Position numbers and translations under genes: made by a program | Notes under the pieces: generated by a model | Database searches by the model: none | Told to the model about the DNA's origin: nothing | The model's input: only the letters and a program-made list of their open reading frames with translations | Origin: a virus | IMG/VR virus record: IMGVR_UViG_3300010274_000002 | Direction: 5' to 3' (one strand) | Length of the DNA: 64,000 bases | In this document: piece by piece, positions 1 to 64,000 of the stretch | How the letters are laid out: each line of letters begins with the position of its first letter | How positions within the stretch are numbered: position 1 is the stretch's first letter

Positions 1-125
1 GGATCGGGGGCACTTTTCGTGCTACGATGCTAGCGTGGAGAAGAGCGGCGAGGAGCCGCTTATTCGTTTTCCGACGCGCAGAATTTCAAGGACACGCCCA
101 ACAACGGTCTCGAGGTCGTGGGAGC

Positions 126-1610
126 ATGCAGAAGGAAGACAAGACAGCATCCAAAGGCGTGGCAAGCGGTATTCCCGTATATTGCGCTTTCGACGAGCTG
201 GCAGACATCGGCTCGCTGAAGCCGCACCCGCGCAACCCGAACAGGCACCCGGAATCGCAGATAGTCCTTCTCGCCAAGATTATCAAGGCGCAGGGCTGGC
301 GCGCACCCATCACCGTCTCGAACCGCAGCGGGTACATCGTAAGGGGTCACGGGAGGCTTCTTGCGGCGCAGCTCCTCGGCGTCAAGCAGGTCCCCGTGGA
401 CAGGCAGGACTACGCGTCGGACGAGGAAGAGCTGGCGGACCTCATCGCGGACAACCGCATAGCCGAACTGGCCGAAATGGACAACACGATGCTAAAGGAC
501 GTCCTGGAGGAGCTCGACACGGGCGCCTTCGATATGGACCTCACGGGCTTCGCCGAGGACGCCCTCGAGGACCTGATGACGCAATTCCACGTCCAAGATG
601 AAGACGACGTGGAGGACGACTTCGACGTCGCGAAGGCGCTCGCCGAGATTGCCAAGCCGCGGATTTCGGAGGGCGAGGTTTGGACGCTTGGCAGGCATAG
701 ATTGATGTGCGGGGATTCCACCAAACGGGACACGTGGGAGCGCTTGTTCGGCGGCCAAAAGGCAGACCTCATAGTGACGTCGCCGCCTTACAACGTCGGT
801 ATCAAGTATGCCTCGTACAAGGACAAGCAGGCGAAAGACGAGTACCTCGGCATGATTGCCGCGGTCGGTGAGCTTATGTTCCAGCATCTCCGATCAGGGC
901 GGTACGTGGCCTGGAACGTGGGCGTGTCCCCCGACTCGTACCCTCACTACCATGTGGTGGTGCTCGAGGGTTGCGGCTTTGAATTCTACCGGCAGATCGT
1001 GTGGGAGAAAGCCGGGGTGCCGTACCCCATATTCCCGAGCACCCTCAGGGCCCGTCGGGCGCGCCATTATAAGCCGAACTACAAACACGAGGTTATCTAC
1101 CTCCTCGAGGCTCCCGCGGACGAGGTGAGCCTTCCGCTCGTGGAGTGCCCGGTGTGCGACGGCACGGGCCACGTGATGGGCCATGTGGCGCCCGTCACCC
1201 ACGAGATGCTCGTGCTCTTCGAGAAGGGCAAGGCCGAGCTCGGTGGCAGGATAAAGCCATCAAGGAAGTACGCGAACGACATCTGGCACATTGTCCAGAG
1301 CGCCGCCACTACCGACTTGCCGACCCTCGGGACAAAGTCGAGCGGGCTTGAGAAGAAGGGCAAGAAGTCGCACATGCTCAAGGCCCACCCGGCGGCGTTC
1401 CCGGTGGAGCTGCCGCGAGCCGTGATGCTGTTTCTCTCGAACGAGGGCGAAATCGTGTGCGATCCCTTCATGGGCGCCGGCGCGACGCTGATAGCAGCGG
1501 AAAAGATGGGACGGATAGCCTACGGCATCGAGCTCGACCCAATATACTGTGAACTTACAATGCAGCGGTGGGAGACGCTGACGGGCCAGAAGGCGGTGAA
1601 ACTCGAGTGA
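126..1610 (+). CDS. ParB-like N-terminal domain fused to N4/N6 DNA methyltransferase (beta class)
   Basis: N-terminal LKPHPRNPNRH...GHGRLLAA ParB-like motif; TSPPY catalytic motif precedes DPFMGAG SAM-binding motif; ATG at 126 preferred over ORF-track start 27; lies just upstream of terminase as is common in phages. Confidence 0.88.
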   Translation: MQKEDKTASKGVASGIPVYCAFDELADIGSLKPHPRNPNRHPESQIVLLAKIIKAQGWRAPITVSNRSGYIVRGHGRLLAAQLLGVKQVPVDRQDYASDEEELADLIADNRIAELAEMDNTMLKDVLEELDTGAFDMDLTGFAEDALEDLMTQFHVQDEDDVEDDFDVAKALAEIAKPRISEGEVWTLGRHRLMCGDSTKRDTWERLFGGQKADLIVTSPPYNVGIKYASYKDKQAKDEYLGMIAAVGELMFQHLRSGRYVAWNVGVSPDSYPHYHVVVLEGCGFEFYRQIVWEKAGVPYPIFPSTLRARRARHYKPNYKHEVIYLLEAPADEVSLPLVECPVCDGTGHVMGHVAPVTHEMLVLFEKGKAELGGRIKPSRKYANDIWHIVQSAATTDLPTLGTKSSGLEKKGKKSHMLKAHPAAFPVELPRAVMLFLSNEGEIVCDPFMGAGATLIAAEKMGRIAYGIELDPIYCELTMQRWETLTGQKAVKLE

Positions 1611-2110
1611 AGGAAACCCTGAAGCAGAAGGAGGCGTTCGAGCTTTACTACAGCCTTGGCGATAAGCGCTCGCTCATGTCAGTGGCGCGTCAGTGCGGTG
1701 TCAGTGAAAGGACAGTGGCTCGCTGGAGCAAGTTGTTCAACTGGCAGGAACGGGTCGAGCAGAGGGACATCGAGAATGCCCGGCGCCTCGAAGAGAAGAC
1801 CAACGAGACCGTTGTCGCGACCAAGGCGAACTACCGCAAGATCATCAAGGCCGCAATCGGCCGCTGGGTGAAGCGGTTCCAGGGCGGCGAGATCGACGTC
1901 GAAAGCGTGTGGGATCTGGAGCGACTCGTGAAGCTGGACCTCCTGCTGATGGGGGAACCGACTGACCGGTCGGAGCACGAGAGTCGAGTGACGGAGCGGC
2001 ATGAGTACGATATCGTCCAAAGAATCATCGCGGACCCTGAGGCCCGGGAGCTTGCAAGGCGCATCTATGTTCGGGTGGCTCCCGGACGAGAGGACGCTGG
2101 TCAGGGCTGA
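1607..2110 (+). CDS. terS: terminase small subunit (HTH)
   Basis: HTH-like RSLMSVARQCGVSERTVARWSKLFNWQERV; GTG overlaps the methylase stop; directly precedes the large subunit. Confidence 0.75.
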   Translation: MKETLKQKEAFELYYSLGDKRSLMSVARQCGVSERTVARWSKLFNWQERVEQRDIENARRLEEKTNETVVATKANYRKIIKAAIGRWVKRFQGGEIDVESVWDLERLVKLDLLLMGEPTDRSEHESRVTERHEYDIVQRIIADPEARELARRIYVRVAPGREDAGQG

Positions 2111-4514
2111 CCTCGTGAACTTTTGCCGGAAGGTGACTCGTGACCGGTGGCGGCCGGCGCTGCACCTCGTGATCCTTGCGGACAAGCTGATGGACCTCGC
2201 CTGCGGGCGGATAACGCGGCTGATGGTCTTTATGCCGCCGCGTCACGGAAAGAGTTACCTTTGCTCAAGGCTTTTCCCGGCATGGTATCTCATAAACAAC
2301 CCCGACAAGCGCGTGATACTCACGAGCTACGGCGCGTCGCTCGCCTTTACCTTCAGCCGGCGGGTCCGCGAGATAGTCCGGGAACACGGGCAGTGGCTTG
2401 CGGGTGTGGAGCTCGCGGACGACTCGAGCGCCGTCGACAGGTGGGACCTCAAGGGGCACGAGGGCGGCCTCGTGGCGGCGGGCGTCGGGGGTCCCATCAC
2501 TGGTCACGGCGGCGACATCGTGCTCGTGGACGACGTGATAAAGAACATCGCCGAAGCTAACTCGCGCACGTACCGCGAGGCCGTGTGGGACTGGTACGCC
2601 TCGACCCTGAGGACGAGGCTCGAGCCGGGAGCCGGGCTTGCAATCATAATGTGCTTGGCAAAGGGCAGTCGTGTGCTTATGGGCGATGGAACGTGGAAGC
2701 CCATTGAGCACATCAACCCTGGTGAAGAGGTGTGGTCCTGGAATGGAACGCGTTTCGTTCGTCAAGAGGTGACAGGTGTTTTTCCGCAAGGCATTGCCGA
2801 AACAATCACTGTCCGTACCGATCGTCATGCTATAACGGTTACGCCCGAACATCCGTTCTTGCGTAGTCGTGGTTTTCATAGTTACGAGTGGGTAGAAGCC
2901 CGTACATTGAAGCCTGGTGACCGTATACTCACGTTGCGCTCCGTGCCGACGCGGCGGAAATTGTGGCTGAAGGACTTGCGGCGTTATGCGACGCGCGAGG
3001 AGATCTGGTTGCTCGGCTATCTGTGGGGAGACGGGTGGGTAACGAAACACATACGGGCGAACGGAGGAGCACATTACGCTGTATGTTGTGCTCTTTCCAC
3101 AAGAGAAGACGAGAATCAGCGACTACAGGCAGGCCTGGCAAGATTGACAGGTGGAAACCCATATCGTACGAAATGCGGCTACATTAGAGTTGATTCAAAC
3201 GGAGGAGGCCGCTTATTAGAAAACCTCGGCCTGTTTCCTGGTGTTCGGGCGCCTTATAAGAAGTTGCCCGGGTGGGTGTTTACCCTCCGTTCCAGTGACA
3301 AGAGGGCTTTCTTGGAGGGGTTGCTGGCCGCTGATGGTCACAAGATGCCTCGTTGCAAAAGGAACGTATGGCGGCTAGTGAGTAGTAGCCGAGAGTTGGT
3401 GGAAGACGCAAGGTTGCTGGCCTTAACATGTTCGGTCAGGCCAACTAGGCTCCGTAGCCAAAAGGGACGATCGCGCCCACCACACAGTCGGGAAGTCAAG
3501 AGCTGGACAGCTTGGTCTGCTGATTTTCTTTTTGACAATGGCGGAAGCGGGCTTAGGTCGTGGCGAATTAAATCTATCGAGAAAGGCCTTGCACTTCCGG
3601 TATACGATTTACGTGTGAGCGGTACAGAGAACTTCGTGGCGGAGGGTTTCGTCGTTCACAATACGCGGTGGCATCACGAAGACCTTGCCGGCAGGCTTCT
3701 GGCTGAAATGGGGTCAGGGGGCGAGCAGTGGGAGGTGCTGAAGCTTCCCGCATTTGCCGAGGAGGGCGACCCTTTAGGCCGGGCGGCGGGCGAGCCGCTA
3801 TGGCCGGAGAGATACGACAAGAAAGCATTGGAGGACCTCAGGAACACCCTGGGGTCTTTCCTTTTCAGCGCGATATACCAGCAGTCGCCTCGCCGGTCGG
3901 AAGGCAACATGTTCCGGCGCGAGTGGTTCCGGTACTTCCGGGAGGAGGGCGACTGCTACGCGCTCTTCAAGCCGGGCGGCGAGCACAGGGTGAAGAAAAC
4001 GGACTGTTGGTTGTTCCAGACCGTCGACCCGGCGGCGACCGAGAAGGAGACGTCGGACTACTTTGCCTGCGGAACGTGGGCAGTGACGCCGGAGTCGGAC
4101 CTTCTTCTCGTGGACATGTTCAGAGAGCGGCTTGAGACGCCGAAACACAAGGCGCTCATGAAGGCGATGTACGCGAGATACATGCCGGCGTTCCAGGGCG
4201 TGGAGGAGAAGACATTCGGCCTCGCGCTCATACAGGACATGAGGCTCGAGGGCTTGCCCGTGGTCCCGCTCAAGGCGGACACGGACAAGGTTTCCCGCGC
4301 GTACCCCATAGCCGCCAGGTACGAGATGGGCGCCGTCTACCACCGGCAGGGAGCGCCGTGGCTTCGCGCGTACGAGGACGAGCTCGAGGACTTCCCGAAC
4401 GGCGCGCACGATGACATGGTGGACTGCGCCTCGTACGCCGCCGTGGTGCTCGCCCTGGACAGGGCAAGGCGGCAGCAGAGAAAGGGCGTCGGCAGAGCGA
4501 CGGTGATAGGGTAA
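2067..4514 (+). CDS. terL: terminase large subunit, intein-containing
   Basis: Walker A MPPRHGKS, Walker B LVDD, IIM|TRWH motif split by an intein, nuclease motifs VDPA and HDDMVD. Confidence 0.95.
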   Translation: MFGWLPDERTLVRADLVNFCRKVTRDRWRPALHLVILADKLMDLACGRITRLMVFMPPRHGKSYLCSRLFPAWYLINNPDKRVILTSYGASLAFTFSRRVREIVREHGQWLAGVELADDSSAVDRWDLKGHEGGLVAAGVGGPITGHGGDIVLVDDVIKNIAEANSRTYREAVWDWYASTLRTRLEPGAGLAIIMCLAKGSRVLMGDGTWKPIEHINPGEEVWSWNGTRFVRQEVTGVFPQGIAETITVRTDRHAITVTPEHPFLRSRGFHSYEWVEARTLKPGDRILTLRSVPTRRKLWLKDLRRYATREEIWLLGYLWGDGWVTKHIRANGGAHYAVCCALSTREDENQRLQAGLARLTGGNPYRTKCGYIRVDSNGGGRLLENLGLFPGVRAPYKKLPGWVFTLRSSDKRAFLEGLLAADGHKMPRCKRNVWRLVSSSRELVEDARLLALTCSVRPTRLRSQKGRSRPPHSREVKSWTAWSADFLFDNGGSGLRSWRIKSIEKGLALPVYDLRVSGTENFVAEGFVVHNTRWHHEDLAGRLLAEMGSGGEQWEVLKLPAFAEEGDPLGRAAGEPLWPERYDKKALEDLRNTLGSFLFSAIYQQSPRRSEGNMFRREWFRYFREEGDCYALFKPGGEHRVKKTDCWLFQTVDPAATEKETSDYFACGTWAVTPESDLLLVDMFRERLETPKHKALMKAMYARYMPAFQGVEEKTFGLALIQDMRLEGLPVVPLKADTDKVSRAYPIAARYEMGAVYHRQGAPWLRAYEDELEDFPNGAHDDMVDCASYAAVVLALDRARRQQRKGVGRATVIG
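2652..3662 (+). mobile_element. intein with LAGLIDADG homing endonuclease (337 aa)
   Basis: Starts CLAKGSRV, ends FVVHN followed by +1 Thr; LAGLIDADG-like GYLWGDG and EGLLAADG; removing it restores IIMTRWH; codon usage more A/T-rich than the flanks. Confidence 0.95.
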
Positions 4515-6079
4515 TGGAACTCTTGGCGAAAGCGACCGTGGTTGGGCAGGACGGCGGGCCGGCGATGCCGGTGTCGCACAGGATAGATGAGGACCCTTTT
4601 GCGGGCAGTTACGGGCTTGAAATCCTGGAGCCGCCGCTGCCTCTGAACAAGCTCGTCTCGATGCCGGAGATTTCGAACATCCTCGGCCAGTGCATCGAGG
4701 CGATGGAGACGAACATAGACGGCGTCGGATACACTCTCGTGCCGCTCGTGCAGCCGCCGAAGGGGGAGGACTATCCCGCGCACGTGCTCGAGGAGAAGAA
4801 GCGCATTCACCGGTTCTTCAAGTTCTGCAACCCGGAGACGTCCTTCACCGACATCCGGCGGGCGACGAGGAAGGACCTCGAGACGACGGGGAACGCGTAC
4901 TGGGAGCTCTTGAGGAACGCCAAGGGGGAGCTCGCCGGTATCGTCCACGTGCCGTCCTACACGGTCAGACTCACGAGGCTCGACGATGAGTACACGGACA
5001 TCAAGTACCTCGTCCTGAACGAGGACAACGAGTACGAGGAGCTGCCGTTCCGGAAGCGGTTCCGCCGGTACGTCCAGCTCGTCGGCGGCAAGAAGGTGTA
5101 CTGGAAGGAGCTCGGCGACCCGCGTGTGATAGACGCGAGGACGGGCAGGGTGGCGAGTCCCGACGACCCACGCGTTGTACCGGCCAACGAGATGCTCCAC
5201 TTCAAGATCTACTCGCCCAGGAGCCCGTACGGCATACCGCGCTGGGCCGGGAATCTCCTCTCGGTGCTCGGGTCGCGCGCGGCGGAGGAAATCAATTACC
5301 TCTACTTCGACAACAAGAGCGTGCCGCCGCTCGTGGTGCTGGTCTCGGGCGGGCACCTGGCGGAGGGCGTGCGCGAGAGGATAGAGACGTACGTCGAGGA
5401 GCAGCTGAAGGGCCGGGGCAACTTCCACAAGATCCTGGTGCTCGAGGCGGAGCCGGCGGACGAGACGCCGCTCGCCATGAACGCGGCGCGGCAGGTGAGG
5501 ATCGACCTCAAGCCGCTCGCGCAGCTCATTCAGCAGGACGCCCTCTTCATGCGCTACGACGAAATGAACAGGGAGAAGGTGCGCTCGGCCTTCCGGTTGC
5601 CTCCGCTTTACGTGGGTCTCGCGAAGGACTTCAACCGGGCGACAGCGGAAGAGGCCCGGGACATAGCCGAGGCGCAGGTATTCGGGCCGGAGAGGGACGC
5701 GTTCGATTTCGTGATCAACCGGCGCATATTTCCCGAGCTCGGGGTGAGGTATTGGGAGTTCAAGACGCTCTCGGCGCCTCAGGAGAACCCGGACCGCGAG
5801 TCGGAGATCGTGAAGAAGCTCGCGCCGTGGCTGACTGTGCGCGAGGTGAGGAACCTCGTCGAGCAGGTGCTGAAGATCGACCTTGCCGAGCTCGAAGGGC
5901 CTTGGCTGGACGAACCGCTCGACGTGTACTTGTCAAAGCTGAGAGCCGGCCTGAGCGGAGCGGAAGACCAGGTCGCGGCGGAAAGGCCTTCTGAGGCTGT
6001 CGAGAAGTTTGTAAAGTTCCTTGTGGCTGTGAGAAAGAGGCTGCAAGAAGATGTGGACGGCTCTCTTGACGAAGCGTGA
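4514..6079 (+). CDS. portal protein
   Basis: Follows terL; motifs YGIPRW, YFDNKSVP, AFRLPP typical of PBSX/HK97-type portals. Confidence 0.9.
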   Translation: MELLAKATVVGQDGGPAMPVSHRIDEDPFAGSYGLEILEPPLPLNKLVSMPEISNILGQCIEAMETNIDGVGYTLVPLVQPPKGEDYPAHVLEEKKRIHRFFKFCNPETSFTDIRRATRKDLETTGNAYWELLRNAKGELAGIVHVPSYTVRLTRLDDEYTDIKYLVLNEDNEYEELPFRKRFRRYVQLVGGKKVYWKELGDPRVIDARTGRVASPDDPRVVPANEMLHFKIYSPRSPYGIPRWAGNLLSVLGSRAAEEINYLYFDNKSVPPLVVLVSGGHLAEGVRERIETYVEEQLKGRGNFHKILVLEAEPADETPLAMNAARQVRIDLKPLAQLIQQDALFMRYDEMNREKVRSAFRLPPLYVGLAKDFNRATAEEARDIAEAQVFGPERDAFDFVINRRIFPELGVRYWEFKTLSAPQENPDRESEIVKKLAPWLTVREVRNLVEQVLKIDLAELEGPWLDEPLDVYLSKLRAGLSGAEDQVAAERPSEAVEKFVKFLVAVRKRLQEDVDGSLDEA

Positions 6080-9000
6080 CCGGCGCGAGGCCGCCGAGGC
6101 CATAGACTGCATCCTCGACTTTCTCGGTCTTGGCATTCGGAAGGCCGATCCGCTGGAGGAAAAGCTCTTCGGAAGGTGGGCGGCTCACGTGGAGGCGAGC
6201 GAGGCTTCCATCGTCAAGGTGGAGGCGGCGCTCGAGAAGCTTCTCCTCGGGTCGTGGAGCGCGCAGGCGCAGCAGGCCATCAAAGAAGCGGCCAAAGTGG
6301 TCGAGTCTTTCTCGGGGCCGCTCACACAAAACGAAGTGCAGCTTATCCTCGCGGCGGTCGCAAAGGCGATGGGTCCGGACTTCGCCAGCCTCACCAAAGA
6401 GGACGCGACCCGGCTCGTCGGCACGGCGTACCTCCTCGGGCGCAAGGTGACGGCGCAGGCGGTGGGTCTCAAGCCGAAGCTCGCGGTGGTGGACGAGGCG
6501 GCGAGGTCCATACTGACGGAGCACACGGTCTTCTGGATCGGGCAGCACTACGACGCCGCTCTCGGCGGGGAGATAGCCGGCATCGTGCGGGAACTCGCCT
6601 TGGAGAGCGGGCTCGGGCGGGTGGAGGTCGGCAGGAAACTCAAAGAAGCGCTCGGCGGTGTCTTCCCGAAGTCGGACGCCTACTGGCGTGGCCTTGCGGC
6701 TACGACGGTGACGCGCGCGAGGGCCATGGGAGCGGTCCAGAGCCTCGTCGAGGCGGAGGTCGAGGAATACGAGATCATGGCCATGCTCGACGAGAGGACG
6801 TGCGAGCTCTGCGCGCACCTGAACGGCAAGACCTTCAGGACGGAGCACGCCGTGGCTCTCCGCGACGCGCTGCTCGACGCGAACACGCCGGAGGACGTGA
6901 AGCAGATACATCCCTGGCGCACGCTCAAGGAAATCGAGGACTGGGACGAGGAGAAACTGGCCCGCGGCGGCCTCAGTACCCCTCCGTACCACTTCAACTG
7001 CCGATGCACGTACGTGGCGAAGACCTTCAAGGAGGTCGAGGGACAACCGCTCGCGATAGAGTTTCCTTCGCTTCAGCCGAAGAGCACCATTCCTGGCGCT
7101 GACGCACTTCGCTACGTGGGCAGCGGCGCCTATCTCGGCGGGGCGGGGGAGAAGCACATATACGAAGACGCCTCCGGCAACAAGTACATCTTCAAGCCCG
7201 CCGTGTCCAAGTGGGGCGTTCCCGAGGCGTTCAGGGCATACGTGCAGGAAGCGGCGTCCCAGATTGCCGCGAGGCTGTACGAGCCCGGCGAGTTCGTCGA
7301 GATCAAGGCGATGGAACTGCGGGGGCGGCTCGGGACCGTGCAGCCTTTGCTTGCGGGCGTCAAGGGCGACCTCAAGAGCATCCCGTGGCAGAGCTTGGGC
7401 CCCGAAGCGTGGAAGCAGATACAGCGCGAGCACGTCCTCGACTGGGTCATCGGGAACTTCGACAGCCACGCCGGCAACTTCATTTACCTGGACGGCGGGC
7501 GCGTGCTCGGAATCGACAAGGAGCAGGCGTTCAGGTACCTGTACGACCCGAAGTCGTGGAAGATGAGTCTTGACTATCACCCGAACGCGGTCTACGGGGA
7601 ACAGGAGCCGCTCTACAACACGCTGTATCGGGCCTTCGCGCAGAACAAGATAGACCTGGATCTCCAGGCGGTCCTGCCGGCGCTGCAACGCCTCGAGAGG
7701 ATACCCGATGACGAGTACAGGGCGATTCTACGACCGTATGCGGAGGCCCTGAAGGGCAAGGGCGCGGCGGCGGAGGACTTGCTGGACCGCGCGGTCAAGC
7801 GCAAGCACGAGGTGCGGGAGTGCTACCGCGAGTTCTTCACGAAGCTCCTGAAGATGCGCGATCCGCACTTCAAGGGCACGTTCAAGTTTCTCGACGAAGC
7901 GGTTCCGGGCGACTTGCAGGCGGCCCCGCTCGCCGCCAAGGTGCTGTCCAAGGCCGACCTCGAGGCCATGGACGTCGCGAGCCTCAAGAAGCTCGCCAAG
8001 GCGCAAAAGGTGCCTTACTACTACTACATGACGAAGGCCGAGCTTGTCGAGGTCTTGGACGACCCGGACAGGCTCACGGCGGTTACAGTGGTCGTCCGGG
8101 ACAGGGCGCGCGCTCGGTTGCAGGCGGCGCGAGGGACAAGGCAGGCGTTAGCACCGGCGGCCGGCGACGTGCTGGAGGACCTCGGGCGGGCGACGGCGCG
8201 CGGCGTCAGCACGCGCAAGGATAAGGACGTGCTCGAGGGCCAGCAGCTCAACGTCCGCCGCATTCAAGACGACGGCAGGCCTGGTTTCGAGCTCACGTGC
8301 AAGGTGACTCAGGAGTATCACGCCAGCGTCGAAAGCGCGCTGCGCAGGCTCGGGGCGAAAGATGCGCATTACATGTTTTACCGCGGCCGGTTGACCAGAC
8401 AGGCATTCAGCTTTACACGGTCGAGGGGTGAGCGGGTCGGAGAAGCGATTGTGCTTAGGTTGCCTGACGCTGAGATAGTATTCGGGCTGGACAAACGATA
8501 CCGGGCGTTAGCGGGCCAGTTGACGATTCGCATTTACGGTAATGACGGGGCTCGCGGCGCGCAGCGTTTCAAGGATTTGTTGGCGAATCTCGGTCTGGAT
8601 GTGTTGGCTCAAGACCCGACACCGGACGACGACCGGTTGCTTAGGCTGTCGCGTCTGGCTTGGCAGCACGCGCCGCGGGAAGAGTTCCAGACTCGCAGCA
8701 TGAGCAGGACCGCAGACGACTTGGAGGCCATGTTGCGCAGCAAAGGCGTCGACCCGACCCGGGCGGACAGACTCATGGAGCGCGAAGTGTGGCCCGGTTA
8801 TCGCACTTTCGTCGAAGAAGGGATATCGAAGAGGTACCAGTCGCTGGGCGCGGAGTATCTCTTCGCAGGCGTGGATGATGCCAGGTCGGTGGTCCAGATA
8901 CTGAGTCCCGACAGTCCGGGCCTCATGTCAACGTGCGAGAGGTACAGGGTCGGGATATTCGGGGGCGGAGCAAGCGAGTCGAGCGACATCGGCACGGGAG

Positions 9001-9401
9001 GCGCGGACAGCGCCTTCACTCGTCTTGTTCCTCGGAATGCGCGCGGAAAGCGCAGGTTTAGAGAATCATATAAAGGCTGGGGTTATCGGCTTATCATCGA
9101 TGTATCAGAGCTTGACCGGACGGATTGGTACGCATACGGCCACGACGCATTCGGGAAGACGTATGATTCCTTCGAGCGACGTCCCGCGGCTGAGGAGTTC
9201 ATTCAGCGGCTTAATCGTGAGTACAGGCCTCTCAACGAAGTCATGTTTCGCAAGGGTATCAGGAAGGAGAGCATCATTGGCATCACTTGTGATACGGATT
9301 CCATGCGGGATGCGCTACTGCGTGAATTCCGTTCCGACGGTATAATGGAGGTGAACGGGCGAAAAATCGAGGATTTTGTCAAGGTGCAGGAGATGGTGTG
9401 A
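6051..9401 (+). CDS. MuF/SPP1 gp7-like minor head protein with C-terminal kinase-like, HeH and unknown domains
   Basis: DERTCELC and PPYHFNCRC MuF motifs (~6790-7010); YIFKP...DWVIGNFDSHAGNF...GIDKEQAF kinase-like region; LKKLAKAQKVPYYYYMTKAELVEVL Rho-N/HeH-like motif. Confidence 0.85.
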   Translation: MWTALLTKRDRREAAEAIDCILDFLGLGIRKADPLEEKLFGRWAAHVEASEASIVKVEAALEKLLLGSWSAQAQQAIKEAAKVVESFSGPLTQNEVQLILAAVAKAMGPDFASLTKEDATRLVGTAYLLGRKVTAQAVGLKPKLAVVDEAARSILTEHTVFWIGQHYDAALGGEIAGIVRELALESGLGRVEVGRKLKEALGGVFPKSDAYWRGLAATTVTRARAMGAVQSLVEAEVEEYEIMAMLDERTCELCAHLNGKTFRTEHAVALRDALLDANTPEDVKQIHPWRTLKEIEDWDEEKLARGGLSTPPYHFNCRCTYVAKTFKEVEGQPLAIEFPSLQPKSTIPGADALRYVGSGAYLGGAGEKHIYEDASGNKYIFKPAVSKWGVPEAFRAYVQEAASQIAARLYEPGEFVEIKAMELRGRLGTVQPLLAGVKGDLKSIPWQSLGPEAWKQIQREHVLDWVIGNFDSHAGNFIYLDGGRVLGIDKEQAFRYLYDPKSWKMSLDYHPNAVYGEQEPLYNTLYRAFAQNKIDLDLQAVLPALQRLERIPDDEYRAILRPYAEALKGKGAAAEDLLDRAVKRKHEVRECYREFFTKLLKMRDPHFKGTFKFLDEAVPGDLQAAPLAAKVLSKADLEAMDVASLKKLAKAQKVPYYYYMTKAELVEVLDDPDRLTAVTVVVRDRARARLQAARGTRQALAPAAGDVLEDLGRATARGVSTRKDKDVLEGQQLNVRRIQDDGRPGFELTCKVTQEYHASVESALRRLGAKDAHYMFYRGRLTRQAFSFTRSRGERVGEAIVLRLPDAEIVFGLDKRYRALAGQLTIRIYGNDGARGAQRFKDLLANLGLDVLAQDPTPDDDRLLRLSRLAWQHAPREEFQTRSMSRTADDLEAMLRSKGVDPTRADRLMEREVWPGYRTFVEEGISKRYQSLGAEYLFAGVDDARSVVQILSPDSPGLMSTCERYRVGIFGGGASESSDIGTGGADSAFTRLVPRNARGKRRFRESYKGWGYRLIIDVSELDRTDWYAYGHDAFGKTYDSFERRPAAEEFIQRLNREYRPLNEVMFRKGIRKESIIGITCDTDSMRDALLREFRSDGIMEVNGRKIEDFVKVQEMV

Positions 9402-9402
9402 C

Positions 9403-9834
9403 TTGATTAGCAATCGCCTGTTGTATTCGGTGGAGGGGCAATATCTCGGTATGTCCTTCGAATTGCTGGCTATAGGGGTGGTGGTCGACGGCGGTTACGT
9501 TACGTTTCACGACACCGTTCGCCAGCGAGGCTTTGAGGGACACGTCGAGAAGGAGACACCGGACGGTTTCGTGTGGCATCGCAAGTGCACCACTCTCGAA
9601 GGCTTTGATCTGGACGAGATGTATGTCTTCCGCGTGCTCACGGTAAAGGAGTACGACCGCAGGGTAAGGCCGACGGTGTCGGGCAATCCGCCGCGGTTTC
9701 GGTCCGACGCCGAGCTGCACGAGTATTATCGTAGGAGATTTCTTGGGCCGTCCGTCGTTGACTGGGAGCTGATGCAGGAAGCGGAAGAGAGCAAAACAGG
9801 AGAGCACGAGACAAAAGAGGGCGAGCGCAAGTGA
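9403..9834 (+). CDS. hypothetical protein, candidate immunity/partner of the MuF C-terminal domain
   Basis: TTG start 1 nt after the MuF stop; protein-like ORF; role inferred from position only. Confidence 0.6.
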   Translation: MISNRLLYSVEGQYLGMSFELLAIGVVVDGGYVTFHDTVRQRGFEGHVEKETPDGFVWHRKCTTLEGFDLDEMYVFRVLTVKEYDRRVRPTVSGNPPRFRSDAELHEYYRRRFLGPSVVDWELMQEAEESKTGEHETKEGERK

Positions 9835-10421
9835 CCAAGCAGAACACGGTACATATGGCGGCGATTGTTGTAGTGCTGGGCTTGCTGCTTGCGGGCGAGG
9901 GCTTTGCGGGCGCGGCGGAGCTTCAGCAGGTGCAGGCCAGGGTCGATGTAATGGTCGGCCAGGCGAACAATCATGTGTTTGTGTATGTGACGAATTTCGA
10001 TGTTGCGCGTGAGTTCCAGGGCGTGGTTGACCTTCGTTTCGGAGTCACGCCGGCCTTTATCGTCCCCCCGATGAGCACAGAGGTTCGCGATTTCGAGTGC
10101 AGAGCGTGGCCGGATGGATACGACGTTCAAGGCCGCATGGTGCAGGTATGGCCGCGGAGCAGGACGTACGACATCGTGGCATTTGTTCCGGGCTGGCGGT
10201 ATGTGACTTTGCACGTGGTCGCGAGTGATGTCCCGACGGCCCTCGAAGAAGTTGGCCAGCACTGCGAGCAGGTGTACAGGGGCCGGCTTGACGGCTTTCA
10301 GGTGTTCGTGTACCCGGCTGAAGCGCGTTCGGCGGCTGAAGCGAGGGACATCGACGGGGCTCGGGCGGTGTTGCGGCGGAATTTCAAATCGGGGCTGTGT
10401 TATCAGGCGCTGAGAGGGTGA
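9831..10421 (+). CDS. hypothetical secreted or membrane protein
   Basis: Overlapping start/stop with the previous gene; hydrophobic IVVVLGLLLAGEGFAGA signal-peptide-like stretch. Confidence 0.6.
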   Translation: MTKQNTVHMAAIVVVLGLLLAGEGFAGAAELQQVQARVDVMVGQANNHVFVYVTNFDVAREFQGVVDLRFGVTPAFIVPPMSTEVRDFECRAWPDGYDVQGRMVQVWPRSRTYDIVAFVPGWRYVTLHVVASDVPTALEEVGQHCEQVYRGRLDGFQVFVYPAEARSAAEARDIDGARAVLRRNFKSGLCYQALRG

Positions 10422-10426
10422 TTCGG

Positions 10427-10717
10427 ATGGTTGCCATGAAAGTGAACCGCATTAACCTCCTAGAGTTCAACCGAATCACATTTCTGTGCGAGAAGTGTGG
10501 TTACGGAATCATATTGGACTTGGAACATACGAACTTTGCCGTGAAGCGCTGCCCCTCGTGCGGAGCGGACTTTAGTAGTGATGCTGAGGAGTGTTTCTAC
10601 AGGCTACGAGATGCCTGTCTTGCTGCTAAAGCGGGCAAAGGGAAGTTCAGGCTGGAATTCGACATAGTCGAGGGCGACGGCGGCATGAGGACGGGTGACC
10701 CTCCATGGTCTCGATGA
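10427..10717 (+). CDS. small Zn-ribbon protein, paralog 1
   Basis: CEKC...CPSC pairs; GAGGGTG RBS before ATG 10427; clearly similar to the next ORF. Confidence 0.7.
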   Translation: MVAMKVNRINLLEFNRITFLCEKCGYGIILDLEHTNFAVKRCPSCGADFSSDAEECFYRLRDACLAAKAGKGKFRLEFDIVEGDGGMRTGDPPWSR

Positions 10718-10959
10718 AAATCAACCGGATCGACCTGTTGGAAGTCAGCCATGTCACCATCAGGTGCCGGAAGTGCGGTTGCGGTTTAATCCTCGACGTG
10801 GAACAGGCTGGCTCTGTCGCGAGGCGTTGCCCTTCGTGCGGCGCCGATTTCGGGAGTAATGCGGAAGAGTGTTTCCGTCGGCTACAGGACGCCCATTTCG
10901 CCGCCAAGGCTGCCGGTGACAAGTTCAAGATCGAGTTCGATACTGAAGAGAATGGTTGA
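10705..10959 (+). CDS. small Zn-ribbon protein, paralog 2
   Basis: CRKC...CPSC pairs; shares MK.NRI.LLE, CPSCGADF, AEECF.RL, KF..EFD with paralog 1. Confidence 0.7.
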   Translation: MVSMKINRIDLLEVSHVTIRCRKCGCGLILDVEQAGSVARRCPSCGADFGSNAEECFRRLQDAHFAAKAAGDKFKIEFDTEENG

Positions 10960-10986
10960 AGAAGATAGCTGAGTTCAAGTCATCTT

Positions 10987-11015
10987 GCCGTCCTGGGAGA
11001 CCGGGGCGGCTTTTT
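10987..11015 (+). terminator. intrinsic terminator
   Basis: GCCGTCCTGG-GAGA-CCGGGGCGGC stem with GNRA loop followed by TTTTT. Confidence 0.75.
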
Positions 11016-11049
11016 CGTGCGCGGAAATCGCGTTACGGGGTTGAGGGCC

Positions 11050-14000
11050 GTGCGGATAACAGACATCACTGCCGAAGCGCTTGCGGAAACGAATGATAAA
11101 GAGCTCCTTTCCCTCCATCGACGCTGTCATCAGCTTGCCGGGTCTTTGTTCGCCACCGCTCGCGAGAGGGCCGAGGACGATGATGAGGGCAAGGTCACAT
11201 GGGAGGACCTCGTGAACGCTCACGCCCTCATCGCCGCTGAAATGGAGGCAAGGGAGATGAACCACGACGTCCGCGACAGGCTTGACAGGGAGAGCGCGAG
11301 GGTGGAGAAGGGCGCCGTGTCGCTGGAATATCTGAAGGCCCGCCTCGCGGAGGCTCAAGACGTAGTGGTCGTTGAGAACTTCATTTCCATAGCGGGGAGT
11401 GTGGTGCAGAAGGGTGAGCGCGCCGGGGACGTGGACCTCGTGATACGCCAGGACAGGCGGGACACCAGTCTTGAGATCCTTACTCGAAAGGTGTTTGACC
11501 CGGAGAAGCAAGGCTACTTGCACTGGGTGTATCAGGCGTCCGGGCCGCACGCGGATTACATCCCAGCATTTGACCTGGTCCTTCGGCCGAAGAAGGAGTT
11601 CAAGGTCCATACAGTCAAGGCTGGCCTGAAACCCATTACGCGATACACGCCTTCCAAGCCCGCCATGATGGGCTTCACTGAGTTCTTCTCGGCGGACGAG
11701 CTCTGGGAGAAGTGGGCGAGCAAGCAGGGCGTGCCCCTTTATGTTTCCCCCAAGGTGGACGGGTTCCGCTGCATCATGCAGAAAGCCGGGGATAGAGTCA
11801 GCATATATTTTGAGGATTCGAAGGAGGAGAGGTCGGACAGGCTTCCCTCCTTAAAAAATGCCCTTCTGGATGCCCCCGACTGCATCATAGAGGGGGAGCT
11901 TCAAGCTGCGAAGGACAGGAAGTTTCTCGCAAGGCCGCAGGTGTTCTCCATGCTTGCCGGGCAACTTGAGGCCCAGCCTTATGTTTTCCTCTACGACCTC
12001 CTTTACGTGGAGCCAGAAGGTGATGTACACGAGAAACCATTCTCGGAGCGGTACGAGCTTCTGAAGTCGCTCGGGAAAAAGCTCGGCGAGCGCTTCGTCG
12101 TACTGCCCCAGCTTCTTGTGAAAGGCGAGGGTGAATTCAAGCGTGCTGCAAAGGAGATGGTTTCGTGGCAGCCTTTCCGTGGAGCCGGTCTCGCCATAGA
12201 AGGCGTTGTAGCTCGAAGGAGCGACATGGCATACACCTTCGCCGCGACTGACGATTACGCCAAATTCAAGACGTGGTGCGAGCTGAAAGTCAAAGTCCTT
12301 AAGGTGGAGAAGACGGCGAACGGTTACGTGTATGAATGCGCTCTCCGGGACGATGAGACCGGGGAGGACGTGGTGCTGGGCAAGACCTTCGTGAGCAAGG
12401 AGAAGCTTGCAAGCGAAGGGGACACTCTGAACGTCATGGTCGAGGAACTGCTCCTTTACCCCGACGGGAAGGTGGCCTGGGGGAAGCCCTATCCCATGGG
12501 ACCGGACAGGTCGAGGCCGGCGTACACCGTGTCCCAGGCCATTGATATTGCACGAAGGGGTAAGGTGCTCAAGGAACTCCAGCAGGCGAGCAAAGAGGAA
12601 TCGGCGGGGGAGGTTGTCGAGCGACGCGTTAAGGACGCATACCTCCGGAAGCTGACGGCGGGCGGGTTCAAGCCGGGAGCTGACTATACTCTGCATGAGA
12701 TTGGCAGCACAGAGCGTGGCTATCTCTACCGAGTGGATGACGGCTACGGCGAGTGGTACCTCCTTGCCGCACCGGAGCGCGTGCATTTCATTGCCGTGAA
12801 GATGGCTGATGTCCAGGCCTTCTCTGCAGGCAGGCTTCTCAAGGGCGTGCTCACGAAGGAGCGAGTGAAGGAGCTGGGGTGGAGCACGGATGCCTGGGAT
12901 CGGGCTTTGCTCAAGTGGTTCGGTGGCAATACTGCTGCAGGAGCAGCACAGGGCGATGCGGACGCAGTAGCAAAAGCTTTGTCAAAACCTTTCAGCTCGC
13001 CAGGAGGCAAAGACGCTTGGGTTAAGTTGTTGCTAGCCAAGATACCAGTTCACAAGGTCTACGTCGAGCCATACGCAGGCGGGGCGAGTCTATTCTGGGC
13101 CAAGGAGCCTTCCGAGAAAGAGGTTCTTTCGGATATCGATCCGGATGTGGTGGCTGTTTATAAGTTCCTGCAATCAGCTTCCGACGATGACTTCGAGTGG
13201 ATGCGCAAGCAGAAGTGGGAGTGGTCGCCGAGCCATTTCAAGCTGTTGAAGGAATCCGAGCCAAGAAGCCTGCGAGAGCGGGCATACAGGTACAAGCATC
13301 TTAACCTGTTCAGCGTGCGCGGAGATGGTGAAGTCCTTTACACAACAGACAGGGCCCGGGGGCTTACGGGCCAGGCGTTCCTGCGGAATCTCGAAAAGTA
13401 TCGGGATCGGTTGCGTAACGTGACAATCCTTCAGCGTGACGCACTAGCAGTGATGAAGACATATGACTCACCCGATACGTTTTTCTACATTGATCCTCCT
13501 TGGAAACCGGTAGGAACGGGAAAGGAGTGGCACGACTTTGACGAGACGACTTTCGTGGAGGCTGTGCTGGCCCTGAAGGGAAAGGTTCTGATATCGTACC
13601 AAGGGACATTACCGCTTGCGGACTGGCACAAGAAGAGCTACACGCGAGCGGGCGGGGGGATTGCGGCGAACAGCAAGCAGACCTTGTATTGGAATTACGA
13701 CGAGCGGAAAGCTACAGCTAATAAGGCAGCGGCAGCCCCAGCAGACGAAGGTGAGACCCGCGGCGAAAGGGCGGAGAAGTTCTGGAAGGAGAACTGGCAC
13801 AAGCTCTACCCGAAGTCCGGAAAGGGCAGGTTCGTGCTGCACGAACATTGGAGGGGCCTGAGCGAAGATGAGGTGAACCTTCCCAGGGAGGAACTCATAA
13901 GGCGAGGGCACTCATTGCACAGCGACCTGCGCCTGGAGTCAGACGGCGTCCTCCACGGGTGGACCGTGTTCCTCGGGAAGGCAGAAGACAACGCAACGAA

Positions 14001-14919
14001 CCGGCTCGTGTCGCTTCCGCCGGACGACAACCTCCAGGTGGCCCCGAAGCTGGCGCAGCCGAAGGGGTGGCTCACGTTCGAGGGAGTGTCGGAGCCGGGC
14101 GAGGTGGGCGCGACCACCGGCAAGTACGCGCGCTTCGACATCGCGGACTCTGGGACGTACGAGGCGGGCGTGTGGCGCGAACATGCCGTGGAGTACTTCT
14201 TCCACGGCAAGAAGCTCAAGGGAAGGCTCCTCGTGCAGTACGCGCCGCTCGGCGGCCGCAGGGTGTGGATCATAGACCGGCCGGAAGACCAGAAGCCGTA
14301 CGCCGAAAGCCACGGCCTTGGGGATGTGGTGCAGGAACTAAAAGAGAAGGGCCAAAAGTGGCTTTGGTGGAAGAAGCCTGGCGAGAAGCCCCGATTGATA
14401 GATGTCGGGGCTTTCGAGTTTAGGAAGGCCTCCGCCCGCAGAACCGTCCCGATCGCCAAGGTGGACGCGGCGAGGCAGATAGTCTACGGCATCGTGCTGG
14501 ACCCTTACATCGTGGACTCCCAGGGCGACTGGGTGCCGGTGCTCGAGGTCGAGAAGGCCGCGCACAGGTACTTGGTGAAGTCGCGCACCATAGGAGACCA
14601 GCACCAGAAGAAAGCCGACGCCGAGCTCGTCGAAAGCTGGCTCGTGCCCTACCCTACGCCCGAGGACTATCGGAAAGCGATAGCCGGGGAGCCGCACAAA
14701 GTGTATCGGCTCAAGTTCGGGGAAAGCGAGGTGCACTCGGGCGCGTGGGTCGTAGGCATCCACGTCATCTCAAAGCGGTTGTGGCAGGAGGTTCAGTCGG
14801 GCGCGAAGACGGGTCTCAGCATCGGCGCGGTAGGCGAGCGGACGCGCAACGTGACGCAGGCTTTGCCGGAATTCGAGGTGGTCGAGCCCGAGGAGACGCC
14901 CGTGTTCACGGCTGGGTAG
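11050..14919 (+). CDS. multidomain fusion: nucleotidyltransferase-like, ATP-dependent DNA ligase, Dam-like adenine methylase, LigD phosphoesterase-like, XkdF-like prohead protease
   Basis: GSVVQKG...GDVDLVIR; SPKVDGFR, EGELQ, FLYDLLY, EGVV; EPYAGGASLFW and YIDPPW; RFVLHEH...HSDLRLE; IAKVDAARQIVYGIVLDPYIVDSQGD. GTG 11050 has an RBS; ORF track starts at 11017. Confidence 0.85.
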   Translation: MRITDITAEALAETNDKELLSLHRRCHQLAGSLFATARERAEDDDEGKVTWEDLVNAHALIAAEMEAREMNHDVRDRLDRESARVEKGAVSLEYLKARLAEAQDVVVVENFISIAGSVVQKGERAGDVDLVIRQDRRDTSLEILTRKVFDPEKQGYLHWVYQASGPHADYIPAFDLVLRPKKEFKVHTVKAGLKPITRYTPSKPAMMGFTEFFSADELWEKWASKQGVPLYVSPKVDGFRCIMQKAGDRVSIYFEDSKEERSDRLPSLKNALLDAPDCIIEGELQAAKDRKFLARPQVFSMLAGQLEAQPYVFLYDLLYVEPEGDVHEKPFSERYELLKSLGKKLGERFVVLPQLLVKGEGEFKRAAKEMVSWQPFRGAGLAIEGVVARRSDMAYTFAATDDYAKFKTWCELKVKVLKVEKTANGYVYECALRDDETGEDVVLGKTFVSKEKLASEGDTLNVMVEELLLYPDGKVAWGKPYPMGPDRSRPAYTVSQAIDIARRGKVLKELQQASKEESAGEVVERRVKDAYLRKLTAGGFKPGADYTLHEIGSTERGYLYRVDDGYGEWYLLAAPERVHFIAVKMADVQAFSAGRLLKGVLTKERVKELGWSTDAWDRALLKWFGGNTAAGAAQGDADAVAKALSKPFSSPGGKDAWVKLLLAKIPVHKVYVEPYAGGASLFWAKEPSEKEVLSDIDPDVVAVYKFLQSASDDDFEWMRKQKWEWSPSHFKLLKESEPRSLRERAYRYKHLNLFSVRGDGEVLYTTDRARGLTGQAFLRNLEKYRDRLRNVTILQRDALAVMKTYDSPDTFFYIDPPWKPVGTGKEWHDFDETTFVEAVLALKGKVLISYQGTLPLADWHKKSYTRAGGGIAANSKQTLYWNYDERKATANKAAAAPADEGETRGERAEKFWKENWHKLYPKSGKGRFVLHEHWRGLSEDEVNLPREELIRRGHSLHSDLRLESDGVLHGWTVFLGKAEDNATNRLVSLPPDDNLQVAPKLAQPKGWLTFEGVSEPGEVGATTGKYARFDIADSGTYEAGVWREHAVEYFFHGKKLKGRLLVQYAPLGGRRVWIIDRPEDQKPYAESHGLGDVVQELKEKGQKWLWWKKPGEKPRLIDVGAFEFRKASARRTVPIAKVDAARQIVYGIVLDPYIVDSQGDWVPVLEVEKAAHRYLVKSRTIGDQHQKKADAELVESWLVPYPTPEDYRKAIAGEPHKVYRLKFGESEVHSGAWVVGIHVISKRLWQEVQSGAKTGLSIGAVGERTRNVTQALPEFEVVEPEETPVFTAG

Positions 14920-14937
14920 GTAGAGGGGTGATGTTTA

Positions 14938-16002
14938 TTGGGCGTCAACAAGCTGGCGAATCTGGACGTCTCGGAGATATCGCTCGTGGACAGGGCCGCC
15001 AACAAAAGGCGGTTCTTGTTTTTCAAGGCAAAGGGAGGTGACGGGAACGTGGGCAAGGACGTTGTCGAGCTTGATCTCGAAGACGAAATGGACGAGGAAG
15101 AGAGCCTCAGCGAAGAAATCGAGAAAGCCGTGGACGAGAAAAAGCTGAAGAGCGCGGTGCAGGCGCTTGTCAGTGCTCTCGGGCAGACGGAGATTCCGGA
15201 CAAGGCCGCCAAAGCCCTCAAGCAGCTAGCCAAGCTGGTGGGCCTGGACGCCGAGGAGTACGGGTACGGTTACGGGTATCCGGCGCCGCAGAAGGCGAAG
15301 GCTGAAAAGAGCCTTCTCGACCGGATCAAGGCCCTCGTGTTCCAGCACGAGACGGAGTCCGTGAAGAAGGCCGCCGAATTCGAGACCGCGATGGCGGCGC
15401 AGGAGAAGACCCAGGACATCTCGACGGCTATCTGGCTGTTGCAGGACATAATCCGGGGGATCCTCCAGGACGAAGAGGGCAACAAAGTCGAGCGGGTTAA
15501 GGCGAATGTCGCGGCATTTCAGGGCTACGTGACCGGGCTCCTGGAGCGGGAGGGGGTTCAGAAGGCCCGCGAGGCTTTGGAGAAGGCGGGGCGCAAGATC
15601 AGCGCGGCGCGTCTCGCGAAGCTCAGGGAGACCCACCAGAATCTCGTAAGCCTTGCCGCCGCGCTCGCGGAGCTCATTCAGGAAGCCGAAACGGTCGGCA
15701 CTGAGGAAGGAGGCACGGAAGTGACCAAGGAAGAGCTTGAGAAGTTCAAGGCTGAGGAGCTTGCGCCGGCTGTGGGCGACGCCGTTCAGAAGGCGCTCGC
15801 TCCGCTCGAGGAGAGGATTGCGAAGCTCGAGAAAGCCCACGAAGAGAAGAATCTAGAGGAAACCATCAAGAAGGCGTTGGAGCCGCTCGCCGCAAGGGTC
15901 GAGACCATCGAGAAGTCCAGGGCGGCGTCTCAGAGCATCCCGAACGAAGCCCCGCCTGCAAGCAAGGGGACTTTCACCGGGGTGCTCTTCGGGCGGAAGT
16001 AG
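14938..16002 (+). CDS. capsid scaffold / XkdF-associated head protein
   Basis: N-terminal EISLVDRAANKRRF motif, long Glu/Lys/Ala helical body; lies between protease and major capsid protein. Confidence 0.7.
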   Translation: MGVNKLANLDVSEISLVDRAANKRRFLFFKAKGGDGNVGKDVVELDLEDEMDEEESLSEEIEKAVDEKKLKSAVQALVSALGQTEIPDKAAKALKQLAKLVGLDAEEYGYGYGYPAPQKAKAEKSLLDRIKALVFQHETESVKKAAEFETAMAAQEKTQDISTAIWLLQDIIRGILQDEEGNKVERVKANVAAFQGYVTGLLEREGVQKAREALEKAGRKISAARLAKLRETHQNLVSLAAALAELIQEAETVGTEEGGTEVTKEELEKFKAEELAPAVGDAVQKALAPLEERIAKLEKAHEEKNLEETIKKALEPLAARVETIEKSRAASQSIPNEAPPASKGTFTGVLFGRK

Positions 16003-16039
16003 AGCCGAGAAAAAACACGGATTGAACGAGGGCCAGCAA

Positions 16040-16068
16040 GAGAAGCGCAACTGCGCTTCTCTTTTATC
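16040..16068 (+). other. strong stem-loop with U-rich tail immediately upstream of the major capsid gene
   Basis: GAGAAGCGC-AACT-GCGCTTCTC followed by TTTTATCT. Confidence 0.5.
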
Positions 16069-16093
16069 TTGCGCCGCAAGGAGGTCAGGTTGA

Positions 16094-17032
16094 ATGGACA
16101 ACAACGAGCTTCTGCGGAAGGCTGACATGGTGCTGGCGGACCTCGCCGCCGGCGGCCAGTTGCAGCCGGAGCAGGCGAACAAGTTCATCGACATGGTGAT
16201 CGACACGCCGACCATCTTCAAGAGCGCGCGGGTCGAGAGGCTTTCGGCCAGCAAGAGGATCATCGACAAGATCGGGTTCGACCAGAGGATACTGAGGCCC
16301 GCGGTTGAGAACACGGCGCTTGCGGCCGACCAGCGGGTCAAGCCGAAGACCGGCAAGGTCGAGATCGACACCAAGGAAGTCATCGCCGAGGTGCGGCTCG
16401 GCTACCAGATCCTCGAGGACAACATCGAGGGCAAGAACCTTGAGGATCACATCATGCGGCTCATCGCCGACAGGGTGGCTCTCGACCTCGAAGAGCTCTT
16501 CATCCAGGGCGACACCGCGAGCTCGGATCCGTATCTCGCGCTCATGGACGGGCTCCTCAAGAGGATCACCTCGCACGTGGTGGACGCCCAGAAGGCGACC
16601 ATATCGAAGGCGCTGTGGAAGGAGCTCTTCAAGGCCGTTCCGGTCAAGTACATCCGGAACAAGAAGGAGTGGGGCTTCTACACGAGCCACAGCGTCGAGG
16701 TCGACTGGCGCGACTTCCTCGCTGACCGGGCCACCGGCGCCGGCGACAGGTTCCTCCTCGAGGACGTGCCGGCGGTGGCGTACGGCGTGCCGGTGTACGG
16801 GTGCGCCATGATGCCGGAGGTGGAGGATGGCGCCACGCCACCCAACACGATAACCTCGGCGATCTTCACGCACCCGCAGAACATCATCGTCGGTTTCCAC
16901 CGCGACATATCGGTCGAGACCGACAAGGACATCACCGCTAGGCAGTTCATCATCGTGGTGACCTGCCGCGTGGGCCTCGCGCTCGAGGAAGAGGACGCGA
17001 CGGCTAAGATGATCAACATCAAGGTGGCGTGA
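16094..17032 (+). CDS. major capsid protein (HK97 fold)
   Basis: 312 aa; QLQPEQANKFIDMVID, DLEELFIQGDT, DGLLK, HPQNIIVG pattern typical of P2/HK97-like MCPs; position in head module. Confidence 0.9.
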   Translation: MDNNELLRKADMVLADLAAGGQLQPEQANKFIDMVIDTPTIFKSARVERLSASKRIIDKIGFDQRILRPAVENTALAADQRVKPKTGKVEIDTKEVIAEVRLGYQILEDNIEGKNLEDHIMRLIADRVALDLEELFIQGDTASSDPYLALMDGLLKRITSHVVDAQKATISKALWKELFKAVPVKYIRNKKEWGFYTSHSVEVDWRDFLADRATGAGDRFLLEDVPAVAYGVPVYGCAMMPEVEDGATPPNTITSAIFTHPQNIIVGFHRDISVETDKDITARQFIIVVTCRVGLALEEEDATAKMINIKVA

Positions 17033-17382
17033 TAGCCATGTATAGAGCGACATTGAAAGAAGGGAAGACCTACCACGTCGGCGGGGTCACCTTCACCAGG
17101 GGGACCCCGCGCGTGGTCTCCGACGAACTCGGCGAATACCTTGCGACCTTGCCGGTGTTTGACCTCGAGGCGGTGCCGTGCCATGAGGAGCCTTTGGAAA
17201 CGCTGCACGCAACGAACTTCGCCGTGCTGACCCGCATTGCTGAGTCTGAACAAGACCGGGTGATCCTCGCCAGACCGGCGACTGAACAAGACGAGGTGCC
17301 TCCCGCGGGATCGGCGGTGGAGGCGTCAGAGAAACCGGAGGGTCGCAAGCGCGGGACGAAGCGAGGGAAGCAAGATGCCTGA
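17029..17382 (+). CDS. YqbF-like domain protein
   Basis: MYRATLKEGKTYHVGGVTFTRG...VSDELGEYL resembles the Bacillus skin-element YqbF N-terminal domain. Confidence 0.6.
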   Translation: MIAMYRATLKEGKTYHVGGVTFTRGTPRVVSDELGEYLATLPVFDLEAVPCHEEPLETLHATNFAVLTRIAESEQDRVILARPATEQDEVPPAGSAVEASEKPEGRKRGTKRGKQDA

Positions 17383-17608
17383 GAATGTGAAAAAGGAGTA
17401 CAAGACGACAGACTTGGCCCTCGCAGCCTACATCAAGATGCGGGGCCTCCGTCTTGTCCGGACGGAGAAGGACGAGTTCGAGCGCACGGTGTTTGTGTTT
17501 GACGACGGAATGGACCTTGCGGACGCGTTGCGGGTGGAGTTCGCGAACTCCGAGTGCTGCAAGTTCGACGCAGAGCTCCGGCACTTGAAGAAGCTCATCT
17601 ACAGGTAG
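17375..17608 (+). CDS. DUF5659-like small protein
   Basis: YKTTDLALAAYIKMRG...VFVFD pattern. Confidence 0.55.
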   Translation: MPENVKKEYKTTDLALAAYIKMRGLRLVRTEKDEFERTVFVFDDGMDLADALRVEFANSECCKFDAELRHLKKLIYR

Positions 17609-17617
17609 GCGGTCGTC

Positions 17618-18223
17618 ATGTATGCGACAGTCCCCGAGATACGCGCGGAAGGAGTCACGGCGGAGCAGGCGAGCGACGCCCAGGTGGAGGCCGCCATCAG
17701 GCGGGCGACCGTGCTCATCGACACGCTGACGGGGCAGTGGTTCGAGCCGCAGGACTGCACGTTCAGGTTCGACGGCCCCGGAGCGTCCACGCTCTTTCTC
17801 AAGGTGCCCGTGCTCTCCGTGCGCGAAGTCAAGGTTGACGGTCAGTCCGTCGACTTGGCGGAGGTGGTTGTTTACAACTCCGCGAAGGACAGGCGGAACC
17901 CGAGGCTTTACTACGCGCCGGGATTTCCGAAGGGCAAGGGCAACGTGGAGGTCGCCGGGTCCTTCGGCTACGTGGAGCAGGACGGCTCGACGCCCGAGCT
18001 CATCAGGTACGCGTGCAGGCGTATAGTCGTCTCGTCCCTCGCGCCGCTCGCCGACAGGGACGCGCAGGAGGAGAGGAAGCGCGTCCGCATTGCCAGCGAG
18101 ACGACGGACGGGCACTCGTACACTCTAGTCAAGGACGAGCGGCCGGCGGGCCTGACGGGTGATCCCGAGGTGGACGGCATACTGGCGCAGTACATGGCGA
18201 CGCCTATCCCAGGGAGCGTCTAG
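17618..18223 (+). CDS. head-tail connector/adaptor
   Basis: MYATVPEIRAEG...IDTLTGQWF; SETTDGHSYT; position after MCP. Confidence 0.7.
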   Translation: MYATVPEIRAEGVTAEQASDAQVEAAIRRATVLIDTLTGQWFEPQDCTFRFDGPGASTLFLKVPVLSVREVKVDGQSVDLAEVVVYNSAKDRRNPRLYYAPGFPKGKGNVEVAGSFGYVEQDGSTPELIRYACRRIVVSSLAPLADRDAQEERKRVRIASETTDGHSYTLVKDERPAGLTGDPEVDGILAQYMATPIPGSV

Positions 18224-18225
18224 CG

Positions 18226-18609
18226 ATGAGACCAAGACTCGTGCATCCGACCACAGCGAGGATCGCGCGACTGGACCGGGCCGCGACGCAGTGGGACCCG
18301 GATTTCCGCACGACGACACAGCCGGTGTACGCTCCGCCGGTCGCGGTAAAGGCTCAGGTGCGATACCAGCAGGCAGGCGCGTTCGATATGACTGCCGCCG
18401 GTGAGACTCCCGTCACCATGGGAAGGCTCGTGATGCTGGCTGGCGACTACGCGGCAAGCGGGGGCTTCGCCAAAGGGGACAAGATTGTCGAGATCGGCGG
18501 AGTCGAAACGGAGGCGTACATCGTGGAAGTCCGACCCGCGGCGTTCCAGGACGACGGGAGCCACGGTCTTGTAATGCTCGAGTTCGAGTCGAGGCGAAAA
18601 GGGCCGTGA
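18226..18609 (+). CDS. head closure protein
   Basis: Size and position in the neck module; beta-rich. Confidence 0.55.
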   Translation: MRPRLVHPTTARIARLDRAATQWDPDFRTTTQPVYAPPVAVKAQVRYQQAGAFDMTAAGETPVTMGRLVMLAGDYAASGGFAKGDKIVEIGGVETEAYIVEVRPAAFQDDGSHGLVMLEFESRRKGP

Positions 18610-19148
18610 TACAGAAATACGGCGACTGGGACAAGGCGCTGAAGTTCTTCGAGGACCTCGACAAGCGCTACGAAGCGGCCATCAAGAAGGCGCTGAACCG
18701 CGTCGGGGTCTACGTGCGCGACAAAATCAAGCGAGGCATCCGGGACCAGGCTCCGGGCGGCCAAGCCTTCGCGCCGCTATCCGAGCTGACCATCCGGCGC
18801 AAGGGCAGTTCCAAGGCGCTCATCGAGCACGGGGACCTCATCGGGGCCATCACCTTCAAGGTTGTGGGCAGCGAGGCGGTTTTCGTGGGCATCCTCCGTA
18901 CGGCCTGCGGCAAGGAAGGCGACAGTCTTGTCAACATCGGCGAGGTCCACGAGTTCGGCGCGATCGTGCCTGTGACGCCCAAGCTGCGGGGCTTCTTCGC
19001 GGCGGTGTTCGGAGTGCACTTGAAGCCGACGACGACCGCCTTGAAGATACCGGCGCGCCCCTACCTCAGGCCGGTGCTCGAGGCGGAGGCGGACAAGGTC
19101 ATCGATATCTTCCAGGAAGAGCTTGCGAAGGTGTTCGAAGCAGTGTGA
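18606..19148 (+). CDS. virion morphogenesis / tail completion protein (HK97 gp10-like)
   Basis: VHEFGA...IPARPYLRP motif. Confidence 0.75.
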   Translation: MIQKYGDWDKALKFFEDLDKRYEAAIKKALNRVGVYVRDKIKRGIRDQAPGGQAFAPLSELTIRRKGSSKALIEHGDLIGAITFKVVGSEAVFVGILRTACGKEGDSLVNIGEVHEFGAIVPVTPKLRGFFAAVFGVHLKPTTTALKIPARPYLRPVLEAEADKVIDIFQEELAKVFEAV

Positions 19149-19158
19149 GGCGAGTGCC

Positions 19159-19752
19159 GTGGCGCTGGGAGAGCACATCGAGAACACAATGCGAGCGGTT
19201 ATCCGGCTTCTCAAGTCGAGCGTGCTGGACAACGTGGTCCAGGTCACGCACGTGGATTACGGCGAGATAGCGCGCGTCCCGGCGCTTGTCCTGTACTTCC
19301 CCCAAGTGGCGGAGGTCAGGCACGAGGCGTCCAACGAGCGGGTTGTGACGAAGGACGTCGAGGCCGGGATATTCCGCGCGTCGCCGCCGCCGAGGTTCTA
19401 CGACCTCGAGTTCGACTACGAGCTCGTGGCGGCCACCATAGCTGGCCCCGAGAGTCTGCTGCAACTGGCGCAGAAATGCCTGACGTTTTTCGCGGAGCAC
19501 ACGACGGTTGCCGTAGACCTCACGGACGACGCAGGGGTTGTCTACGGCACGGACGTATACGAGCTCGCGCCGACGTTGGCGCTCTCGCCGGGGTCGGTGT
19601 CGGCGGCGTACATGACAGCCCGCGGGTCGTTCGCCGTCCGCGATGTCCGGGTTGAGGACCGGAGGGTCATCACGGGGCCTCTGGTACGACGATTAGAGAT
19701 GGCGTACAGAGACGAACAAAAGGAGATTGAGGAGGCGTACAGACACTTCTAG
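19159..19752 (+). CDS. tail terminator-like protein
   Basis: Position before the sheath gene; size. Confidence 0.5.
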   Translation: MALGEHIENTMRAVIRLLKSSVLDNVVQVTHVDYGEIARVPALVLYFPQVAEVRHEASNERVVTKDVEAGIFRASPPPRFYDLEFDYELVAATIAGPESLLQLAQKCLTFFAEHTTVAVDLTDDAGVVYGTDVYELAPTLALSPGSVSAAYMTARGSFAVRDVRVEDRRVITGPLVRRLEMAYRDEQKEIEEAYRHF

Positions 19753-19764
19753 GAGGTGGCTGAC

Positions 19765-20001
19765 ATGCCGCGTCTCAAGAACAAGCGGCAGGCGCCGCTG
19801 GTGGTTCCCGTGAAAGGGCGGGAGCCACTTTATTTTGCGCCGCTTGCCATCCAGACCGTGAGCGATAGAGTCGCCCAAGACCCGCTCGTGCAGAGCAACA
19901 TCAAGCGCGGCAATCTGCAAGTGCTTCCGGAGGGACCTGTGTCCTTGGAGCCGGAGGCGGAGACGCCCGCACGACGCGGGAAGAAGGGGGGTAGCGACTG
20001 A
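19765..20001 (+). CDS. hypothetical tail-region protein
   Basis: AGGAGG RBS; stop overlaps the sheath start. Confidence 0.6.
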   Translation: MPRLKNKRQAPLVVPVKGREPLYFAPLAIQTVSDRVAQDPLVQSNIKRGNLQVLPEGPVSLEPEAETPARRGKKGGSD

Positions 20002-21536
20002 TGGCCGAGTTCCTTTCGCCTGGGCATTACAAGTCTGAGAGCCCGCCGCAGGTCATGACCATGGCCGGGCAGAGCGTGTCCACGGGCGCGATCATCGGCG
20101 TGTTCGAGCGGGGTCCCATCGGCGTTCCGCGGCTCGTGACGAGCCTGACGGAGTTCCAGGATGTCTTCGGCGGATACATCCCGTCGAGCTACGCGCCGAA
20201 CGCGGTGGAAGGGGCATTCCGCAACAAGCCCGGAATGCGGCTCTACTGCGTGCGGACTGCGCACTACACAGACCCGACTGACCCCGCCACCTGCACGGCA
20301 AAGAAGTCGTCGGTCACAATCAAGGACCGCAACACCGTCACGCCGGTTGACACCCTCAAGGTCGAGGCCGCATCGGAAGGCGCCTGGGGCGACGAGATCG
20401 CGGTCGAGGTGGCCGACGCCACGAAGGACGCAGCCAACAAGTTCCGGCTCGTGGTCAAGTATGGCGGCGTCGTCAAGGAGGTCTTCGACGAGCTCTCGAT
20501 GGACGAGCTCTCGAGCGACTTCGCCGAGACGAGGATCAACGGCAAGTCCAAGTACATCCGCGTGACGGACCTCGACACCACCACCGCCGCGCCGGAAGAC
20601 AGGCCCGCTGCCGGCACGTACACGCTTGCAGGCGGCGATGACGGGCTCACTGGTTTGAGCGACAGCGACTATCTCGGCTCGGCCGCCAGCGGCACCGGAC
20701 TGCACGCTCTCGACAACATCGAGGATGCCCTCCTTATCGCCGTGCCGGGCATCGCGACGAGCGCGGTCCACAACGGCGTGCTCGAGTACTGCCAGAGCAG
20801 GATGGACTGCTTCGCCATCCTCGACCCGCCGATGGGAGCGACCTATCAGGACATCAAGGACTACGTCGAGAACACCGCCCAGCTCAACAGCGAATACGGC
20901 GCGATTTACTGGCCTAACGTCGGCATTTCCGACCCCGTCACCGGCTCCTACACGATAGTGCCGCCGTCAGGCCACGCCATGGGAGCGTATGCCCGCGTGG
21001 ACGCGCTTCCGGGCAAGGGCCCGTGGAAGGTCGCAGCCGGCATAGAGGACGGGCAGCTATACGGCGTCCTCGGCGTCGAGGACAACTCCGTCAACAACAA
21101 GGCAGTGCGGGACGTCATCTACCCCGCGAGGATCAACCCCATCCGGGCTATGTCCCGCTACGGGCGGCTCCTCTACGGCGCGAGGACCCTCTCCGGCACC
21201 GGCAAGATGACCTACATCAACGAGCGCCGGACCTTCATCTACGTCGAGAAGACCGTGGACGTCGAGACACAGTGGGTGGAATTCGAGAACAACGAGCCCG
21301 CTCTCTGGTCGCGGCTCACGAGGACGATCTCGGCGTTCCTACTCCGGGTATGGCGCGCCGGCGGCTTGAGAGGCGCCACGCCGGAGGAGGCGTTCGTCGT
21401 CAAGATCGACGCCGAGACCAACCCCGAGCCGGGGCCGATTCTCTACGGCAAGATCGGGCTTGCGACGCAGGTTCCCGCCGAGTTCGTCTGGTTCGACTAC
21501 ATGAAGCACACGATTGAGGCAACGCCTGCGGCATAA
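20001..21536 (+). CDS. tail sheath protein
   Basis: FLSPGHY, GVFERGPIGVP, RINPIR, YINERR, VEFENNEPALW sheath motifs. Confidence 0.95.
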   Translation: MAEFLSPGHYKSESPPQVMTMAGQSVSTGAIIGVFERGPIGVPRLVTSLTEFQDVFGGYIPSSYAPNAVEGAFRNKPGMRLYCVRTAHYTDPTDPATCTAKKSSVTIKDRNTVTPVDTLKVEAASEGAWGDEIAVEVADATKDAANKFRLVVKYGGVVKEVFDELSMDELSSDFAETRINGKSKYIRVTDLDTTTAAPEDRPAAGTYTLAGGDDGLTGLSDSDYLGSAASGTGLHALDNIEDALLIAVPGIATSAVHNGVLEYCQSRMDCFAILDPPMGATYQDIKDYVENTAQLNSEYGAIYWPNVGISDPVTGSYTIVPPSGHAMGAYARVDALPGKGPWKVAAGIEDGQLYGVLGVEDNSVNNKAVRDVIYPARINPIRAMSRYGRLLYGARTLSGTGKMTYINERRTFIYVEKTVDVETQWVEFENNEPALWSRLTRTISAFLLRVWRAGGLRGATPEEAFVVKIDAETNPEPGPILYGKIGLATQVPAEFVWFDYMKHTIEATPAA

Positions 21537-21549
21537 GGGGGTGACGTAG

Positions 21550-22002
21550 GTGGGCGAGCAGGTCAGGTTCTACAACCGCTTCAACTTCAAGGTTGAGATA
21601 GACGGGTTCGCGAGAACCGGGTTCCAGAAGGTCTCCGGTCTCGCGCAAAGCGTGGAGGTCATCGAGCACAGGGAGAGCGACTCCATCAGGCCGTACAAGA
21701 GCCCCGGCCTGTTCTCTTCGGAAAACGTGGTGCTCGAGTTCGGCGCGACCGATGACGAGGGCGCTTGGAATTGGTTCTCCACAGCGGTCAAGGTGGCGGA
21801 AGGGAAGCTCGCCGCGGAGGAGTCCGAGTACAAGAAGGACATTTCCATCGTGCAACTGGACGCGAACGGGAACGAGATCGAGCGGTGGAACGTCTTCGGA
21901 GCGTTCCCGGTCAGCTTCGATCCCGGCGAGTTCGACGCGACTTCCAACGAGAAGACGATCCGGCGGCTTGAGCTCGCCAACGACTACAAGGAGAAAGGCT
22001 GA
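21550..22002 (+). CDS. tail tube protein (T4 gp19-like)
   Basis: FNFKVEIDG, FQKVSGL, ERWNVFGAFPVSF. Confidence 0.92.
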   Translation: MGEQVRFYNRFNFKVEIDGFARTGFQKVSGLAQSVEVIEHRESDSIRPYKSPGLFSSENVVLEFGATDDEGAWNWFSTAVKVAEGKLAAEESEYKKDISIVQLDANGNEIERWNVFGAFPVSFDPGEFDATSNEKTIRRLELANDYKEKG

Positions 22003-22043
22003 GTTGATTGACATAGCAGAAGCGATAGAGAGGGGAGAAAGCG

Positions 22044-22754
22044 GTGTTTACGTTCAAGATTCCGTCTTGCGGGGATGAAATCGAGACCCGCAAGCTGAAG
22101 GTCCGAGAGCAGAACCTGCTCGTGGACAGGAAAAAGGTGAGGGACGGGAGCGCCGTAGACGAGGCGCTCTCGTCTTGTATTCTGACGCCTGGTTATGACC
22201 CGAAGGAGCTCCTGGTCGGCGATCGTGTGGCGCTTCTCATTCACCTTCGCACCATCACGCACGGCCCGGATTTCGTGTTCCGGGTGACGTGCGACTGCGG
22301 CGAGACTTTCTTCTGGAAAGAAGACCTCACCGAGTTGCCTGTGAAGTACCTCGACCCGCCGCTTCCATACGGCGAGGAGCGGGTCATTGAGATTGTACCG
22401 CCCGGACTCGGCCGCAAGGTCAAGGTGCGGCTTCTGAAGGGCAAGGACGAGAAGAGGATGCGCGCGATTCGCACGGACAGCGAAGGGGCGTTGTTCTCGG
22501 GTCTCCTCCGTCTCATCACAGTGGAGGTCGAGGGTGAGAAAGTGCTCTCGGCCAGGTGGTTTGACGACCTCGACGCTGACGACATGGATTACATCCTCAG
22601 CGAGTGGCGGGCGCGCGACTGCGGCGTGGACACGACGGTCAAGGTCGAGTGCCCGGCGTGCGGCAGGACGCAGGAGATGGATCTTCCCATCTTCACCGAG
22701 CGCGGTTTTTTCCTGCCGAAGAGCTCGCAGCAGAGTTTCTTGCCAACGGCGTGA
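22044..22754 (+). CDS. tail assembly chaperone / baseplate hub assembly protein
   Basis: Between tube and tape measure; CDCG and CPACG Zn-ribbon motifs as in T4 gp26-like proteins. Confidence 0.7.
   Translation: MFTFKIPSCGDEIETRKLKVREQNLLVDRKKVRDGSAVDEALSSCILTPGYDPKELLVGDRVALLIHLRTITHGPDFVFRVTCDCGETFFWKEDLTELPVKYLDPPLPYGEERVIEIVPPGLGRKVKVRLLKGKDEKRMRAIRTDSEGALFSGLLRLITVEVEGEKVLSARWFDDLDADDMDYILSEWRARDCGVDTTVKVECPACGRTQEMDLPIFTERGFFLPKSSQQSFLPTA
22706..22712 (+). other. -1 programmed ribosomal frameshift site T TTT TTC
   Basis: In-frame GGT TTT TTC near the 3' end of the chaperone; the -1 frame is open to 22942 (PAEELAAEFLANGVTEERLAEEVFQLMFL...). Confidence 0.7.
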
Positions 22755-22942
22755 CCGAAGAGAGGCTTGCGGAAGAGGTATTCCAGCTCATGTTCCTCTG
22801 CGAGGGAACCGGGTTGGGGATGCCCTACAACGACGTGATGGACCTGGACGTGCCGGTGAAGGACAAGCTGCTCGAGTTGCTTTACGACAGGATGGACAGC
22901 CTGCGGCAGGCGTATGAAAGCCTGTCGCGCAAGGCGCGGTGA
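22751..22942 (+). CDS. second tail chaperone ORF (T part of a G/GT-like pair)
   Basis: -1 frame relative to the upstream chaperone; stop abuts the tape measure start. Confidence 0.65.
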   Translation: MTEERLAEEVFQLMFLCEGTGLGMPYNDVMDLDVPVKDKLLELLYDRMDSLRQAYESLSRKAR

Positions 22943-25900
22943 GTGCGGATGCTCAACTACAGGGGCCTCGGCCTCGGCCTGCTTTTCACTGCCAAGGACT
23001 TAGCCACCACAACAATACGGAACGTAGACCGGGAGCTACGCTCCGTGAGCCTGACTGCAGACGAGGCGTCGCGCAGGTTCAACAGCTCTATGAAGCTCAT
23101 GAAGACCGGTCTCGCGGGCCTCGGCGCAGGCATCGCGATAGCGGTGCCGCTCACGCGCGCTGGCAAGGCCGCATTCGACACTTCGGCGCAGTTCAAGCAG
23201 ATCACGAAGACGTTCGAGGTGTTCTTGGGCTCGGCCGAGAGAGCTACGCAACACGTGGAGGAGTTGCAGAAGTTCGCCGAGACCACGCCGTTCGAGTTCC
23301 TGGACCTCACGCAGTACTCGCGGCAGATGCAGGCGTACGGGTTCCAGGCCGAGCAAGTCATCCCGATGCTTACGGCTGTGGGCGACGCCGCCGCTGCCAT
23401 GCAGGATCCCACGGCGATGGAGCGCATAATCCGGGCCTTGGGGCAGATTCAGGCGAAGGGCCGGCTCGTTGGGCAGGAACTCCTGCAGCTGACCGAGACC
23501 GGGCTCCCTATCTACGACATCCTCCAGAAGCAGTTGGGGCTCACGGCGGACCAGGTGGGCCGCATAGCCGAGCAGGGCATACCGGCTCAGAAGGCGATAG
23601 AGGCCATCATGACCGGGTTGACCGAGCGGTACGGCGGCATGATGTCCGAGCTTATGAAAACGCCCCAGGGCATCTTGAGCAACATACGCGACATGCTCAC
23701 GAGGTTGCGCCGGGGCATTGGGGATGTGTTCTACGACGAGATCGTGGCTATGCTTCAGAAGGTCTCTAGCACATTGAAGAGTCTCGGGGACGCAAAGCCT
23801 GTTGTGGAAGGAATCGGTAAAGGGTTCCGGGACATCCTGGTCGTGATTAAGCCCGTCGTTAACGCGACGCTCAGTCTCGCACGGGCTGTAACGAAGTTTC
23901 TAGAACAGCGACCGTGGATCGCATCCTTTGGGGTGGCGCTGGCTGGTATCTCGGCCATCGTGCTCCTGGTGGCCGGGAGTTTTCTCTTCCTGCGGGGCGT
24001 GATGGGGGTCATCCCGATGTTGCTTGAAAGAATCGGGATGGGCGGCCGGATTGCGATAGGCTCGCTGGCCTGGCCGGTCCTTGCTGCTGCGGCGGCGTTC
24101 ACCGGGCTGAAGCTTGTCGTCGAGCGGGACGTGGGCGGTATCGGCACTCTCTGGCGCGGCCTTGCGACGCTCATCGCCAACACGAGATTCGACCCGCAGA
24201 CCGGCTGGATCTCGGCCTTGCCTGAGACCTTGCGTAACGAGCTACAGAGACTGAACCTGCTGGACTTCGCGGTCAAGGTGTGGATGTTCACCGTGCGGGC
24301 GAGGGAGTTCCTGCAGGGCTTCGTCGAAGGCGTGCGAGGCTTCGTGAAGGGTCTTGTTGACGCCCTCAAGCCAATCGGGACGGCGTTCCTCGATGTCGCG
24401 AAAGCGATAGTCGCGCCTTTCGTGCAGTCCGGGCGGGAGCTCACCGATGCCGCGGCTGCGCTGCCTATCAAGTCGTTCAGAGACTTCGGCTTCGAGATAG
24501 GGCAGGCGCTTCAGCGGGCTTTGCCGTTCATCCGCGGCTTTGCGTCCGGCGTCGCCGCGGTCATACGCGCTCTGGGTGCAGTGCTCGCGCCTGCCGTGAG
24601 AGTAGTAATCTCCGCTCTCCGGTTCTTGGGTGTCGTAGTTGCGTGGGTGGCCAACCGATTCGCGAGGAGCGGCAAGGATGCTCAGACTGACTGGATAGCC
24701 ACACTAGCCAAGGCAGTCGGCGGTCTCGTGGGGGTACTGCTTGCGTTACGAGGAGCGGCGGCTATTAAGTTCGTGTTCCTCGGAGGGCTCCGGACGCTCC
24801 TGGGGCCGGTGAACATGCTGAGTAAGGCCCTTTGGGGGCTGCCGACCGCGATAGGCCGGGTTGGAGTGTTCTTCGGGCAACTTGCGGCGAAAATGAGCAT
24901 GTTCGACCCTGGCGCGCTCGTGGCGCGGGTCCAGCGTTTGGGCGGGGCGCTCGGCAACTTGCGTAGATACTTTGCGACAGTCAGGGATTCGATACGGTTC
25001 GCGGTGGAAGGTATGCAGGGTTTTGGGCAGAGCCTAGCGCGAAACGCCGCGCGAGTAGCGCAGTTCGGCATGGGTTTGGTCGAGACCGGGGTGAAGGCCG
25101 CTCGACGGTTCATAGCTGGCATGATCCAGAGCGGGGCTGCCATGCTCCGCAACTTCCTGCCGGCAATCGGCAAGGCCATTGCGTCCGCGTGGAGCTTTAC
25201 AGCGGCGCTGCTGGCCAACCCTGTCACATGGATCGTCGCGGGGATAGTGGGGCTAGGCGTAGCGCTCTACTTTCTCATCCGCAACTGGGATCGGGTAACG
25301 GCTGCACTGCGCCGGGCATGGGCAAAAATCCGGGAGTTCGCCACCGAGCTTTCCGCCGGCGTGGTGCAGGCGCTGGCGATAATGGTGCCTTTCATCGGCC
25401 TGCCACTGCTGATTATCAAGAACTGGGACAAGACTGGGGCGTTCTTTGCGGCGCTGTGGGCCGGCATCAAGGCGGGAGCCGCGGGCTTCGTTGCTTGGAT
25501 GTGCGGTATACCGGCGTGGTTTGCGGAGTTGCCGGGGCGGATCGACGCCGCGCTTATCGCGCTACGGGTGCGCGTAACAGTGAGCTTCCAGCGGCTCTGG
25601 GCGGCAGTCGAAGCCGGGGCTCGCGGGTTTTGGGCCTGGATTCAAAACATCCCGGCCTGGTTCTCTGAACTGCCCGGCAAAGTGGCGACGGCTCTTTCCG
25701 GACTGTGGGCGACTATCGCCGACTTTTTCACGTCGTTGCCTGAGCGCGCCTTGGAATGGGGCCGCAATCTGATATCGTCCTTTATCGAGGGAATCAAGAG
25801 CGGCCCGATTGTCGGAGCTATCACGGGTATTGCCGACACTATCAAGAGCTTCCTAGGCTTCGGCTCGCCGACCGAGGCGGGACCGGGGCGCACGGCTGAC

Positions 25901-26341
25901 TTGTGGGCGCCGCGGTTCGTGGAGATGTTCGCGGCGGGCTTGAAGAAGGGACTGCCGCTTGTCACGGCTGCGAGCGTCGAGCTCGCCTCGGCGCTCTCGG
26001 GCGCGCTCGCCGGGGTGATGCCGTCGTTGCCTGCGATGGCAGCTCCTATCGCGCCTGCGCTTACGGTTCCCGCACCAACGGTCGAGGCCGCGATGGCGCG
26101 GGAGACCGCGCCTGCTACCCCGGTGCCGGCTCGCCCGCAACCGGTCCCGGCGATTACGACGCCGCCCGTGCGCCCGGTCATCGTGCAGGTGCCGGTCGAG
26201 AAACCCGCGGCGACGGTCGCGGAGCCTGCCCGCGGGCGCTCTCAGCCGGAGGTAATACAGCTCGTCGTTGACGGCAGGGTCCTCGCCGAAGTGGTGCGGA
26301 ATATCGAGAGAGAAGACCTGGCGCGAAGCGCGCCCTGGTAG
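22943..26341 (+). CDS. tape measure protein
   Basis: 1132 aa; FAETTPFEF, ALGQIQAKGRL tape-measure domain; Trp-spaced helical repeats near the C-terminus. Confidence 0.93.
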   Translation: MRMLNYRGLGLGLLFTAKDLATTTIRNVDRELRSVSLTADEASRRFNSSMKLMKTGLAGLGAGIAIAVPLTRAGKAAFDTSAQFKQITKTFEVFLGSAERATQHVEELQKFAETTPFEFLDLTQYSRQMQAYGFQAEQVIPMLTAVGDAAAAMQDPTAMERIIRALGQIQAKGRLVGQELLQLTETGLPIYDILQKQLGLTADQVGRIAEQGIPAQKAIEAIMTGLTERYGGMMSELMKTPQGILSNIRDMLTRLRRGIGDVFYDEIVAMLQKVSSTLKSLGDAKPVVEGIGKGFRDILVVIKPVVNATLSLARAVTKFLEQRPWIASFGVALAGISAIVLLVAGSFLFLRGVMGVIPMLLERIGMGGRIAIGSLAWPVLAAAAAFTGLKLVVERDVGGIGTLWRGLATLIANTRFDPQTGWISALPETLRNELQRLNLLDFAVKVWMFTVRAREFLQGFVEGVRGFVKGLVDALKPIGTAFLDVAKAIVAPFVQSGRELTDAAAALPIKSFRDFGFEIGQALQRALPFIRGFASGVAAVIRALGAVLAPAVRVVISALRFLGVVVAWVANRFARSGKDAQTDWIATLAKAVGGLVGVLLALRGAAAIKFVFLGGLRTLLGPVNMLSKALWGLPTAIGRVGVFFGQLAAKMSMFDPGALVARVQRLGGALGNLRRYFATVRDSIRFAVEGMQGFGQSLARNAARVAQFGMGLVETGVKAARRFIAGMIQSGAAMLRNFLPAIGKAIASAWSFTAALLANPVTWIVAGIVGLGVALYFLIRNWDRVTAALRRAWAKIREFATELSAGVVQALAIMVPFIGLPLLIIKNWDKTGAFFAALWAGIKAGAAGFVAWMCGIPAWFAELPGRIDAALIALRVRVTVSFQRLWAAVEAGARGFWAWIQNIPAWFSELPGKVATALSGLWATIADFFTSLPERALEWGRNLISSFIEGIKSGPIVGAITGIADTIKSFLGFGSPTEAGPGRTADLWAPRFVEMFAAGLKKGLPLVTAASVELASALSGALAGVMPSLPAMAAPIAPALTVPAPTVEAAMARETAPATPVPARPQPVPAITTPPVRPVIVQVPVEKPAATVAEPARGRSQPEVIQLVVDGRVLAEVVRNIEREDLARSAPW

Positions 26342-26355
26342 CAGGTGATGCGGCG

Positions 26356-26889
26356 ATGCCGAGCCTTTCTTTCGGACCTGTCGCCAAGGGGTTCCTGGTG
26401 AACGAGGTTACGCTGGAAAAACTCATTTTCCAGTTCAATCCCCAGGAGATAACGGACTCGCGGAGCGTGGCGTTCGAGAAGATCCAGGTGCCGGGGCTGT
26501 CCCATCCGGTCCTCCAGTTCACTGCCGGCGACGGGAGGAAGCTTTCGTTCCTTCTCGAGTTCTCGGCTGTGGGCTACAACCGGGATATAATGGCCGACAT
26601 CAGGTGGCTCCAAAGCCTCCAGTATCCGCAGTGGGGCGAAGGCGCCATCAAAAGCGCGCCTCCCAGGGTGGCTTTTGTGTTCGGCAAGCTCCTACGCCTT
26701 CGCGGGGTTATCGCCTCGACGCAGGTGACCTACCGGCGGTGGGCTCCGGACCTTGCGAGACTGCTCGAAGCATCCGTCACCATCGACTTCGAGGAGTACG
26801 TCCCCAAGAGCGTGGACATGTTGGAGGTGCGTCGCGGGGACGTTGACCCGGCCATTGCTGACCTCATAAGGAGGTCGAAGCCGCGATGA
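26356..26889 (+). CDS. tail tube initiator (CIS tube-like) protein
   Basis: LIFQFNPQEITDSRS...LQFTAGDGRKLSF. Confidence 0.75.
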   Translation: MPSLSFGPVAKGFLVNEVTLEKLIFQFNPQEITDSRSVAFEKIQVPGLSHPVLQFTAGDGRKLSFLLEFSAVGYNRDIMADIRWLQSLQYPQWGEGAIKSAPPRVAFVFGKLLRLRGVIASTQVTYRRWAPDLARLLEASVTIDFEEYVPKSVDMLEVRRGDVDPAIADLIRRSKPR

Positions 26890-27182
26890 TTTACGAGGGA
26901 AGCCGCTATGCGCGGATGAGCGTCAGGCTTGACGCCGAGGGGCGTCCTTATGTCGCGGGCAGGCGCAGAGTGCCGAAGACAGCATGGCCGGATAACCGGG
27001 CGCACACGGTGAAGGACGGCGACAGCCTCTGGATGCTCGCTTGGCAATACCTCGGGGACGCGGAGCATTGGTGGGTCATTGCGGACTTCAACGGTATCAA
27101 AGACCCCTGGGAACCGCTTGAGGCGGGGAGGGTGCTCGTCATACCGAGCGAGCGGACCTTTAGGGAGGAAATCCTGCCGTGA
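26886..27182 (+). CDS. LysM / tail protein X-like baseplate protein
   Basis: HTVKDGDSLWMLAWQYLGDAEHWWVIADFN LysM motif. Confidence 0.85.
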   Translation: MIYEGSRYARMSVRLDAEGRPYVAGRRRVPKTAWPDNRAHTVKDGDSLWMLAWQYLGDAEHWWVIADFNGIKDPWEPLEAGRVLVIPSERTFREEILP

Positions 27183-28354
27183 GGAATCCCAAGGAGACGT
27201 ACGCGCCGGTAGTCTATCTCAAGGTGGACGGCAAAAGGCTCCCTGACGAGCTGGTGGGGAGAGTGCTCGAGGTCGAGTTCGAAGACGACTCGGAGAAGCT
27301 GCCGAAGCTCACCGTGCGGTTCAACAACGCCGATCTCCAGATTACGGACCATTCCTTGTTCGCCATGGGCAAGAGGGTCCAGGTGCAGTGGGGATACATC
27401 GACGGCGAGCTTTCCGAGGCGGTCACATGCACGGTCAAGGCGATTCGCGGGTTCAAGGTGCGCGAGCTCGTGGCGTACGGCGAGGGGCACAAGCTGGCAG
27501 ACAAGGCCAAGAGCCGTATTTGGAAGAACCTCAAGTACTCGGACATCGCCCGTCAAATCGCCGAGGAGCACAGCCTCAAGCCGGTGGTGGAGGACACGAA
27601 GATAGCCCACGAGCAGGTGGCGCAGGCGAACCAGACGGACCTCAACTTCCTGAAGGAGCTTGCGGAGAAGGTCAATTTCCAGTGCTACGAGGAGAACGGG
27701 GAGCTTCACTTTCACTCGAAGAAGCTCGACGCGAAGCCGTCGCTCGCCTTTGCGTATTACAACGGCGAGTATGGGAATCTCGTGAGCTTCGAGCCGGTCG
27801 AGAAGACTCTTTCCGAGCCGAACGAGGTCGCGGTGAGCGGCGTCGACCCGATGGAGAAGAAGCCGTTCATCGCGAAGGCGAACGACTCCAACGTCGAGCG
27901 GGACGCCGTGGCGGAGGGCACGTACCTTTACGACGGCGCGTCGGGTTCCGAGACGTTCAAGCCCGGCGAGACGGGTAAGAAGGTCGCTTCCACGGCCAGG
28001 ACGCCGAGCGAGGCGAAACAGCAGGCCGATGCCGGGTTCAAGAAGGCAGAGGAGGAAACGGTCGAGGCGAGCATAGAGACGGTCGGCGAGCCGAGCCTTC
28101 GGGCGAAACAGGTCGTGACGCTGTACGGCCTCGGGAAGCGGTATTCCGGAAACTGGTACGTGAAGAACGTGCGGCACGTGATAGGCCAGGGCTACCGGTG
28201 CTCGGCCATGCTTGAGCGCAACGCGACGGGCTCGCCGAAGAGCACCGGAGCGAAGGAGACGAGCGCGAAGGTGAACACGGAAAAGGCTCCGCTTGAGTCC
28301 GAGCGCAAGATCGTCTACTCGGGCGAGACGGGCCGGGAGCTGACTGCGCCGTGA
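27179..28354 (+). CDS. baseplate hub (late control D family)
   Basis: QANQTDLNFLKELA; YSGNWYVKNVRH; position. Confidence 0.85.
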   Translation: MRNPKETYAPVVYLKVDGKRLPDELVGRVLEVEFEDDSEKLPKLTVRFNNADLQITDHSLFAMGKRVQVQWGYIDGELSEAVTCTVKAIRGFKVRELVAYGEGHKLADKAKSRIWKNLKYSDIARQIAEEHSLKPVVEDTKIAHEQVAQANQTDLNFLKELAEKVNFQCYEENGELHFHSKKLDAKPSLAFAYYNGEYGNLVSFEPVEKTLSEPNEVAVSGVDPMEKKPFIAKANDSNVERDAVAEGTYLYDGASGSETFKPGETGKKVASTARTPSEAKQQADAGFKKAEEETVEASIETVGEPSLRAKQVVTLYGLGKRYSGNWYVKNVRHVIGQGYRCSAMLERNATGSPKSTGAKETSAKVNTEKAPLESERKIVYSGETGRELTAP

Positions 28355-28986
28355 GGTTGTACGGGAAGTACAGGGGTTTCGTGGTGGACAACAACGACCC
28401 CAAGAAGTTGAGGCGCCTTCGCGTGAAGGTGCCTTCTTTATTTGGCGACGAGGTCCTTGAGTGGGCGTGGCCTTGCGAGCCGTACGGCGGCCTTGGGGAA
28501 ATGGGCCTCGTGATGCTGCCGGAAGTCGGGGCCGGGGTGTGGGTTGAGTTCGAGGCGGGCGACCCGAACGCGCCGATTTGGTCCGGTTGTTGGAGCGGCG
28601 CGCCGGGCGGGACGCCTGAGGTGCCGACCGAAGCCGGGAACTTGTACCCCGCCAACAAGGTGCTCAAGACGAAATCCGGGCATGTGGTTGAGCTGGACGA
28701 CACGCAGGACGCTGAGAAAATCAAGGTCACATGCAAAGACGGCGCTTACGTGCTCATAGACGCGAAGAGCGGTCAACGCAGGGTAGAGCTTGTCGAAAGC
28801 GCGCTGAGAGTGAAGCTGGACCGTGAAACCGGCGAGATGACAATTGAAAGCCCGGTGCGGGTCAAAGTCATGGCTCCCGAGGTGCTGCTCGGCGCGGGCG
28901 GCTATCAGGGCGTGACGACGCAGGCGCATCCGTGCCTGTTCCTTGGTGCTCCGCATCCGGGTTCTTCGGCGGTGAAGGCGGGTTAG
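28351..28986 (+). CDS. baseplate spike (gpV-like)
   Basis: YGKYRGFVVDNNDP, LPEVGAGVWVEFEAGDP, TKSGHVVELDD. Confidence 0.9.
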   Translation: MRLYGKYRGFVVDNNDPKKLRRLRVKVPSLFGDEVLEWAWPCEPYGGLGEMGLVMLPEVGAGVWVEFEAGDPNAPIWSGCWSGAPGGTPEVPTEAGNLYPANKVLKTKSGHVVELDDTQDAEKIKVTCKDGAYVLIDAKSGQRRVELVESALRVKLDRETGEMTIESPVRVKVMAPEVLLGAGGYQGVTTQAHPCLFLGAPHPGSSAVKAG

Positions 28987-28990
28987 GTTA

Positions 28991-30550
28991 ATGGCTACTT
29001 GGGATGAGATCAAGCAAGCCATGGTTAATAGGGTCGTCCAGGAGGGCTTGGTGAATCCGGAGACCGGCCAGCCCATGCCTGCGATGGATTCCGTGCTTGA
29101 CGCGGTGGCTGACGGCATAGCTCTGCAGGAGGCCGGGCCGGGTTTCGGCAAAGTAAAGGTAGGGGCCAGCACGCTGGAGGCCGACGCGCCTGGGGATACT
29201 CTTGAATTGGTCGCAGGTGCTAACATCGCTCTGAGTGCTGACACCGCTGGAGACAGCGTAACGATTGCCGTTACCGGGACAGTGCCGACGGCGCGGGACG
29301 CCGACACCGTGGACGGCAAGCACGCATCCGACCTCGCGCTGCTCGGGCACGGCCATACCGGGGGAGCGGACGGGAACCAGATAGGCACCTCGGGCCTTCA
29401 GGACGGAGCCGTCACAGATGCCAAAGTCGGGAACAGGACGGCGGATCAGGCGCAGACGCCGACAGGGAGTACAGGCACGCTTACCCAGTTATTCTCTTGG
29501 ATTGCAAACAGGCTCAAGGCGATTACTGGGGCTACGAACTGGTTCGATGCGCCGGCGGCGACGCTCGCGGCGATTTGGGCCAAGTTCAACGCTTCAACGG
29601 GACACAAGCATACTGGGGCGACGGATGACGCGCCAAAGATAAGCTTCAGCGACCTCGCGGGCACGCCTTCTTCATTTGCTCCGGCTCCTCATAAATCAAC
29701 ACATGCTTCCGGCGGAAGCGATGCGCTGACGCCAGGGGACATCGGAGCGGTTAGCAAGGCCGGGGACACGATGACGGGCAAGCTGACAGCGCCTTCATAT
29801 GGGTCTCGGGACACCCGGAGTACAGCCACAGCGCCGGGTGACTATGACGCGGAGATGCGACTTCAGTTTAAGTATCTTTCCGCTATCGGCCTGAGCGGAA
29901 TCGCATCTGGTACGTACTGCCAATTGATGGGCTATCGAGCTTGGTCGGACGACAGCGGCGGGCGGGCTCATGAACTTGCGTTTACCGATGGCGGAGACAT
30001 TTACTATCGAAGCGGAACGGAAGCTGCTGGATGGGGATCATGGCAGAAGCTTTGGCACGCAGGCAACGACGGCTCTGGCAGCGGACTTGACGCTGACCTA
30101 CTGGACGGGCAACATTCATCGGCGTTCGCGCCTGCGTCGCACGTAGGAGCCACCGGGAGCGCCCATGGCACTGCGACAACGTCCGTCGCTGGATTCATGT
30201 CCGCGGCTGACAAGACTAAGCTCGACGGCATCGCCGCAGGAGCCGAAGTGAACCAGAACGCGTTCTCGAACGTCCTTGTCGGCGGCACGACTATTGCGGC
30301 AGACGCCAAGACGGACACTCTGGAGCTCGTCGCGGGAACGAACATCGCGTTGACACCCGACGCGACGAACGATAAGGTCACGATCGCGGTTAGCGGCACC
30401 GTTGCTTCCGCGTCGAATGCCGACACGGTGGACGGATTACACGCGGCCGGGGTTCGTAGTAGTACGACACTCGCTTTGTGCGTGGAGGTCAGAAGTTCCG
30501 ACCCCACGTCTCCGACAGTTGGGCAGATTTGGTTGAGGAGCGACTTGTGA
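28991..30550 (+). CDS. tail fibre protein 1
   Basis: Gly/Ala/Thr-rich; WGSWQKLWHAGNDGSGSGLDADLLDG fibre motif; shares repeat units with 36176-38935. Confidence 0.75.
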   Translation: MATWDEIKQAMVNRVVQEGLVNPETGQPMPAMDSVLDAVADGIALQEAGPGFGKVKVGASTLEADAPGDTLELVAGANIALSADTAGDSVTIAVTGTVPTARDADTVDGKHASDLALLGHGHTGGADGNQIGTSGLQDGAVTDAKVGNRTADQAQTPTGSTGTLTQLFSWIANRLKAITGATNWFDAPAATLAAIWAKFNASTGHKHTGATDDAPKISFSDLAGTPSSFAPAPHKSTHASGGSDALTPGDIGAVSKAGDTMTGKLTAPSYGSRDTRSTATAPGDYDAEMRLQFKYLSAIGLSGIASGTYCQLMGYRAWSDDSGGRAHELAFTDGGDIYYRSGTEAAGWGSWQKLWHAGNDGSGSGLDADLLDGQHSSAFAPASHVGATGSAHGTATTSVAGFMSAADKTKLDGIAAGAEVNQNAFSNVLVGGTTIAADAKTDTLELVAGTNIALTPDATNDKVTIAVSGTVASASNADTVDGLHAAGVRSSTTLALCVEVRSSDPTSPTVGQIWLRSDL

Positions 30551-31389
30551 TGATTTCGTGGAAATCGTTTGAAGACGTTGTAGTGAACGGGGTCAATAGG
30601 CATGTTAATACCAGGGTTATGTATGATGGCCTGATGCAGGTCCCTAGAGGCGCAGGTTTTGAGGTTATCGAAGCTACAGCGAGAGCATCGCTCAACGCAG
30701 TCTATGACTCCCTTGGATTACCTCAGGAGGTCCGGGCCAAGCTAATGACACGGCCAGTGGTGTTGCCGACGGTTGTCAATCGGGAGACCCAGGAGCTGTA
30801 TTACCTATTCGTCCGGGACATTACTCTACTACCGTGTACAGGCCAAGTGGATAAACTGCAGCGCGTATTACAGGTCGCTAGCGTCCTTGGCGACGCGTTC
30901 GGTTCCGAGACCCTCATGTCTACATTGGGAAGTAGGGAGATCGAACGTATTTGTCCTAGGGTCTATATCTGCTCTGTGGATGTAGTGCGAGGGATTTTCT
31001 CCCTCTATTTCCAGCATACGTATAGCTCAACACTGCAGGAGTTCAATCGTCTTGTTGCGGCTACCGGCAATACGCACGACCGCCAGTTGGAGTTCTTGAG
31101 CTATGTTTGTCCCGGGCATGATCCTCGGTACATAATCCAGAGCAAAGTGGCGATTACAGGCGTTGATTATGTGCGGGGGGTGTTGGCGGGCAAGCTCAAA
31201 TACTACTTTTGCCCTGATAGGCTGACTGAGGACGAATTGAGAAGGCTCGAAGAGGTGAGCGGGTTTAAGGTAGCTGATTCCGCCGCGCGGTTGGGGCTCC
31301 ATCCTGATTTGGTGCATTTGATAGGCATAGGTATAGATTTCAGTGCAGATGAGGTTGTCAAGGTGAAACATTACTTTCGAGCAGGGTAG
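30550..31389 (+). CDS. hypothetical protein, possible ABBA (PT-barrel) prenyltransferase-like fold
   Basis: Lower GC; three repeats of a hydrophobic-D-x(n)-Y-F motif (SVDVVRGIFSLYF, GVDYVRGVLAGKLKYYF, GIDFSADEVVKVKHYF); the fold call is inference. Confidence 0.4.
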   Translation: MISWKSFEDVVVNGVNRHVNTRVMYDGLMQVPRGAGFEVIEATARASLNAVYDSLGLPQEVRAKLMTRPVVLPTVVNRETQELYYLFVRDITLLPCTGQVDKLQRVLQVASVLGDAFGSETLMSTLGSREIERICPRVYICSVDVVRGIFSLYFQHTYSSTLQEFNRLVAATGNTHDRQLEFLSYVCPGHDPRYIIQSKVAITGVDYVRGVLAGKLKYYFCPDRLTEDELRRLEEVSGFKVADSAARLGLHPDLVHLIGIGIDFSADEVVKVKHYFRAG

Positions 31390-31400
31390 GGGTAGAGCCC

Positions 31401-33764
31401 ATGGGAAGAGTCGAGCTGATAGAAAAGAGGGATAGATACTCAAAGACCTTTGACAATCGAGATAATACCTATACCTTGGAGTTCGCCACGTTCCCCTTGC
31501 ACTACATGGACGGGGAGAGAAATTGGCAAGACATATCCGCGCGGTTTGAGGAAGATGCGGCGGCTGGGCAGTTTAGGTGTCTTACCAATGTCTTGCAGGT
31601 CGTCATCAAGCGGGACGTTCGCGAGGATTACAACACGGTAGTAAAGACTGACGAGGGGCTTACCATAGAGATTGATCTCCGGGAGGCCAGATATTCCACA
31701 GAGTCCGGGGAGTTTGAGACGGTACACTATCCCAATGATACGTCGTACACTTCGTATGCGGCGGACGATGCGACGGTTGTTCAAGCGGGGGTATTCCCCG
31801 GCATCACTGACAGATATTGTATAGGTTCAGGCATCTTAAAACACGATTTGGTCATAGAGCAAGCCCCTCTCCCCCCTTCAATCACTGGAAGCGGTTTGAA
31901 ATTCGAAGTCGCGTACCGCATTAGGGTAAACAAGCCAGTCAAGGTGACGACGCAAGACATCGAGAAGGCGATAGATTTCGTCACCACTGAGGATATAACC
32001 TTTTCGCCTTTGGACGGCAGCGAATTCGCTGTTCGCCTTCGCAATGTCAACATTCGCGATCAAGCAGGAATATACGCAGTGGTCGAACAGCGACTGCGGT
32101 TTATCACGGAGACAGAGTTCGAGCTGGCCTATCTTGTCAGCTATGACTTTCTGATTGATGACACTTTGGTTTACCCCTTGGTTATTGATCCGACGTCTCA
32201 GACAGTGAGCGTATCAATCGGGTATCCGGGGGGCACTGACCAGAAAACATTCTACGTAGGATTTCCCCAGACAATGCAATGGTCATGCTACGTGCATGGC
32301 CACGCGTCGACGTATACATATGACTACGGTTGTTTTGGGATTTACGACCCTAGCGGCGCGACTATAGTCTACAAGGAGCAGGGCGGCAATGCGGGAGCTA
32401 CTTACTCCGGCTCCATAAACGTGACCTCGTCGCAAATAGGGAACTGGACAGTCAAAGCTTGGACTACTAACGAGTATTCATCCGCTAGTGGGTCCGTAAC
32501 CTATCAGATTAACAGGGCCCCCACCTGTTCTTGCAGTAGCCCTACTGGTGGGGCATGGCAGAAGAGTTCTTCTGTCACATTGTCGTGGAGCTACTCTGAC
32601 GCAGATGGAGACCCTATCCAAAATTCCAGGATTCAAGTAGCAAGGGATTCGGGCTTTTCTAACATTGTAAAGGACGTATATCCCGGGGCTGTTACGTCTT
32701 ACAACTGCACCGGACTCGCTGAGGGCATACATTACTGGCGTGTATCTGTATATGATGGTATTGTCTGGTCAGGTTGGTGTAGTCCTGCCAGTTTTAATGT
32801 TGATACCGTTCTTCCGTCTTTTGTGAGCGCCTCCATTTCTGGGCATCGGTATAATAGCGGGAATGACTACTGGGTTCGTCCTAATGATATAGTTCATATA
32901 CGGCACAGAGGCTATGACGGCGGCTCCGGGATCCGTTACCATTACCTGAGGGCGAACAATCCGACTGACGAAGCCAGGATAGAGGCTACGGCCAACAACG
33001 AATGGGAAGCATCCACTTTGATAGATTTGAACGGCGCCGGTGCTCCGACAGAGATATACAACTCTGGCGGGTATCGAGAGTATGAATACCACGTTATGGT
33101 CATCTCGGATGGGTATGACCATAACATGGAAGGTTTCTACTACGACGTCGCGGGTAACGGTTATGGTTATTTCTCGCTTGGTATAAGGCTCAGGGTCGAT
33201 GGCGGCGCTCCAAGCATAAGCGGCACGTCCCTTACGGTGGATTCCCCCACTCTCGATTCGCAGCAGGAATTCACTGCCACCGTTGCCTGGAGCATCACCG
33301 ACTCGCGAAGTGGCGTTCAAAAGACCAGCCTAGCCTTCTATTACAATGGAACATGGTACTACGACAATGCGAGCTTGCCCGACGGCATAACTTGCTCAGT
33401 AGATATGACCAACATAGCCGGGGCCGGGGCTAAGATGGCGTTGTTCTACAATATCCCCGATAACGCGAACATAGGGATAGCTTGGAGGGGATATGACAAC
33501 GTGGGTAACGATACCGGGTGGGTCGGGCACACTTACTTGACCACCCCCAATCGGGTTCCGATTGGGCACCTGAAACTCAAGGTGGGTTCCGGCATAGTCG
33601 CTATAGGTGTATATCCGCTAACCATCATGTCCAATACGATTCTCAGGATGAAGCTCAATGATGAAGTTGGTTGTTTCTGGCTAGTGTCCCCTTCTCATGT
33701 CAAGGCGACACCCTTGCGGATTCATACGCATAAGGGGACGTTTTCTATCGCCAAAGAGCAGTAA
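31401..33764 (+). CDS. large beta-rich virion-associated protein with Ig/Fn3-like segments
   Basis: Lower GC; N-terminus ELIEKRDRYSKTF...PLHY resembles the N-terminus of wall-associated RHS-type proteins; YYWRVSVYDG Fn3-like motif; fibre-like C-terminus. Confidence 0.55.
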   Translation: MGRVELIEKRDRYSKTFDNRDNTYTLEFATFPLHYMDGERNWQDISARFEEDAAAGQFRCLTNVLQVVIKRDVREDYNTVVKTDEGLTIEIDLREARYSTESGEFETVHYPNDTSYTSYAADDATVVQAGVFPGITDRYCIGSGILKHDLVIEQAPLPPSITGSGLKFEVAYRIRVNKPVKVTTQDIEKAIDFVTTEDITFSPLDGSEFAVRLRNVNIRDQAGIYAVVEQRLRFITETEFELAYLVSYDFLIDDTLVYPLVIDPTSQTVSVSIGYPGGTDQKTFYVGFPQTMQWSCYVHGHASTYTYDYGCFGIYDPSGATIVYKEQGGNAGATYSGSINVTSSQIGNWTVKAWTTNEYSSASGSVTYQINRAPTCSCSSPTGGAWQKSSSVTLSWSYSDADGDPIQNSRIQVARDSGFSNIVKDVYPGAVTSYNCTGLAEGIHYWRVSVYDGIVWSGWCSPASFNVDTVLPSFVSASISGHRYNSGNDYWVRPNDIVHIRHRGYDGGSGIRYHYLRANNPTDEARIEATANNEWEASTLIDLNGAGAPTEIYNSGGYREYEYHVMVISDGYDHNMEGFYYDVAGNGYGYFSLGIRLRVDGGAPSISGTSLTVDSPTLDSQQEFTATVAWSITDSRSGVQKTSLAFYYNGTWYYDNASLPDGITCSVDMTNIAGAGAKMALFYNIPDNANIGIAWRGYDNVGNDTGWVGHTYLTTPNRVPIGHLKLKVGSGIVAIGVYPLTIMSNTILRMKLNDEVGCFWLVSPSHVKATPLRIHTHKGTFSIAKEQ

Positions 33765-33809
33765 TGCATATTCGGGGACAGGGCATACGGGAGGGGTGAT
33801 GTCTAGGCT

Positions 33810-34193
33810 ATGTCGTTTGACTTTCTCGGCACAGGCCCAGCGTTTCCGTTTCGTCTCACCCTCGGTCCTGGTGATATGGCCGAGGGCGAGACGCTTGTTG
33901 AGATGAGCATCGACCAGATCCTTGGCACCGCAGAAGGGGAGCGACTGATGCGTCCCGACTTCGGTTCCAGGCTGCCTTACCTGCTCTTCGAGAACAGCAC
34001 TGACGTTCTCGAGGCTCTGGCCGCGTCCACCATCGAGGACGCGCTGGAGCAATGGGAGCCGAGGATCACCGTGCTTGGTGTGGACGCGCGAGCCGACGGT
34101 AACAAGCTTGAGATTCGTATCCACTACATGATAAACGCCACCAACAACGTGCGGAACAAGGTGTGTGTTTACGAGCTCAAGGGGGTGTCGTAG
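33810..34193 (+). CDS. baseplate wedge gp25/GPW-like
   Basis: ILGTAEGERLMRPDFGSRL...WEPRI. Confidence 0.93.
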   Translation: MSFDFLGTGPAFPFRLTLGPGDMAEGETLVEMSIDQILGTAEGERLMRPDFGSRLPYLLFENSTDVLEALAASTIEDALEQWEPRITVLGVDARADGNKLEIRIHYMINATNNVRNKVCVYELKGVS

Positions 34194-35618
34194 GTGCCCT
34201 ACGTCGACTACTCCGCGCGCGACTTCGCGGCTTTGGGCACGGCCCTGGAGCAGTATATACGCCAGAGATTCCCCCAGTGGACGGACTTCAACGTGTCCAA
34301 CATGGGCAACGTGCTGAAAGAGCTCTTTCAGTACGTGGGGGACACGCTTCATTACTACCTGGACAGGCAGGCGAACGAGTGCTTCTTCGACACCGTGACG
34401 GAGCGCGAGAACATGCTCTCGCTGTGCCGTTGGCTGGGGTACAAGCCTCGCGGGTACGTCGCGGCGACCGCCGACCTCACAGTGACACTGGCCTCCCCCG
34501 CGGCGGCCGACGTGGTGATTCCCAAAGGGACGCAGGTGAAAACGAAGGACCTCTTGAACCCGCTCGTCTTCGAGTTCCAATCGGACTGCGTCATCAAACA
34601 GGGGCAGACAGCCGGTCTTGTCGTCGTGAAGCACGCCAGGACGCGGCGGGAAGTGTTCGAGGCCGACGGCACGGCGGGGCAGGCGTTCAAGCTCTACTAT
34701 GCGCCGTACCTCGACGGGTCGGCGGTCGTGAAAGTGAATGGGACGGAGTGGATGCCACTCGAGAGTCTCATCGACGCGACTGCGGACACGCCGGCCTATA
34801 CCGTGTCCGTGGACGCGGATTACCGGGCCACAATCTCTTTCGGCGACGGCACCAACGGCATGGCGCCGAGCGGGACCGTCGAGGTGAGGTACGAGACCGG
34901 AGGTGGCGCCATAGGCAACGTCCCAGCAGGTCACATTGCGGTCATCGAGGGCGTGTTCACGGACCTTGCCGGGCACCCGGTGTCCGTGTCGGTGACGAAC
35001 ACGAGCCAGGCTTCCGGAGGCATGGACCCCGAGACAATGGACGAAATCCGCTGGAAAGCTCCTCGCTCAATCAAGACCGGGAACCGCACAGTTACACGTG
35101 AGGATTTCGAGATAAACGCGGAGGGAGTAGCGGGCGTCGCGCGGGCGCTGGCGCACACGAGGAACGAGGACTCGTCCTTGCCCGAGAACTTCACGCGCGT
35201 GTACATCGTGCCCAGCGGGGGAGGTGCGCCTTCCGTGCTGCTCCTCGAGCAGGTGAGGGCGGAGCTGCTGTACAACAAGCCTGTGATGTTGACGCACGAG
35301 TTTGAGGTGGTGGAAGCTCAGTACGCGGTCGTGGACATCATCGGCACCGTGTACGCGAGGCCGGGTTACGACACCTCTGCGGTCGAGGCCGCAGTCCTCA
35401 AAGCTATAGACGGCTTCTTCGACTACGCCGCGCTGGACTCCGCGGGCGAGCACGTCATAGACTTCGGCAAGCCGATTTACTTCTCGCAGCTCGTCGCGCT
35501 TATGCAGAACGTCCAGGGCGTCAAGAGTGTCAGCCTGACGAGCCCTACGGGCGACATCGAGGTCGCGGCGAATCAGATTCCCGCAAAAGGAACGGTGAGC
35601 TTGACGGTGGTGGTGTAG
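34194..35618 (+). CDS. baseplate J / gp47-like
   Basis: DYSARDF, YETGGGAIGNV, GGMDPET, RTVTREDF. Confidence 0.92.
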   Translation: MPYVDYSARDFAALGTALEQYIRQRFPQWTDFNVSNMGNVLKELFQYVGDTLHYYLDRQANECFFDTVTERENMLSLCRWLGYKPRGYVAATADLTVTLASPAAADVVIPKGTQVKTKDLLNPLVFEFQSDCVIKQGQTAGLVVVKHARTRREVFEADGTAGQAFKLYYAPYLDGSAVVKVNGTEWMPLESLIDATADTPAYTVSVDADYRATISFGDGTNGMAPSGTVEVRYETGGGAIGNVPAGHIAVIEGVFTDLAGHPVSVSVTNTSQASGGMDPETMDEIRWKAPRSIKTGNRTVTREDFEINAEGVAGVARALAHTRNEDSSLPENFTRVYIVPSGGGAPSVLLLEQVRAELLYNKPVMLTHEFEVVEAQYAVVDIIGTVYARPGYDTSAVEAAVLKAIDGFFDYAALDSAGEHVIDFGKPIYFSQLVALMQNVQGVKSVSLTSPTGDIEVAANQIPAKGTVSLTVVV

Positions 35619-35619
35619 C

Positions 35620-36165
35620 GTGCTGGTGGAGCTTCTTCCCGAGATATACCAGGACAGCGAGGACCTGCGGAACTTCCTTTGGGCGGTCGAGCAGGTCCTC
35701 AAACTTATCAAAGAGGACATTCGCAAGCTGCCGCAGGTGATTTCCCCGGAGAGGTGTCCTCCGGCGTTTGTGGGCAAGATACTGAAGAACATCGGTTGGG
35801 CGTTGCCGGTGCCCGACAGCGTGAAGCGCAGGCTGATACAGTCTGCGCTAATTGTGTACCGGCAACGGGGGACCGCACGAGGTGTTCAAAACCTCATCAG
35901 GCTCCTCACGGGGCTTGAATGCGAGGTCTACAACGCCTATCGAAGCCCGGAGTTTCCGCCAGGAGACCCGGGCTTCTACACTTTCGCGATAACGCCGGTC
36001 AACCCGGCGAGAGAGCTCACGAGCGAGGAACAAGCGATGGTGCTCGAGATTGCCAACTACATGAAACCCAGCCACACGCACCTTCATATCACGGAACCTT
36101 TCGACCACTGGCAGATGGATATCTCTGAACTCGGGGAGACGACCATTCTCCACGAGTCCGCGTAG
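35620..36165 (+). CDS. baseplate/tail protein I-like
   Basis: LLPEIYQ, YRQRGT, YMKPSHT. Confidence 0.85.
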   Translation: MLVELLPEIYQDSEDLRNFLWAVEQVLKLIKEDIRKLPQVISPERCPPAFVGKILKNIGWALPVPDSVKRRLIQSALIVYRQRGTARGVQNLIRLLTGLECEVYNAYRSPEFPPGDPGFYTFAITPVNPARELTSEEQAMVLEIANYMKPSHTHLHITEPFDHWQMDISELGETTILHESA

Positions 36166-36175
36166 GTGGTAGGTT

Positions 36176-38935
36176 GTGAACCGTCAGAACTACTACTACA
36201 GGCAGAAGGTCACGGAAGCGGACCTCGACAACCTCGAGACCAACCTCGAAAGCGCGCTCAAGAACAGCATCGTGGACCTCTTCGGAGTCGGCATGGTCGC
36301 GGGCGGCGAGGTGCTTCCGAATTCTCCGACGCCCGACATGTCGGTTGTTGTGACCGCGGGGCGGGGATACGACTTCCTGGGGCAGAGGGTAGCGTGGTCC
36401 ACCTCGCAGAACGTGGACTGCTCCAAGGACAAAGACGGCGTTTCGACCGCTGTTGCCACGAGCGGCAACCAGAAGTGGATAACCATCCTGGCGTACTTCG
36501 CGCGTGCGCTCTCTGACCCCAGGATAGACGGCTACGGGAATGTCGTGTACTTCCGTCAGGACGAGTCGTTCACTTTCAAGGTGATTCAAGGCGCGGAAGC
36601 TCCCGCGGGACAGGCACAGAGACCCGCTCACCCGACGGACGGAGGTCTCATCCTCGCCGACGTGCTGCTCTCGTACGGGACCACGGCGATCACTGCCGAC
36701 ATGATCGACACAAGCCGCTACGAGGGCATCGTGACCCACACCGCCGACGAGATCCAGGTAGTTGACGCGGGCAACCGGTTCGCTGGCAGCCACGTCGAGG
36801 CGGTGCTGGCTGAAATCGACCAGTCGCTGGACAATCACACCGCGCTTACCACCACCGCTCACGGAGGCATCGTGCCCGCAAGCGACGTGGTGACGACGGC
36901 GCAGGCCAACAAGATCCTGCGTCTCAACAGCCAGGCGAAGTTTCCCGCGAGTATCACGGGCGACGCAGATACCGTGGACAGCAAGCACGCGAGCGACTTC
37001 GCCCCAGCGTCTCACGTGGGGGCCACGGGAACGGCTCATGGGACCGCAACGACGTCGGTCGCTGGATTCATGTCGGCTGCGGACAAGGCGAAATTGGATG
37101 GTATCGCCGCCGGGGCCGAAGTGAACCAGAACGCCTTCAGTCAGATAAAGGTCGGTGCCACGACAATAGACGCCGATTCAAAGACCGACTCCGTGGAGTT
37201 CGTGGCGGGGACCGGGATTGCGCTTACGCCGGACTCGACGAACGACAAGGTGACGTTCGCGGTCGCGATGAGCGACGACCTCCATGGCAATCGCGGCGGC
37301 GGCAGCCTGCACGCGGCGGCGACCTCTTCTGCCGCCGGGTTTATGTCGGCATCGGACAAGGCGAAACTGGACGGCATTGCCGCCGGGGCCGAGGTCAACC
37401 AGAACGCTTTCTCTTCGGTCAAGGTCGTGGACGCCGCCGGTACATCCAAGGGTCAGGCCGACGCGGACGCGAAGACGGACGTGCTCACGCTGAAGGAGGG
37501 CAGCAATGTCACGCTGACGGTAGACACGGCTACCGACACAGTGACCATCTCAGCAGCCGGCGGAGCGCACGCGTCTACGCACATCACCGGCGGCTCGGAC
37601 GTCATCCCCAACGCTGTGGCGAACGGGGCTTCGGGCCTCATGAGCGGCGCTGACAAGGCAAAGCTTGACGGTATCCAGGCGGGCGCGGAGGTCAACCAAA
37701 ACGCGTTTACAAGCGTTGCTGTGGTGGACTCGTCCGGGAACGCAAAGACCGGGAGTCCTTGCGTCGCCGACTCGAAGACGGACACTCTCACGCTCAAGGA
37801 AGGCCAAGGCATCACCCTGACGCCCGACTCAGCCACGGACACGGTGACTATCGCCGTCACGAGCGTCGCGCCGACCGCGCACGCTTCCACGCACATTACT
37901 GGCGGTTCGGACGTCATCCCGAATGCGGTCGCCGGTGGCGCTTCGGGCCTCATGTCCGGCGCTGACAAGGCCAAGCTGGACGGCATTCAGGCGGGCGCGG
38001 AGGTTAATCAGAACGCCTTCAGTCAGATAAAGGTTGGTTCTACGACGATAGATGCCGACTCCAAGACTGACGTTCTCGAGTTTGTGGCCGGTACCAACAT
38101 AGCGCTGACACCCGACGCCACCAACGACAAGATTACGATTGCAGTCACGGGCACCGTGTCCCAGGCTACAAATGCGGACACCGTGGACAATCTCCACGCG
38201 AGCGACTTCGCTCCAGCGTCTCACGTGGGGGCGACCGGGACGGCTCACGGCACGGCCACAACCTCGGTCGCTGGATTCATGTCGGCGTCAGACAAAGCAA
38301 AGCTAGACGGGATACAGGCGGGCGCGGAGGTCAACCAGAACGCCTTCGCACAAGTCAAGGTAGGGGCGACAACCATAGATGCGGATTCCAAGTCCGATGT
38401 TCTGGAATTGGTGGCTGGGACGAACATCGCGATCACGGCAGATGCGGGGAGCGATTCTGTAACGATTGCAGGCACGGGAATTTGGCCCAACGCGGACAAA
38501 GTGGACGGCTGTGATGCCGGTACTGGGGCGAACAACGTTCTCAAGCTGGACAGCTCGGGCAAGGTGCCTGTGGGCAACTTGCCACCTATAAGAAAGCTCT
38601 ATTACGGCGATGAGACAGAGTGTAGCGTCACCGGGACGACAGAAACCTCCATCAAGACTCTGCGCGTCGTCAATTGCTCGACCGCAGGTTTGAGTGTAAC
38701 CAAGTTGTACTTCGTTGCTACGCTCAAGGTCAGTGGCGGCACCGGTTATCTAAAGGTGTACGTCGATGGCACGTTGGTCGCGACGCTCCAAACCACGAGC
38801 ACGAGCTACGCGGTCGTTTACGGCTCTGCTGCCGTGTCCTGGTCGGACAACACGGTTCACACCGTCGACGCGCGCATATCGAACTCGGGTTCGTACACCA
38901 CGTACAACCAGGTCTTCGAAGTCTACGTGGAGTGA
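36176..38935 (+). CDS. tail fibre protein 2 with tandem repeats
   Basis: N-terminus MNRQNYYYRQKVTEADLD; five copies of DKAKLDGIxAGAEVNQNAF. Confidence 0.88.
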   Translation: MNRQNYYYRQKVTEADLDNLETNLESALKNSIVDLFGVGMVAGGEVLPNSPTPDMSVVVTAGRGYDFLGQRVAWSTSQNVDCSKDKDGVSTAVATSGNQKWITILAYFARALSDPRIDGYGNVVYFRQDESFTFKVIQGAEAPAGQAQRPAHPTDGGLILADVLLSYGTTAITADMIDTSRYEGIVTHTADEIQVVDAGNRFAGSHVEAVLAEIDQSLDNHTALTTTAHGGIVPASDVVTTAQANKILRLNSQAKFPASITGDADTVDSKHASDFAPASHVGATGTAHGTATTSVAGFMSAADKAKLDGIAAGAEVNQNAFSQIKVGATTIDADSKTDSVEFVAGTGIALTPDSTNDKVTFAVAMSDDLHGNRGGGSLHAAATSSAAGFMSASDKAKLDGIAAGAEVNQNAFSSVKVVDAAGTSKGQADADAKTDVLTLKEGSNVTLTVDTATDTVTISAAGGAHASTHITGGSDVIPNAVANGASGLMSGADKAKLDGIQAGAEVNQNAFTSVAVVDSSGNAKTGSPCVADSKTDTLTLKEGQGITLTPDSATDTVTIAVTSVAPTAHASTHITGGSDVIPNAVAGGASGLMSGADKAKLDGIQAGAEVNQNAFSQIKVGSTTIDADSKTDVLEFVAGTNIALTPDATNDKITIAVTGTVSQATNADTVDNLHASDFAPASHVGATGTAHGTATTSVAGFMSASDKAKLDGIQAGAEVNQNAFAQVKVGATTIDADSKSDVLELVAGTNIAITADAGSDSVTIAGTGIWPNADKVDGCDAGTGANNVLKLDSSGKVPVGNLPPIRKLYYGDETECSVTGTTETSIKTLRVVNCSTAGLSVTKLYFVATLKVSGGTGYLKVYVDGTLVATLQTTSTSYAVVYGSAAVSWSDNTVHTVDARISNSGSYTTYNQVFEVYVE
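37007..38470 (+). repeat. modular coding repeats of tail fibre 2
   Basis: ASHVGATGTAHGTATTSVAGFMS x2, HASTHITGGSDVIPNAVA x2, AGAEVNQNAF x5; one further copy in fibre 1 (~30130-30400). Confidence 0.85.
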
Positions 38936-38946
38936 GGTGATTCGTC

Positions 38947-39198
38947 ATGCCTATAGGCCGCATTGGGGCGGTCAGAACCAAAAGCATCAGGGACGTCGAG
39001 TGCGCGGCTTGCGAGACGTGCAATACCTGCTATAGGTGTGACACTTGCCAGGTGCAGATGACCTGCGCTAGATGTGACAGTTGCCAAGAGTGCAATACAA
39101 GCGAGAAAACCTGCTCTACCTGTCAGGCTTGCTATTCTTGCGCTTCCTGCAACAAGTGTCAAGCCTGCGTGTCGTGCCAGGCGCTACTTAATCCTTGA
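38947..39198 (+). CDS. Cys-rich CxxC-repeat peptide A (83 aa, 18 Cys)
   Basis: GAGGTG RBS; Cys at every third residue in blocks of 6/4/8. Confidence 0.85.
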   Translation: MPIGRIGAVRTKSIRDVECAACETCNTCYRCDTCQVQMTCARCDSCQECNTSEKTCSTCQACYSCASCNKCQACVSCQALLNP

Positions 39199-39211
39199 GG
39201 GGGCGGGCGCA

Positions 39212-39433
39212 ATGGGACTCCTGGTCAGGACGTGTCGTGCCTGCCAAGCGTGCGATACTTGCCAAGTGTGCGCCACGTGCGACTCGTGTAACACGGCGCA
39301 GGACTGCACCTCGTGCGACACATGTTACTCATGTGAGGTCTCATACGACGTGTGCGGCGTCTGCGCCGAGTGCCAAAGCTGCGTCGAGTGTATGAGATGC
39401 GTTGAGTGTCAGGTTTGTACAAATCCGTACTGA
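39212..39433 (+). CDS. Cys-rich CxxC-repeat peptide B (73 aa, 19 Cys)
   Basis: GAGGGGG RBS and ATG 39212 inside ORF-track 39074-39433; Cys blocks of 7/4/8. Confidence 0.85.
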   Translation: MGLLVRTCRACQACDTCQVCATCDSCNTAQDCTSCDTCYSCEVSYDVCGVCAECQSCVECMRCVECQVCTNPY

Positions 39434-39450
39434 CGATGGAGGGTAAATTC

Positions 39451-40569
39451 ATGCAACACGCTACGTGGTTCGTAACATCGCGCTGCAACTTGGCCTGCCG
39501 GTATTGCTTCACAAGGTTCAATCCGGACTTTCCTGCCCAGGATTCCACTCTTGAGGTGGGGAAGGCCGTTGTTGACCTTGTGCTGGCAAGCTCCACGATG
39601 CCGCAAGTCGGCATTTCTTTCTTTGGCGGTGAACCGCTGCTGAGGTTCGATTTGATGCGCGAGGTCGTCGAATATGCGGAAACACAGGCGGCGAAGGCAC
39701 GCAAGACTTTCGGTTTCTCTGTCACCACCAACGGTGTGCTGCTTGACGACGAGGCAATCCGCTGGCTGAAGCAGAAAAAGGTGAATCTGCTTCTGAGCAC
39801 GGACGGCATGCCTCACGAATTCAACCAGCGCGTATTCCCGGACGGCAGACCGAGCGCTCCACTAGTTCTTGAGCATGCTCTCAGCGTCCTGGAGGCCGGA
39901 TTGCAGCCCGTTTTGCGCTGGAGCTTGCATCCCGAGCACTTGTCATACCTGGCGACCGACCTGAAAGCGCTCGTGCGGCAGGGCTTTGACATCATCGCCG
40001 TTGATCCGGTGTATGAGGCGCCATGGACCGAACGCGACCTCGCACTCTACGAGGAACAACTTCGTGAGGTGGGCAGGTTCTACGTGTCGTGCCTGCGCCG
40101 AGGCCGTAGAGTCACAGTCAAGCCGATAGACGATGGTTTCGCCATGTTCACGATGGATGATAAACAGAAGACCCGGTGCGGAACGGCAATGCATGGCGTC
40201 GGCGTCGGAACTGACGGCAAGATATACCCGTGCCATCGCTACGTGACCCGTATGGAACCAGTCATCGGTGATGTGTTCAGCGGGTGGGACGAGACTGCGC
40301 TCGCGAAGGTGCAGGCGTGGGACGTGCGCAAAGCCCAGCCCGCATCGGGCGAATCATGCGCGGATTGCCCGGTGAATCTCCGGTGTCATGGCGGAGCATG
40401 CCTCTGTGTCAACCTGGACATGTGCGGGGACATCTATACTGTGCCGGACATCTACTGCAAGTTGCAGCGTATCAACCAGCGTGTGGCGAATGACGTGGTA
40501 TTCGTCCTGCACGCCGAGAAGAACCCGATACTTATGGAGAAGTTGAAGCACCCGGATCTGAGGACTTGA
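39451..40569 (+). CDS. radical SAM/SPASM-domain protein
   Basis: CNLACRYC (CX3CX2C), FFGGEPLL, TTNGVLL; SPASM cysteines RCG...IYPCHR...CADC...CHGGACLC...YC; GGAGGG RBS favours ATG 39451 (alternative 39436). Confidence 0.93.
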   Translation: MQHATWFVTSRCNLACRYCFTRFNPDFPAQDSTLEVGKAVVDLVLASSTMPQVGISFFGGEPLLRFDLMREVVEYAETQAAKARKTFGFSVTTNGVLLDDEAIRWLKQKKVNLLLSTDGMPHEFNQRVFPDGRPSAPLVLEHALSVLEAGLQPVLRWSLHPEHLSYLATDLKALVRQGFDIIAVDPVYEAPWTERDLALYEEQLREVGRFYVSCLRRGRRVTVKPIDDGFAMFTMDDKQKTRCGTAMHGVGVGTDGKIYPCHRYVTRMEPVIGDVFSGWDETALAKVQAWDVRKAQPASGESCADCPVNLRCHGGACLCVNLDMCGDIYTVPDIYCKLQRINQRVANDVVFVLHAEKNPILMEKLKHPDLRT

Positions 40570-40685
40570 CATCTTCGGACTGACAGAAAGGCATTAGGGG
40601 GTATCAGATCAAGAGAGACGCACAAGAGCACCTATTGCCAAAGCCGCTCATCATGTGGTCTTTTTGCTGTATGGGGGTGTCTACG

Positions 40686-40946
40686 ATGCCGACCGGACTT
40701 GCTGACTATGGCGTAGCGATCTTCTCAATCGGAATCGTCGCGTGGATGGTCATCAGTGTATTCGCGCCACGGCGAAAGGACCCCGACCTTTCGCGGATCA
40801 TCAGCGACAACACAAGGGCTTTGACAGAGCTTTCCGCTCTCATCGAGCAGCAGGGGCAGATGATTCAGGCGCAAGGCCAGGCATTGCGGGAACTCGCGAA
40901 TCTGTTCAACGAGCTCAGGTTGGAGGTGGCAAGAAAAGTGGGGTGA
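40686..40946 (+). CDS. holin-like / BhlA-XhlA-like membrane protein
   Basis: One N-terminal TM segment plus coiled coil; stop overlaps the endolysin start. Confidence 0.55.
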   Translation: MPTGLADYGVAIFSIGIVAWMVISVFAPRRKDPDLSRIISDNTRALTELSALIEQQGQMIQAQGQALRELANLFNELRLEVARKVG

Positions 40947-41488
40947 TTGCCTCCAGGACGGTCGTGATCGATTCGGGTCATGGTGGACGTGACCCGGGGG
41001 CCATCGGGCCGAGCGGGTTGAGAGAGGCCGATGTCACCCTGGAGTTGGGCCTGCTGGTCAAGTCCCGCCTTGAGAAGCGGGGCATCTCTGTCGTGTTGAC
41101 ACGGACGGAAGACGCCGACGTCAGCCTTGCGCGCCGGTGCGAGGTTGCGAACCGGTCCGGCGCGGCAGTGTTCGTCTCGCTGCACTGCAACGCGGCGGTC
41201 AACACGGAGGCTCACGGGACCGAGACGTATCATCTCGAGGGCTCCTCGGCGGGCCGGGTTCTGGCGACGCAGATTCACCGGAGGCTTGTCGCGTTGGGTT
41301 TGCGGGACCGCGGGGTACGGACGGCAGGCTACTACGTTTTGAAGCACACGAGGATGCCGGCTGCGCTCGTCGAGGTGGCGTTCATCACGCACCCGGCCGA
41401 AGAGGCGAAACTTGCATCGGCGGGTTTCCAGAACGCAGCGGCTGAGGCCATAGCCGAAGGCATACGCGCTTACTTGGAGGAGGGATGA
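40943..41488 (+). CDS. endolysin, N-acetylmuramoyl-L-alanine amidase (Amidase_3), catalytic domain only
   Basis: VVIDSGHGGRDPGA, E...FVSLHCNA, LVEVAFIT. Confidence 0.95.
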   Translation: MIASRTVVIDSGHGGRDPGAIGPSGLREADVTLELGLLVKSRLEKRGISVVLTRTEDADVSLARRCEVANRSGAAVFVSLHCNAAVNTEAHGTETYHLEGSSAGRVLATQIHRRLVALGLRDRGVRTAGYYVLKHTRMPAALVEVAFITHPAEEAKLASAGFQNAAAEAIAEGIRAYLEEG

Positions 41489-41491
41489 GTC

Positions 41492-41773
41492 GTGAGCTTC
41501 GACCTCGGCCCGGAACACATGGCGGTGGTATTGCTCATTGTTCTAGCAGTCGGGCGACTGAAACGGTGGATTGGCAAGGACTACGCGCCGTTCGTGGCGT
41601 TGGTGCTGGGTTGGCTCGGAGCGGTGCCGCTCATCATCTGGGAGGAGAGGGCGGCGCCGAGTTGGGGTGTGTTTTTGTCCGGAATGTTTATCGAGGGGAC
41701 GATGCTCGGTCTCGTAGCCATGGGCAGTTATGATACTTTGATTAAGAAGACAGGTCTGGGGAAGTGGTTGTGA
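41492..41773 (+). CDS. holin
   Basis: 93 aa with 2-3 TM helices; GLVAMGSYD C-terminal motif; follows the endolysin. Confidence 0.7.
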   Translation: MSFDLGPEHMAVVLLIVLAVGRLKRWIGKDYAPFVALVLGWLGAVPLIIWEERAAPSWGVFLSGMFIEGTMLGLVAMGSYDTLIKKTGLGKWL

Positions 41774-42519
41774 TGCTCAAGAGGCTGTCGGAGTTCATCC
41801 GTCGCAATTGGGCGGCATTCCTGGCCGCGCTGTTGGCCCTGGCGGGGGCGTTCCGACTCGTTCAGGGACAGAAGGTCAAGCGGCTCGTTAAAGGGGCGTC
41901 TGAAGCCAAATCCAAGGCCGACTCCCTTCGAATTGACGCGGCGGTGGAGGCCGAGAGACAGGCGGCCCGCCTGAGGGAGCAGGAGGCTCGGATGAGAGAG
42001 GGGGAGAGCAACAAGGACCGTGCCGACCGACTCAACGAGCGGCTCAATCAGCTCAAGAAGAAGCATGGCTTGTTGCTGCTGGTTATCGGAGTCCTGCTTC
42101 TTGCCCTCGGGGCCGGTCCGGTGAAGGCGTCCGACGAGGCGGCGTTGCCCAGCGACTACGCGGCCTTGGCGAAATTGTACTTCCAGGCGCTGGACCGGAT
42201 AGCGGAGCTAAAGGCGGACCTTGAGGAGGCTATCAGTATCGCCGACGAGTACAAGCAGCTCTATGAGGACGAGCGGCGGTTACGTCTACAGGCGGAGGCG
42301 GCTGTCACGGAGGCCGAGGCTGCGGTCAGTCGGGCCTTGGAGAGGGAGAAAGAGCTGCAGGAGGTCATCGCGAAGCAACACGAGACAATCTTGCAGCTCG
42401 CGTCGGTGAAGCGGTCGCCCATAGCACTTACGGCAGGTGTCAGTGCCCGGGTAGCGGTGAGACCCGAGGGATTAGCGTTGGAGCCAGTAGTCGCAGTGGG
42501 AGTGGAGTACAGGCCCTGA
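41773..42519 (+). CDS. membrane-anchored coiled-coil protein, spanin-like
   Basis: N-terminal TM, coiled coil, second hydrophobic helix, coiled coil, C-terminal alternating beta-strand segment; last gene of the lysis cassette. Confidence 0.5.
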   Translation: MLKRLSEFIRRNWAAFLAALLALAGAFRLVQGQKVKRLVKGASEAKSKADSLRIDAAVEAERQAARLREQEARMREGESNKDRADRLNERLNQLKKKHGLLLLVIGVLLLALGAGPVKASDEAALPSDYAALAKLYFQALDRIAELKADLEEAISIADEYKQLYEDERRLRLQAEAAVTEAEAAVSRALEREKELQEVIAKQHETILQLASVKRSPIALTAGVSARVAVRPEGLALEPVVAVGVEYRP

Positions 42520-42665
42520 GCTGCTCTCCGACAGTATAGGTTTGTTTAATCCGGCACGAACCTATTAAGCGATATGCGCGGCGCGCGTAATTAAGCGATC
42601 CGCGCATATATATGGACGGCTCCAAACCGCCCGCGTGCCTCTGCCAAATCGGCTGCCCATATCTG

Positions 42666-42701
42666 AGCCCGGTTCCCTTCGGGGGCCGGGCTTTTTCTTT
42701 T
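42666..42701 (+). terminator. intrinsic terminator ending the late operon
   Basis: AGCCCGGTTCCC-TTCG-GGGGCCGGGCT with UUCG loop followed by a T-run. Confidence 0.88.
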
Positions 42702-42745
42702 CGTGACGCTCACGATCTCCGCAGAAAAAACTTTGCCGGGGGGTA

Positions 42746-42776
42746 TTGACAGTAACATGATAGCATGATAGCATGT
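42746..42776 (+). promoter_or_regulatory. sigma70/sigmaA-type promoter overlapped by CATGATAG tandem repeats
   Basis: TTGACA (42746-51), 17 nt, TAGCAT (42769-74) with extended TG; CATGATAG-CATGATAG-CATG overlaps it. Confidence 0.7.
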
Positions 42777-42801
42777 AAGCAGAGACAAGCAAGAGGGGGT
42801 C

Positions 42802-43233
42802 GTGAACGTGGCCAAGTACAACGTGACATACAGCTGTGGGCATTCGGGCGAGGTTCAGCTGTTTGGTCCGCACGATGAACGGGAGCGCAAGCTGGCATGG
42901 TATCGCGACGTGGCCGTATGCCCCGATTGCTACCGCGCCCGGCAGAAGGCGGAAGCGGCGAAGCTGACCGAGAGCCTCGTGGAGCTTGTGGGCACGGAAA
43001 AGCAGGTCGCTTGGGCGAATGACCTCCGCGCCCGCCTGATCAAGGAGTTCCACGAGCGTTACCCCAAGAGCAGCGGTGAGAAAGGCGAGAAACGGGACAA
43101 GCTCTTTGAGTTGCTTCCCGCGGCGATAAACGAGCGACGTGAAGCCAAGTGGTGGATCGACAATCGAGATGACCTCGTTCGGGCAATCGCCCCGGTATGG
43201 CAGGACAAGGCGCGCGAGGCGGGGTTGATATAG
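42802..43233 (+). CDS. hypothetical phage protein
   Basis: YSCGH...CPDC; LVGTEKQVAWANDLR motif; follows the promoter. Confidence 0.7.
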   Translation: MNVAKYNVTYSCGHSGEVQLFGPHDERERKLAWYRDVAVCPDCYRARQKAEAAKLTESLVELVGTEKQVAWANDLRARLIKEFHERYPKSSGEKGEKRDKLFELLPAAINERREAKWWIDNRDDLVRAIAPVWQDKAREAGLI

Positions 43234-43317
43234 CAGAGCAACGCCCGATGAACCGGCAGAGGACGGGGAGGGCAGCGCGCAAGGCAAGAGAGCACAAATA
43301 GGAGAGGATGAAGAGGC

Positions 43318-43800
43318 GTGCGCAGACTGATGATACAGGTCACGGATGAGCAGTACGAATCGTTGAGACGAGTCGCCTTTCTCGAGAGGCGGAGCATCGC
43401 CGACGTGGTTCGCGAGGCTGTATCCCAGTATCTCGCTGCCAAGGCAGAGAAGGAGGCAGAGCCCATGAACATCAAGGCGTTGTTCTCGGAGCCGGAGAAC
43501 TGGAACGAGGAATACGGTATGAGCGGGTGCGTCACCTATCCCGTCGAGGTCACGACCGAGCACTCTGCCTCAAGCTACGGGCAGCCCGTGGTACTCATCG
43601 ACGGTGAGCCGTACGGCCCAGCGGAGATGCCGGAAGGCGAACTCCAAGTCCCACCGGAGTATTTGGCTCGCGTGAGAGCCGCCGGCTTTGCCGCACAGCC
43701 GATGTCGGCAGAGGACGCCTCCCGGTACTGGAAAGAAGCCGAAGGGCGTCCGGTCAGGGGTCATCGTCGGCATCCTGAAGCTCGGCTGGTCGTGTACTAG
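43318..43800 (+). CDS. CopG/ribbon-helix-helix domain protein with extra C-terminal domain
   Basis: MRRLMIQVTDEQYESLRRVAFLERRSIADVVREAVSQYL is a canonical RHH; followed by VTTEHSASSYGQPVV. Confidence 0.75.
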   Translation: MRRLMIQVTDEQYESLRRVAFLERRSIADVVREAVSQYLAAKAEKEAEPMNIKALFSEPENWNEEYGMSGCVTYPVEVTTEHSASSYGQPVVLIDGEPYGPAEMPEGELQVPPEYLARVRAAGFAAQPMSAEDASRYWKEAEGRPVRGHRRHPEARLVVY

Positions 43801-43834
43801 CCGCTGGGCCCACGAAAGCCGGGGAGGGGCATGC

Positions 43835-44770
43835 ATGAGCACGAGGGTTAGGTGGACTCGGGAGGCGGTGGTCGAAGCCATCCGCCAGCGTCGCGCTGAC
43901 CGTCTTCCCATCAACTACCAGGCCGTCGTCAAGAGCGACGAAAAGCTTGCCGGGGCGGGGCGCAGGCTGTTTGGCTCCTGGAACGAGGCGTTAGCGGCCG
44001 CCGGGTTCGACGCCGAAGAGGTCAAGCGCGAAGCGAGGCGCGGCCCGAAGCTGCCGAGGGACTCTTGGACCAAAGAGATGGTGATCGAGGGCATTCGGCG
44101 GGCGGCCCAGGAGGGCCAGGACCTTGCGGCTCACAGGATGCAGAAGTGGAATTCGTCGCTCGTCGCCACTGGCCAACGCCTTTTCGGGTCCTGGCGCGAG
44201 GCTTTGCTTGCCGCCGGGTATGCCCCCGACCTGATTCAGCGGGTGCATGAGTGGACGAACGAGGAGATTCTCGAGCGCATCCGAATGCTCGCCGCCAACG
44301 GCGCGGACTTGTCGGATAGGACCGCGTCCGCCTACGACCCCGGCTTCCAGGCCGCGGCCAGCAAGCATTTCGGTTCGTGGGCTGCCGCCCTGGAGGCCGC
44401 GGGCGTGCCATACGACGAGGTGCGGCGGACCGCGAAGTGGTCGCGTAGCAAGGTGCTCGAGGCGATTCGGGAAGGCCGTCGCGACCGCGTGATGCAGTAC
44501 ATAGCGCGCGACTACTTTCCCTCTTGGAGCGCGGCTTTGCGCGCGGCTGGCGTGCCGGAGGACAAGGCCGAGAAGGTCGGCAACCAGATCCGCGAGCGGC
44601 GCCGCGCGTTGGGGCTGTCTCAGACCGAGCTCGGCCGGATGCTCGGTTATTCCCACCGGGCGATATCGATGCTAGAGCTCGGGCAGTGGCGGGATCCGAG
44701 GGTGAGCGTGGCGTTGAGGCTCGCTAAAGCCTTGCAGTGCAAGGTGGAGGACATTTTCAGTGTAGATTAA
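43835..44770 (+). CDS. protein with four W..E.V/I...FGSW..AL.AAG repeats and C-terminal XRE HTH
   Basis: Four ~60-aa repeats; IRERRRALGLSQTELGRMLGYSHRAISMLELG HTH. Confidence 0.8.
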   Translation: MSTRVRWTREAVVEAIRQRRADRLPINYQAVVKSDEKLAGAGRRLFGSWNEALAAAGFDAEEVKREARRGPKLPRDSWTKEMVIEGIRRAAQEGQDLAAHRMQKWNSSLVATGQRLFGSWREALLAAGYAPDLIQRVHEWTNEEILERIRMLAANGADLSDRTASAYDPGFQAAASKHFGSWAAALEAAGVPYDEVRRTAKWSRSKVLEAIREGRRDRVMQYIARDYFPSWSAALRAAGVPEDKAEKVGNQIRERRRALGLSQTELGRMLGYSHRAISMLELGQWRDPRVSVALRLAKALQCKVEDIFSVD

Positions 44771-44773
44771 ACC

Positions 44774-45035
44774 CCAGCTAGAAGGCCATTGTCCAATCAT
44801 TGTCCAATTTGCGATTCCGACGGGGAAAAAGGTGACGTAGGTGACACTGGAGGGCAATACTCAGTCCGAGCTAGATGGCATAATGCCTGGTCTGGTGTTT
44901 CCAGTTCGAGGGCCGAGTTTGAATCCCATCATCCACCCCATCCTATTATCACAGGGCCTGTACGCTGGGAAAACGCAAATGGACAACGACTGGTATTGTC
45001 CAATCGTTGTCCATTTTTCTTTTCATCCAGCTAGA
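44774..45035. other. attP: tRNA-His-like 3' core (44921-44940) flanked by arm-type repeats
   Basis: GAATCCCATCATCCACCCCA fits a tRNA T-loop/acceptor end with C73; (A/G)TTGTCCA(A/T)T at 44788, 44799, 44995, 45006 and inverted at 44978; CCAGCTAGA at 44774 and 45027. Confidence 0.8.
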
Positions 45036-45039
45036 TACC

Positions 45040-46287
45040 TCATTTATCCGACAGCCCGAGAGCGCGCCGGAGGTCATTCAGCATTTCCCTTTCTCCCGAC
45101 GGGATCGCGTGGGCGTAAATCCTCAGTGTCGTCCCGACGTCGCTATGCCCAAGCCGCGCGGCCACGTAGTGAACCGGCACGCGCGCCTTCAGGAGCAAGG
45201 TCGCGCAGGTGTGGCGTAGCCCGTGAAACTTGATTGGGCGCACTCCGGCTCTCTTTATGATCCGCAGGAATTCCCTCTCGCCAAGGTTATTGGCTTGCAA
45301 GGGTCGCCCGATCACACCCTGTCGGCGGAATTTGTCGGGCTCCTTCGCAAACACGAGGCCGAAGTCATTGTATGCCGCGCCCACACGGAGTTTGATTTCG
45401 GCTTGGTGCTTGCGGTGCGCCCTGAGCAAGTTCAGCGTTTCCGGGGCGACCATAATCGTGCGCGGCCGTCGGTTCTTGACAGGCCCGAATATAGGTTCTT
45501 TCGAGGCGCGCACGAGCGAGCGCTCGATGCGGATCGTGCCGGTTTCCCAATCGATGTCTTTCCATTGCAACGCACAGAGTTCGCCTTTTCTCATTCCGGA
45601 ATCAAGAGCGAGGGCGAAGAACGCCGCCCACTGCGGCCCGGCCTCTCTCGCCGCTGCGAGGAACCTCGCTGCTTCCTCGGCTTCCCAGCAGTTTTCAAGA
45701 ACGTCCGCAGGCGAGTCCTCGCGACTTCTGGCGGGTTTGCCCATCATGTTTGAGGCCACGTTTTCCCGCACAAGGCGCTCCATTACGGCCGCGTCCAGTG
45801 CCGAATGGAGCACCATGTAGTGGAGTTCAAGCGTCGTCATGCTTTGGGTCTTGCCCAACTTATCGAAATAACGACGCAGGTGAGTAGTGCGGAGGTGTTG
45901 GATGGGGACTTCGCCGAGTTCGGGTATGAGGTGCAAGCGTATGATGCTTTCATAGCGGCTAGCAGTCGTCCCCGATTTCTTGGCCGTCTTGAGGATAGTC
46001 TCTCTGGGGTCTCCGATTGCGCATCCGTATTCGGCTCGAAACCACTCTCGAAGCCACTCTCCAAGGGTCATGTCATCAGGCGCGACGTAGCTTTCATCGT
46101 CAAGCTCTCTCTGCAGCTGGCGCAGCACTCTCTTGGCTTCGGTCAGGGAGCCATAAACGACTCGCGATGGTCGGATGCGTCGGCCGTCAGCATCGAAACC
46201 GGCAGAGGCCCGGACCAGGAATTTGTTGTCGTCGACTTGTATGATCTGGCCGTCGCCCCAGCGGGCGCGGGTCTTCTTGCGTGCCAT
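45040..46287 (-). CDS. int: tyrosine recombinase (integrase)
   Basis: SGMRKGEL, FHGLRHT, LGHSD...TLRIYAH catalytic R-H-R-H-Y set; GGAGG RBS before ATG 46287. Confidence 0.96.
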   Translation of the reverse strand: MARKKTRARWGDGQIIQVDDNKFLVRASAGFDADGRRIRPSRVVYGSLTEAKRVLRQLQRELDDESYVAPDDMTLGEWLREWFRAEYGCAIGDPRETILKTAKKSGTTASRYESIIRLHLIPELGEVPIQHLRTTHLRRYFDKLGKTQSMTTLELHYMVLHSALDAAVMERLVRENVASNMMGKPARSREDSPADVLENCWEAEEAARFLAAAREAGPQWAAFFALALDSGMRKGELCALQWKDIDWETGTIRIERSLVRASKEPIFGPVKNRRPRTIMVAPETLNLLRAHRKHQAEIKLRVGAAYNDFGLVFAKEPDKFRRQGVIGRPLQANNLGEREFLRIIKRAGVRPIKFHGLRHTCATLLLKARVPVHYVAARLGHSDVGTTLRIYAHAIPSGEREMLNDLRRALGLSDK

Positions 46288-46445
46288 GTGTGTCACCTCC
46301 AACGGAGGAAGGGTCCAGGATGTCAGATGAACCATGTGTGCGGCTCTGCACCCATTCAACGAATCTCGGTTATTCCCTTTTGTTCATCCTGTCTCGCCAG
46401 CAACGTTCGAAGATGTTGTCGTTGACAGCCTGTCTCCTCCCATTG

Positions 46446-47837
46446 CTACTCAACTGTCCGCAGAGCCTCTCTGTCCAATTCGGTCGAGGGGCTAGGACGA
46501 TAGTGCTCAAGCAATGAGCGGAACGTTCCACTCAGCTGGCATTCGTGCAGCTTTTGTGGTTCCCTATGAAGGCATTCCAAGACATGTATGAACTCGTTCC
46601 TTTCTGCCTCGGAAAGGCTCCGGAAAAGACTCCTCCAGCGTTTAGCTTCCATTTCATAGCGCCTTCTGTAGATAATGTAATCATCCGGCATACACAAGAT
46701 TTCTACAAAGTCTTCGTATGTCTTGCCAAAAGCTGTTTCAAAGAACTCCCTTTTGGGACTAACCAACCCGCGTGTGGCGTTGAGCACACACTGGATTCCG
46801 CGAAGGTATCGCCAACTCCACGCAGGACCAATATAGTGCCTGTCCACACTGGTGATAGGTATATACCTCATAGGAAATCCCGTAATCCTCACACCATACT
46901 GCTCGGATAGCTCGATATTCAGGCGCATGCGATGATAGAAGCTTTCAGGTGTGTCGTCAAAGTTATACATTATGTAGGTTGTGAACTCCTGAAACCCTTC
47001 TCTGGCCAGAAGCTCGATGGCATTTCGGTAGTAGGGTTCCATGGCATCAAAATCGAGCGCAAGCCTAACCGGTGAGAGGGCTATCGATGAAAGCAATCGT
47101 GCGGTGTTTTCATTGACAAGACGTGCATCAATTCCCTGAGTGAAGTCTACAACCCTTAGCCTGTTATTCCTTTTGGCTCCCCTACCAAAACCTAGGTCGA
47201 CTATCTCTGCAACGATTTGGTCAACATTATCCGCAGCCAATACGTTATTGTCCAACAGGATTAGATGCTGTTTTTCTCCGTATCTTTCAGCTATAGCCTT
47301 CACCTGATCATGGAGGCTCAAGAAGCGCTTGAATTCAGGCTCAAGCCGTGGGACAGCACAAAATGAGCACCGCCGTATACACCCCAACGTAGCACGGCAG
47401 AAGTAACTGTCTTGATGGTGGTAACTGTGGCCAGTACCTTCCAAAATGCCATAATCAGGAACCAAATAGGCAATCGGCAACGATTCATCGTCGATCATAT
47501 TTGCCCTTATTAACTGACCCTGTACGATTCGACAATCCACGCGTTGGCGAACATACTCGGGGTGCAGAGTTACACCAATTCCCCCGACTATCAAGTGCTC
47601 GGGTTTCTCCACTGACTGCCTGTAGTACTTCAAGGTCTTGACAGTACGCGGCAACTCGTAAGTGAATAGAGAGGATACATATACCCTGTTCCAGATAACG
47701 CTACGAAGTGGACGATTCAGCCCACGCACGAACGTGACGGCATCGCCACGCTCTTTGTAATACGTCGCTATACGCATTAATCCAAGGGGCGGGAACTTCG
47801 AGTCATAATCTGGTTCAACAAGCAAAATGTTTGCCAC
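46446..47837 (-). CDS. radical SAM protein with B12-binding-like N-terminal domain
   Basis: ILLVEPDYDSKFPPLGLMRIA; RATLGCIRRCSFCAVP (CX3CX2C); LLDNNVLA. Confidence 0.82.
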   Translation of the reverse strand: MANILLVEPDYDSKFPPLGLMRIATYYKERGDAVTFVRGLNRPLRSVIWNRVYVSSLFTYELPRTVKTLKYYRQSVEKPEHLIVGGIGVTLHPEYVRQRVDCRIVQGQLIRANMIDDESLPIAYLVPDYGILEGTGHSYHHQDSYFCRATLGCIRRCSFCAVPRLEPEFKRFLSLHDQVKAIAERYGEKQHLILLDNNVLAADNVDQIVAEIVDLGFGRGAKRNNRLRVVDFTQGIDARLVNENTARLLSSIALSPVRLALDFDAMEPYYRNAIELLAREGFQEFTTYIMYNFDDTPESFYHRMRLNIELSEQYGVRITGFPMRYIPITSVDRHYIGPAWSWRYLRGIQCVLNATRGLVSPKREFFETAFGKTYEDFVEILCMPDDYIIYRRRYEMEAKRWRSLFRSLSEAERNEFIHVLECLHREPQKLHECQLSGTFRSLLEHYRPSPSTELDREALRTVE

Positions 47838-49394
47838 CTATGGTCGGTCCTTTCCCAAGCCATACTTACGTAAGATTGCAGTCTTGGCAAGTCTGTAGTG
47901 TTCCTCGTCAAGGACATCTCTCAATGTAGCTAGAATGTCTTGGATAAGCTTGCGCTGTGTGCGGTCTAGGGATGATTTTAGCTTCCGTACAACAAGTTCC
48001 CCTGCCTGTTCAACCTCCTTAGCAGTCTTATCTAGCAGTGCTATTGTGCGCTGCAGCTCTTTCTGCTCCGTTTCATTTCTATCTGAACTCAAGGCTAGCT
48101 TTGTCTTGTCAATCTCCTTTTGAATGCGGTCCAAAAGCTCTTCTTTGTGCTCTTTGGAAGTAAACCCCGTTTGAATTGTGTCTTCGGCCTCCCGCATAAC
48201 TTGTTGGGCGGCTTTGACAATCTTTGGTACGGGCCTATTTCGTGCCTGGGATGCGGTCCTGATGTCGCTGGATCTTTCTCGCAGAAACCAGATTAGCTGC
48301 TGCCGAATGCTAGACCACTCTTGGTTCGCTTCAAAGCCATCCCTCCGTGCATTCGGGATAGCAGCCTCAGAAAGCACATGTATCTCTCCTATGTAATAAC
48401 CGTTGAACCGTTCGTTGCTGCCAGCTATCTCACGAAACAGTTCTGCTACGCGTTCAGGACCACCTATTGCGATATTGTGTTTTCTGAACCTGAAACCCGC
48501 CGCTTCTTCCTCTCGAATTGTTCCCAGTAGGTTACTCTTTCCGTACCACAACCAAAAATGGGACTGAGGCCCTGCGTTCTCGGGATAGAACACGACATCC
48601 TCTATTTCGATCTCGTAGTTGTTTCGAATCGTGTGGTAGTGACCTTTGTATGGCTTGAATACCTGGCGCTGGAAGTCGGGACCTTTGATAACCAAGTTCA
48701 CACATGGGAGGTACAGACCATGCTTCACGGTCCATTCGGTGATTTTTGGTGCGAATATGAATCGCTGGGCATCAAACCCAACAGGAGCCACCTGGCTGAG
48801 GTAAAACTCCAATTCATGCCAAGAAAGAAAGAGATCGGCAACGCTCATGTCGATATCGTTCATCTGCGCTTCGAAATAGTGGTCCGACTCAGATGCTGTC
48901 TCGCTTTTTATAAGGGTGTTATGGTCAATCACTTCCGACAACTCTTTGGCTTCCACGTTTCTTCGTGTAGGAGAGATTTGGCGGCGTATACCCTCACAAT
49001 CCCAACTCACCACGGATGCCTTAGTCTCTCCTGAAAAAGAAGTGATAAAACTGAGGTTACGACAATACGCGACGCCAGCAATACGTCCTATGCCCCGAAA
49101 TCCAGCATCGCTTCCCAACTGCTTCGCAGACATCCCAATGTTTATCAGCCTCTCTCGCACAAGGTCGCTCGGAACTCCTTCACCGTTATCCCTTATCGAA
49201 AGTCGGCGGTTCTTGGGGTCAACGAAAATCTCTATTTTGCCCTCACCGGGAGCCAGTAAGCCTTTGGCTTCCGCTCTGCGGATGGAGTCTGCGGAGTTTT
49301 GTACAAACTCACGGAGTGTGTCAAGCGGCTGAGCGTACATTCCAGTTGTGAGAGTCTCCAGAACGAAGGCACCTATTTTGGCCAAGATACTCAC
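47838..49394 (-). CDS. GHKL (Hsp90/MORC-like) ATPase
   Basis: LREFVQNSADS, IRDNGEG, GFRGIGR GHKL motifs; GTG overlaps the herA stop (GTGA). Confidence 0.85.
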   Translation of the reverse strand: MSILAKIGAFVLETLTTGMYAQPLDTLREFVQNSADSIRRAEAKGLLAPGEGKIEIFVDPKNRRLSIRDNGEGVPSDLVRERLINIGMSAKQLGSDAGFRGIGRIAGVAYCRNLSFITSFSGETKASVVSWDCEGIRRQISPTRRNVEAKELSEVIDHNTLIKSETASESDHYFEAQMNDIDMSVADLFLSWHELEFYLSQVAPVGFDAQRFIFAPKITEWTVKHGLYLPCVNLVIKGPDFQRQVFKPYKGHYHTIRNNYEIEIEDVVFYPENAGPQSHFWLWYGKSNLLGTIREEEAAGFRFRKHNIAIGGPERVAELFREIAGSNERFNGYYIGEIHVLSEAAIPNARRDGFEANQEWSSIRQQLIWFLRERSSDIRTASQARNRPVPKIVKAAQQVMREAEDTIQTGFTSKEHKEELLDRIQKEIDKTKLALSSDRNETEQKELQRTIALLDKTAKEVEQAGELVVRKLKSSLDRTQRKLIQDILATLRDVLDEEHYRLAKTAILRKYGLGKDRP

Positions 49395-51031
49395 CTCGTT
49401 ATTGCTGCCTTGGGCTGGTAATAGCACGGGTGTGGAAAACGTACCTTAACCAGTTCAGTCTTGAATACGGCATGCTGCAGCAGGAGCGTTCCTTGCGGCA
49501 GTCGGGAGAGCACGGATTTGTGTGTGTCTGAGAGGTGCCGAAAATCAGGACACTTACTGATCTCGATAGGCGTAGTGCGCCCATATACATTGGTGCTGCA
49601 GTTGCCAAGCACGCGTTCATGAACACCGCTCCGGAACTGCTCAGCACCAAAGAGTATCACGCCCAGAGACCGACCTCGCTCCGTTACCTCCAAGAGGCTA
49701 CGTGTGAGGCTTCTTGCGATGTCAGCGCCCTTGGGCGCGTACTTGTTCAGCTCGTCAGCAAATATGACGACTGTACCCAGTCTACTCCCGTCGACATCTT
49801 CATCATCCCCAAGTTTTGCGGCATAGATCGTCTGAATAACATCCCCAACAACCAGACACTGCAGATAATCCGGTAAGGGTTCTATGTCTATGACAAGGAC
49901 GTCACCCCGCTCTAGTTCGGCAAGAGCTTCACGGATGAGCCTGTGCCTCTTTTCTGCCTTGACGGACCGCTCGGTGAATAGGTCGTGCTCTGTTCGCGAG
50001 CGGAGAAGCCGACTAAACCTTCTCCAAGAAGCTTTGGAGATATCTCCTGCCTTTGAGCTTCCTTTAACAGTCCGTTCAGCAATCTCGTTTCTGAATGTGT
50101 CCCAACTGTCGCACTCAATATCGCCAATATCATGCATAATGCTCTCAATCGTTGCGTTCGGGTCATCAATGTCCGAGAACAGAAGCGGTAGTTTTCGCCT
50201 GGCAGTCTCCACATCGTAGAAATAGTTCATGCATCTGTTTGCCATCTGCTGTTGCGCGAGAATGGCGGGGTCGGCGTGGGAGTTCGTGTAGCCGGTTTTT
50301 TCGCGCGCGGCATACGGGTATAGGTAAGTTACGTTTTGGAACGGCTCAGGGTTTAGACCACACTTTTTCCACTCTTCCCTTTGTTCTGTCGTTAGGTCTG
50401 GATTGTCGATGTCGATGGACAACAGATCATTGCCCTTCACATTGAAAATAACCATAGTCACTCTATCCCCAAGGCATTGCTGAATGGCGTTGAGCAAAAA
50501 CATGGCGTAGGATGTCTTGGTGGCAAGCCCAGAGATTCCCGATATGTTGAGATGTGCCCCCTCCGGCCCCAGCAAATACGCGGCTTCAAATTCCACAGGG
50601 ACCTCTATTCCATTCGAATTGCGTATGTATCCAGCCGGTACAGGAGTTTTAAATGCCCGCAATCCCAGGGCCTCCCTAATGCCCTCGGCGTCCGCCCACT
50701 CCACCTGTGCACCATTCTTTACCGGCATTTCTACTTCACGAGTGTTAAACAGCACCTCAGCCTCGGCAATTGTAGTACTGATTCTCTGGTTTTGTGGCTC
50801 GACATCTACTTCGCCAAAATCAGAGGAAACGAAATTCGACAGGTGACCTGTACTGTCCGTGATGTGTAACAACTCTTGCACCATCGCGTACGTATAACTA
50901 TCTCTGATGTGTGGAATCCTCACCACATCAAAAGGGCGAAGCACCTCGCCTTCCTTCACCCAAAACCTGAGCGTGGTACACGACGTAGGCTTGTTCTCGG
51001 TCGCAGTAATCCTCCCGATTATGGAGCTCAT
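49391..51031 (-). CDS. herA: HerA-like FtsK/HerA family ATPase
   Basis: HAS-barrel-like N-terminus; variant Walker A GISGLATKTS; VIFNVKG; Walker B IFADELNKYAP; ERGRSLG. Confidence 0.8.
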   Translation of the reverse strand: MSSIIGRITATENKPTSCTTLRFWVKEGEVLRPFDVVRIPHIRDSYTYAMVQELLHITDSTGHLSNFVSSDFGEVDVEPQNQRISTTIAEAEVLFNTREVEMPVKNGAQVEWADAEGIREALGLRAFKTPVPAGYIRNSNGIEVPVEFEAAYLLGPEGAHLNISGISGLATKTSYAMFLLNAIQQCLGDRVTMVIFNVKGNDLLSIDIDNPDLTTEQREEWKKCGLNPEPFQNVTYLYPYAAREKTGYTNSHADPAILAQQQMANRCMNYFYDVETARRKLPLLFSDIDDPNATIESIMHDIGDIECDSWDTFRNEIAERTVKGSSKAGDISKASWRRFSRLLRSRTEHDLFTERSVKAEKRHRLIREALAELERGDVLVIDIEPLPDYLQCLVVGDVIQTIYAAKLGDDEDVDGSRLGTVVIFADELNKYAPKGADIARSLTRSLLEVTERGRSLGVILFGAEQFRSGVHERVLGNCSTNVYGRTTPIEISKCPDFRHLSDTHKSVLSRLPQGTLLLQHAVFKTELVKVRFPHPCYYQPKAAITR

Positions 51032-52144
51032 GCAGTCGCCTCCTTAAGTGTGCTACTCGAACGTGGCCGATGGCCTGGTGTTCTCATCCTTTCGATGGTG
51101 GCGGTTGCGGGCCACTATCGAGGACTAACCTCGAAAATGTCCGACGCTCGCCGTTTTCGATAGTCTTGAGCGCCACTTTGGCATGGGGGTAGTACTAAGT
51201 AAAAGTGCATAAAAGCTGCCGGTTATCCTCAGCGCGTCTCAGTCTGACGGTCCACAGTGACGTCTTTCGCGGTCTTACTGAGCGATAATCCCATACAATG
51301 GATACAATCAACAGGTTCGTGCGCTCCCATTTGTCACCATATTTGTCAGGCGCATGCTACGTCAGGCCCCGTGCAGAGGCAGTGCTTACCTCTAGCAGAG
51401 AGGAAGACTCATGATGTGCGTCGACTGGTTGACCTACAGCAGCGACACGAACTCAGGAGATTCGCGCGTCGTGCATTCAGAGGAGAGGCGTTTCGTGCTC
51501 ATGTGGTCCTCCTTTCGTCACGGGTCTCCTCATCGGCCCATCAGCTAGGTAAGACCCACGGCTGCGACCGTGACATCATGCGCGTTTGGCTCGACCAACC
51601 CTCTCCGAGGGTGTCAACGCCGATGGTCTGTGGGACGCGGAACAAATCCGGGCGCCCCCCCAAGGCCGGTAAAGCCGCCCGGTGGGCGCTTTCGCACGCC
51701 GTAGGTATGGGTCATACTGTGTTCGGACTCGGCATTATGCGCCGGACAGCCAACGCCCTGCGGGCCATACTGGCAACGACGGGAGTATGACCAATATCGC
51801 CTTGCCAGATGGGCTGCGCGTGGCGGTTCAATTGCGGAAGCGGCGGCGACCCCTTGGCACGCGGATTGCGGACCGGATTGGTCGCCCCGCTGGCCACTGC
51901 ACTGAACGGCGACCGCCCACGTTACAAAGCAGCCCCCCATAACGGTCTGCGGTCTCCATCATCCCGGGATGAAATGGCAACCACCCGCTGTTCTCGAAGT
52001 AAAGACATTCTGCCACACAGGAGGTCGCTAGCAATCCTGCCTCCCAACGGGTCGCTACGACCTCTTGAAACGAGGTTGCGAGGTGGGGCAGTCGTCCTTC
52101 CGATCTCGGAACAGGAGCGCGGATGCCTGTCTGGCCGAGTAGCG

Positions 52145-53215
52145 CTAGAACAGTGCAGTGAACGCAGTCGTACTCATGAACAGAGTTCGGACATAAGACT
52201 CCGCCATATAGATGGGGTAGATGTGGCTTGCCCAGCGCGAATCCGACCCATAGGGAGTCACATTTCTTTCCCTAAGGATGTGTCCGGATATTGTATCTAT
52301 CCGGTCGCTTTCAAATCCTTCCTCCTTGTCTTCTGGGTCAATAGCGTAGCACTCAACCTTTACTATCCCGTCAAGCGGGTTCGGCATCACGGAAGGGTTT
52401 CGTAATCTCAGATACCAAGCACCGAGCACTTTATCGTCATCGATTATCTTGAACACCGAGGTTCTTTCAGCGAAGTCAAGACTCGATGCGAGCGCACCGA
52501 CATCTTCTCGATGTTTCCTAACCCTGAAGCTAGGACGAAACGTCTTGGATATGCCCAGCACATTTCTGAACTGGACCAAGTCAAATGACTTCTTGAATCG
52601 CAACGGTCCGTCTACTACCAGAAGACGGTCATTAGCTAGCAAATGCCGTGCTGCTATTCTCAACACGGTGTCGACTTCCATCATGTGCATTTCGCTCATT
52701 ATTCTAGCGATGCCTAGGTCCACCGGGTCTCTATCAGGCTTGACAGTATATCTCAGGGCAACAAACTGCACACGGCAATGCTGGTTTATCTCTGCCTGTA
52801 GATGGGCAAGATCATCGCCCGCGAGCTTATCAGGAAATGCGATGATATTCCTGAGACAGCAGAAGTCTCTCATTGGCTTGAGGTGCCCGTCATCATCCCG
52901 TGCAATGACAGCTACCCCAACCTGCCCGGCAATGATGGGGAGATATCGGCCTCCCAAGATTGCGTCGGCCACCTTATACGTTCGCCTCGAACCGTCGAGG
53001 AAATAACGCAGTATCGTCGGAATGCCGTTGGCGACTTCCACAACCTGTTTCTTGCCCTTGACTACACGAGGCCGTTCAAACGGTGATTCCACAGGATGTT
53101 CGTCGCTATCCGTGTATTCGGAAAAACGTTCAAAGTCGAGGCTTACGCGCTCACACGCCAAGCATGCTATTCCGTTCTGTTTGACTACGTCCAGTACAGA
53201 AAGCATGGCAATCAA
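52145..53215 (-). CDS. nurA: NurA-like nuclease
   Basis: YFLDGSRR and LLVVDGPL acidic motifs, LGISKT, HIYPIYMAE; co-oriented with herA. Confidence 0.7.
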   Translation of the reverse strand: MIAMLSVLDVVKQNGIACLACERVSLDFERFSEYTDSDEHPVESPFERPRVVKGKKQVVEVANGIPTILRYFLDGSRRTYKVADAILGGRYLPIIAGQVGVAVIARDDDGHLKPMRDFCCLRNIIAFPDKLAGDDLAHLQAEINQHCRVQFVALRYTVKPDRDPVDLGIARIMSEMHMMEVDTVLRIAARHLLANDRLLVVDGPLRFKKSFDLVQFRNVLGISKTFRPSFRVRKHREDVGALASSLDFAERTSVFKIIDDDKVLGAWYLRLRNPSVMPNPLDGIVKVECYAIDPEDKEEGFESDRIDTISGHILRERNVTPYGSDSRWASHIYPIYMAESYVRTLFMSTTAFTALF

Positions 53216-53636
53216 CTCCGGTTAAGCTACTCTCCAAGGCAAGTTGTGTGGACCCAGATAACCTTGTGGCCCGCAGTATCCGGCGGCTATGCCGCAACTT
53301 GTTCCGCCAGCTCCAGCTTTGTCGCGGCTCCTCCTGTTTCTCCAAGTTGTCCTATGCCATTGCGGGCCAGGAAGTCGGTACCTCTCACGAAGTTTGGGGT
53401 CTTCTCGGATTCAGCACAGTCACACTTCCCATTGGACTGGGGAACAGCAAGCTCAATCTTCAGCATCGCCAGCCCAAGTCTGACCGGTTCTTTATCTGGA
53501 CGGGTCTAGCACTTCCACGATACCTCGCCTGGGGACGTTCAACAGCTTGTCCCGCGGCATCAGGTATTGGGCAGCCCACTGCTTCGGTCGGCGTTCGGCG
53601 TTGTTCACGTTCTCTCTATCGTTGCAGCAGCGAAGA

Positions 53637-54296
53637 TCATCTTACGGCCTCGAGAAGCTCGGCCAGACCATCGACCATCGACTTGGTCGTCGACATCTTG
53701 CGTACGAAGTAGGCGTAGTTCTGCGGCGCGAACGCGTCTTCTTTGGGGATGTAGGGCATTAGCGCCTCGACCTTGGCTATGAGCTTCTCAGCGTCAGACA
53801 AGTTGCTCCGAATGATGGCTACGAGCTGGGATCGCGACAAGTTGCTGAGGTTTTGCTTCCCCGTAGCGATCTCTGTCAACGTAGAAACGGCGAAACCGAG
53901 TTCCTCGTACGCCTCGGCAAACATCTCCTCGGCGATGAATGGAGCGCCTATCCGAAGGGCCTTTTGGCGGATCCCCCTAAGCCTTTCTAGGCCATTGGGT
54001 GACAGGGCATGCGGCGACGTCATTTGCAACATGCCGTCTGCCACGTCGACCACGTGATAGATTGTGGCCGCGTAGTTCCTGTCTTCGAGCACCGAGGCTT
54101 CTTCAAGAGCGGTTTCCAGTCGGGCTAAGAGATCAGACAGCTCGTCCGCGGTCTCCACTTGCAGGAGGTCGCGTGGGTCCGGCCATTGCGTGGGTGAGGA
54201 ATACGCAACAGCGCTGAGTACCATGGATGACAACAGTGCTACACATAGAAACATGAAACCTTGTCGATTCACGTTTCTCATCCCTCCGGCAGTCAT
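53637..54296 (-). CDS. hypothetical secreted helical protein
   Basis: FMFLCVALLSSMVLSAVAYS signal peptide; exact start uncertain. Confidence 0.65.
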   Translation of the reverse strand: MTAGGMRNVNRQGFMFLCVALLSSMVLSAVAYSSPTQWPDPRDLLQVETADELSDLLARLETALEEASVLEDRNYAATIYHVVDVADGMLQMTSPHALSPNGLERLRGIRQKALRIGAPFIAEEMFAEAYEELGFAVSTLTEIATGKQNLSNLSRSQLVAIIRSNLSDAEKLIAKVEALMPYIPKEDAFAPQNYAYFVRKMSTTKSMVDGLAELLEAVR

Positions 54297-54444
54297 CCGA
54301 TACTCTGTCGCGTCTAGCTTGGCCGACTATCGCAATCAGCGAGCGCCGGTTGCGTCGCGATTGGGATCTCCCGGGTCGTCGCGCCGTCCGTCTCCGGATT
54401 TCGGACCATGACATGAGCTCACTTCTGGCGACACGGGCTCCGGA

Positions 54445-55464
54445 TTATGGGTTTCTCACGTCAAGCACTATCGGCTCGCTCACAGCCGTCAGTCCGCTGG
54501 TCGACTTGACGAACAGCCGGACGGACATCCAGTTCTGTCTTGTGATGAGCGTCGTGTCAAGAGGGTACGCGCCGTCCACGGTCGCGTCTTCATCGAACTC
54601 TTGCCAGGCCAGGGGCTCTGATTGTCCGAACGCATAATCGACCCATACGCGGTCCACGTCAGGTGAGGCCGTGTAGTTCAACTCAACGGTGCCACTGACA
54701 GTCGTGCCGCTAGCTGGGTTTGTGATAGAGACCGTCGGAGCCTTGCCCTGGATGGATCGATCCACGATGAACTCCGAAACAACCGGATCCCCGACATTTC
54801 CGGTGACGTCTCTCGGAACGATTGTGATTTCATACAACCCATCAGGCCAGCCTCCCTGCGGCACAAGGCGGATTTGGTCCTCATAGTCTGTCCGAGAACA
54901 ACTGAGCGATGATCCATCAACGCTCACGTTGACCTCAGTGCCAGTCTCATCGGTCCCCTCGGTCGCCCCGCCGTCGACCACGTTCACGAGGATCTCCGCA
55001 GGCTGGGTATTGAGGACTGAGTGGTTCCTTGGAGTCACCGAGACGTCCGGAGGAGCATTGTCGATGTTGACCACGCGCTCATCGACGACGACCTGGTTCG
55101 CGGATGTCGTTGCCGTGCCTCGGATCGTGACCCAGTTGAGGCTTGTGAAAGTCGTGTCGAACGTGTATTGCCCGTCCAGGTCCGGGTCAGAGCCGGCTGC
55201 GTGCCAGGGCTGATTGGGATCCTGCCGGCCGTAGGCCCAGTCGAAAGCCACTGCCGTAACATCATCACTCACGTAGCGGATGATGAAGCGACCAGTGATC
55301 GTGGGCTCCGTTCTGGACGACGCGGCAGTCGGAACCCCTGCGAGCTTGCGGAACGTGACATCCGTAATGCGGAACCGAGCGACCTGGGTCGGACGACTTC
55401 CAAGGCAGCCGCCGACTCCAAGAGCCGTGATGACCATGATTGCCAGAACAGCACCCTTCCTCAA
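54445..55464 (-). CDS. lipoprotein with Ig-like domains
   Basis: Lipobox ITALGVGG-C; PPDVSVTP and APTVSITNPASG Ig-like starts; GAGGAGG RBS fits TTG 55464. Confidence 0.75.
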   Translation of the reverse strand: MRKGAVLAIMVITALGVGGCLGSRPTQVARFRITDVTFRKLAGVPTAASSRTEPTITGRFIIRYVSDDVTAVAFDWAYGRQDPNQPWHAAGSDPDLDGQYTFDTTFTSLNWVTIRGTATTSANQVVVDERVVNIDNAPPDVSVTPRNHSVLNTQPAEILVNVVDGGATEGTDETGTEVNVSVDGSSLSCSRTDYEDQIRLVPQGGWPDGLYEITIVPRDVTGNVGDPVVSEFIVDRSIQGKAPTVSITNPASGTTVSGTVELNYTASPDVDRVWVDYAFGQSEPLAWQEFDEDATVDGAYPLDTTLITRQNWMSVRLFVKSTSGLTAVSEPIVLDVRNP

Positions 55465-55754
55465 GGTCATCGCCTCCTCGAAAACGGACATCAAGCGACA
55501 GGGCTCGCGCGGCTCGAGCGTGGTCTCTGGATCTCCTGTCCTTCCAGCCATCGCGTCTCGCGGCATGTCGGCCGAAGTATCGCCAGTCTCAGCTTCACCA
55601 GGGCCTCATCGACGTCAAATCGATCCGCTAACTCCCGTACTCAGGCCGCGCCATGGCTCAACGCTTCACGTAGCTTGTCCGCCGAAATGAGGTGCGCGGC
55701 CGCGCCCATCCCGCGGCCCGGTACTCGGCCCGGCTGGCGCCCGCCTACCTGCGA

Positions 55755-57107
55755 CTAGTGGAACAGGCCGAAGCTTGCCCCTAGCGCTCGCAGGCACTTC
55801 TTGGCGTCGACTGCGGCAAGGTTCACTTCCATGAAGCGGTCCCGAGCCACGTTCAGGGTAACGGCACATAGGTCCGTCATATGCCCGGTGGCCGGATCAA
55901 TGCCGCGGCGAGTCGCCTTCACCGACACATTCGATAGGCACCCGAGACAATCGGCCTGGAAAGCCACGTAAGCCGCTCTTAGAACGGATTGGCACGCAAA
56001 GTCCTCATAGAGCTTTCGAATGCCCTGTTGAGACAGCTTCTTGGGAACGATAGCTCCGGCAGCGCTGTCATACTTGTACGAGACCACGTCGGGCAGAGAC
56101 TCGGGGGCGGGCAGTCTCAGCGTCACGTCGAGCGTCCCGGAAGCCTTGTCGTACGCGATATCAGTGTCCTCCCGTGAGGACTGGGGAGCCTCCAGCTTGG
56201 AGAACACGAACTTGAAGTATTCGCGGATGGCGTCCGGTTCGCCCGCCTTAAAGGCCGCCTCGCAGTCGCGTACGCGCTGATTATGCTTGGCCTTCTTTCG
56301 CTCGAATTCCGCCTTCGCCGCAAGGTATCGTTTCCAGGCCACCGTTCGCCGGAGCGCGTGCAGCAGCAGCCGCCTTTGGTATTCGAGCTCCGCCGCTTCC
56401 TTGCGGTGCTGGAAGGAGCGGAGCTCTTCCTCAAAGACCTCCCTGGCCTTCCTCTCCGCGCTCAGTCTCCGTTCTTTCCGGGCAGGGAAAAGGCGCTCGA
56501 CGAAGCTCGGTTTGGGAACCTTCAAGCGTGCGAACGTCCCGGCAAGCGTCGGTTCGGGCTCGTCGAACGTCCGTTGAGGTCGCTTCTCGTCGAATACGAA
56601 AATCGGGTACTCGTCCTTCCGGAGCAGTGATTCCCAGTCAAGCCTGTAATCCTTGTCGAGACTTGAGGCGAGCACGGTTTTATAGGCCTCAAGTTTCCTT
56701 TGTGCCTCCTGGGTCATGCGCTCGGCGCGGGCTTTCGTTTCCGCAACCGCCTGCTTTTGTCGAAGGTTCTCCTCCCGTTCTTTCCAAGTCGCTAGCTGAG
56801 CGGTGACTTTCGCCTTCAGCTCCTCGGGGTTTCTGGCCTTAATGGTCTTGCTGACTCCGAGGTACGGATTCGAGATTGTCTGCTGGTACACCGGCGATTT
56901 TGCCCGCGGCGCTCCGAGCGAGCGCAGGCTTTGCTCGGTGCTGTAGTAGATTCCCGTCCCGGGAATGCCCACGGAAGTCCTGATTCCTCTTGGGCCGATG
57001 GACACGCGGGCGCCTTTCACGCCGGCGCTGATTCCGATGCCGCTCTTGCTGAGGTTCAGGCGCACGCCGCCTCCCAGGTTGATGCTCTTCCTCATGCGAA
57101 GGCCCAC
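55755..57107 (-). CDS. DUF4236-domain protein with Mrr-associated-like body, no recognisable nuclease domain
   Basis: RMRKSINLGGGVRLNLSKSGIGISAG...GIPGTGIYY N-terminus; GIDPATG near the C-terminus. Confidence 0.7.
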   Translation of the reverse strand: MGLRMRKSINLGGGVRLNLSKSGIGISAGVKGARVSIGPRGIRTSVGIPGTGIYYSTEQSLRSLGAPRAKSPVYQQTISNPYLGVSKTIKARNPEELKAKVTAQLATWKEREENLRQKQAVAETKARAERMTQEAQRKLEAYKTVLASSLDKDYRLDWESLLRKDEYPIFVFDEKRPQRTFDEPEPTLAGTFARLKVPKPSFVERLFPARKERRLSAERKAREVFEEELRSFQHRKEAAELEYQRRLLLHALRRTVAWKRYLAAKAEFERKKAKHNQRVRDCEAAFKAGEPDAIREYFKFVFSKLEAPQSSREDTDIAYDKASGTLDVTLRLPAPESLPDVVSYKYDSAAGAIVPKKLSQQGIRKLYEDFACQSVLRAAYVAFQADCLGCLSNVSVKATRRGIDPATGHMTDLCAVTLNVARDRFMEVNLAAVDAKKCLRALGASFGLFH

Positions 57108-57616
57108 AGCCGATCCTCCTCGCACCGGAATGCCAAGTGCCTCAGCGCCTTAATCTCGCGGGCGTCGCCTTGAATCAGGCTCAGGCGAAACCGAATCAGG
57201 CTCTCGTCAACATCGAAGATTTCGGCGAGCTCCCAGGGCTCGGTTCTGCCTCGTCGCACCACGTACAGAAGCGAGTCGAAGGGAATAAGATGTCTGGCGG
57301 CCCAGGACAAGGCCCTGTATTCGCTCCTGTCAAGACTCACCCGGTCGGCGTAGGAGCAACGCCTCACAGCCACACAATCACCGACCGTCGTAAAGTGATG
57401 TCCCAGTTCTTCGCCCAGGACCGTCCGCAAGTGCTTTGGGTTGTCGAACAGTGTTTTCGAGAGCCCGATTACAGGCGGTAGTTCGGGATGCTTCCAGTAC
57501 ACGCCTTCAAGCGGCGGCTCAAAGTCCCAGTACTCGAGCGCGATTCCTTCGTTATACGCAAGAGAGATGAGGTCGTGGGGCAACTGCGTTCCCTCCAGGC
57601 ATAACGGTACTGGCAC
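57092..57616 (-). CDS. ImmA/IrrE-family metallopeptidase (anti-repressor)
   Basis: LGEELGHHFT, EYRALSWAARHLIP, LAEIFDV; directly follows the XRE repressor. Confidence 0.88.
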   Translation of the reverse strand: MPVPLCLEGTQLPHDLISLAYNEGIALEYWDFEPPLEGVYWKHPELPPVIGLSKTLFDNPKHLRTVLGEELGHHFTTVGDCVAVRRCSYADRVSLDRSEYRALSWAARHLIPFDSLLYVVRRGRTEPWELAEIFDVDESLIRFRLSLIQGDAREIKALRHLAFRCEEDRLWAFA

Positions 57617-57625
57617 TCGTGCGGC

Positions 57626-57988
57626 CTATTGATTTTGCTTCTTGCCGTACTTTTTGAAGATGTATTCCTGGAATTCCAGGAGACTCCTTCTTGCCTCCTC
57701 GGGGAGGTCGGCCATTGGGTCGTCTGTTCTGTGAGCTGCTAGGGTTTCGACTGCTGCGTTGCGTTTCTCTGGCGGAGTGGGGTCATCGGTACGGCCGAGG
57801 AGGTAGTCAGATGATACGCCAAGGATATCCGCAAGTTTCACAATGATGTCCTCGTTGAGACGTCGGGCACCTCGTTCAAGGTCGTAATAATACTGCGGAG
57901 AGATGCCAAGCAATTCAGCAAGCTTGGTCCCGGTTAACCCTCTTTGTTCCCGCAGTTGTCTGATGCGGGTTGTCGGTTTCATTGTCAT
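57626..57988 (-). CDS. XRE-family immunity repressor (ImmR/CI-like)
   Basis: IRQLREQRGLTGTKLAELLGIS...LGVSSDYLLGRTDDP. Confidence 0.9.
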   Translation of the reverse strand: MTMKPTTRIRQLREQRGLTGTKLAELLGISPQYYYDLERGARRLNEDIIVKLADILGVSSDYLLGRTDDPTPPEKRNAAVETLAAHRTDDPMADLPEEARRSLLEFQEYIFKKYGKKQNQ

Positions 57989-58023
57989 GAGTGCCCTCCA
58001 CGTCTAGCTGTTTCCAGGATACC

Positions 58024-58168
58024 GCTATTAGCAGATGCCGTCAATACGCAAGAAGCAGAATTCGGGAGCCCGAACACGCTATGTGCAGAATGTGCGCCCA
58101 ATAGCGGCGTTGGATGCCGCTATTTGCGGAATTTCAGGTTTGCCTGGATTCAGCTATTAGCTTACTAT
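58024..58168. promoter_or_regulatory. lysis/lysogeny switch: operators and rightward promoter
   Basis: GCTATTAGC at 58024 and 58153; AATAGCGGC-7-GCCGCTATT at 58100-58124; TTGCCT(58140)-17-TACTAT(58163). Confidence 0.7.
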
Positions 58169-58194
58169 GGAATTGCAAGGAGGCGAGCCAGACG

Positions 58195-58419
58195 ATGAGC
58201 TTCACCCAGGCAGTGCGGACGAAAATGGCTGCAACTGGCATCAGCGCTAGTGAGCTTGCCCGGCGCAGCGGATATAGTCAGCAGTATATCTGCGACCTTT
58301 TGGCAGGGCGCAGGCGCTGGAACGAGAGCACCATGAGCAAAGTATGTCAGGTTTTGGGTATCCGTATTCAGTTCGTCGATGATGATCCTGACTCTTTGGT
58401 TCTCGGTTCCACAGGTTAG
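58195..58419 (+). CDS. Cro-like HTH regulator
   Basis: GISASELARRSGYSQQYICDLLAGRR; AAGGAGG RBS; divergent from the repressor. Confidence 0.85.
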   Translation: MSFTQAVRTKMAATGISASELARRSGYSQQYICDLLAGRRRWNESTMSKVCQVLGIRIQFVDDDPDSLVLGSTG

Positions 58420-58528
58420 GAACGAGCAAACGGGCTTTTTCAGTCCCTTCTCGCGACGTCTCGTCTACGATTAAGTCTAATACCAACTTCCAGGTTGGCA
58501 CGAGCGGCAGTTGTGTAGAGAGGAGGTG

Positions 58529-59077
58529 ATGGACGTGTATCGCATCGCGCGAAAGGCAGCTCGACTGAGCAGGGAGGAGGCCGCTTTCAGGCTCCACGTG
58601 GGCGCGAGGACGCTCGCCAATTACGAGGACGGCAAGAGCGTTCCACCGCCTGAGGTGGTGTTGGCGATGAGCAAGGTCTACAACAACTCGTGGCTGGCGC
58701 ACCGGTACTGCCGGATGCACTGCGCCATCGGCAAGGCCTATCGTTACGCCATCCTCGACAACGTGAATCTCGATATCTCGAGTGTGCTCCTGAAGCTCGT
58801 GATCGAACTCGATGAATTCCGCGCGGTCCAGCAGAGGTTAATAAGCCTCGCGGTCAACAAGCGCGGGCGGGAGGATTTCTCTGACGAGGAATGGCGCGAG
58901 TTCATCCGGTGCCTGCAGAAATGTCTGGATGTCGAGCACACCATCGAGATGCTGAGGTTGGCTCTGGAGCGATGGTGCGACGGCTCGGAGCTCGTGAGCC
59001 AGCACAACCGCAAGTGTAGGGATCGGGGTTACGTGACGGAGCAGGAGAATCCTTTGACGAGGTTGATGACAGCATGA
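58529..59077 (+). CDS. XRE HTH protein with helical C-terminal domain
   Basis: ARKAARLSREEAAFRLHVGARTLANYEDG; AGGAGG RBS. Confidence 0.8.
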   Translation: MDVYRIARKAARLSREEAAFRLHVGARTLANYEDGKSVPPPEVVLAMSKVYNNSWLAHRYCRMHCAIGKAYRYAILDNVNLDISSVLLKLVIELDEFRAVQQRLISLAVNKRGREDFSDEEWREFIRCLQKCLDVEHTIEMLRLALERWCDGSELVSQHNRKCRDRGYVTEQENPLTRLMTA

Positions 59078-59358
59078 AACGCCAGCAGGCAACGTCCCAA
59101 GCCTTGCAGCTACAACCGGATTCGGAAACAGACAAGCTCGAATGGCTGAAGCCCTGCGAGGTGGCGGCCACGTTTCGGGTGACTCGCCAGCACATATACA
59201 GGCTCATCAGGCGCGGTGACCTCGCGGCGGTTTGGGTAGGCGACACGCCCCGCATTCACAGGGACGAGCTTGCGCGGTTCATCGCGGAAGGCGGCCGGCG
59301 GCCGGGCGACGAGGACTTGCCTAAATACCGGAGATACAGGCGGCGTTACGCCCGCTGA
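59074..59358 (+). CDS. excisionase-like winged-HTH protein
   Basis: LKPCEVAATFRVTRQHIYRLIRRGDLAAVWVG. Confidence 0.75.
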   Translation: MKRQQATSQALQLQPDSETDKLEWLKPCEVAATFRVTRQHIYRLIRRGDLAAVWVGDTPRIHRDELARFIAEGGRRPGDEDLPKYRRYRRRYAR

Positions 59359-59370
59359 GAGCGGAAGGAG

Positions 59371-59577
59371 GTGGCAGCAGTGGAGGGAGCAACGTTGAAG
59401 GCTATTTGGGCGTGCGAAGACAGAGAGCGGAAGCGCAACATGATCAAGTTTTATCGGGCGTGCAAGCGCTTCGACGCAGGTCAGGAAAAGCGACTTCGGT
59501 TTCGGGGGCCTGCGCAGGACCTGCTGACGGTGTTTTCAGTCATCTCATCAGAGTCGCACGGGTCGGACGCGGCATAA
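59371..59577 (+). CDS. hypothetical protein
   Basis: GGAGG RBS; lies in the early operon. Confidence 0.45.
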   Translation: MAAVEGATLKAIWACEDRERKRNMIKFYRACKRFDAGQEKRLRFRGPAQDLLTVFSVISSESHGSDAA

Positions 59578-59683
59578 AAGAGAAGGCCGAAGTGAATGCC
59601 GTCACTTCGACCTCGAGAAAGGACTTCTAGCTACCTCCAGTCTACCACGTCCGGACTGGGGGTGCAAGAGGGGGTGAACGGGC

Positions 59684-60013
59684 GTGGGAAAGCGGACATT
59701 GATGCGACCGTTGCGGGACGCTGAAGAGGCGGTGTGCCTCATCGCTGACGCGCTTCGGGGGCAGGCGCTTGACGACGAGGACTGGCTCGACATGCTCTGC
59801 AACGTTTACCGGGTAATGCCAAGCCAGGCTCTCGAAAGGCTTCTCGCGGACGAAGCCTACGAGCGGGGGCTTTGTCCGATATGCCTCGTCGAAGGGCGGG
59901 GCATGGTGCCGGTGACTGACGAGGGAGACTGCGCGGCGTGCAAGGCCGCACAGGAGAGACGCCTGGCGCTGCTCGAGCGGTGCCGGCGTACGAAAGCCGA
60001 GGGGGTGGCGTAA
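59684..60013 (+). CDS. hypothetical protein with Zn-finger-like CPIC/CAAC
   Basis: Stop abuts the next gene; paired Cys motifs. Confidence 0.6.
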   Translation: MGKRTLMRPLRDAEEAVCLIADALRGQALDDEDWLDMLCNVYRVMPSQALERLLADEAYERGLCPICLVEGRGMVPVTDEGDCAACKAAQERRLALLERCRRTKAEGVA

Positions 60014-61192
60014 GTGGGCCAGTTGGTGGAGTACAAGCCGGACAAATATAACGTTTTGATGCCGACGCAGCACATCGAGCAGGTAAGCCCGTGGCACGCG
60101 GCGCGGACTAACATCGTTCAGGTCAACCCGGACCCGATGGCGGGTGACGTGTTCAAGGTCGGGAGCCGGTACAACGAATCCACGCATGAGTACGAGGACA
60201 TGTACTCCCTCGCCAAGCCCGCTCTCATGAGGATCGCCTCGGCCGCCGGCATCGTGTGGAACTGGCGGGACAGCGGGCCACGGGTGCTCGAGAAGGATTA
60301 CGTCTGCTACCGGGCTGTCGGTGCCTTGAGGCTCCCCGACGGCTCCTGGCAGCCCATCATGGCGGAGAAGGAGATAGATCTCTCGGTCGTCGAGGACGAG
60401 CTCCGCGACCAGTACACCAAGAAGGCCGACGGTCCCCTCGGAGGCACCGACGCCAAGACGTATCGCGGCGAGTGGCGGAAAGTCAGGCACGGCAAGGAAG
60501 AGCGAGACGCTTTCTTCCTTGCGGAGGACGAAAAGCCCCGCTTCATCGAGGCGAACGTCCGCGCGAACCTCATCCAGTGGCGGAAAAACAAACTCATGAG
60601 AGCCGAGACGGGCGCGATGCTTCGCGTCATCAGGGCGGCGCTCGGGATCAAGAGCCAGTATACGTTCGCGGAATTGCAGAAGCCGTTCGTGGTGCCAAGG
60701 ATTGACTTCTCACCGGACTATAACGACCCGAGCGTCCGCCAGGCTCTCCTTCAGCACGGCGTGGCGACGATGAACGCTCTGTTCGGAGGCGCCACGCCCC
60801 CTGCGCCCCAGGTGGCGTTTACCGAGCGTCCAGTCATCGCGGCGCCGGTTCAGGACGACGAGACGGTTGACGCGGCGGCGGCTTCCTCGGACGTGGAGCT
60901 CGGCGCGGTCGGGGCGGACGGGGTCGAGGAAACTCCTCAGTTGCCCGAGGAGACTGGGGAACCGGCGGGAGAGGCAGAAGCGGCCGCGACGGCTCAGCCT
61001 GACGGCACGCTCTTCCCGCCCGAACCTGAGCCTGCACAGGTCAAGCCGCGTCCGGTTGTCTATGGCACGTGCGCGGACTGCGGCGCCCAGATAACTTCCG
61101 GCAACGTCGTGAGTTACTCCCACAAGAAGTTCGGTCGCGTACTCTGTTACTCGTGCCAGAACAAGGCGAAGGGGGCGGCCGCGAATGCCTAA
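60014..61192 (+). CDS. putative recombination/annealing protein with C-terminal Zn ribbon
   Basis: RAETGAMLRVIRAALGI motif; acidic Pro-rich linker; CADCG...LCYSCQ; precedes the SbcD/SbcC pair. Confidence 0.5.
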   Translation: MGQLVEYKPDKYNVLMPTQHIEQVSPWHAARTNIVQVNPDPMAGDVFKVGSRYNESTHEYEDMYSLAKPALMRIASAAGIVWNWRDSGPRVLEKDYVCYRAVGALRLPDGSWQPIMAEKEIDLSVVEDELRDQYTKKADGPLGGTDAKTYRGEWRKVRHGKEERDAFFLAEDEKPRFIEANVRANLIQWRKNKLMRAETGAMLRVIRAALGIKSQYTFAELQKPFVVPRIDFSPDYNDPSVRQALLQHGVATMNALFGGATPPAPQVAFTERPVIAAPVQDDETVDAAAASSDVELGAVGADGVEETPQLPEETGEPAGEAEAAATAQPDGTLFPPEPEPAQVKPRPVVYGTCADCGAQITSGNVVSYSHKKFGRVLCYSCQNKAKGAAANA

Positions 61193-62375
61193 GATCCTCT
61201 GCTCAGGCGACCTCCATTGTTTCTGGCCGACGTTCAACCGCATAGGCGAAGACGGTATTCCCTCGCGCCTGCAGGACTGGCGGAGGAGCGCACGAGCGCT
61301 CCTCCAAACCGCCATCGAACACAAGGTCAGCGCGGCTCTTTTCCCCGGAGACTTCTTCCCGACCTCGCGGCCGTCGCCGGCCCAAGTCCTCGAGGTGGCG
61401 CAGTTGTTCTACCGTCTCGAGGAGGAAGGGATTCGGGTTGTAGGCTGCAAGGGCAACCACGACGACTTGGGTCCGGGCCAGCTATCACCGGTCGACCTCG
61501 TGGCGCGCATGGCGCCGGACGGTCGCCGGTGGGGTTGGACCCGTCCGGGCATCGAGCATCTTCCGGAGCTCGAGGTCGTCGTGTTGCCTTTTGTCAGGGC
61601 CGCGAAGACGGATGCGGATCCGGCTGTCGCGGCTCAGGAGACCTCGCAGCAGCTTCTCCAGATCGCGCGTTACCAGCTCGCTGTGACCAAAGAGGATAAA
61701 CCTTCCGTGCTGATGGGGCACTGGGCCATCTCGGGTTGCCGCCTCGCCGGCAATTCGCTGGCTATTACTGAGCCCACGCTTCCTCTGGGGGAGTTGCAGA
61801 GCCTTCCGGTTCGGGCGGTCGTCATGGGCCACATACATACCCCTCAAGTCATTGCGACTGATCCGGTCATTCTTCACACGGGCGTTTTCGAGCGCCACGA
61901 CTTCGGCGAGGAGCACAACGAGTGCGGTTGCTACATAGTCGACCTCGACACGCAGGAGGCGGAGTTCGTCGAGCTTCCGGCAAGGCGGTTTCTCACGGTG
62001 AGGTTGGACGAGGCCGCCTTGGAGAGGCTTGCGGACGGCGAGGCAGTTAGCACGGTTGTGGCGCGTTGCGTGGACGTCGGCTTGGTCCACGGGGCTATCG
62101 TCCGCGTCGTCTACCAGGCCACTGAGGAGCAGGTCAAGCGGATTGACCACAACGCGATCATCCAAGCCCTCTACGACGCCGGCGCTCATCAGGTGGCCGG
62201 GGTTTATCCCGAGATAATCCGTTCGGAGCGGACTCGCGAGGCCTCCATTACCGAGACTATAGGGCCGCTGGACGCTCTCGAAAAGTGGCTCAAGCTTCGG
62301 ACGGACTTGACCGACGCCATGCGTGCCAGGGTATCCGAGAAGGCGCGCGAGCTCTTCGAGGAGGTGATGGCCTGA
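61185..62375 (+). CDS. SbcD/Mre11-like metallophosphoesterase nuclease
   Basis: SGDLH, PGDFF, KGNHD, MGHIH motifs. Confidence 0.9.
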   Translation: MPKILCSGDLHCFWPTFNRIGEDGIPSRLQDWRRSARALLQTAIEHKVSAALFPGDFFPTSRPSPAQVLEVAQLFYRLEEEGIRVVGCKGNHDDLGPGQLSPVDLVARMAPDGRRWGWTRPGIEHLPELEVVVLPFVRAAKTDADPAVAAQETSQQLLQIARYQLAVTKEDKPSVLMGHWAISGCRLAGNSLAITEPTLPLGELQSLPVRAVVMGHIHTPQVIATDPVILHTGVFERHDFGEEHNECGCYIVDLDTQEAEFVELPARRFLTVRLDEAALERLADGEAVSTVVARCVDVGLVHGAIVRVVYQATEEQVKRIDHNAIIQALYDAGAHQVAGVYPEIIRSERTREASITETIGPLDALEKWLKLRTDLTDAMRARVSEKARELFEEVMA

Positions 62376-64000
62376 TGGAGCCGGTGAGAATCGACCTCGA
62401 GAATTTCCTGAGCTACCGCCGGGAAACCGTGGACCTTACGCCGGTTACGTGCGGAGCTCTCGTCGGCGAAAACGGGGCAGGGAAGTCCTCGCTTCTCGAC
62501 GCCATCACGTGGGCACTTTTCGGCCAGGGCACCAAGGGCGGCGCCAAAGACCTCGACAACTACGTGACCCGGGGGCAGACAGAAGGCCGGGTCGAGCTCG
62601 AGTTCCGGCTCAACGGCAGCACCTACCGGGTAGTGCGGGGTCGAAGCGTCGCTCGCAACAAGAGCACGCTCGAGTTCTTCGTTCTCGACGGCGATCGGTG
62701 GCGGCCGCTCTCGGGCAAGACCATTGCGGAGACGCAGGCCGTCATCGAGAGCACGCTTCGCATGGACTACCGGACGTTTACGGCGTCCTCGCTGATTCTC
62801 CAAGGTCAAGCCGACGCTTTCACCGCCAACATGACCGACCAGGAACGCAAGGAAGCTCTCGCTCGAATCCTTGGTCTCGACCTGTGGGACAGGATGCAGG
62901 AACGGGCGCGCGAGAAAGCCCGCGCCCTCAAGGCGGAGGTGAGCAGCCTTGAGGCTCAGGCGGCGCGGCTCAAGGAGCAGGCGGACGCGGCAGACACCTT
63001 GCGGCAACAATACGTGGAAACCAAGGCGTCACTCGACAAGTATGCCGAAGCTATCGGGCAGCTCGAACCCGCCGTTACCGACCTCGAGGCAAAGCTTCGC
63101 CAGCGGCCGATCCTCGCCGAGCGGCTGGAGGCGTTGAGGCGAGAGCACGAGCGCAAGGGGCAGGAGATTGCTTGGGCGCAAGGCGAGGTCGCGAAGGCCC
63201 GCACGCAGATCGAGACAGCACGCCAGGAAATCGCCTCTAGACAGGCAATTCTGGCCATGCGCGAGGAAATCGAAAGCGCGGTCGCGATGGAGGCAGAGTT
63301 CGCCCAGGAGGTCGCCAGGTTCGACCGGCAGGCCCAGGAGTATATGAATCTCCAGCAGCTCGCCGCCGACCTTGAGCGCAAGGCGGCTGCGTGGGACAAG
63401 ACCACGGAAACGGAGCTTGCCCGCGTGGAGGCGCAGATTCAGGCACTGATTTCACAGGCCGCCACTCTCGACAAGGTGCCCTGCTCGGGCGACGTGAAAG
63501 CTGCATGCCCACTCTTGGCGGGTGCCAAGAAGGCGGCTGCTGACCTCGAGGGCCTTCGCATCAGGCTCGAGGAGCTTCACCGGGCGAAGAATCCGCACCT
63601 AGAGGCATGGCAGAAGACCTGCAGGGACCGCGACGCCGTAGGCTACGACCCGGCGGCGCACGAGGCGGCCAGGAGCGCTCTCGAAGACGTCCGCAAGACC
63701 GCGAGACTCAAGCCGGACCTTGACGCCGCCGAGCGTCGCGTGAAAGAGCTCGAAGCGCGGGTCGCGGAACTTGAGAAAAGTATCGCTACATGGCAGGCGA
63801 AGGTCCGGGAGCTTGCCACAGAGCAGCAGGCGCTGAGCGAGGAAGCTCAGTCCGTGCGGGCGCGGCTAGAAATCCTCGGTCCGCTTGGAGAGGAGCTTGC
63901 CGCGAGGCAGGCGGAGTTGCAAAACCTGCGCCGCATGGAGGCGGAAGCTCGGACGTTGCTCGGCCGGCTCGAGCAGCAGCTCGCCGATGCCGAAAAGGCT
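62375..64000 (+). CDS. SbcC/Rad50-like SMC ATPase (runs off the window end)
   Basis: ENFLSY, Walker A GENGAGKSSLLDAI, LILQGQ Q-loop, coiled coil with hook-like CSGDVKAACP; open to 64000. Confidence 0.9.
   Translation, partial: MEPVRIDLENFLSYRRETVDLTPVTCGALVGENGAGKSSLLDAITWALFGQGTKGGAKDLDNYVTRGQTEGRVELEFRLNGSTYRVVRGRSVARNKSTLEFFVLDGDRWRPLSGKTIAETQAVIESTLRMDYRTFTASSLILQGQADAFTANMTDQERKEALARILGLDLWDRMQERAREKARALKAEVSSLEAQAARLKEQADAADTLRQQYVETKASLDKYAEAIGQLEPAVTDLEAKLRQRPILAERLEALRREHERKGQEIAWAQGEVAKARTQIETARQEIASRQAILAMREEIESAVAMEAEFAQEVARFDRQAQEYMNLQQLAADLERKAAAWDKTTETELARVEAQIQALISQAATLDKVPCSGDVKAACPLLAGAKKAAADLEGLRIRLEELHRAKNPHLEAWQKTCRDRDAVGYDPAAHEAARSALEDVRKTARLKPDLDAAERRVKELEARVAELEKSIATWQAKVRELATEQQALSEEAQSVRARLEILGPLGEELAARQAELQNLRRMEAEARTLLGRLEQQLADAEKA

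Follow-up and report, generated by a model that had tools for sequence, protein, structure and literature searches.

Radical SAM/SPASM maturases have been described in bacteria, where they serve RiPP and cofactor pathways. The described systems closest to the locus studied here, by both sequence and fold, are CteB/CteA (SCIFF, thermocellin) and PapB/PapA (freyrasin), in which a radical SAM enzyme with a full SPASM region is likewise encoded beside a Cys-rich ribosomal peptide. These peptides carry six Cys or six CX3D motifs, and PapB requires acidic acceptors and leader docking on an RRE (PMC12373016). In QhpD/QhpC, a SPASM radical SAM enzyme equips a small Cys-rich protein with several Cys-to-Asp/Glu thioethers, after which the protein is kept as a structural subunit of a larger complex. 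By analogy, this system offers the best precedent for a structural part that is cross-linked, although the four cross-linked Cys of QhpC form no periodic array and the system belongs to the maturation of a periplasmic enzyme rather than to a virus. The CXXX-repeat system (TIGR04115) also combines an RRE-less radical SAM/SPASM enzyme of ~360 aa with protein targets bearing short Cys repeats, at a Cys period of 4. The RRE-less radical SAM/SPASM enzyme anSME, of the same size as the enzyme described below, needs no leader-binding domain to act on its protein substrate, but oxidises a single Cys or Ser to formylglycine and forms no cross-links. Both anSME and QhpD process protein substrates without RRE docking. 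Among phages, T4-type gp38 adhesins and Tfa chaperones are small proteins encoded directly after the fibre gene, and T-even fibre accessory proteins combine a conserved periodic motif with hypervariable residues. The HK97 capsid is covalently hardened by autocatalytic cross-links. We know of no phage particle that is covalently hardened by a dedicated radical enzyme acting on tail parts and, to our knowledge, enzymatic cross-linking of a fibre accessory part is undescribed for any virus particle.

We analysed a 64-kb window (the whole stretch of 64,000 nucleotides) from a temperate phage originating in an anaerobic bioreactor. Its late operon carries a trio of genes, two encoding Cys-rich peptides (pepA and pepB) and one a radical SAM/SPASM enzyme (rSAM), in the following setting:

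36176..38935, plus strand: main tail fibre, 919 aa, with internal fibre repeats (phrog_7389 tail fibre, 1e-74; repeats D1, D2 and D4)
38513..38932, plus strand: TNF/C1q-like jelly-roll head domain at the C-terminus of the fibre (alignment, AF2, Foldseek)
38934..38939, plus strand: Shine-Dalgarno site of pepA, GAGGTG (read from the sequence)
38947..39198, plus strand: pepA, 83 aa with 18 Cys, stop at 39196-39198 (orthologues in 12 loci)
39197..39203, plus strand: Shine-Dalgarno site of pepB, GAGGGGG (read from the sequence)
39212..39433, plus strand: pepB, 73 aa with 19 Cys, stop at 39431-39433 (orthologues in 11 loci)
39438..39443, plus strand: Shine-Dalgarno site of the rSAM gene, GGAGGG (read from the sequence)
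39451..40569, plus strand: radical SAM/SPASM enzyme, 372 aa, without RRE (NCBIfam, Pfam, CteB alignment, AF2)
40686..40946, plus strand: BhlA-type holin-like protein, the first lysis gene (alignment with the L001 and L069 orthologues)
40742..41488, plus strand: endolysin ORF, N-acetylmuramoyl-L-alanine amidase (PF01520, 3.6e-54; phrog_435)
42665..42693, plus strand: strong intrinsic terminator (13-bp stem with 9 GC pairs, then a T run)

The trio is co-oriented between the tail fibre and the lysis genes, with the rSAM ATG at 39451 lying 17 nt past the pepB stop. No convincing terminator was found between the fibre and lysis genes; the first strong one, at 42665-42693, closes the late operon. 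The holin-like protein, which combines a membrane helix at its N-terminus with a coiled coil, forms the downstream border of the module, and its counterpart in a homologous locus (L004) is PF10960 Holin_BhlA. The real start of the endolysin is probably near 40940. The original prediction, made from the letters alone, had described this arrangement as a phage-borne module in the late operon, which the analysis supports.

The enzyme has the motifs expected of a SPASM maturase. Its CxxxCxxC motif (CNLACRYC, residues 10-17) is invariant in 15 full-length homologues, and eight more Cys are conserved (243, 261, 303, 306, 312, 317, 319 and 336), following the SPASM pattern C243, C261, C303-x2-C306-x5-C312-x4-C317 (and C319), C336 with one extra residue in the last spacer. 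PF04055 Radical_SAM matched above its cut-off (3.3e-13) and Pfam Fer4_12 also matched. The Pfam SPASM model scored 16.5 bits, below its gathering score of 21.5; the region nonetheless aligns to the SPASM region of CteB. The best NCBIfam matches were all Cys-thioether maturases, each below its curated cut-off: the PapB family NF047865 (1e-59, 202.4 bits vs 340), the SCIFF maturase TIGR03974 (8e-47, 160 bits vs 425) and QhpD TIGR03906 (1.3e-42, 146 bits vs 453). The CXXX-repeat maturase TIGR04115 also matched below its cut-off (3.8e-35, 122 bits vs 350). The closest solved structure by sequence was CteB (4e-51), and the AF2 model (pLDDT 83) gave a TM of 0.77 to both CteB and anSME, with sequence similarity to the latter of only 18-20%. 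As modelled and aligned, the enzyme carries the fold and the predicted cluster-binding Cys of thioether-forming SPASM maturases. We found no RRE in the enzyme, which begins nine residues before CxxxCxxC and aligns to CteB from CteB residue 98 onward, past residue 97. The conserved Cys and the CteB alignment thus agree with the full SPASM Cys set and missing RRE that had been predicted. A viperin-like identity was rejected, as the PADLOC pVip match spans only the generic radical SAM core (residues 5-128).

The two peptides carry Cys at every third residue. In pepA, a conserved basic leader of 18 residues, ending IRDVEC, precedes the first Cys (residue 19), and the Cys fall into blocks of 6/4/8 separated by QVQMT and NTSEKT. 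In pepB, seven residues (MGLLVRT) precede the first of 19 Cys (residue 8), which form blocks of 7/4/8 with NTAQD and EVSYDV in between. The Cys counts, blocks, short leaders and separate ribosome-binding sites given in the original prediction all hold. Its other regularities proved local: the 6/4/8 pattern is kept in the closest relatives but not beyond them, and the C-terminal ends NP (pepA) and NPY (pepB), present in this phage, are not kept in other family members. Each Cys is usually followed by Q, D, N or Y and then by S or T. Four positions past Cys, Q is the commonest residue in pepA and pepB (27-30%), while D or E occupies this position in 14% of the C-x-x-C units of pepA and D alone in 18% of those of pepB. 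The 18–19 Cys at strict period 3 contrast with the six Cys or CX3D motifs of the CteB and PapB systems, from which the locus also differs in lacking an RRE, falling below every curated cut-off, having two tandem substrates, residing in a phage and being tied to a fibre head. The period likewise differs from that of CXXX-repeat targets, and gp38 and Tfa have glycine-rich motifs, no Cys arrays, no modifying enzyme and no sequence similarity to pepA or pepB.

Database searches with the peptides were nearly empty. Pfam and NCBIfam gave no match for either peptide or for 10 related array proteins, which sets the peptides apart from SCIFF precursors as well as from CXXX-repeat targets. The sole profile match was to phrog_15341, and it was weak (1e-5). 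A word-based protein search with pepA returned zero candidates, and tblastn of pepA against 50,697 phage records returned no match, for which the low-complexity filter is probably responsible. The ESM Atlas model of pepA is of low confidence (pLDDT 0.42), making its structure matches meaningless, and gave no usable feature match.

We found the trio in at least eight divergent viral lineages, with enzyme identities of 32-81%. Each close enzyme homologue read (L001, L003, L004, L006, L007, L069, L070 and L071) is immediately preceded by the peptide pair, and the co-occurrence check that had been proposed, now run, placed the pair and the enzyme together in each homologous locus with enough DNA. 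No protease, transporter/exporter or immunity gene adjoins the module in any locus read, so the absence of an adjoining protease or transporter first remarked on in this phage holds throughout; in L001, L003, L004, L069 and L070 there is also no protease or transporter within 5-6 kb. The lysis genes lie directly 3' of the module in most loci. In L070, by contrast, the module is flanked on both sides by fibre genes, of which the downstream one is PF23140 Gp80, and the lysis genes are 5 kb away. The carriers come from bioreactor, manure, digester and hot-spring metagenomes, habitats compatible with an oxygen-sensitive enzyme.

The gene upstream of the peptides is equally constant. The fibre head domain (~110 aa) is modelled as a TNF/C1q-like jelly roll (AF2, pLDDT 89), with Foldseek matches to the Pgp3 C-terminal domain, C1q heads and the TNF-like lectins PLTL and BC2L-C, and occurs as a single copy in the window. 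Across loci, the gene preceding pepA always ends in this domain, in fibres of 236-925 aa with differing baseplate modules. In two hot-spring lineages the head is a stand-alone protein of 126-127 aa, followed by two Cys peptides and the rSAM gene. Searching in reverse, with the head domain as query, yielded 19 loci, 18 of which have the peptides downstream, and the rSAM gene was present in all 12 with enough DNA. These loci show that the head domain, pepA, pepB and the enzyme are inherited together across very different viruses. Since the gene set always accompanies one type of fibre head domain, its product may well be an enzyme-made, cross-linked fibre accessory. Against this reading, head linkage could be mere cassette exchange of neighbouring genes, and a distant head homologue (L085) lacks the module. 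Complex prediction of three heads with pepA gave a score of 0.00 and a partner pLDDT of ~30, which speaks neither in favour of binding nor against it.

Similar arrays occur elsewhere in phage tails. The pepA profile matches the C-termini of proteins of 840-1100 aa in the tail-tip position (after the tape measure), which bear a similar Cys array; this is a low-complexity repeat similarity, and its E-values overstate homology. A phrog_1802 rSAM, 29-30% identical to the present enzyme, lies 0.6-1.7 kb downstream of these tail-tip proteins, and more distant phage rSAMs of phrog_1802 adjoin Cys arrays too. None of 141 array proteins had the head domain fused to the array, which, like the low-confidence fold of pepA, also counts against a fibre accessory. 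Cys-every-third proteins also occur away from any rSAM (none within 5 kb in L097), which suggests that Zn or disulfides alone may suffice for folding of such arrays.

Selection differs sharply along the module. Among closely related sequences of the sludge lineage, dN/dS was ~2.1 for codons 37-73 of pepA (its C-terminal half), 0.14 for its leader, 0.69 for the head domain and 0.10 for the rSAM gene, with similar dS across regions; the values describe one lineage of 14 related sequences, in which unequal recombination between repeat units could inflate the estimate. The leader is thus under purifying selection, whereas the C-terminal half evolves fast around invariant Cys. Spacing between successive Cys is exactly two residues in 335 of 378 pairs across 23 orthologous peptides, and the ORFs, each with its Shine-Dalgarno site, are retained across loci differing widely in base composition. 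Together with the purifying selection on the leader, this places the Cys-ladder ORFs far beyond chance.

The original prediction left it undecided whether the products are virion parts or a released effector. Head-domain linkage, the tail-tip array fusions, diversifying selection on pepA and the position of the L070 module lead us to lean towards a fibre-linked part, although they stop short of proof. The enzyme may cross-link pepA and pepB to give the fibre head a rigid accessory, a proposal to which we give slightly less than an even chance. Late in infection of an anaerobic host, the enzyme would need no RRE to recognise pepA and pepB, docking directly on their short conserved N-terminal motifs, and would form many thioether links from Cys to carbon along the C-x-x-C ladder. 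The product would be a compact cross-linked mini-protein, resistant to heat and protease, that cooperates with the trimeric fibre head, capping or stabilising the receptor-binding end or serving there as an adhesin. The peptides would then hold the gene slot usual for tail-fibre assembly or adhesin genes of the T4 gp38 type, and the variable non-Cys residues of pepA would be exposed, following variation of the host surface. More tentatively, and with some doubt, we suggest that stapled Cys-ladder mini-proteins on a TNF-like head constitute a hypervariable, enzyme-hardened adhesin, and that radical SAM chemistry matures the receptor-binding apparatus of some tailed viruses of anaerobic or hot habitats.

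As the main alternative, pepA and pepB could be ranthipeptide- or sactipeptide-like precursors whose products are freed at lysis and act outside the virion, for instance on competing bacteria, on neighbouring host cells or as a signal, which we regard as unlikely. The general features of RiPPs are present: in all loci the peptides adjoin the maturase, and they have a conserved leader and a variable core. A hypervariable core behind a conserved leader is likewise a hallmark of released RiPPs and counts against a fibre accessory. The small size of the proteins, a maturase nearest PapB and the SCIFF maturase, and the place of the module directly before the lysis genes in most loci point the same way. 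Release is harder to reconcile with the strict tie to one fibre head domain, which persists when the head is encoded by a gene of its own, with the fusion of a similar array type to tail-tip proteins, and with the L070 module lying between fibre genes at a distance from lysis. Nor does any locus supply a leader protease, exporter or immunity gene, and the enzyme lacks the RRE, the domain used by leader-dependent maturases such as PapB (PMC12373016).

The strict linkage to the head domain and the slot directly after the fibre gene, that of tail-fibre assembly chaperones, would equally suit an assembly factor: cross-linked or metal-loaded peptides that aid folding or trimerisation of the head and are not retained in the particle. 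We consider this improbable, as diversifying selection on pepA is unexpected for an internal chaperone, a radical SAM enzyme is a costly route to one, and similar arrays are permanent at the C-termini of tail-tip proteins. Metal binding alone, with the peptides as metallothionein-like Zn or Fe-S arrays and the enzyme acting elsewhere, for example on the fibre head or a small molecule, appears very improbable. C-x-x-C is a classic metal-binding knuckle, pepA alone has no predicted fold and the L097 array lacks a nearby rSAM, but the relatives of the enzyme all modify Cys-rich peptides or proteins encoded beside them, peptides and enzyme co-occur without exception in the present family, and the distant phrog_1802 enzymes also adjoin Cys arrays. 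A diversity-generating retroelement, with the hypervariable half of pepA as the variable repeat mutagenised by a reverse transcriptase, would explain the clustering of variation in a gene linked to the fibre, for which Mtd of Bordetella phage is a parallel. It was rejected for the 64-kb window and has next to no likelihood, as the pepA region has no repeat there that could act as a template and we found no reverse transcriptase among the large ORFs scanned.

If the peptides are indeed cross-linked parts of the fibre, they would represent a new post-translational chemistry in virion assembly and a new class of virion component, related to but distinct from CXXX-array systems. They would also provide a compact hypervariable scaffold, with invariant Cys and free intervening residues, relevant to host-range biology and the engineering of stable binders, and would account for "orphan" radical SAM genes in many phage genomes. 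If they are released RiPPs instead, they would form a widespread phage RiPP family with an RRE-independent maturase, likewise unreported. A literature search for radical SAM/SPASM maturation of Cys-rich peptides of phage tail fibres or virions found nothing relevant; one cyanophage paper names a radical SAM "maturase" among antibiotic-synthesis genes and does not analyse it (PMC12801897).

Gene callers overlook most of the Cys peptides, which leaves the system under-annotated. Neither peptide was called in L003, L004 or L069, pepB was uncalled in L001 and L002, and the peptides were partly uncalled in L071.

The window, which comes from a bioreactor metagenome, represents a temperate tailed phage or prophage and has a complete late operon on its + strand. 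Two Cys-rich peptide genes, pepA and pepB, and a radical SAM (rSAM)/SPASM enzyme lie between its main tail fibre and its lysis block, and the earliest strong intrinsic terminator (42665-42693) occurs only downstream of the lysis genes.

Late operon and integrase of the window
2001-4511, +, terminase large subunit, 837 aa
from 4514, +, portal
from 16094, +, major capsid protein
from 20001, +, sheath
from 22943, +, tape measure
from 34194, +, Baseplate J
from 35620, +, Tail_P2_I
36176-38935, +, main tail fibre, 919 aa
38947-40569, +, pepA, pepB and rSAM enzyme
from about 40686, +, BhlA-type holin-like gene (lysis block)
to 41488, +, amidase (lysis block)
41492-41773, +, Hol44-like holin (lysis block)
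41764-42519, +, spanin-like ORF (lysis block)
45040-46356, -, integrase

The sequence details given in the original prediction, of a peptide pair next to a putative maturase, all held on re-reading. pepA encodes 83 aa with 18 Cys in blocks of 6/4/8, and pepB, starting at the ATG at 39212, encodes 73 aa with 19 Cys in blocks of 7/4/8. Each of the three genes has a Shine-Dalgarno (SD) site, and 17 nt separate the pepB stop from the enzyme start. In 335 of 378 cases, counted over 23 orthologues, successive Cys were spaced by two residues, the residue after Cys in these C-x-x-C units being mostly Q, D, N or Y and the one preceding the next Cys mostly S or T. Longer spacers, of five to seven residues, interrupt this spacing now and then and tend to repeat a form such as N-T-x-Q-x-x. 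The NP or NPY ends of the window peptides showed no conservation among orthologues. The pepA leader is basic and conserved, ending in (N/S)-I-R-D-x-E-C, and pepB has a short hydrophobic-I/V-R N-terminus that also occurs on pepA in some lineages. Because the enzyme has no leader-binding RRE domain, its profile alignment to CteB beginning only at CteB residue 98, these N-terminal motifs are likely its recognition elements.

The enzyme carries CxxxCxxC at residues 10-17 and eight more conserved Cys, which fit the SPASM pattern with one extra residue. Its nearest solved relative is CteB (5wgg, E 4e-51, profile alignment), and its AF2 model (pLDDT 83) gave a TM of 0.77 both to CteB and to anaerobic sulfatase maturase, which likewise lacks an RRE. 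NCBIfam models ranked in the order PapB family (1e-59), nif11-type maturase, SCIFF maturase, QhpD and CXXX-repeat maturase, with scores far under the curated cut-off in all five; this ranking points to an enzyme that would work like a thioether-forming SPASM maturase and lie outside every named family. The family is compact, with 17 clusters at 39-81% identity in a protein search before a sharp fall to 34% or less. The closest non-phage relative (34% identity), on a bacterial MAG (L072, 4926-7101), is preceded by two acidic 175-aa proteins with twin-arginine-like signals and without Cys arrays, presumably a different substrate type of a related maturase.

We read the DNA surroundings of eight members of the enzyme family. 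As predicted, Cys peptides and enzyme co-occurred: in all eight, the enzyme gene was directly preceded by a tandem pair of Cys-every-third ORFs, both with SD sites and frequently absent from gene calls. The gene preceding pepA always ended in one common domain of about 110 aa (head-domain alignment A2), on fibres of 919-925 aa in the window group, 357-360 aa in three further loci (L003, L004, L006), 275 aa in L070 and 236 aa in L071, and with varying baseplate modules (Baseplate_J with Tail_P2_I, BW3TFN with DUF4815, or Mu Gp48). The module thus has four parts rather than three: head domain, two Cys peptides and rSAM. The high-confidence model of the head (pLDDT 89) is a TNF/C1q-like jelly roll, matching the Chlamydia Pgp3 C-terminal domain, C1q heads and the TNF-like lectins PLTL and BC2L-C; the head is predicted to be of the trimeric type that binding fibres usually carry. 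A reverse search with the head domain against viral, genome and metagenome collections returned 19 loci, which amount to only about eight or nine independent observations (at least eight lineages) because many belong to one sludge lineage. Cys peptides followed immediately in 18 of the 19, the sole exception being a distant head homologue in an AT-rich phage (L085), and the rSAM was present in all 12 loci with enough DNA. The L070 module is flanked by a fibre gene on either side and stands 5 kb away from the lysis genes.

In two hot-spring lineages, binned with MAGs of Methanodesulfokora and Thermofilales, the head is encoded as a stand-alone protein of 126-127 aa; two Cys peptides and an rSAM at 32% identity come next. 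Here the module occupies 3941-5985 of L077 and 4001-6212 of L078 (bins Candidatus Methanodesulfokora washburnensis and Thermofilales), and IMG/VR lists one hot-spring sequence (L073) among its viruses as well. The host may be an archaeon, or these may be mis-binned bacterial phages.

Selection was estimated by pairwise Nei-Gojobori dN/dS on 14 pepA sequences of the closely related sludge lineage. Codons 37-73 of pepA gave a dN/dS of 2.1, a value from a single lineage and non-independent pairs to which repeat-unit recombination may contribute, against 0.14 for the pepA leader and first six Cys, 0.10 for the rSAM, 0.57 for the first 40 codons of pepB and 0.69 for the fibre head. The Cys of codons 37-73 are nearly invariant, and dS is comparable between regions (0.03-0.08). 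The pattern suggests that the non-Cys residues of pepA are under diversifying selection, as would be expected of an arms-race surface, whether that of a receptor-binding part or of an effector. A diversity-generating retroelement was rejected as the cause in the window because it has no template repeat and no reverse transcriptase was found among the large ORFs scanned.

A pepA profile run against 1.84 billion representatives gave 141 matches. The top ones, 840-1100 aa long, have an N-terminal tail-tip region in common (phrog_8917) and terminate in long arrays of the pepA kind whose spacers are of the same type. One such array protein (L094) follows tape measure, Dit-like gene and a first phrog_8917 gene, with a phrog_1802 rSAM 1.7 kb downstream. 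The corresponding distance to an rSAM in L095 is 0.6 kb, and both rSAMs have 29-30% identity to the window enzyme. Cys-array proteins also occur near more distant phage rSAMs. These arrangements show that pepA-kind arrays can be permanent parts of tail proteins and accompany this enzyme family; their resemblance to pepA is a likeness of kind rather than proven homology because the similarity is between low-complexity repeats.

The L094 rSAM ORF, called as 561 aa, has several short C-x-x-C stretches in its first ~185 residues (10688-11240), which suggests that the call has absorbed small uncalled Cys-peptide genes. Large phage contigs with distant rSAM/SPASM homologues (L027 9036-9722, L035 5259-6302, L045 8218-9369, L051 2810-3424) encode proteins of 200-380 aa whose C-termini are long CNYCTCDC-type arrays, in which the Cys spacing alternates between one and two residues. 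Ahead of the arrays stands a helical N-terminal domain in which an H-x-x-E-L/I-R motif recurs, and these proteins matched no Pfam family. An AT-rich family of about 100 aa (P0193, P0237, P0245, P0233, P0261) follows its C-x-x-C array with Y-W-I/L-x-N-x-E-V-T-x-x-E-aromatic, and the one informative context read (L097, for the related P0139) had no rSAM within 5 kb, which makes it a counter-example; the contig read for P0237 (L096) spans just 1,063 bases.

The enzyme probably modifies pepA and pepB, and the modification is somewhat more likely than otherwise to be a set of Cys-to-carbon thioethers. For the product we tentatively favour, at slightly under even chances, an accessory of the fibre head: the four-part linkage persists even with a stand-alone head, the L070 module sits between fibre genes, tail-tip proteins carry fused arrays, and no protease, exporter or immunity gene adjoins the module in the loci read. 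A released RiPP, which would account for the leader/core pattern and for the closeness to the lysis genes, is rather unlikely. Weaker than both are an assembly chaperone, which we consider improbable, and a metal binder, rated lower still. The module is real, conserved in phages and previously unannotated; a literature search found no publications on such systems. It belongs to the rSAM/SPASM-plus-Cys-peptide type and gives a well-defined, testable hypothesis of enzyme-hardened fibre accessories.

Further genes were noted in the window. Upstream of the terminase is a ParB-like nuclease and DNA methyltransferase fusion (27-1607, +; phrog_498 8e-102, phrog_620), and the large terminase itself is split by an intein (Intein_splicing and LAGLIDADG, residues 227-554) between its ATPase and nuclease halves. 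Within the head module, one ORF of 1300 aa (11017-14916, +) joins ATP-dependent DNA ligase, Dam-type N6-adenine methyltransferase, LigD 3'-phosphoesterase and XkdF-type prohead protease domains, an unusual fusion that is possibly a packaged or processed polyprotein. Adjoining the integrase, an island of low GC (about 50% vs 60%; 46446-51028, -) encodes the window's second radical SAM protein (462 aa, unrelated to the module enzyme), a MORC-like HATPase_c_3 protein (528 aa) and a weakly HerA-like protein; it matched no PADLOC system and may be defence or accessory cargo. The gene at 55755-57122 (-) has an N-terminal DUF4236 and resembles type IV methyl-directed restriction enzymes (PADLOC mREase_IV, 4e-16).

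What the first reader, a model, noticed from the sequence alone, without database searches (positions are those of the whole stretch)
46446..53215. nurA / herA / GHKL ATPase / B12-type radical SAM operon as phage cargo: candidate undescribed defence or DNA-modification system
Seen: four co-oriented minus-strand genes, visibly lower in GC than the structural genes, immediately upstream of the integrase. herA and the GHKL gene overlap (GTGA), and the GHKL stop directly abuts the rSAM start, implying translational coupling. HerA has a non-canonical Walker A (GISGLATKTS). Established: HerA-NurA form a helicase-nuclease machine; HerA and MORC-like GHKL ATPases recur in anti-phage systems; integrase-proximal slots often hold defence morons. 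Inference: a four-part system in which the rSAM modifies DNA or a nucleotide signal and NurA-HerA degrades unmarked or invading DNA. I do not recognise this combination as a named system.
Basis: partly seen in the sequence, partly recalled or inferred. Interest (0 to 1): 0.8.

Follow-up and report, generated by a model that had tools for sequence, protein, structure and literature searches.

The report
Phage-borne NurA-HerA-GHKL-radical SAM cassette
A temperate phage carries, next to its integrase, an intact copy of an unnamed four-gene cassette (a DNA-cutting NurA/HerA machine, an Hsp90-like ATPase and a vitamin-B12-type radical SAM enzyme) that travels as a unit in bacteria of many phyla and most likely acts as a restriction-like defence against foreign DNA.

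Summary
Four co-oriented, low-GC genes lie upstream of the integrase of a temperate myovirus: a NurA-fold nuclease, a HerA ATPase, an Hsp90-type GHKL ATPase and a B12-domain radical SAM enzyme. The GTGA and TAG-GTG gene junctions are as described. nurA and herA are split by a 1.1 kb non-coding insert.

The genes form a real unit. In 57 of 61 genome loci with enough sequence, all four follow each other on one strand. These loci span many phyla and have varied, mobile or defence-rich flanks. Eight further phage or viral contigs carry all or part of it.

No PADLOC model and no searchable paper names it. The "odd" Walker A is shared with Deinococcus HerA, so it is a clade trait and not decay.

New here: the nearest non-cassette relatives of this NurA-HerA pair carry a type II DNA methyltransferase where GHKL and the radical SAM enzyme sit. 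Other relatives carry a short radical SAM gene and no GHKL. This supports a modification-restriction logic but does not prove it.

No function has been tested. This scan has met the same cassette before in at least 12 other genomes, and those reports agree with this one.

The parts
52145..53215 (-). NurA-like nuclease (356 aa), RNase H-like fold. Invariant residues: D74 (FLDGS), E180, D202 (DGPL), K224 and R327/H331.
   Evidence: No Pfam, PHROG or PADLOC hit. The profile's only PDB hit is D. radiodurans NurA. AF2 pLDDT is 85.6. Foldseek hits: 7f6d_G 3e-12, 1zup 7e-12, 2ygk 2e-7, TdpB 8wfd_G 6e-5. K224 aligns with the Lys of the VKT motif of the D. radiodurans NurA chain; equating it with the catalysis-assisting K201 of PMC9960219 assumes a tag offset in chain numbering that I did not verify.
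51032..52144 (.). 1113-nt non-coding insert that splits nurA from herA. It is absent from all other cassette loci but present in one closely related phage contig.
   Evidence: No ORF with a family hit and no Rfam hit. No other copy in the window or the fetched loci. L100 carries it at 91.3% identity with single-base indels and no third-codon-position excess of mismatches; the flanking genes are 96.3% identical.
49391..51031 (-). HerA-type ATPase/translocase (546 aa). Walker A is GISGLATKTS (K172) and Walker B is IFADE (D426, E427). It has its own AAGGAGG ribosome-binding site.
   Evidence: The profile hits D. radiodurans HerA 7f6d_B at 1.1e-38, with the same P-loop GISGVATKTS. Anti-phage HerA structures hit only weakly, at 1e-4 to 3e-3. 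PADLOC HerA gives 7.6e-5. Alignment; sequence.
47838..49394 (-). GHKL (Bergerat-fold) ATPase of Hsp90/HtpG type (518 aa from GTG 49394). It has a conserved middle region (IPNARRDGFE) and a helical, charged C-terminal tail.
   Evidence: HATPase_c_3 6.7e-10. NCBIfam HSP90/HtpG hits at 1.6e-7 and 1.4e-5, both far below their family cutoffs. The profile hits the HtpG N-domain at 6e-6, topo VI-B and MutL more weakly. Invariant E40, N44, D80xGxG and GFRGIGR. Start codon.
46446..47837 (-). Radical SAM enzyme (463 aa) with an N-terminal B12-binding-like Rossmann domain, a CX3CX2C motif (C153, C157, C160) and a C-terminal helical domain (about residues 350-450).
   Evidence: Pfam Radical_SAM 5.6e-7 (30.3 bits, cutoff 29.5) and B12-binding 1.5e-3 (below cutoff). 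phrog_9298 3e-41. AF2 pLDDT 91.5. Foldseek hits: MgmA 8e-12, TsrM 1e-10, AprD4, MiaB, TokK, CysS, RimO, OxsB; BchQ/BchR, BchE, HpnR, Fom3. Invariant Cys.
45040..46359 (-). Tyrosine integrase of the phage. It is context, not part of the cassette: same strand, 87 nt downstream of the rSAM gene.
   Evidence: Phage_integrase 4.6e-27 and Phage_int_SAM_3 1e-6. The phage context (terminase, portal, sheath, tape measure, baseplate J, amidase) comes.

Best explanation
The region is a phage-borne, apparently functional copy of a widespread but unnamed mobile four-gene cassette, nurA-herA-GHKL-rSAM. It sits in the accessory (moron) slot beside the integrase of a temperate myovirus.

Most likely it is a restriction-like defence or superinfection-exclusion system with two parts.
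1. A NurA dimer on a HerA hexamer threads and degrades DNA. This is inferred from homology to the D. radiodurans complex and from the Tdp precedent.
2. The B12-domain radical SAM enzyme, helped by the GHKL ATPase as a DNA clamp or loader, supplies self/non-self discrimination. Most probably it puts a covalent mark on resident DNA, so that unmarked incoming DNA is destroyed. This is inferred from relatives in which a DNA methyltransferase occupies the same slot.

Shown: the gene identities, intact catalytic motifs, purifying selection, strict co-occurrence, horizontal mobility and the lack of a name.

Inferred: defence function (about 0.55-0.6) and the modification-restriction logic (about 0.35).
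For: Identities and motifs.

Conserved unit:
- The same order and strand occur in the gut phage contig MT836743.
- They occur in 5 of 5 complete chromosomal loci.
- They occur in 57 of 61 species-genome loci with at least 5.5 kb downstream of nurA.
- All 3 full-length rSAM hits found among the 400 other sampled Bacteroidota genomes have nurA within 4-9 kb.

Mobility and defence setting:
- 156 of 185,579 species genomes carry it, across more than 10 phyla.
- The HerA tree mixes phyla.
- Flanks hold integrases, transposases and toxin-antitoxin genes, AbiEii, and PADLOC hits to MADS, DRT, DndC, AriA, SoFic, DpdF and PDC candidates.
- GC is 10 points below the phage's.

Function retained in the phage: against the related contig L100, nurA and herA are 96.3% identical, with 32 of 40 and 42 of 61 mismatches at third codon positions.

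Restriction logic:
- TdpB is a structural hit, and TdpABC pairs a modification gene with TdpAB.
- Sister clades of this NurA-HerA pair carry an overlapping type II DNA methyltransferase in place of GHKL plus rSAM, in 3 divergent loci. Others carry a short rSAM without GHKL.
- All these groups are separate, well-supported branches on the HerA tree.
- Short stand-alone rSAM relatives sit in phage replication or DNA-modification regions beside Dam methylases. That is the pattern of orphan modification enzymes.
Against: - There is no experiment of any kind.
- The flank scan had no control set.
- The rSAM is only 10-16% identical to any characterised enzyme. Its closest folds act on proteins, small molecules and tRNA, not DNA.
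- Cobalamin binding is untested.
- Complex prediction for GHKL plus rSAM gave no verdict.
- In the sampled genomes the full-length rSAM never occurs without nurA. Classical modification genes often occur alone.
- The closest characterised NurA-HerA (Deinococcus) is a repair complex (PMC9960219).
- In this phage the 1.1 kb insert may impair co-expression of nurA with the other three genes.
Confidence: 0.55

Rival explanations
1. Sensor-effector (abortive-infection type) system with no self-marking. The GHKL ATPase senses phage DNA or proteins. The rSAM makes an antiviral or signalling nucleotide, or activates a partner by radical chemistry. NurA-HerA then degrades DNA indiscriminately.
For: - HerA works as the scaffold or activator of effectors in Sir2-HerA and DUF4297-HerA systems (papers listed).
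- rSAM enzymes that make small molecules act in defence: viperins, and Ophion.
- The full-length rSAM never occurs without nurA in the sampled genomes. This fits an obligate signalling partner as well as anything else.
Against: - The rSAM fold is B12-domain class B-like or MTTase-like, not viperin-like.
- Sister clades replace GHKL plus rSAM with a DNA methyltransferase, which is a marking enzyme and not a signal generator.
- No second-messenger-binding domain was seen in NurA, HerA or GHKL.
Confidence: 0.2
2. A mobile DNA repair or recombination module. NurA-HerA resects DNA ends as in Deinococcus and archaea. The GHKL ATPase acts like MutL or Hsp90, and the rSAM repairs a lesion as spore photoproduct lyase does. 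The module benefits phage replication or lysogen survival.
For: - The closest characterised homologues are the D. radiodurans NurA-HerA end-resection complex (PMC9960219).
- Spore photoproduct lyase appears among the weaker fold hits, at about 4e-4.
- The phage encodes other DNA end-repair domains, namely ligase and LigD phosphoesterase.
Against: - The distribution is very patchy (0.08% of species genomes), crosses phyla, and lies in mobile or defence-rich flanks. This is atypical of repair genes.
- Sister clades carry DNA methyltransferases, next to a type IIG R-M enzyme in two of the three divergent arrangements.
- GC is foreign to the phage.
Confidence: 0.12
3. A phage offence or self-protection module. 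The rSAM hypermodifies the phage's own DNA to escape host restriction, while NurA-HerA degrades the unmodified host chromosome during lytic growth.
For: - The cassette is carried by phages: this window, L100, MT836743, MCV1 and IMG/VR contigs.
- Short rSAM relatives lie in phage replication modules.
Against: - The great majority of copies are chromosomal and not in recognisable prophages.
- Only 8 of 2.9 million IMG/VR contigs carry a relative.
- In this window and in MCV1 the cassette lies in the lysogeny module, on the integrase/repressor side. That fits expression in the lysogen.
Confidence: 0.08

Closest known systems
Bacterial NurA-HerA end-resection complex of Deinococcus radiodurans (PDB 7F6D/7WRW; PMC9960219)
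   Same: It is the best sequence and fold match for both proteins: HerA profile 1e-38, NurA Foldseek 3e-12. It has the same unusual P-loop (GISGxATKTS), adjacent genes, and a conserved catalytic Asp and Lys in NurA.
   Different: The cassette always adds a GHKL ATPase and a B12-domain rSAM. It is rare, mobile and spread across phyla, and here it is phage-borne. NurA identity is about 16%. A role in repair is not indicated by its context.
TdpABC phosphorothioate-based defence (TdpAB structure 8WFD; cited in PMC12914056)
   Same: A HerA-like hexamer plus a NurA-like nuclease serves as the restriction arm of a modification-dependent defence. TdpB is a fold hit at 6e-5.
   Different: There is no TdpC-type (PP-loop) modification gene here. 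TdpA was not reached by the HerA profile. A GHKL plus rSAM pair stands where TdpC would be, and the chemistry is unknown.
Sir2-HerA / DUF4297-HerA (Gao_Her, 'Nezha') anti-phage systems
   Same: A HerA-family ATPase is coupled to an effector enzyme in a mobile defence operon. There are weak PADLOC and PDB HerA hits, at 7.6e-5 and at 1e-4 to 3e-3.
   Different: The effector here is NurA, not Sir2 or DUF4297. This HerA is far closer to the Deinococcus type. There are two extra enzymes.
Class B (cobalamin-dependent) radical SAM methylases and relatives (MgmA, TsrM, TokK, CysS, BchQ/R, Fom3) and MiaB/RimO methylthiotransferases
   Same: They share the two-domain architecture (Rossmann-like N-domain plus rSAM barrel) and the CX3CX2C motif. 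Foldseek E values are 1e-8 to 1e-13.
   Different: Identity is 10-16%. There are no auxiliary-cluster Cys triads. The C-terminal helical domain is particular to this family. The substrate is unknown, and no member of these families is known to act on DNA within a defence system.
NurA-HerA-DNA methyltransferase units
   Same: The NurA and HerA are homologous (cassette profiles 1e-33 to 1e-36 and 1e-120). The gene order is the same, with overlapping junctions.
   Different: A type II N6/N4 DNA methyltransferase replaces GHKL plus rSAM. They form a separate, well-supported HerA clade.
Radical SAM-containing defence systems (prokaryotic viperins; Ophion, bioRxiv 10.1101/2025.09.30.679545)
   Same: A radical SAM enzyme is an essential part of an anti-phage operon.
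   Different: The rSAM classes and partners differ (Ophion has PHP and PRTase; viperins stand alone). None has NurA, HerA or a GHKL ATPase.

Membership tests
NurA nuclease family | RNase H-like NurA fold | tested here: met
   The AF2 model (pLDDT 85.6) has NurA structures 7f6d_G, 1zup and 2ygk as its top Foldseek hits, at 3e-12 to 2e-7.
NurA nuclease family | Match to the curated sequence model (Pfam NurA) | tested here: not met
   No Pfam, NCBIfam or PHROG hit. A family profile reaches D. radiodurans NurA only at E=0.014. This is a divergent, unmodelled subfamily.
NurA nuclease family | Catalytic acidic residues and phosphate-binding Lys conserved | tested here: met
   D74, E180, D202, K224, R327 and H331 are invariant in 25 sequences. 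K224 aligns with the Lys of the VKT motif in the D. radiodurans NurA chain; reading that Lys as K201 of PMC9960219 assumes an unverified tag offset. D53 and K201 are needed for activity in drNurA. Residue equivalence for D74 is by motif, not by structural superposition.
HerA/FtsK ATPase (bacterial HerA clade) | Sequence homology to HerA, including Walker A, Walker B and the C-terminal ATPase core | tested here: met
   The profile hits 7f6d_B at 1.1e-38 over two stretches, including GISGxATKTS. Walker B DE and ERGRSLG are invariant.
HerA/FtsK ATPase (bacterial HerA clade) | Hexameric ring that binds a NurA dimer | not tested
GHKL (Bergerat-fold) ATPases, Hsp90/MORC-like | Motifs I (ExxxN), II (DxGxG) and the G-loop | tested here: met
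   HATPase_c_3 6.7e-10. E40, N44, D80-G82-G84 and GFRGIGR are invariant. HtpG N-domain hit at 6e-6.
GHKL (Bergerat-fold) ATPases, Hsp90/MORC-like | S5-fold transducer domain as in MORC and MutL | tested here: inconclusive
   There is no sequence hit beyond the N-domain. The only hint is an Atlas look-alike cluster in which 20% of members carry Morc6_S5. No structure model was available.
Class B cobalamin-dependent radical SAM enzymes | CX3CX2C cluster motif and the rSAM barrel | tested here: met
   C153, C157 and C160 are invariant. Pfam Radical_SAM 30.3 bits against a 29.5-bit cutoff. Fold hits.
Class B cobalamin-dependent radical SAM enzymes | N-terminal cobalamin-binding Rossmann domain | tested here: inconclusive
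   The domain is present at fold level (MgmA, TsrM, TokK). Pfam B12-binding scores only 18.8 bits, below its cutoff. AprD4 and MiaB, which have a similar domain without cobalamin, score equally well.
Class B cobalamin-dependent radical SAM enzymes | Cobalamin-dependent methyl transfer | not testable with these tools
   This needs biochemistry.
TdpABC defence | TdpC-type modification gene next to TdpAB | tested here: not met
   No PP-loop or DndC-like gene lies in the cassette. Only the NurA fold resembles TdpB.
Sir2-HerA / DUF4297-HerA (Gao_Her) | Sir2 or DUF4297 effector adjacent to HerA | tested here: not met
   Neither domain is present. The PADLOC HerA models hit only at 7.6e-5 or weaker.
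Any system in PADLOC-DB v2.0.0 | Significant hits of the component proteins to one system's models | tested here: not met
   NurA-like and rSAM have no hit. GHKL and HerA have only marginal hits to unrelated models.

The most novel reading that the evidence does not exclude
The B12-domain radical SAM enzyme, loaded by the GHKL ATPase, installs a new kind of covalent DNA mark by radical chemistry, for example C-methylation at an unactivated position. NurA-HerA destroys DNA that lacks the mark. This would be the first radical SAM-based restriction-modification system. Temperate phages would spread it, and some phages would counter it with stand-alone copies of the rSAM.
Probability: 0.3. Interest if true: 0.9.

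Novelty: new variant of a known kind. Interest (0 to 1): 0.68.

Why it matters
If it is a defence system, it adds a widely spread family found in Chloroflexota, Bacillota, Bacteroidota, Planctomycetota, gut Mucispirillum and Bacteroides relatives, and phages. Its discrimination step would use radical SAM, and possibly cobalamin, chemistry. That chemistry is not known in restriction-modification biology and could reveal a new DNA modification.

The NurA-HerA chassis seems to accept interchangeable partner modules: a methyltransferase, a short rSAM, or GHKL plus a long rSAM. This gives a natural experiment on how restriction arms are re-coupled to new marking enzymes.

The phage-borne copy shows that temperate phages traffic the cassette, probably as a superinfection-exclusion moron. 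Cultured carriers exist (Polaribacter sp. HL-MS24, Algoriphagus jejuensis, Chryseobacterium defluvii, Dysgonomonas termitidis, Mucispirillum schaedleri), so the idea can be tested directly.

Tried and rejected
- Complex prediction of GHKL plus rSAM scored 0.00 and gave no verdict. It is not evidence either way.
- blastn of the whole region against the phage collection found no DNA match.
- Rfam on 44.5-55 kb gave only a sub-threshold psRNA14 hit outside the cassette, and nothing in the 1.1 kb insert. The window has no tRNA.
- No whole genome is held for the window, so host and genome-wide checks were impossible.
- The insert as a coding gene or a repeat was rejected. Its ORFs have no family hits. 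Mismatches against L100 show no codon periodicity, and there are frameshifting indels. No second copy exists. Only short, imperfect inverted repeats were found.
- The promoter/terminator scan is at the background level and uninformative.
- Literature searches for the gene combination gave nothing relevant. The Aravind-group papers on MORC and on the Dnd machinery do not describe it. Ophion is a different rSAM system.
- The large methylase upstream of the NurA-HerA-MTase units is a complete, separate type IIG enzyme. I do not count it as part of that unit.
- The small ORF upstream of nurA (59 aa here, 101 aa in L100) is poorly conserved and was not pursued.

Full report
**Context.** The window is a temperate myovirus genome. 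It encodes:
- a terminase large subunit with an intein;
- portal, MuF, sheath, tape measure and baseplate J proteins, and an amidase;
- a tyrosine integrase at 45040-46359 on the minus strand.

No tRNA is present, and no whole genome is held for the window.

**Observation.** Upstream of the integrase, on the same strand, lie four ORFs:
- 52145-53215 (356 aa);
- 49391-51031 (546 aa);
- 47838-49427 (529 aa);
- 46446-47837 (463 aa).

GC falls to 0.48-0.53 across them, against 0.60-0.65 in the structural genes. The herA stop TGA (49393-49391) overlaps an in-frame GTG at 49394. Homologues show this GTG to be the real GHKL start. The GHKL stop TAG is followed at once by the rSAM GTG. The finding omits one thing: nurA and herA are separated by 1113 nt (51032-52144).

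**Gene identities.**
- rSAM. Pfam gives Radical_SAM at 30.3 bits, just above the 29.5-bit cutoff, and a below-cutoff B12-binding hit. phrog_9298 hits at 3e-41. C153, C157 and C160 are invariant. An AF2 model (pLDDT 91.5) matches two groups: cobalamin-type class B rSAM enzymes (MgmA, TsrM, TokK, CysS, BchQ/R, BchE, HpnR, Fom3) and MiaB/RimO/AprD4. Foldseek E values are 1e-8 to 1e-13, but identity is only 10-16%.
- GHKL. It hits HATPase_c_3 at 6.7e-10 and the HtpG N-domain at 6e-6. All Bergerat motifs are invariant.
- HerA. It has no Pfam hit. A family profile hits D. radiodurans HerA (7f6d_B) at 1.1e-38. The alignment shows the same P-loop, GISGVATKTS. The 'non-canonical' Walker A is therefore a trait of the bacterial HerA clade and not a defect.
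- NurA. The 356-aa protein has no hit in any HMM library. Its profile's only PDB hit is D. radiodurans NurA. Its AF2 model (pLDDT 85.6) has NurA structures as top hits: 7f6d_G 3e-12, 1zup 7e-12, 2ygk 2e-7, and TdpB 6e-5. Invariant D74, E180, D202, K224, R327 and H331 fit an RNase H-like active site. K224 aligns with the Lys of the VKT motif in the D. radiodurans chain. I read that Lys as K201, which assists catalysis in that enzyme (PMC9960219), assuming a tag offset in chain numbering that I did not verify.

**Is it a unit?** Yes.
- A human-gut phage contig (MT836743) has the same four genes in the same order at 32-41% identity, with no gap.
- Homologues of the NurA-like protein number at least 647 in the 5.8-billion-protein set. 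They fall into 640 clusters at 50% identity. All are annotated as hypothetical.
- Every complete locus fetched has the pattern 358 aa / 553 aa / about 520 aa HATPase_c_3 / about 460 aa.
- A scan of one genome per species found 156 carriers among 185,579.
- With my own HMMs, 57 of 61 loci with at least 5.5 kb downstream of nurA hold all four genes on one strand. The four exceptions look like decayed remnants that keep nurA and rSAM.
- In a sample of 401 Bacteroidota genomes (400 plus the reference genome G001), all three other genomes with a full-length rSAM hit have nurA within 4-9 kb.
- Twelve Bacteroidota-type loci carry an insertion of an AAA_15/AAA_21 ATPase, a 286-aa protein and a second GHKL paralogue.

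**Setting.** Carriers span Chloroflexota, Bacillota, Planctomycetota, Armatimonadota, Ignavibacteriota, Bacteroidota, Deferribacterota, Thermodesulfobacteriota, Verrucomicrobiota, Bdellovibrionota and Patescibacteria.
- The HerA tree mixes phyla freely.
- Flanks differ from locus to locus. They hold integrases, transposases, toxin-antitoxin genes, AbiEii/AbiEi and Schlafen-AlbA2 proteins.
- Among 148 proteins within 5 kb of 22 loci, PADLOC models of MADS, DRT, DndC, AriA, SoFic, DpdF, a type II methyltransferase and several PDC candidates were hit at 1e-10 or better. There was no control set, so this is only suggestive.

**Phage carriage.**
- Eight IMG/VR contigs hold a relative, and six of them hold the whole cassette.
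- Marinitoga camini virus 1 has nurA-herA plus a convergent short rSAM in its lysogeny module.
- A Logan contig (L100) is a close relative of this phage. It has the same DUF4236 gene and the same nurA-insert-herA layout.
- Against L100, nurA and herA are 96.3% identical, with 32 of 40 and 42 of 61 mismatches at third codon positions. That pattern indicates purifying selection.
- The insert is 91.3% identical, with single-base indels and no codon pattern, so it is non-coding and nearly neutral.
- herA keeps its own AAGGAGG ribosome-binding site.
- All catalytic motifs are intact in the phage copy.

**Is it known?**
- PADLOC v2 gives no system-level match.
- No paper in the searchable library combines NurA with a radical SAM enzyme, or HerA with GHKL and radical SAM, in one system.
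- The Aravind-group papers on MORC and on the Dnd machinery do not describe it.
- Ophion is a different rSAM system.
- Earlier agents of this scan met the same cassette in at least 12 other genomes and also found no name.

I could not run DefenseFinder. Papers outside the open library were not searched.

**Mechanism.** NurA-HerA is a translocase-nuclease that digests DNA from ends. This is established for the Deinococcus complex (PMC9960219). In TdpABC, a HerA-like/NurA-like pair is the restriction arm of a modification-based defence.

I looked at more distant members of the NurA-like family for clues to the other two genes.
1. L102 is a full cassette on an integrative element, with the same optional Schlafen-AlbA2 gene as MT836743.
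2. L103, like Marinitoga virus 1, has a short rSAM (374 aa, lacking the C-terminal helical domain) with nurA-herA and no GHKL.
3. L104, L105 and L107-109 are three arrangements whose NurA proteins are 54% identical to each other. They have nurA-herA followed, with overlapping junctions, by a type II N6/N4 DNA methyltransferase (Pfam 38-48 bits against a cutoff of 26.7; PADLOC MTase_II 5e-57 to 5e-62). They have no GHKL or rSAM.

On a HerA tree, the two four-gene clades (short-rSAM, which includes this window, and long-rSAM) group together at 100/99 support. The methyltransferase-linked clade and the three-gene rSAM clade are separate, well-supported branches (midpoint root only, and the three-gene rows have long branches). 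A conserved NurA-HerA chassis is therefore coupled to interchangeable partners, one of which is a bona fide DNA-marking enzyme.

This is the best available argument that GHKL plus rSAM supply self-marking. The GHKL may be the ATP-driven DNA clamp that presents the substrate. The extra C-terminal domain of the long rSAMs may be its docking site, because the domain and GHKL occur together. That last point rests on only two counter-examples.

Short stand-alone rSAM relatives sit in Bacteroides and Clostridium phages beside Dam methylases and a PAPS-reductase-like gene. They fit the picture of orphan modification enzymes, but identity is only about 25%.

**Caveats.**
- Nothing is tested experimentally.
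- The rSAM's nearest folds act on proteins, small molecules and tRNA.
- Cobalamin binding is open.
- GHKL-rSAM binding got no verdict.
- A sensor-effector model, a repair model and a phage-offence model remain possible, at about 0.2, 0.12 and 0.08.

**Verdict.** This is a phage-borne member of an unnamed, conserved, horizontally mobile cassette. It is best read as a new variant of HerA-nuclease, restriction-like defence, with a radical SAM module in the place where relatives have a methyltransferase.

Noticed in passing
window 51032-52144: A 1113-nt insert with higher GC (0.55-0.69) splits nurA from herA. It is non-coding by substitution pattern, has no Rfam hit, and has no second copy. It is shared at 91% identity with the related phage contig L100 but is absent from every other cassette locus. 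Its origin is unknown.
   Followed up: partly
L104:1471-5911, L105:2514-6708, L107:6010-10125: A three-gene unit, NurA-like / HerA / type II N6-N4 DNA methyltransferase, with overlapping junctions, is conserved in three divergent metagenomic arrangements. PADLOC has no model for its NurA. It may itself be an undescribed R-M-like system. In L105-L109 (L106 is truncated after nurA) it sits beside a complete type IIG enzyme; a PIN-domain gene was scanned only in L107.
   Followed up: partly
L103:6839-10852 and L001 (Marinitoga camini virus 1) 6927-10753: A three-gene variant has a short rSAM (360-374 aa, no C-terminal helical domain), NurA and HerA, but no GHKL. Both copies lie in prophage or lysogeny-module settings.
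   Followed up: partly
L040:14267-18034 (also L044, L049, L058, L066, L067, L071-L073, L082): A Bacteroidota-type variant has an insertion between GHKL and rSAM. In L040, the one locus scanned, it holds an AAA_15/AAA_21 (OLD/AbiEii-like) ATPase, a 286-aa unknown protein and a second GHKL paralogue; the other listed loci show the second GHKL and a gap of the same size. A further variant (L051, L060, L077, L084) has a diverged second GHKL, and in L051 a 336-aa unknown protein.
   Followed up: partly
L002:6797-8314 and L102:14677-16347: A Schlafen AlbA_2 + HATPase_c_4 protein lies directly downstream of the cassette in two unrelated loci. It may be an optional fifth gene or a neighbouring single-gene defence.
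   Followed up: no
L098 (Clostridium phage phiCT453B) 4965-5840; L099 (Bacteroides LoVEphage) 4977-5894: Stand-alone short rSAM proteins (the annotation 'radical SAM domain protein' is the same as that of phrog_9298; about 25% identical to residues 12-300 of the cassette rSAM) lie in phage replication or DNA-modification regions. In LoVEphage they sit beside Dam methylase fragments and a PAPS-reductase-like gene.
   Followed up: no
window 53637-55566 versus L100: The two genes between the cassette and the DUF4236 gene (a 219-aa protein with a hydrophobic N-terminus, and a 373-aa protein with bacterial Ig domains) are missing from the closely related contig L100. This is an indel polymorphism in the accessory region.
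   Followed up: no
window 2001-4514: The terminase large subunit is interrupted by an intein with a LAGLIDADG homing endonuclease domain (Intein_splicing 1.5e-11, LAGLIDADG_3 2.2e-7).
   Followed up: no
window 11017-14919: A single 1300-aa ORF combines an ATP-dependent DNA ligase, a D12 Dam-type methylase, a LigD 3'-phosphoesterase and an XkdF-like serine protease domain.
   Followed up: no
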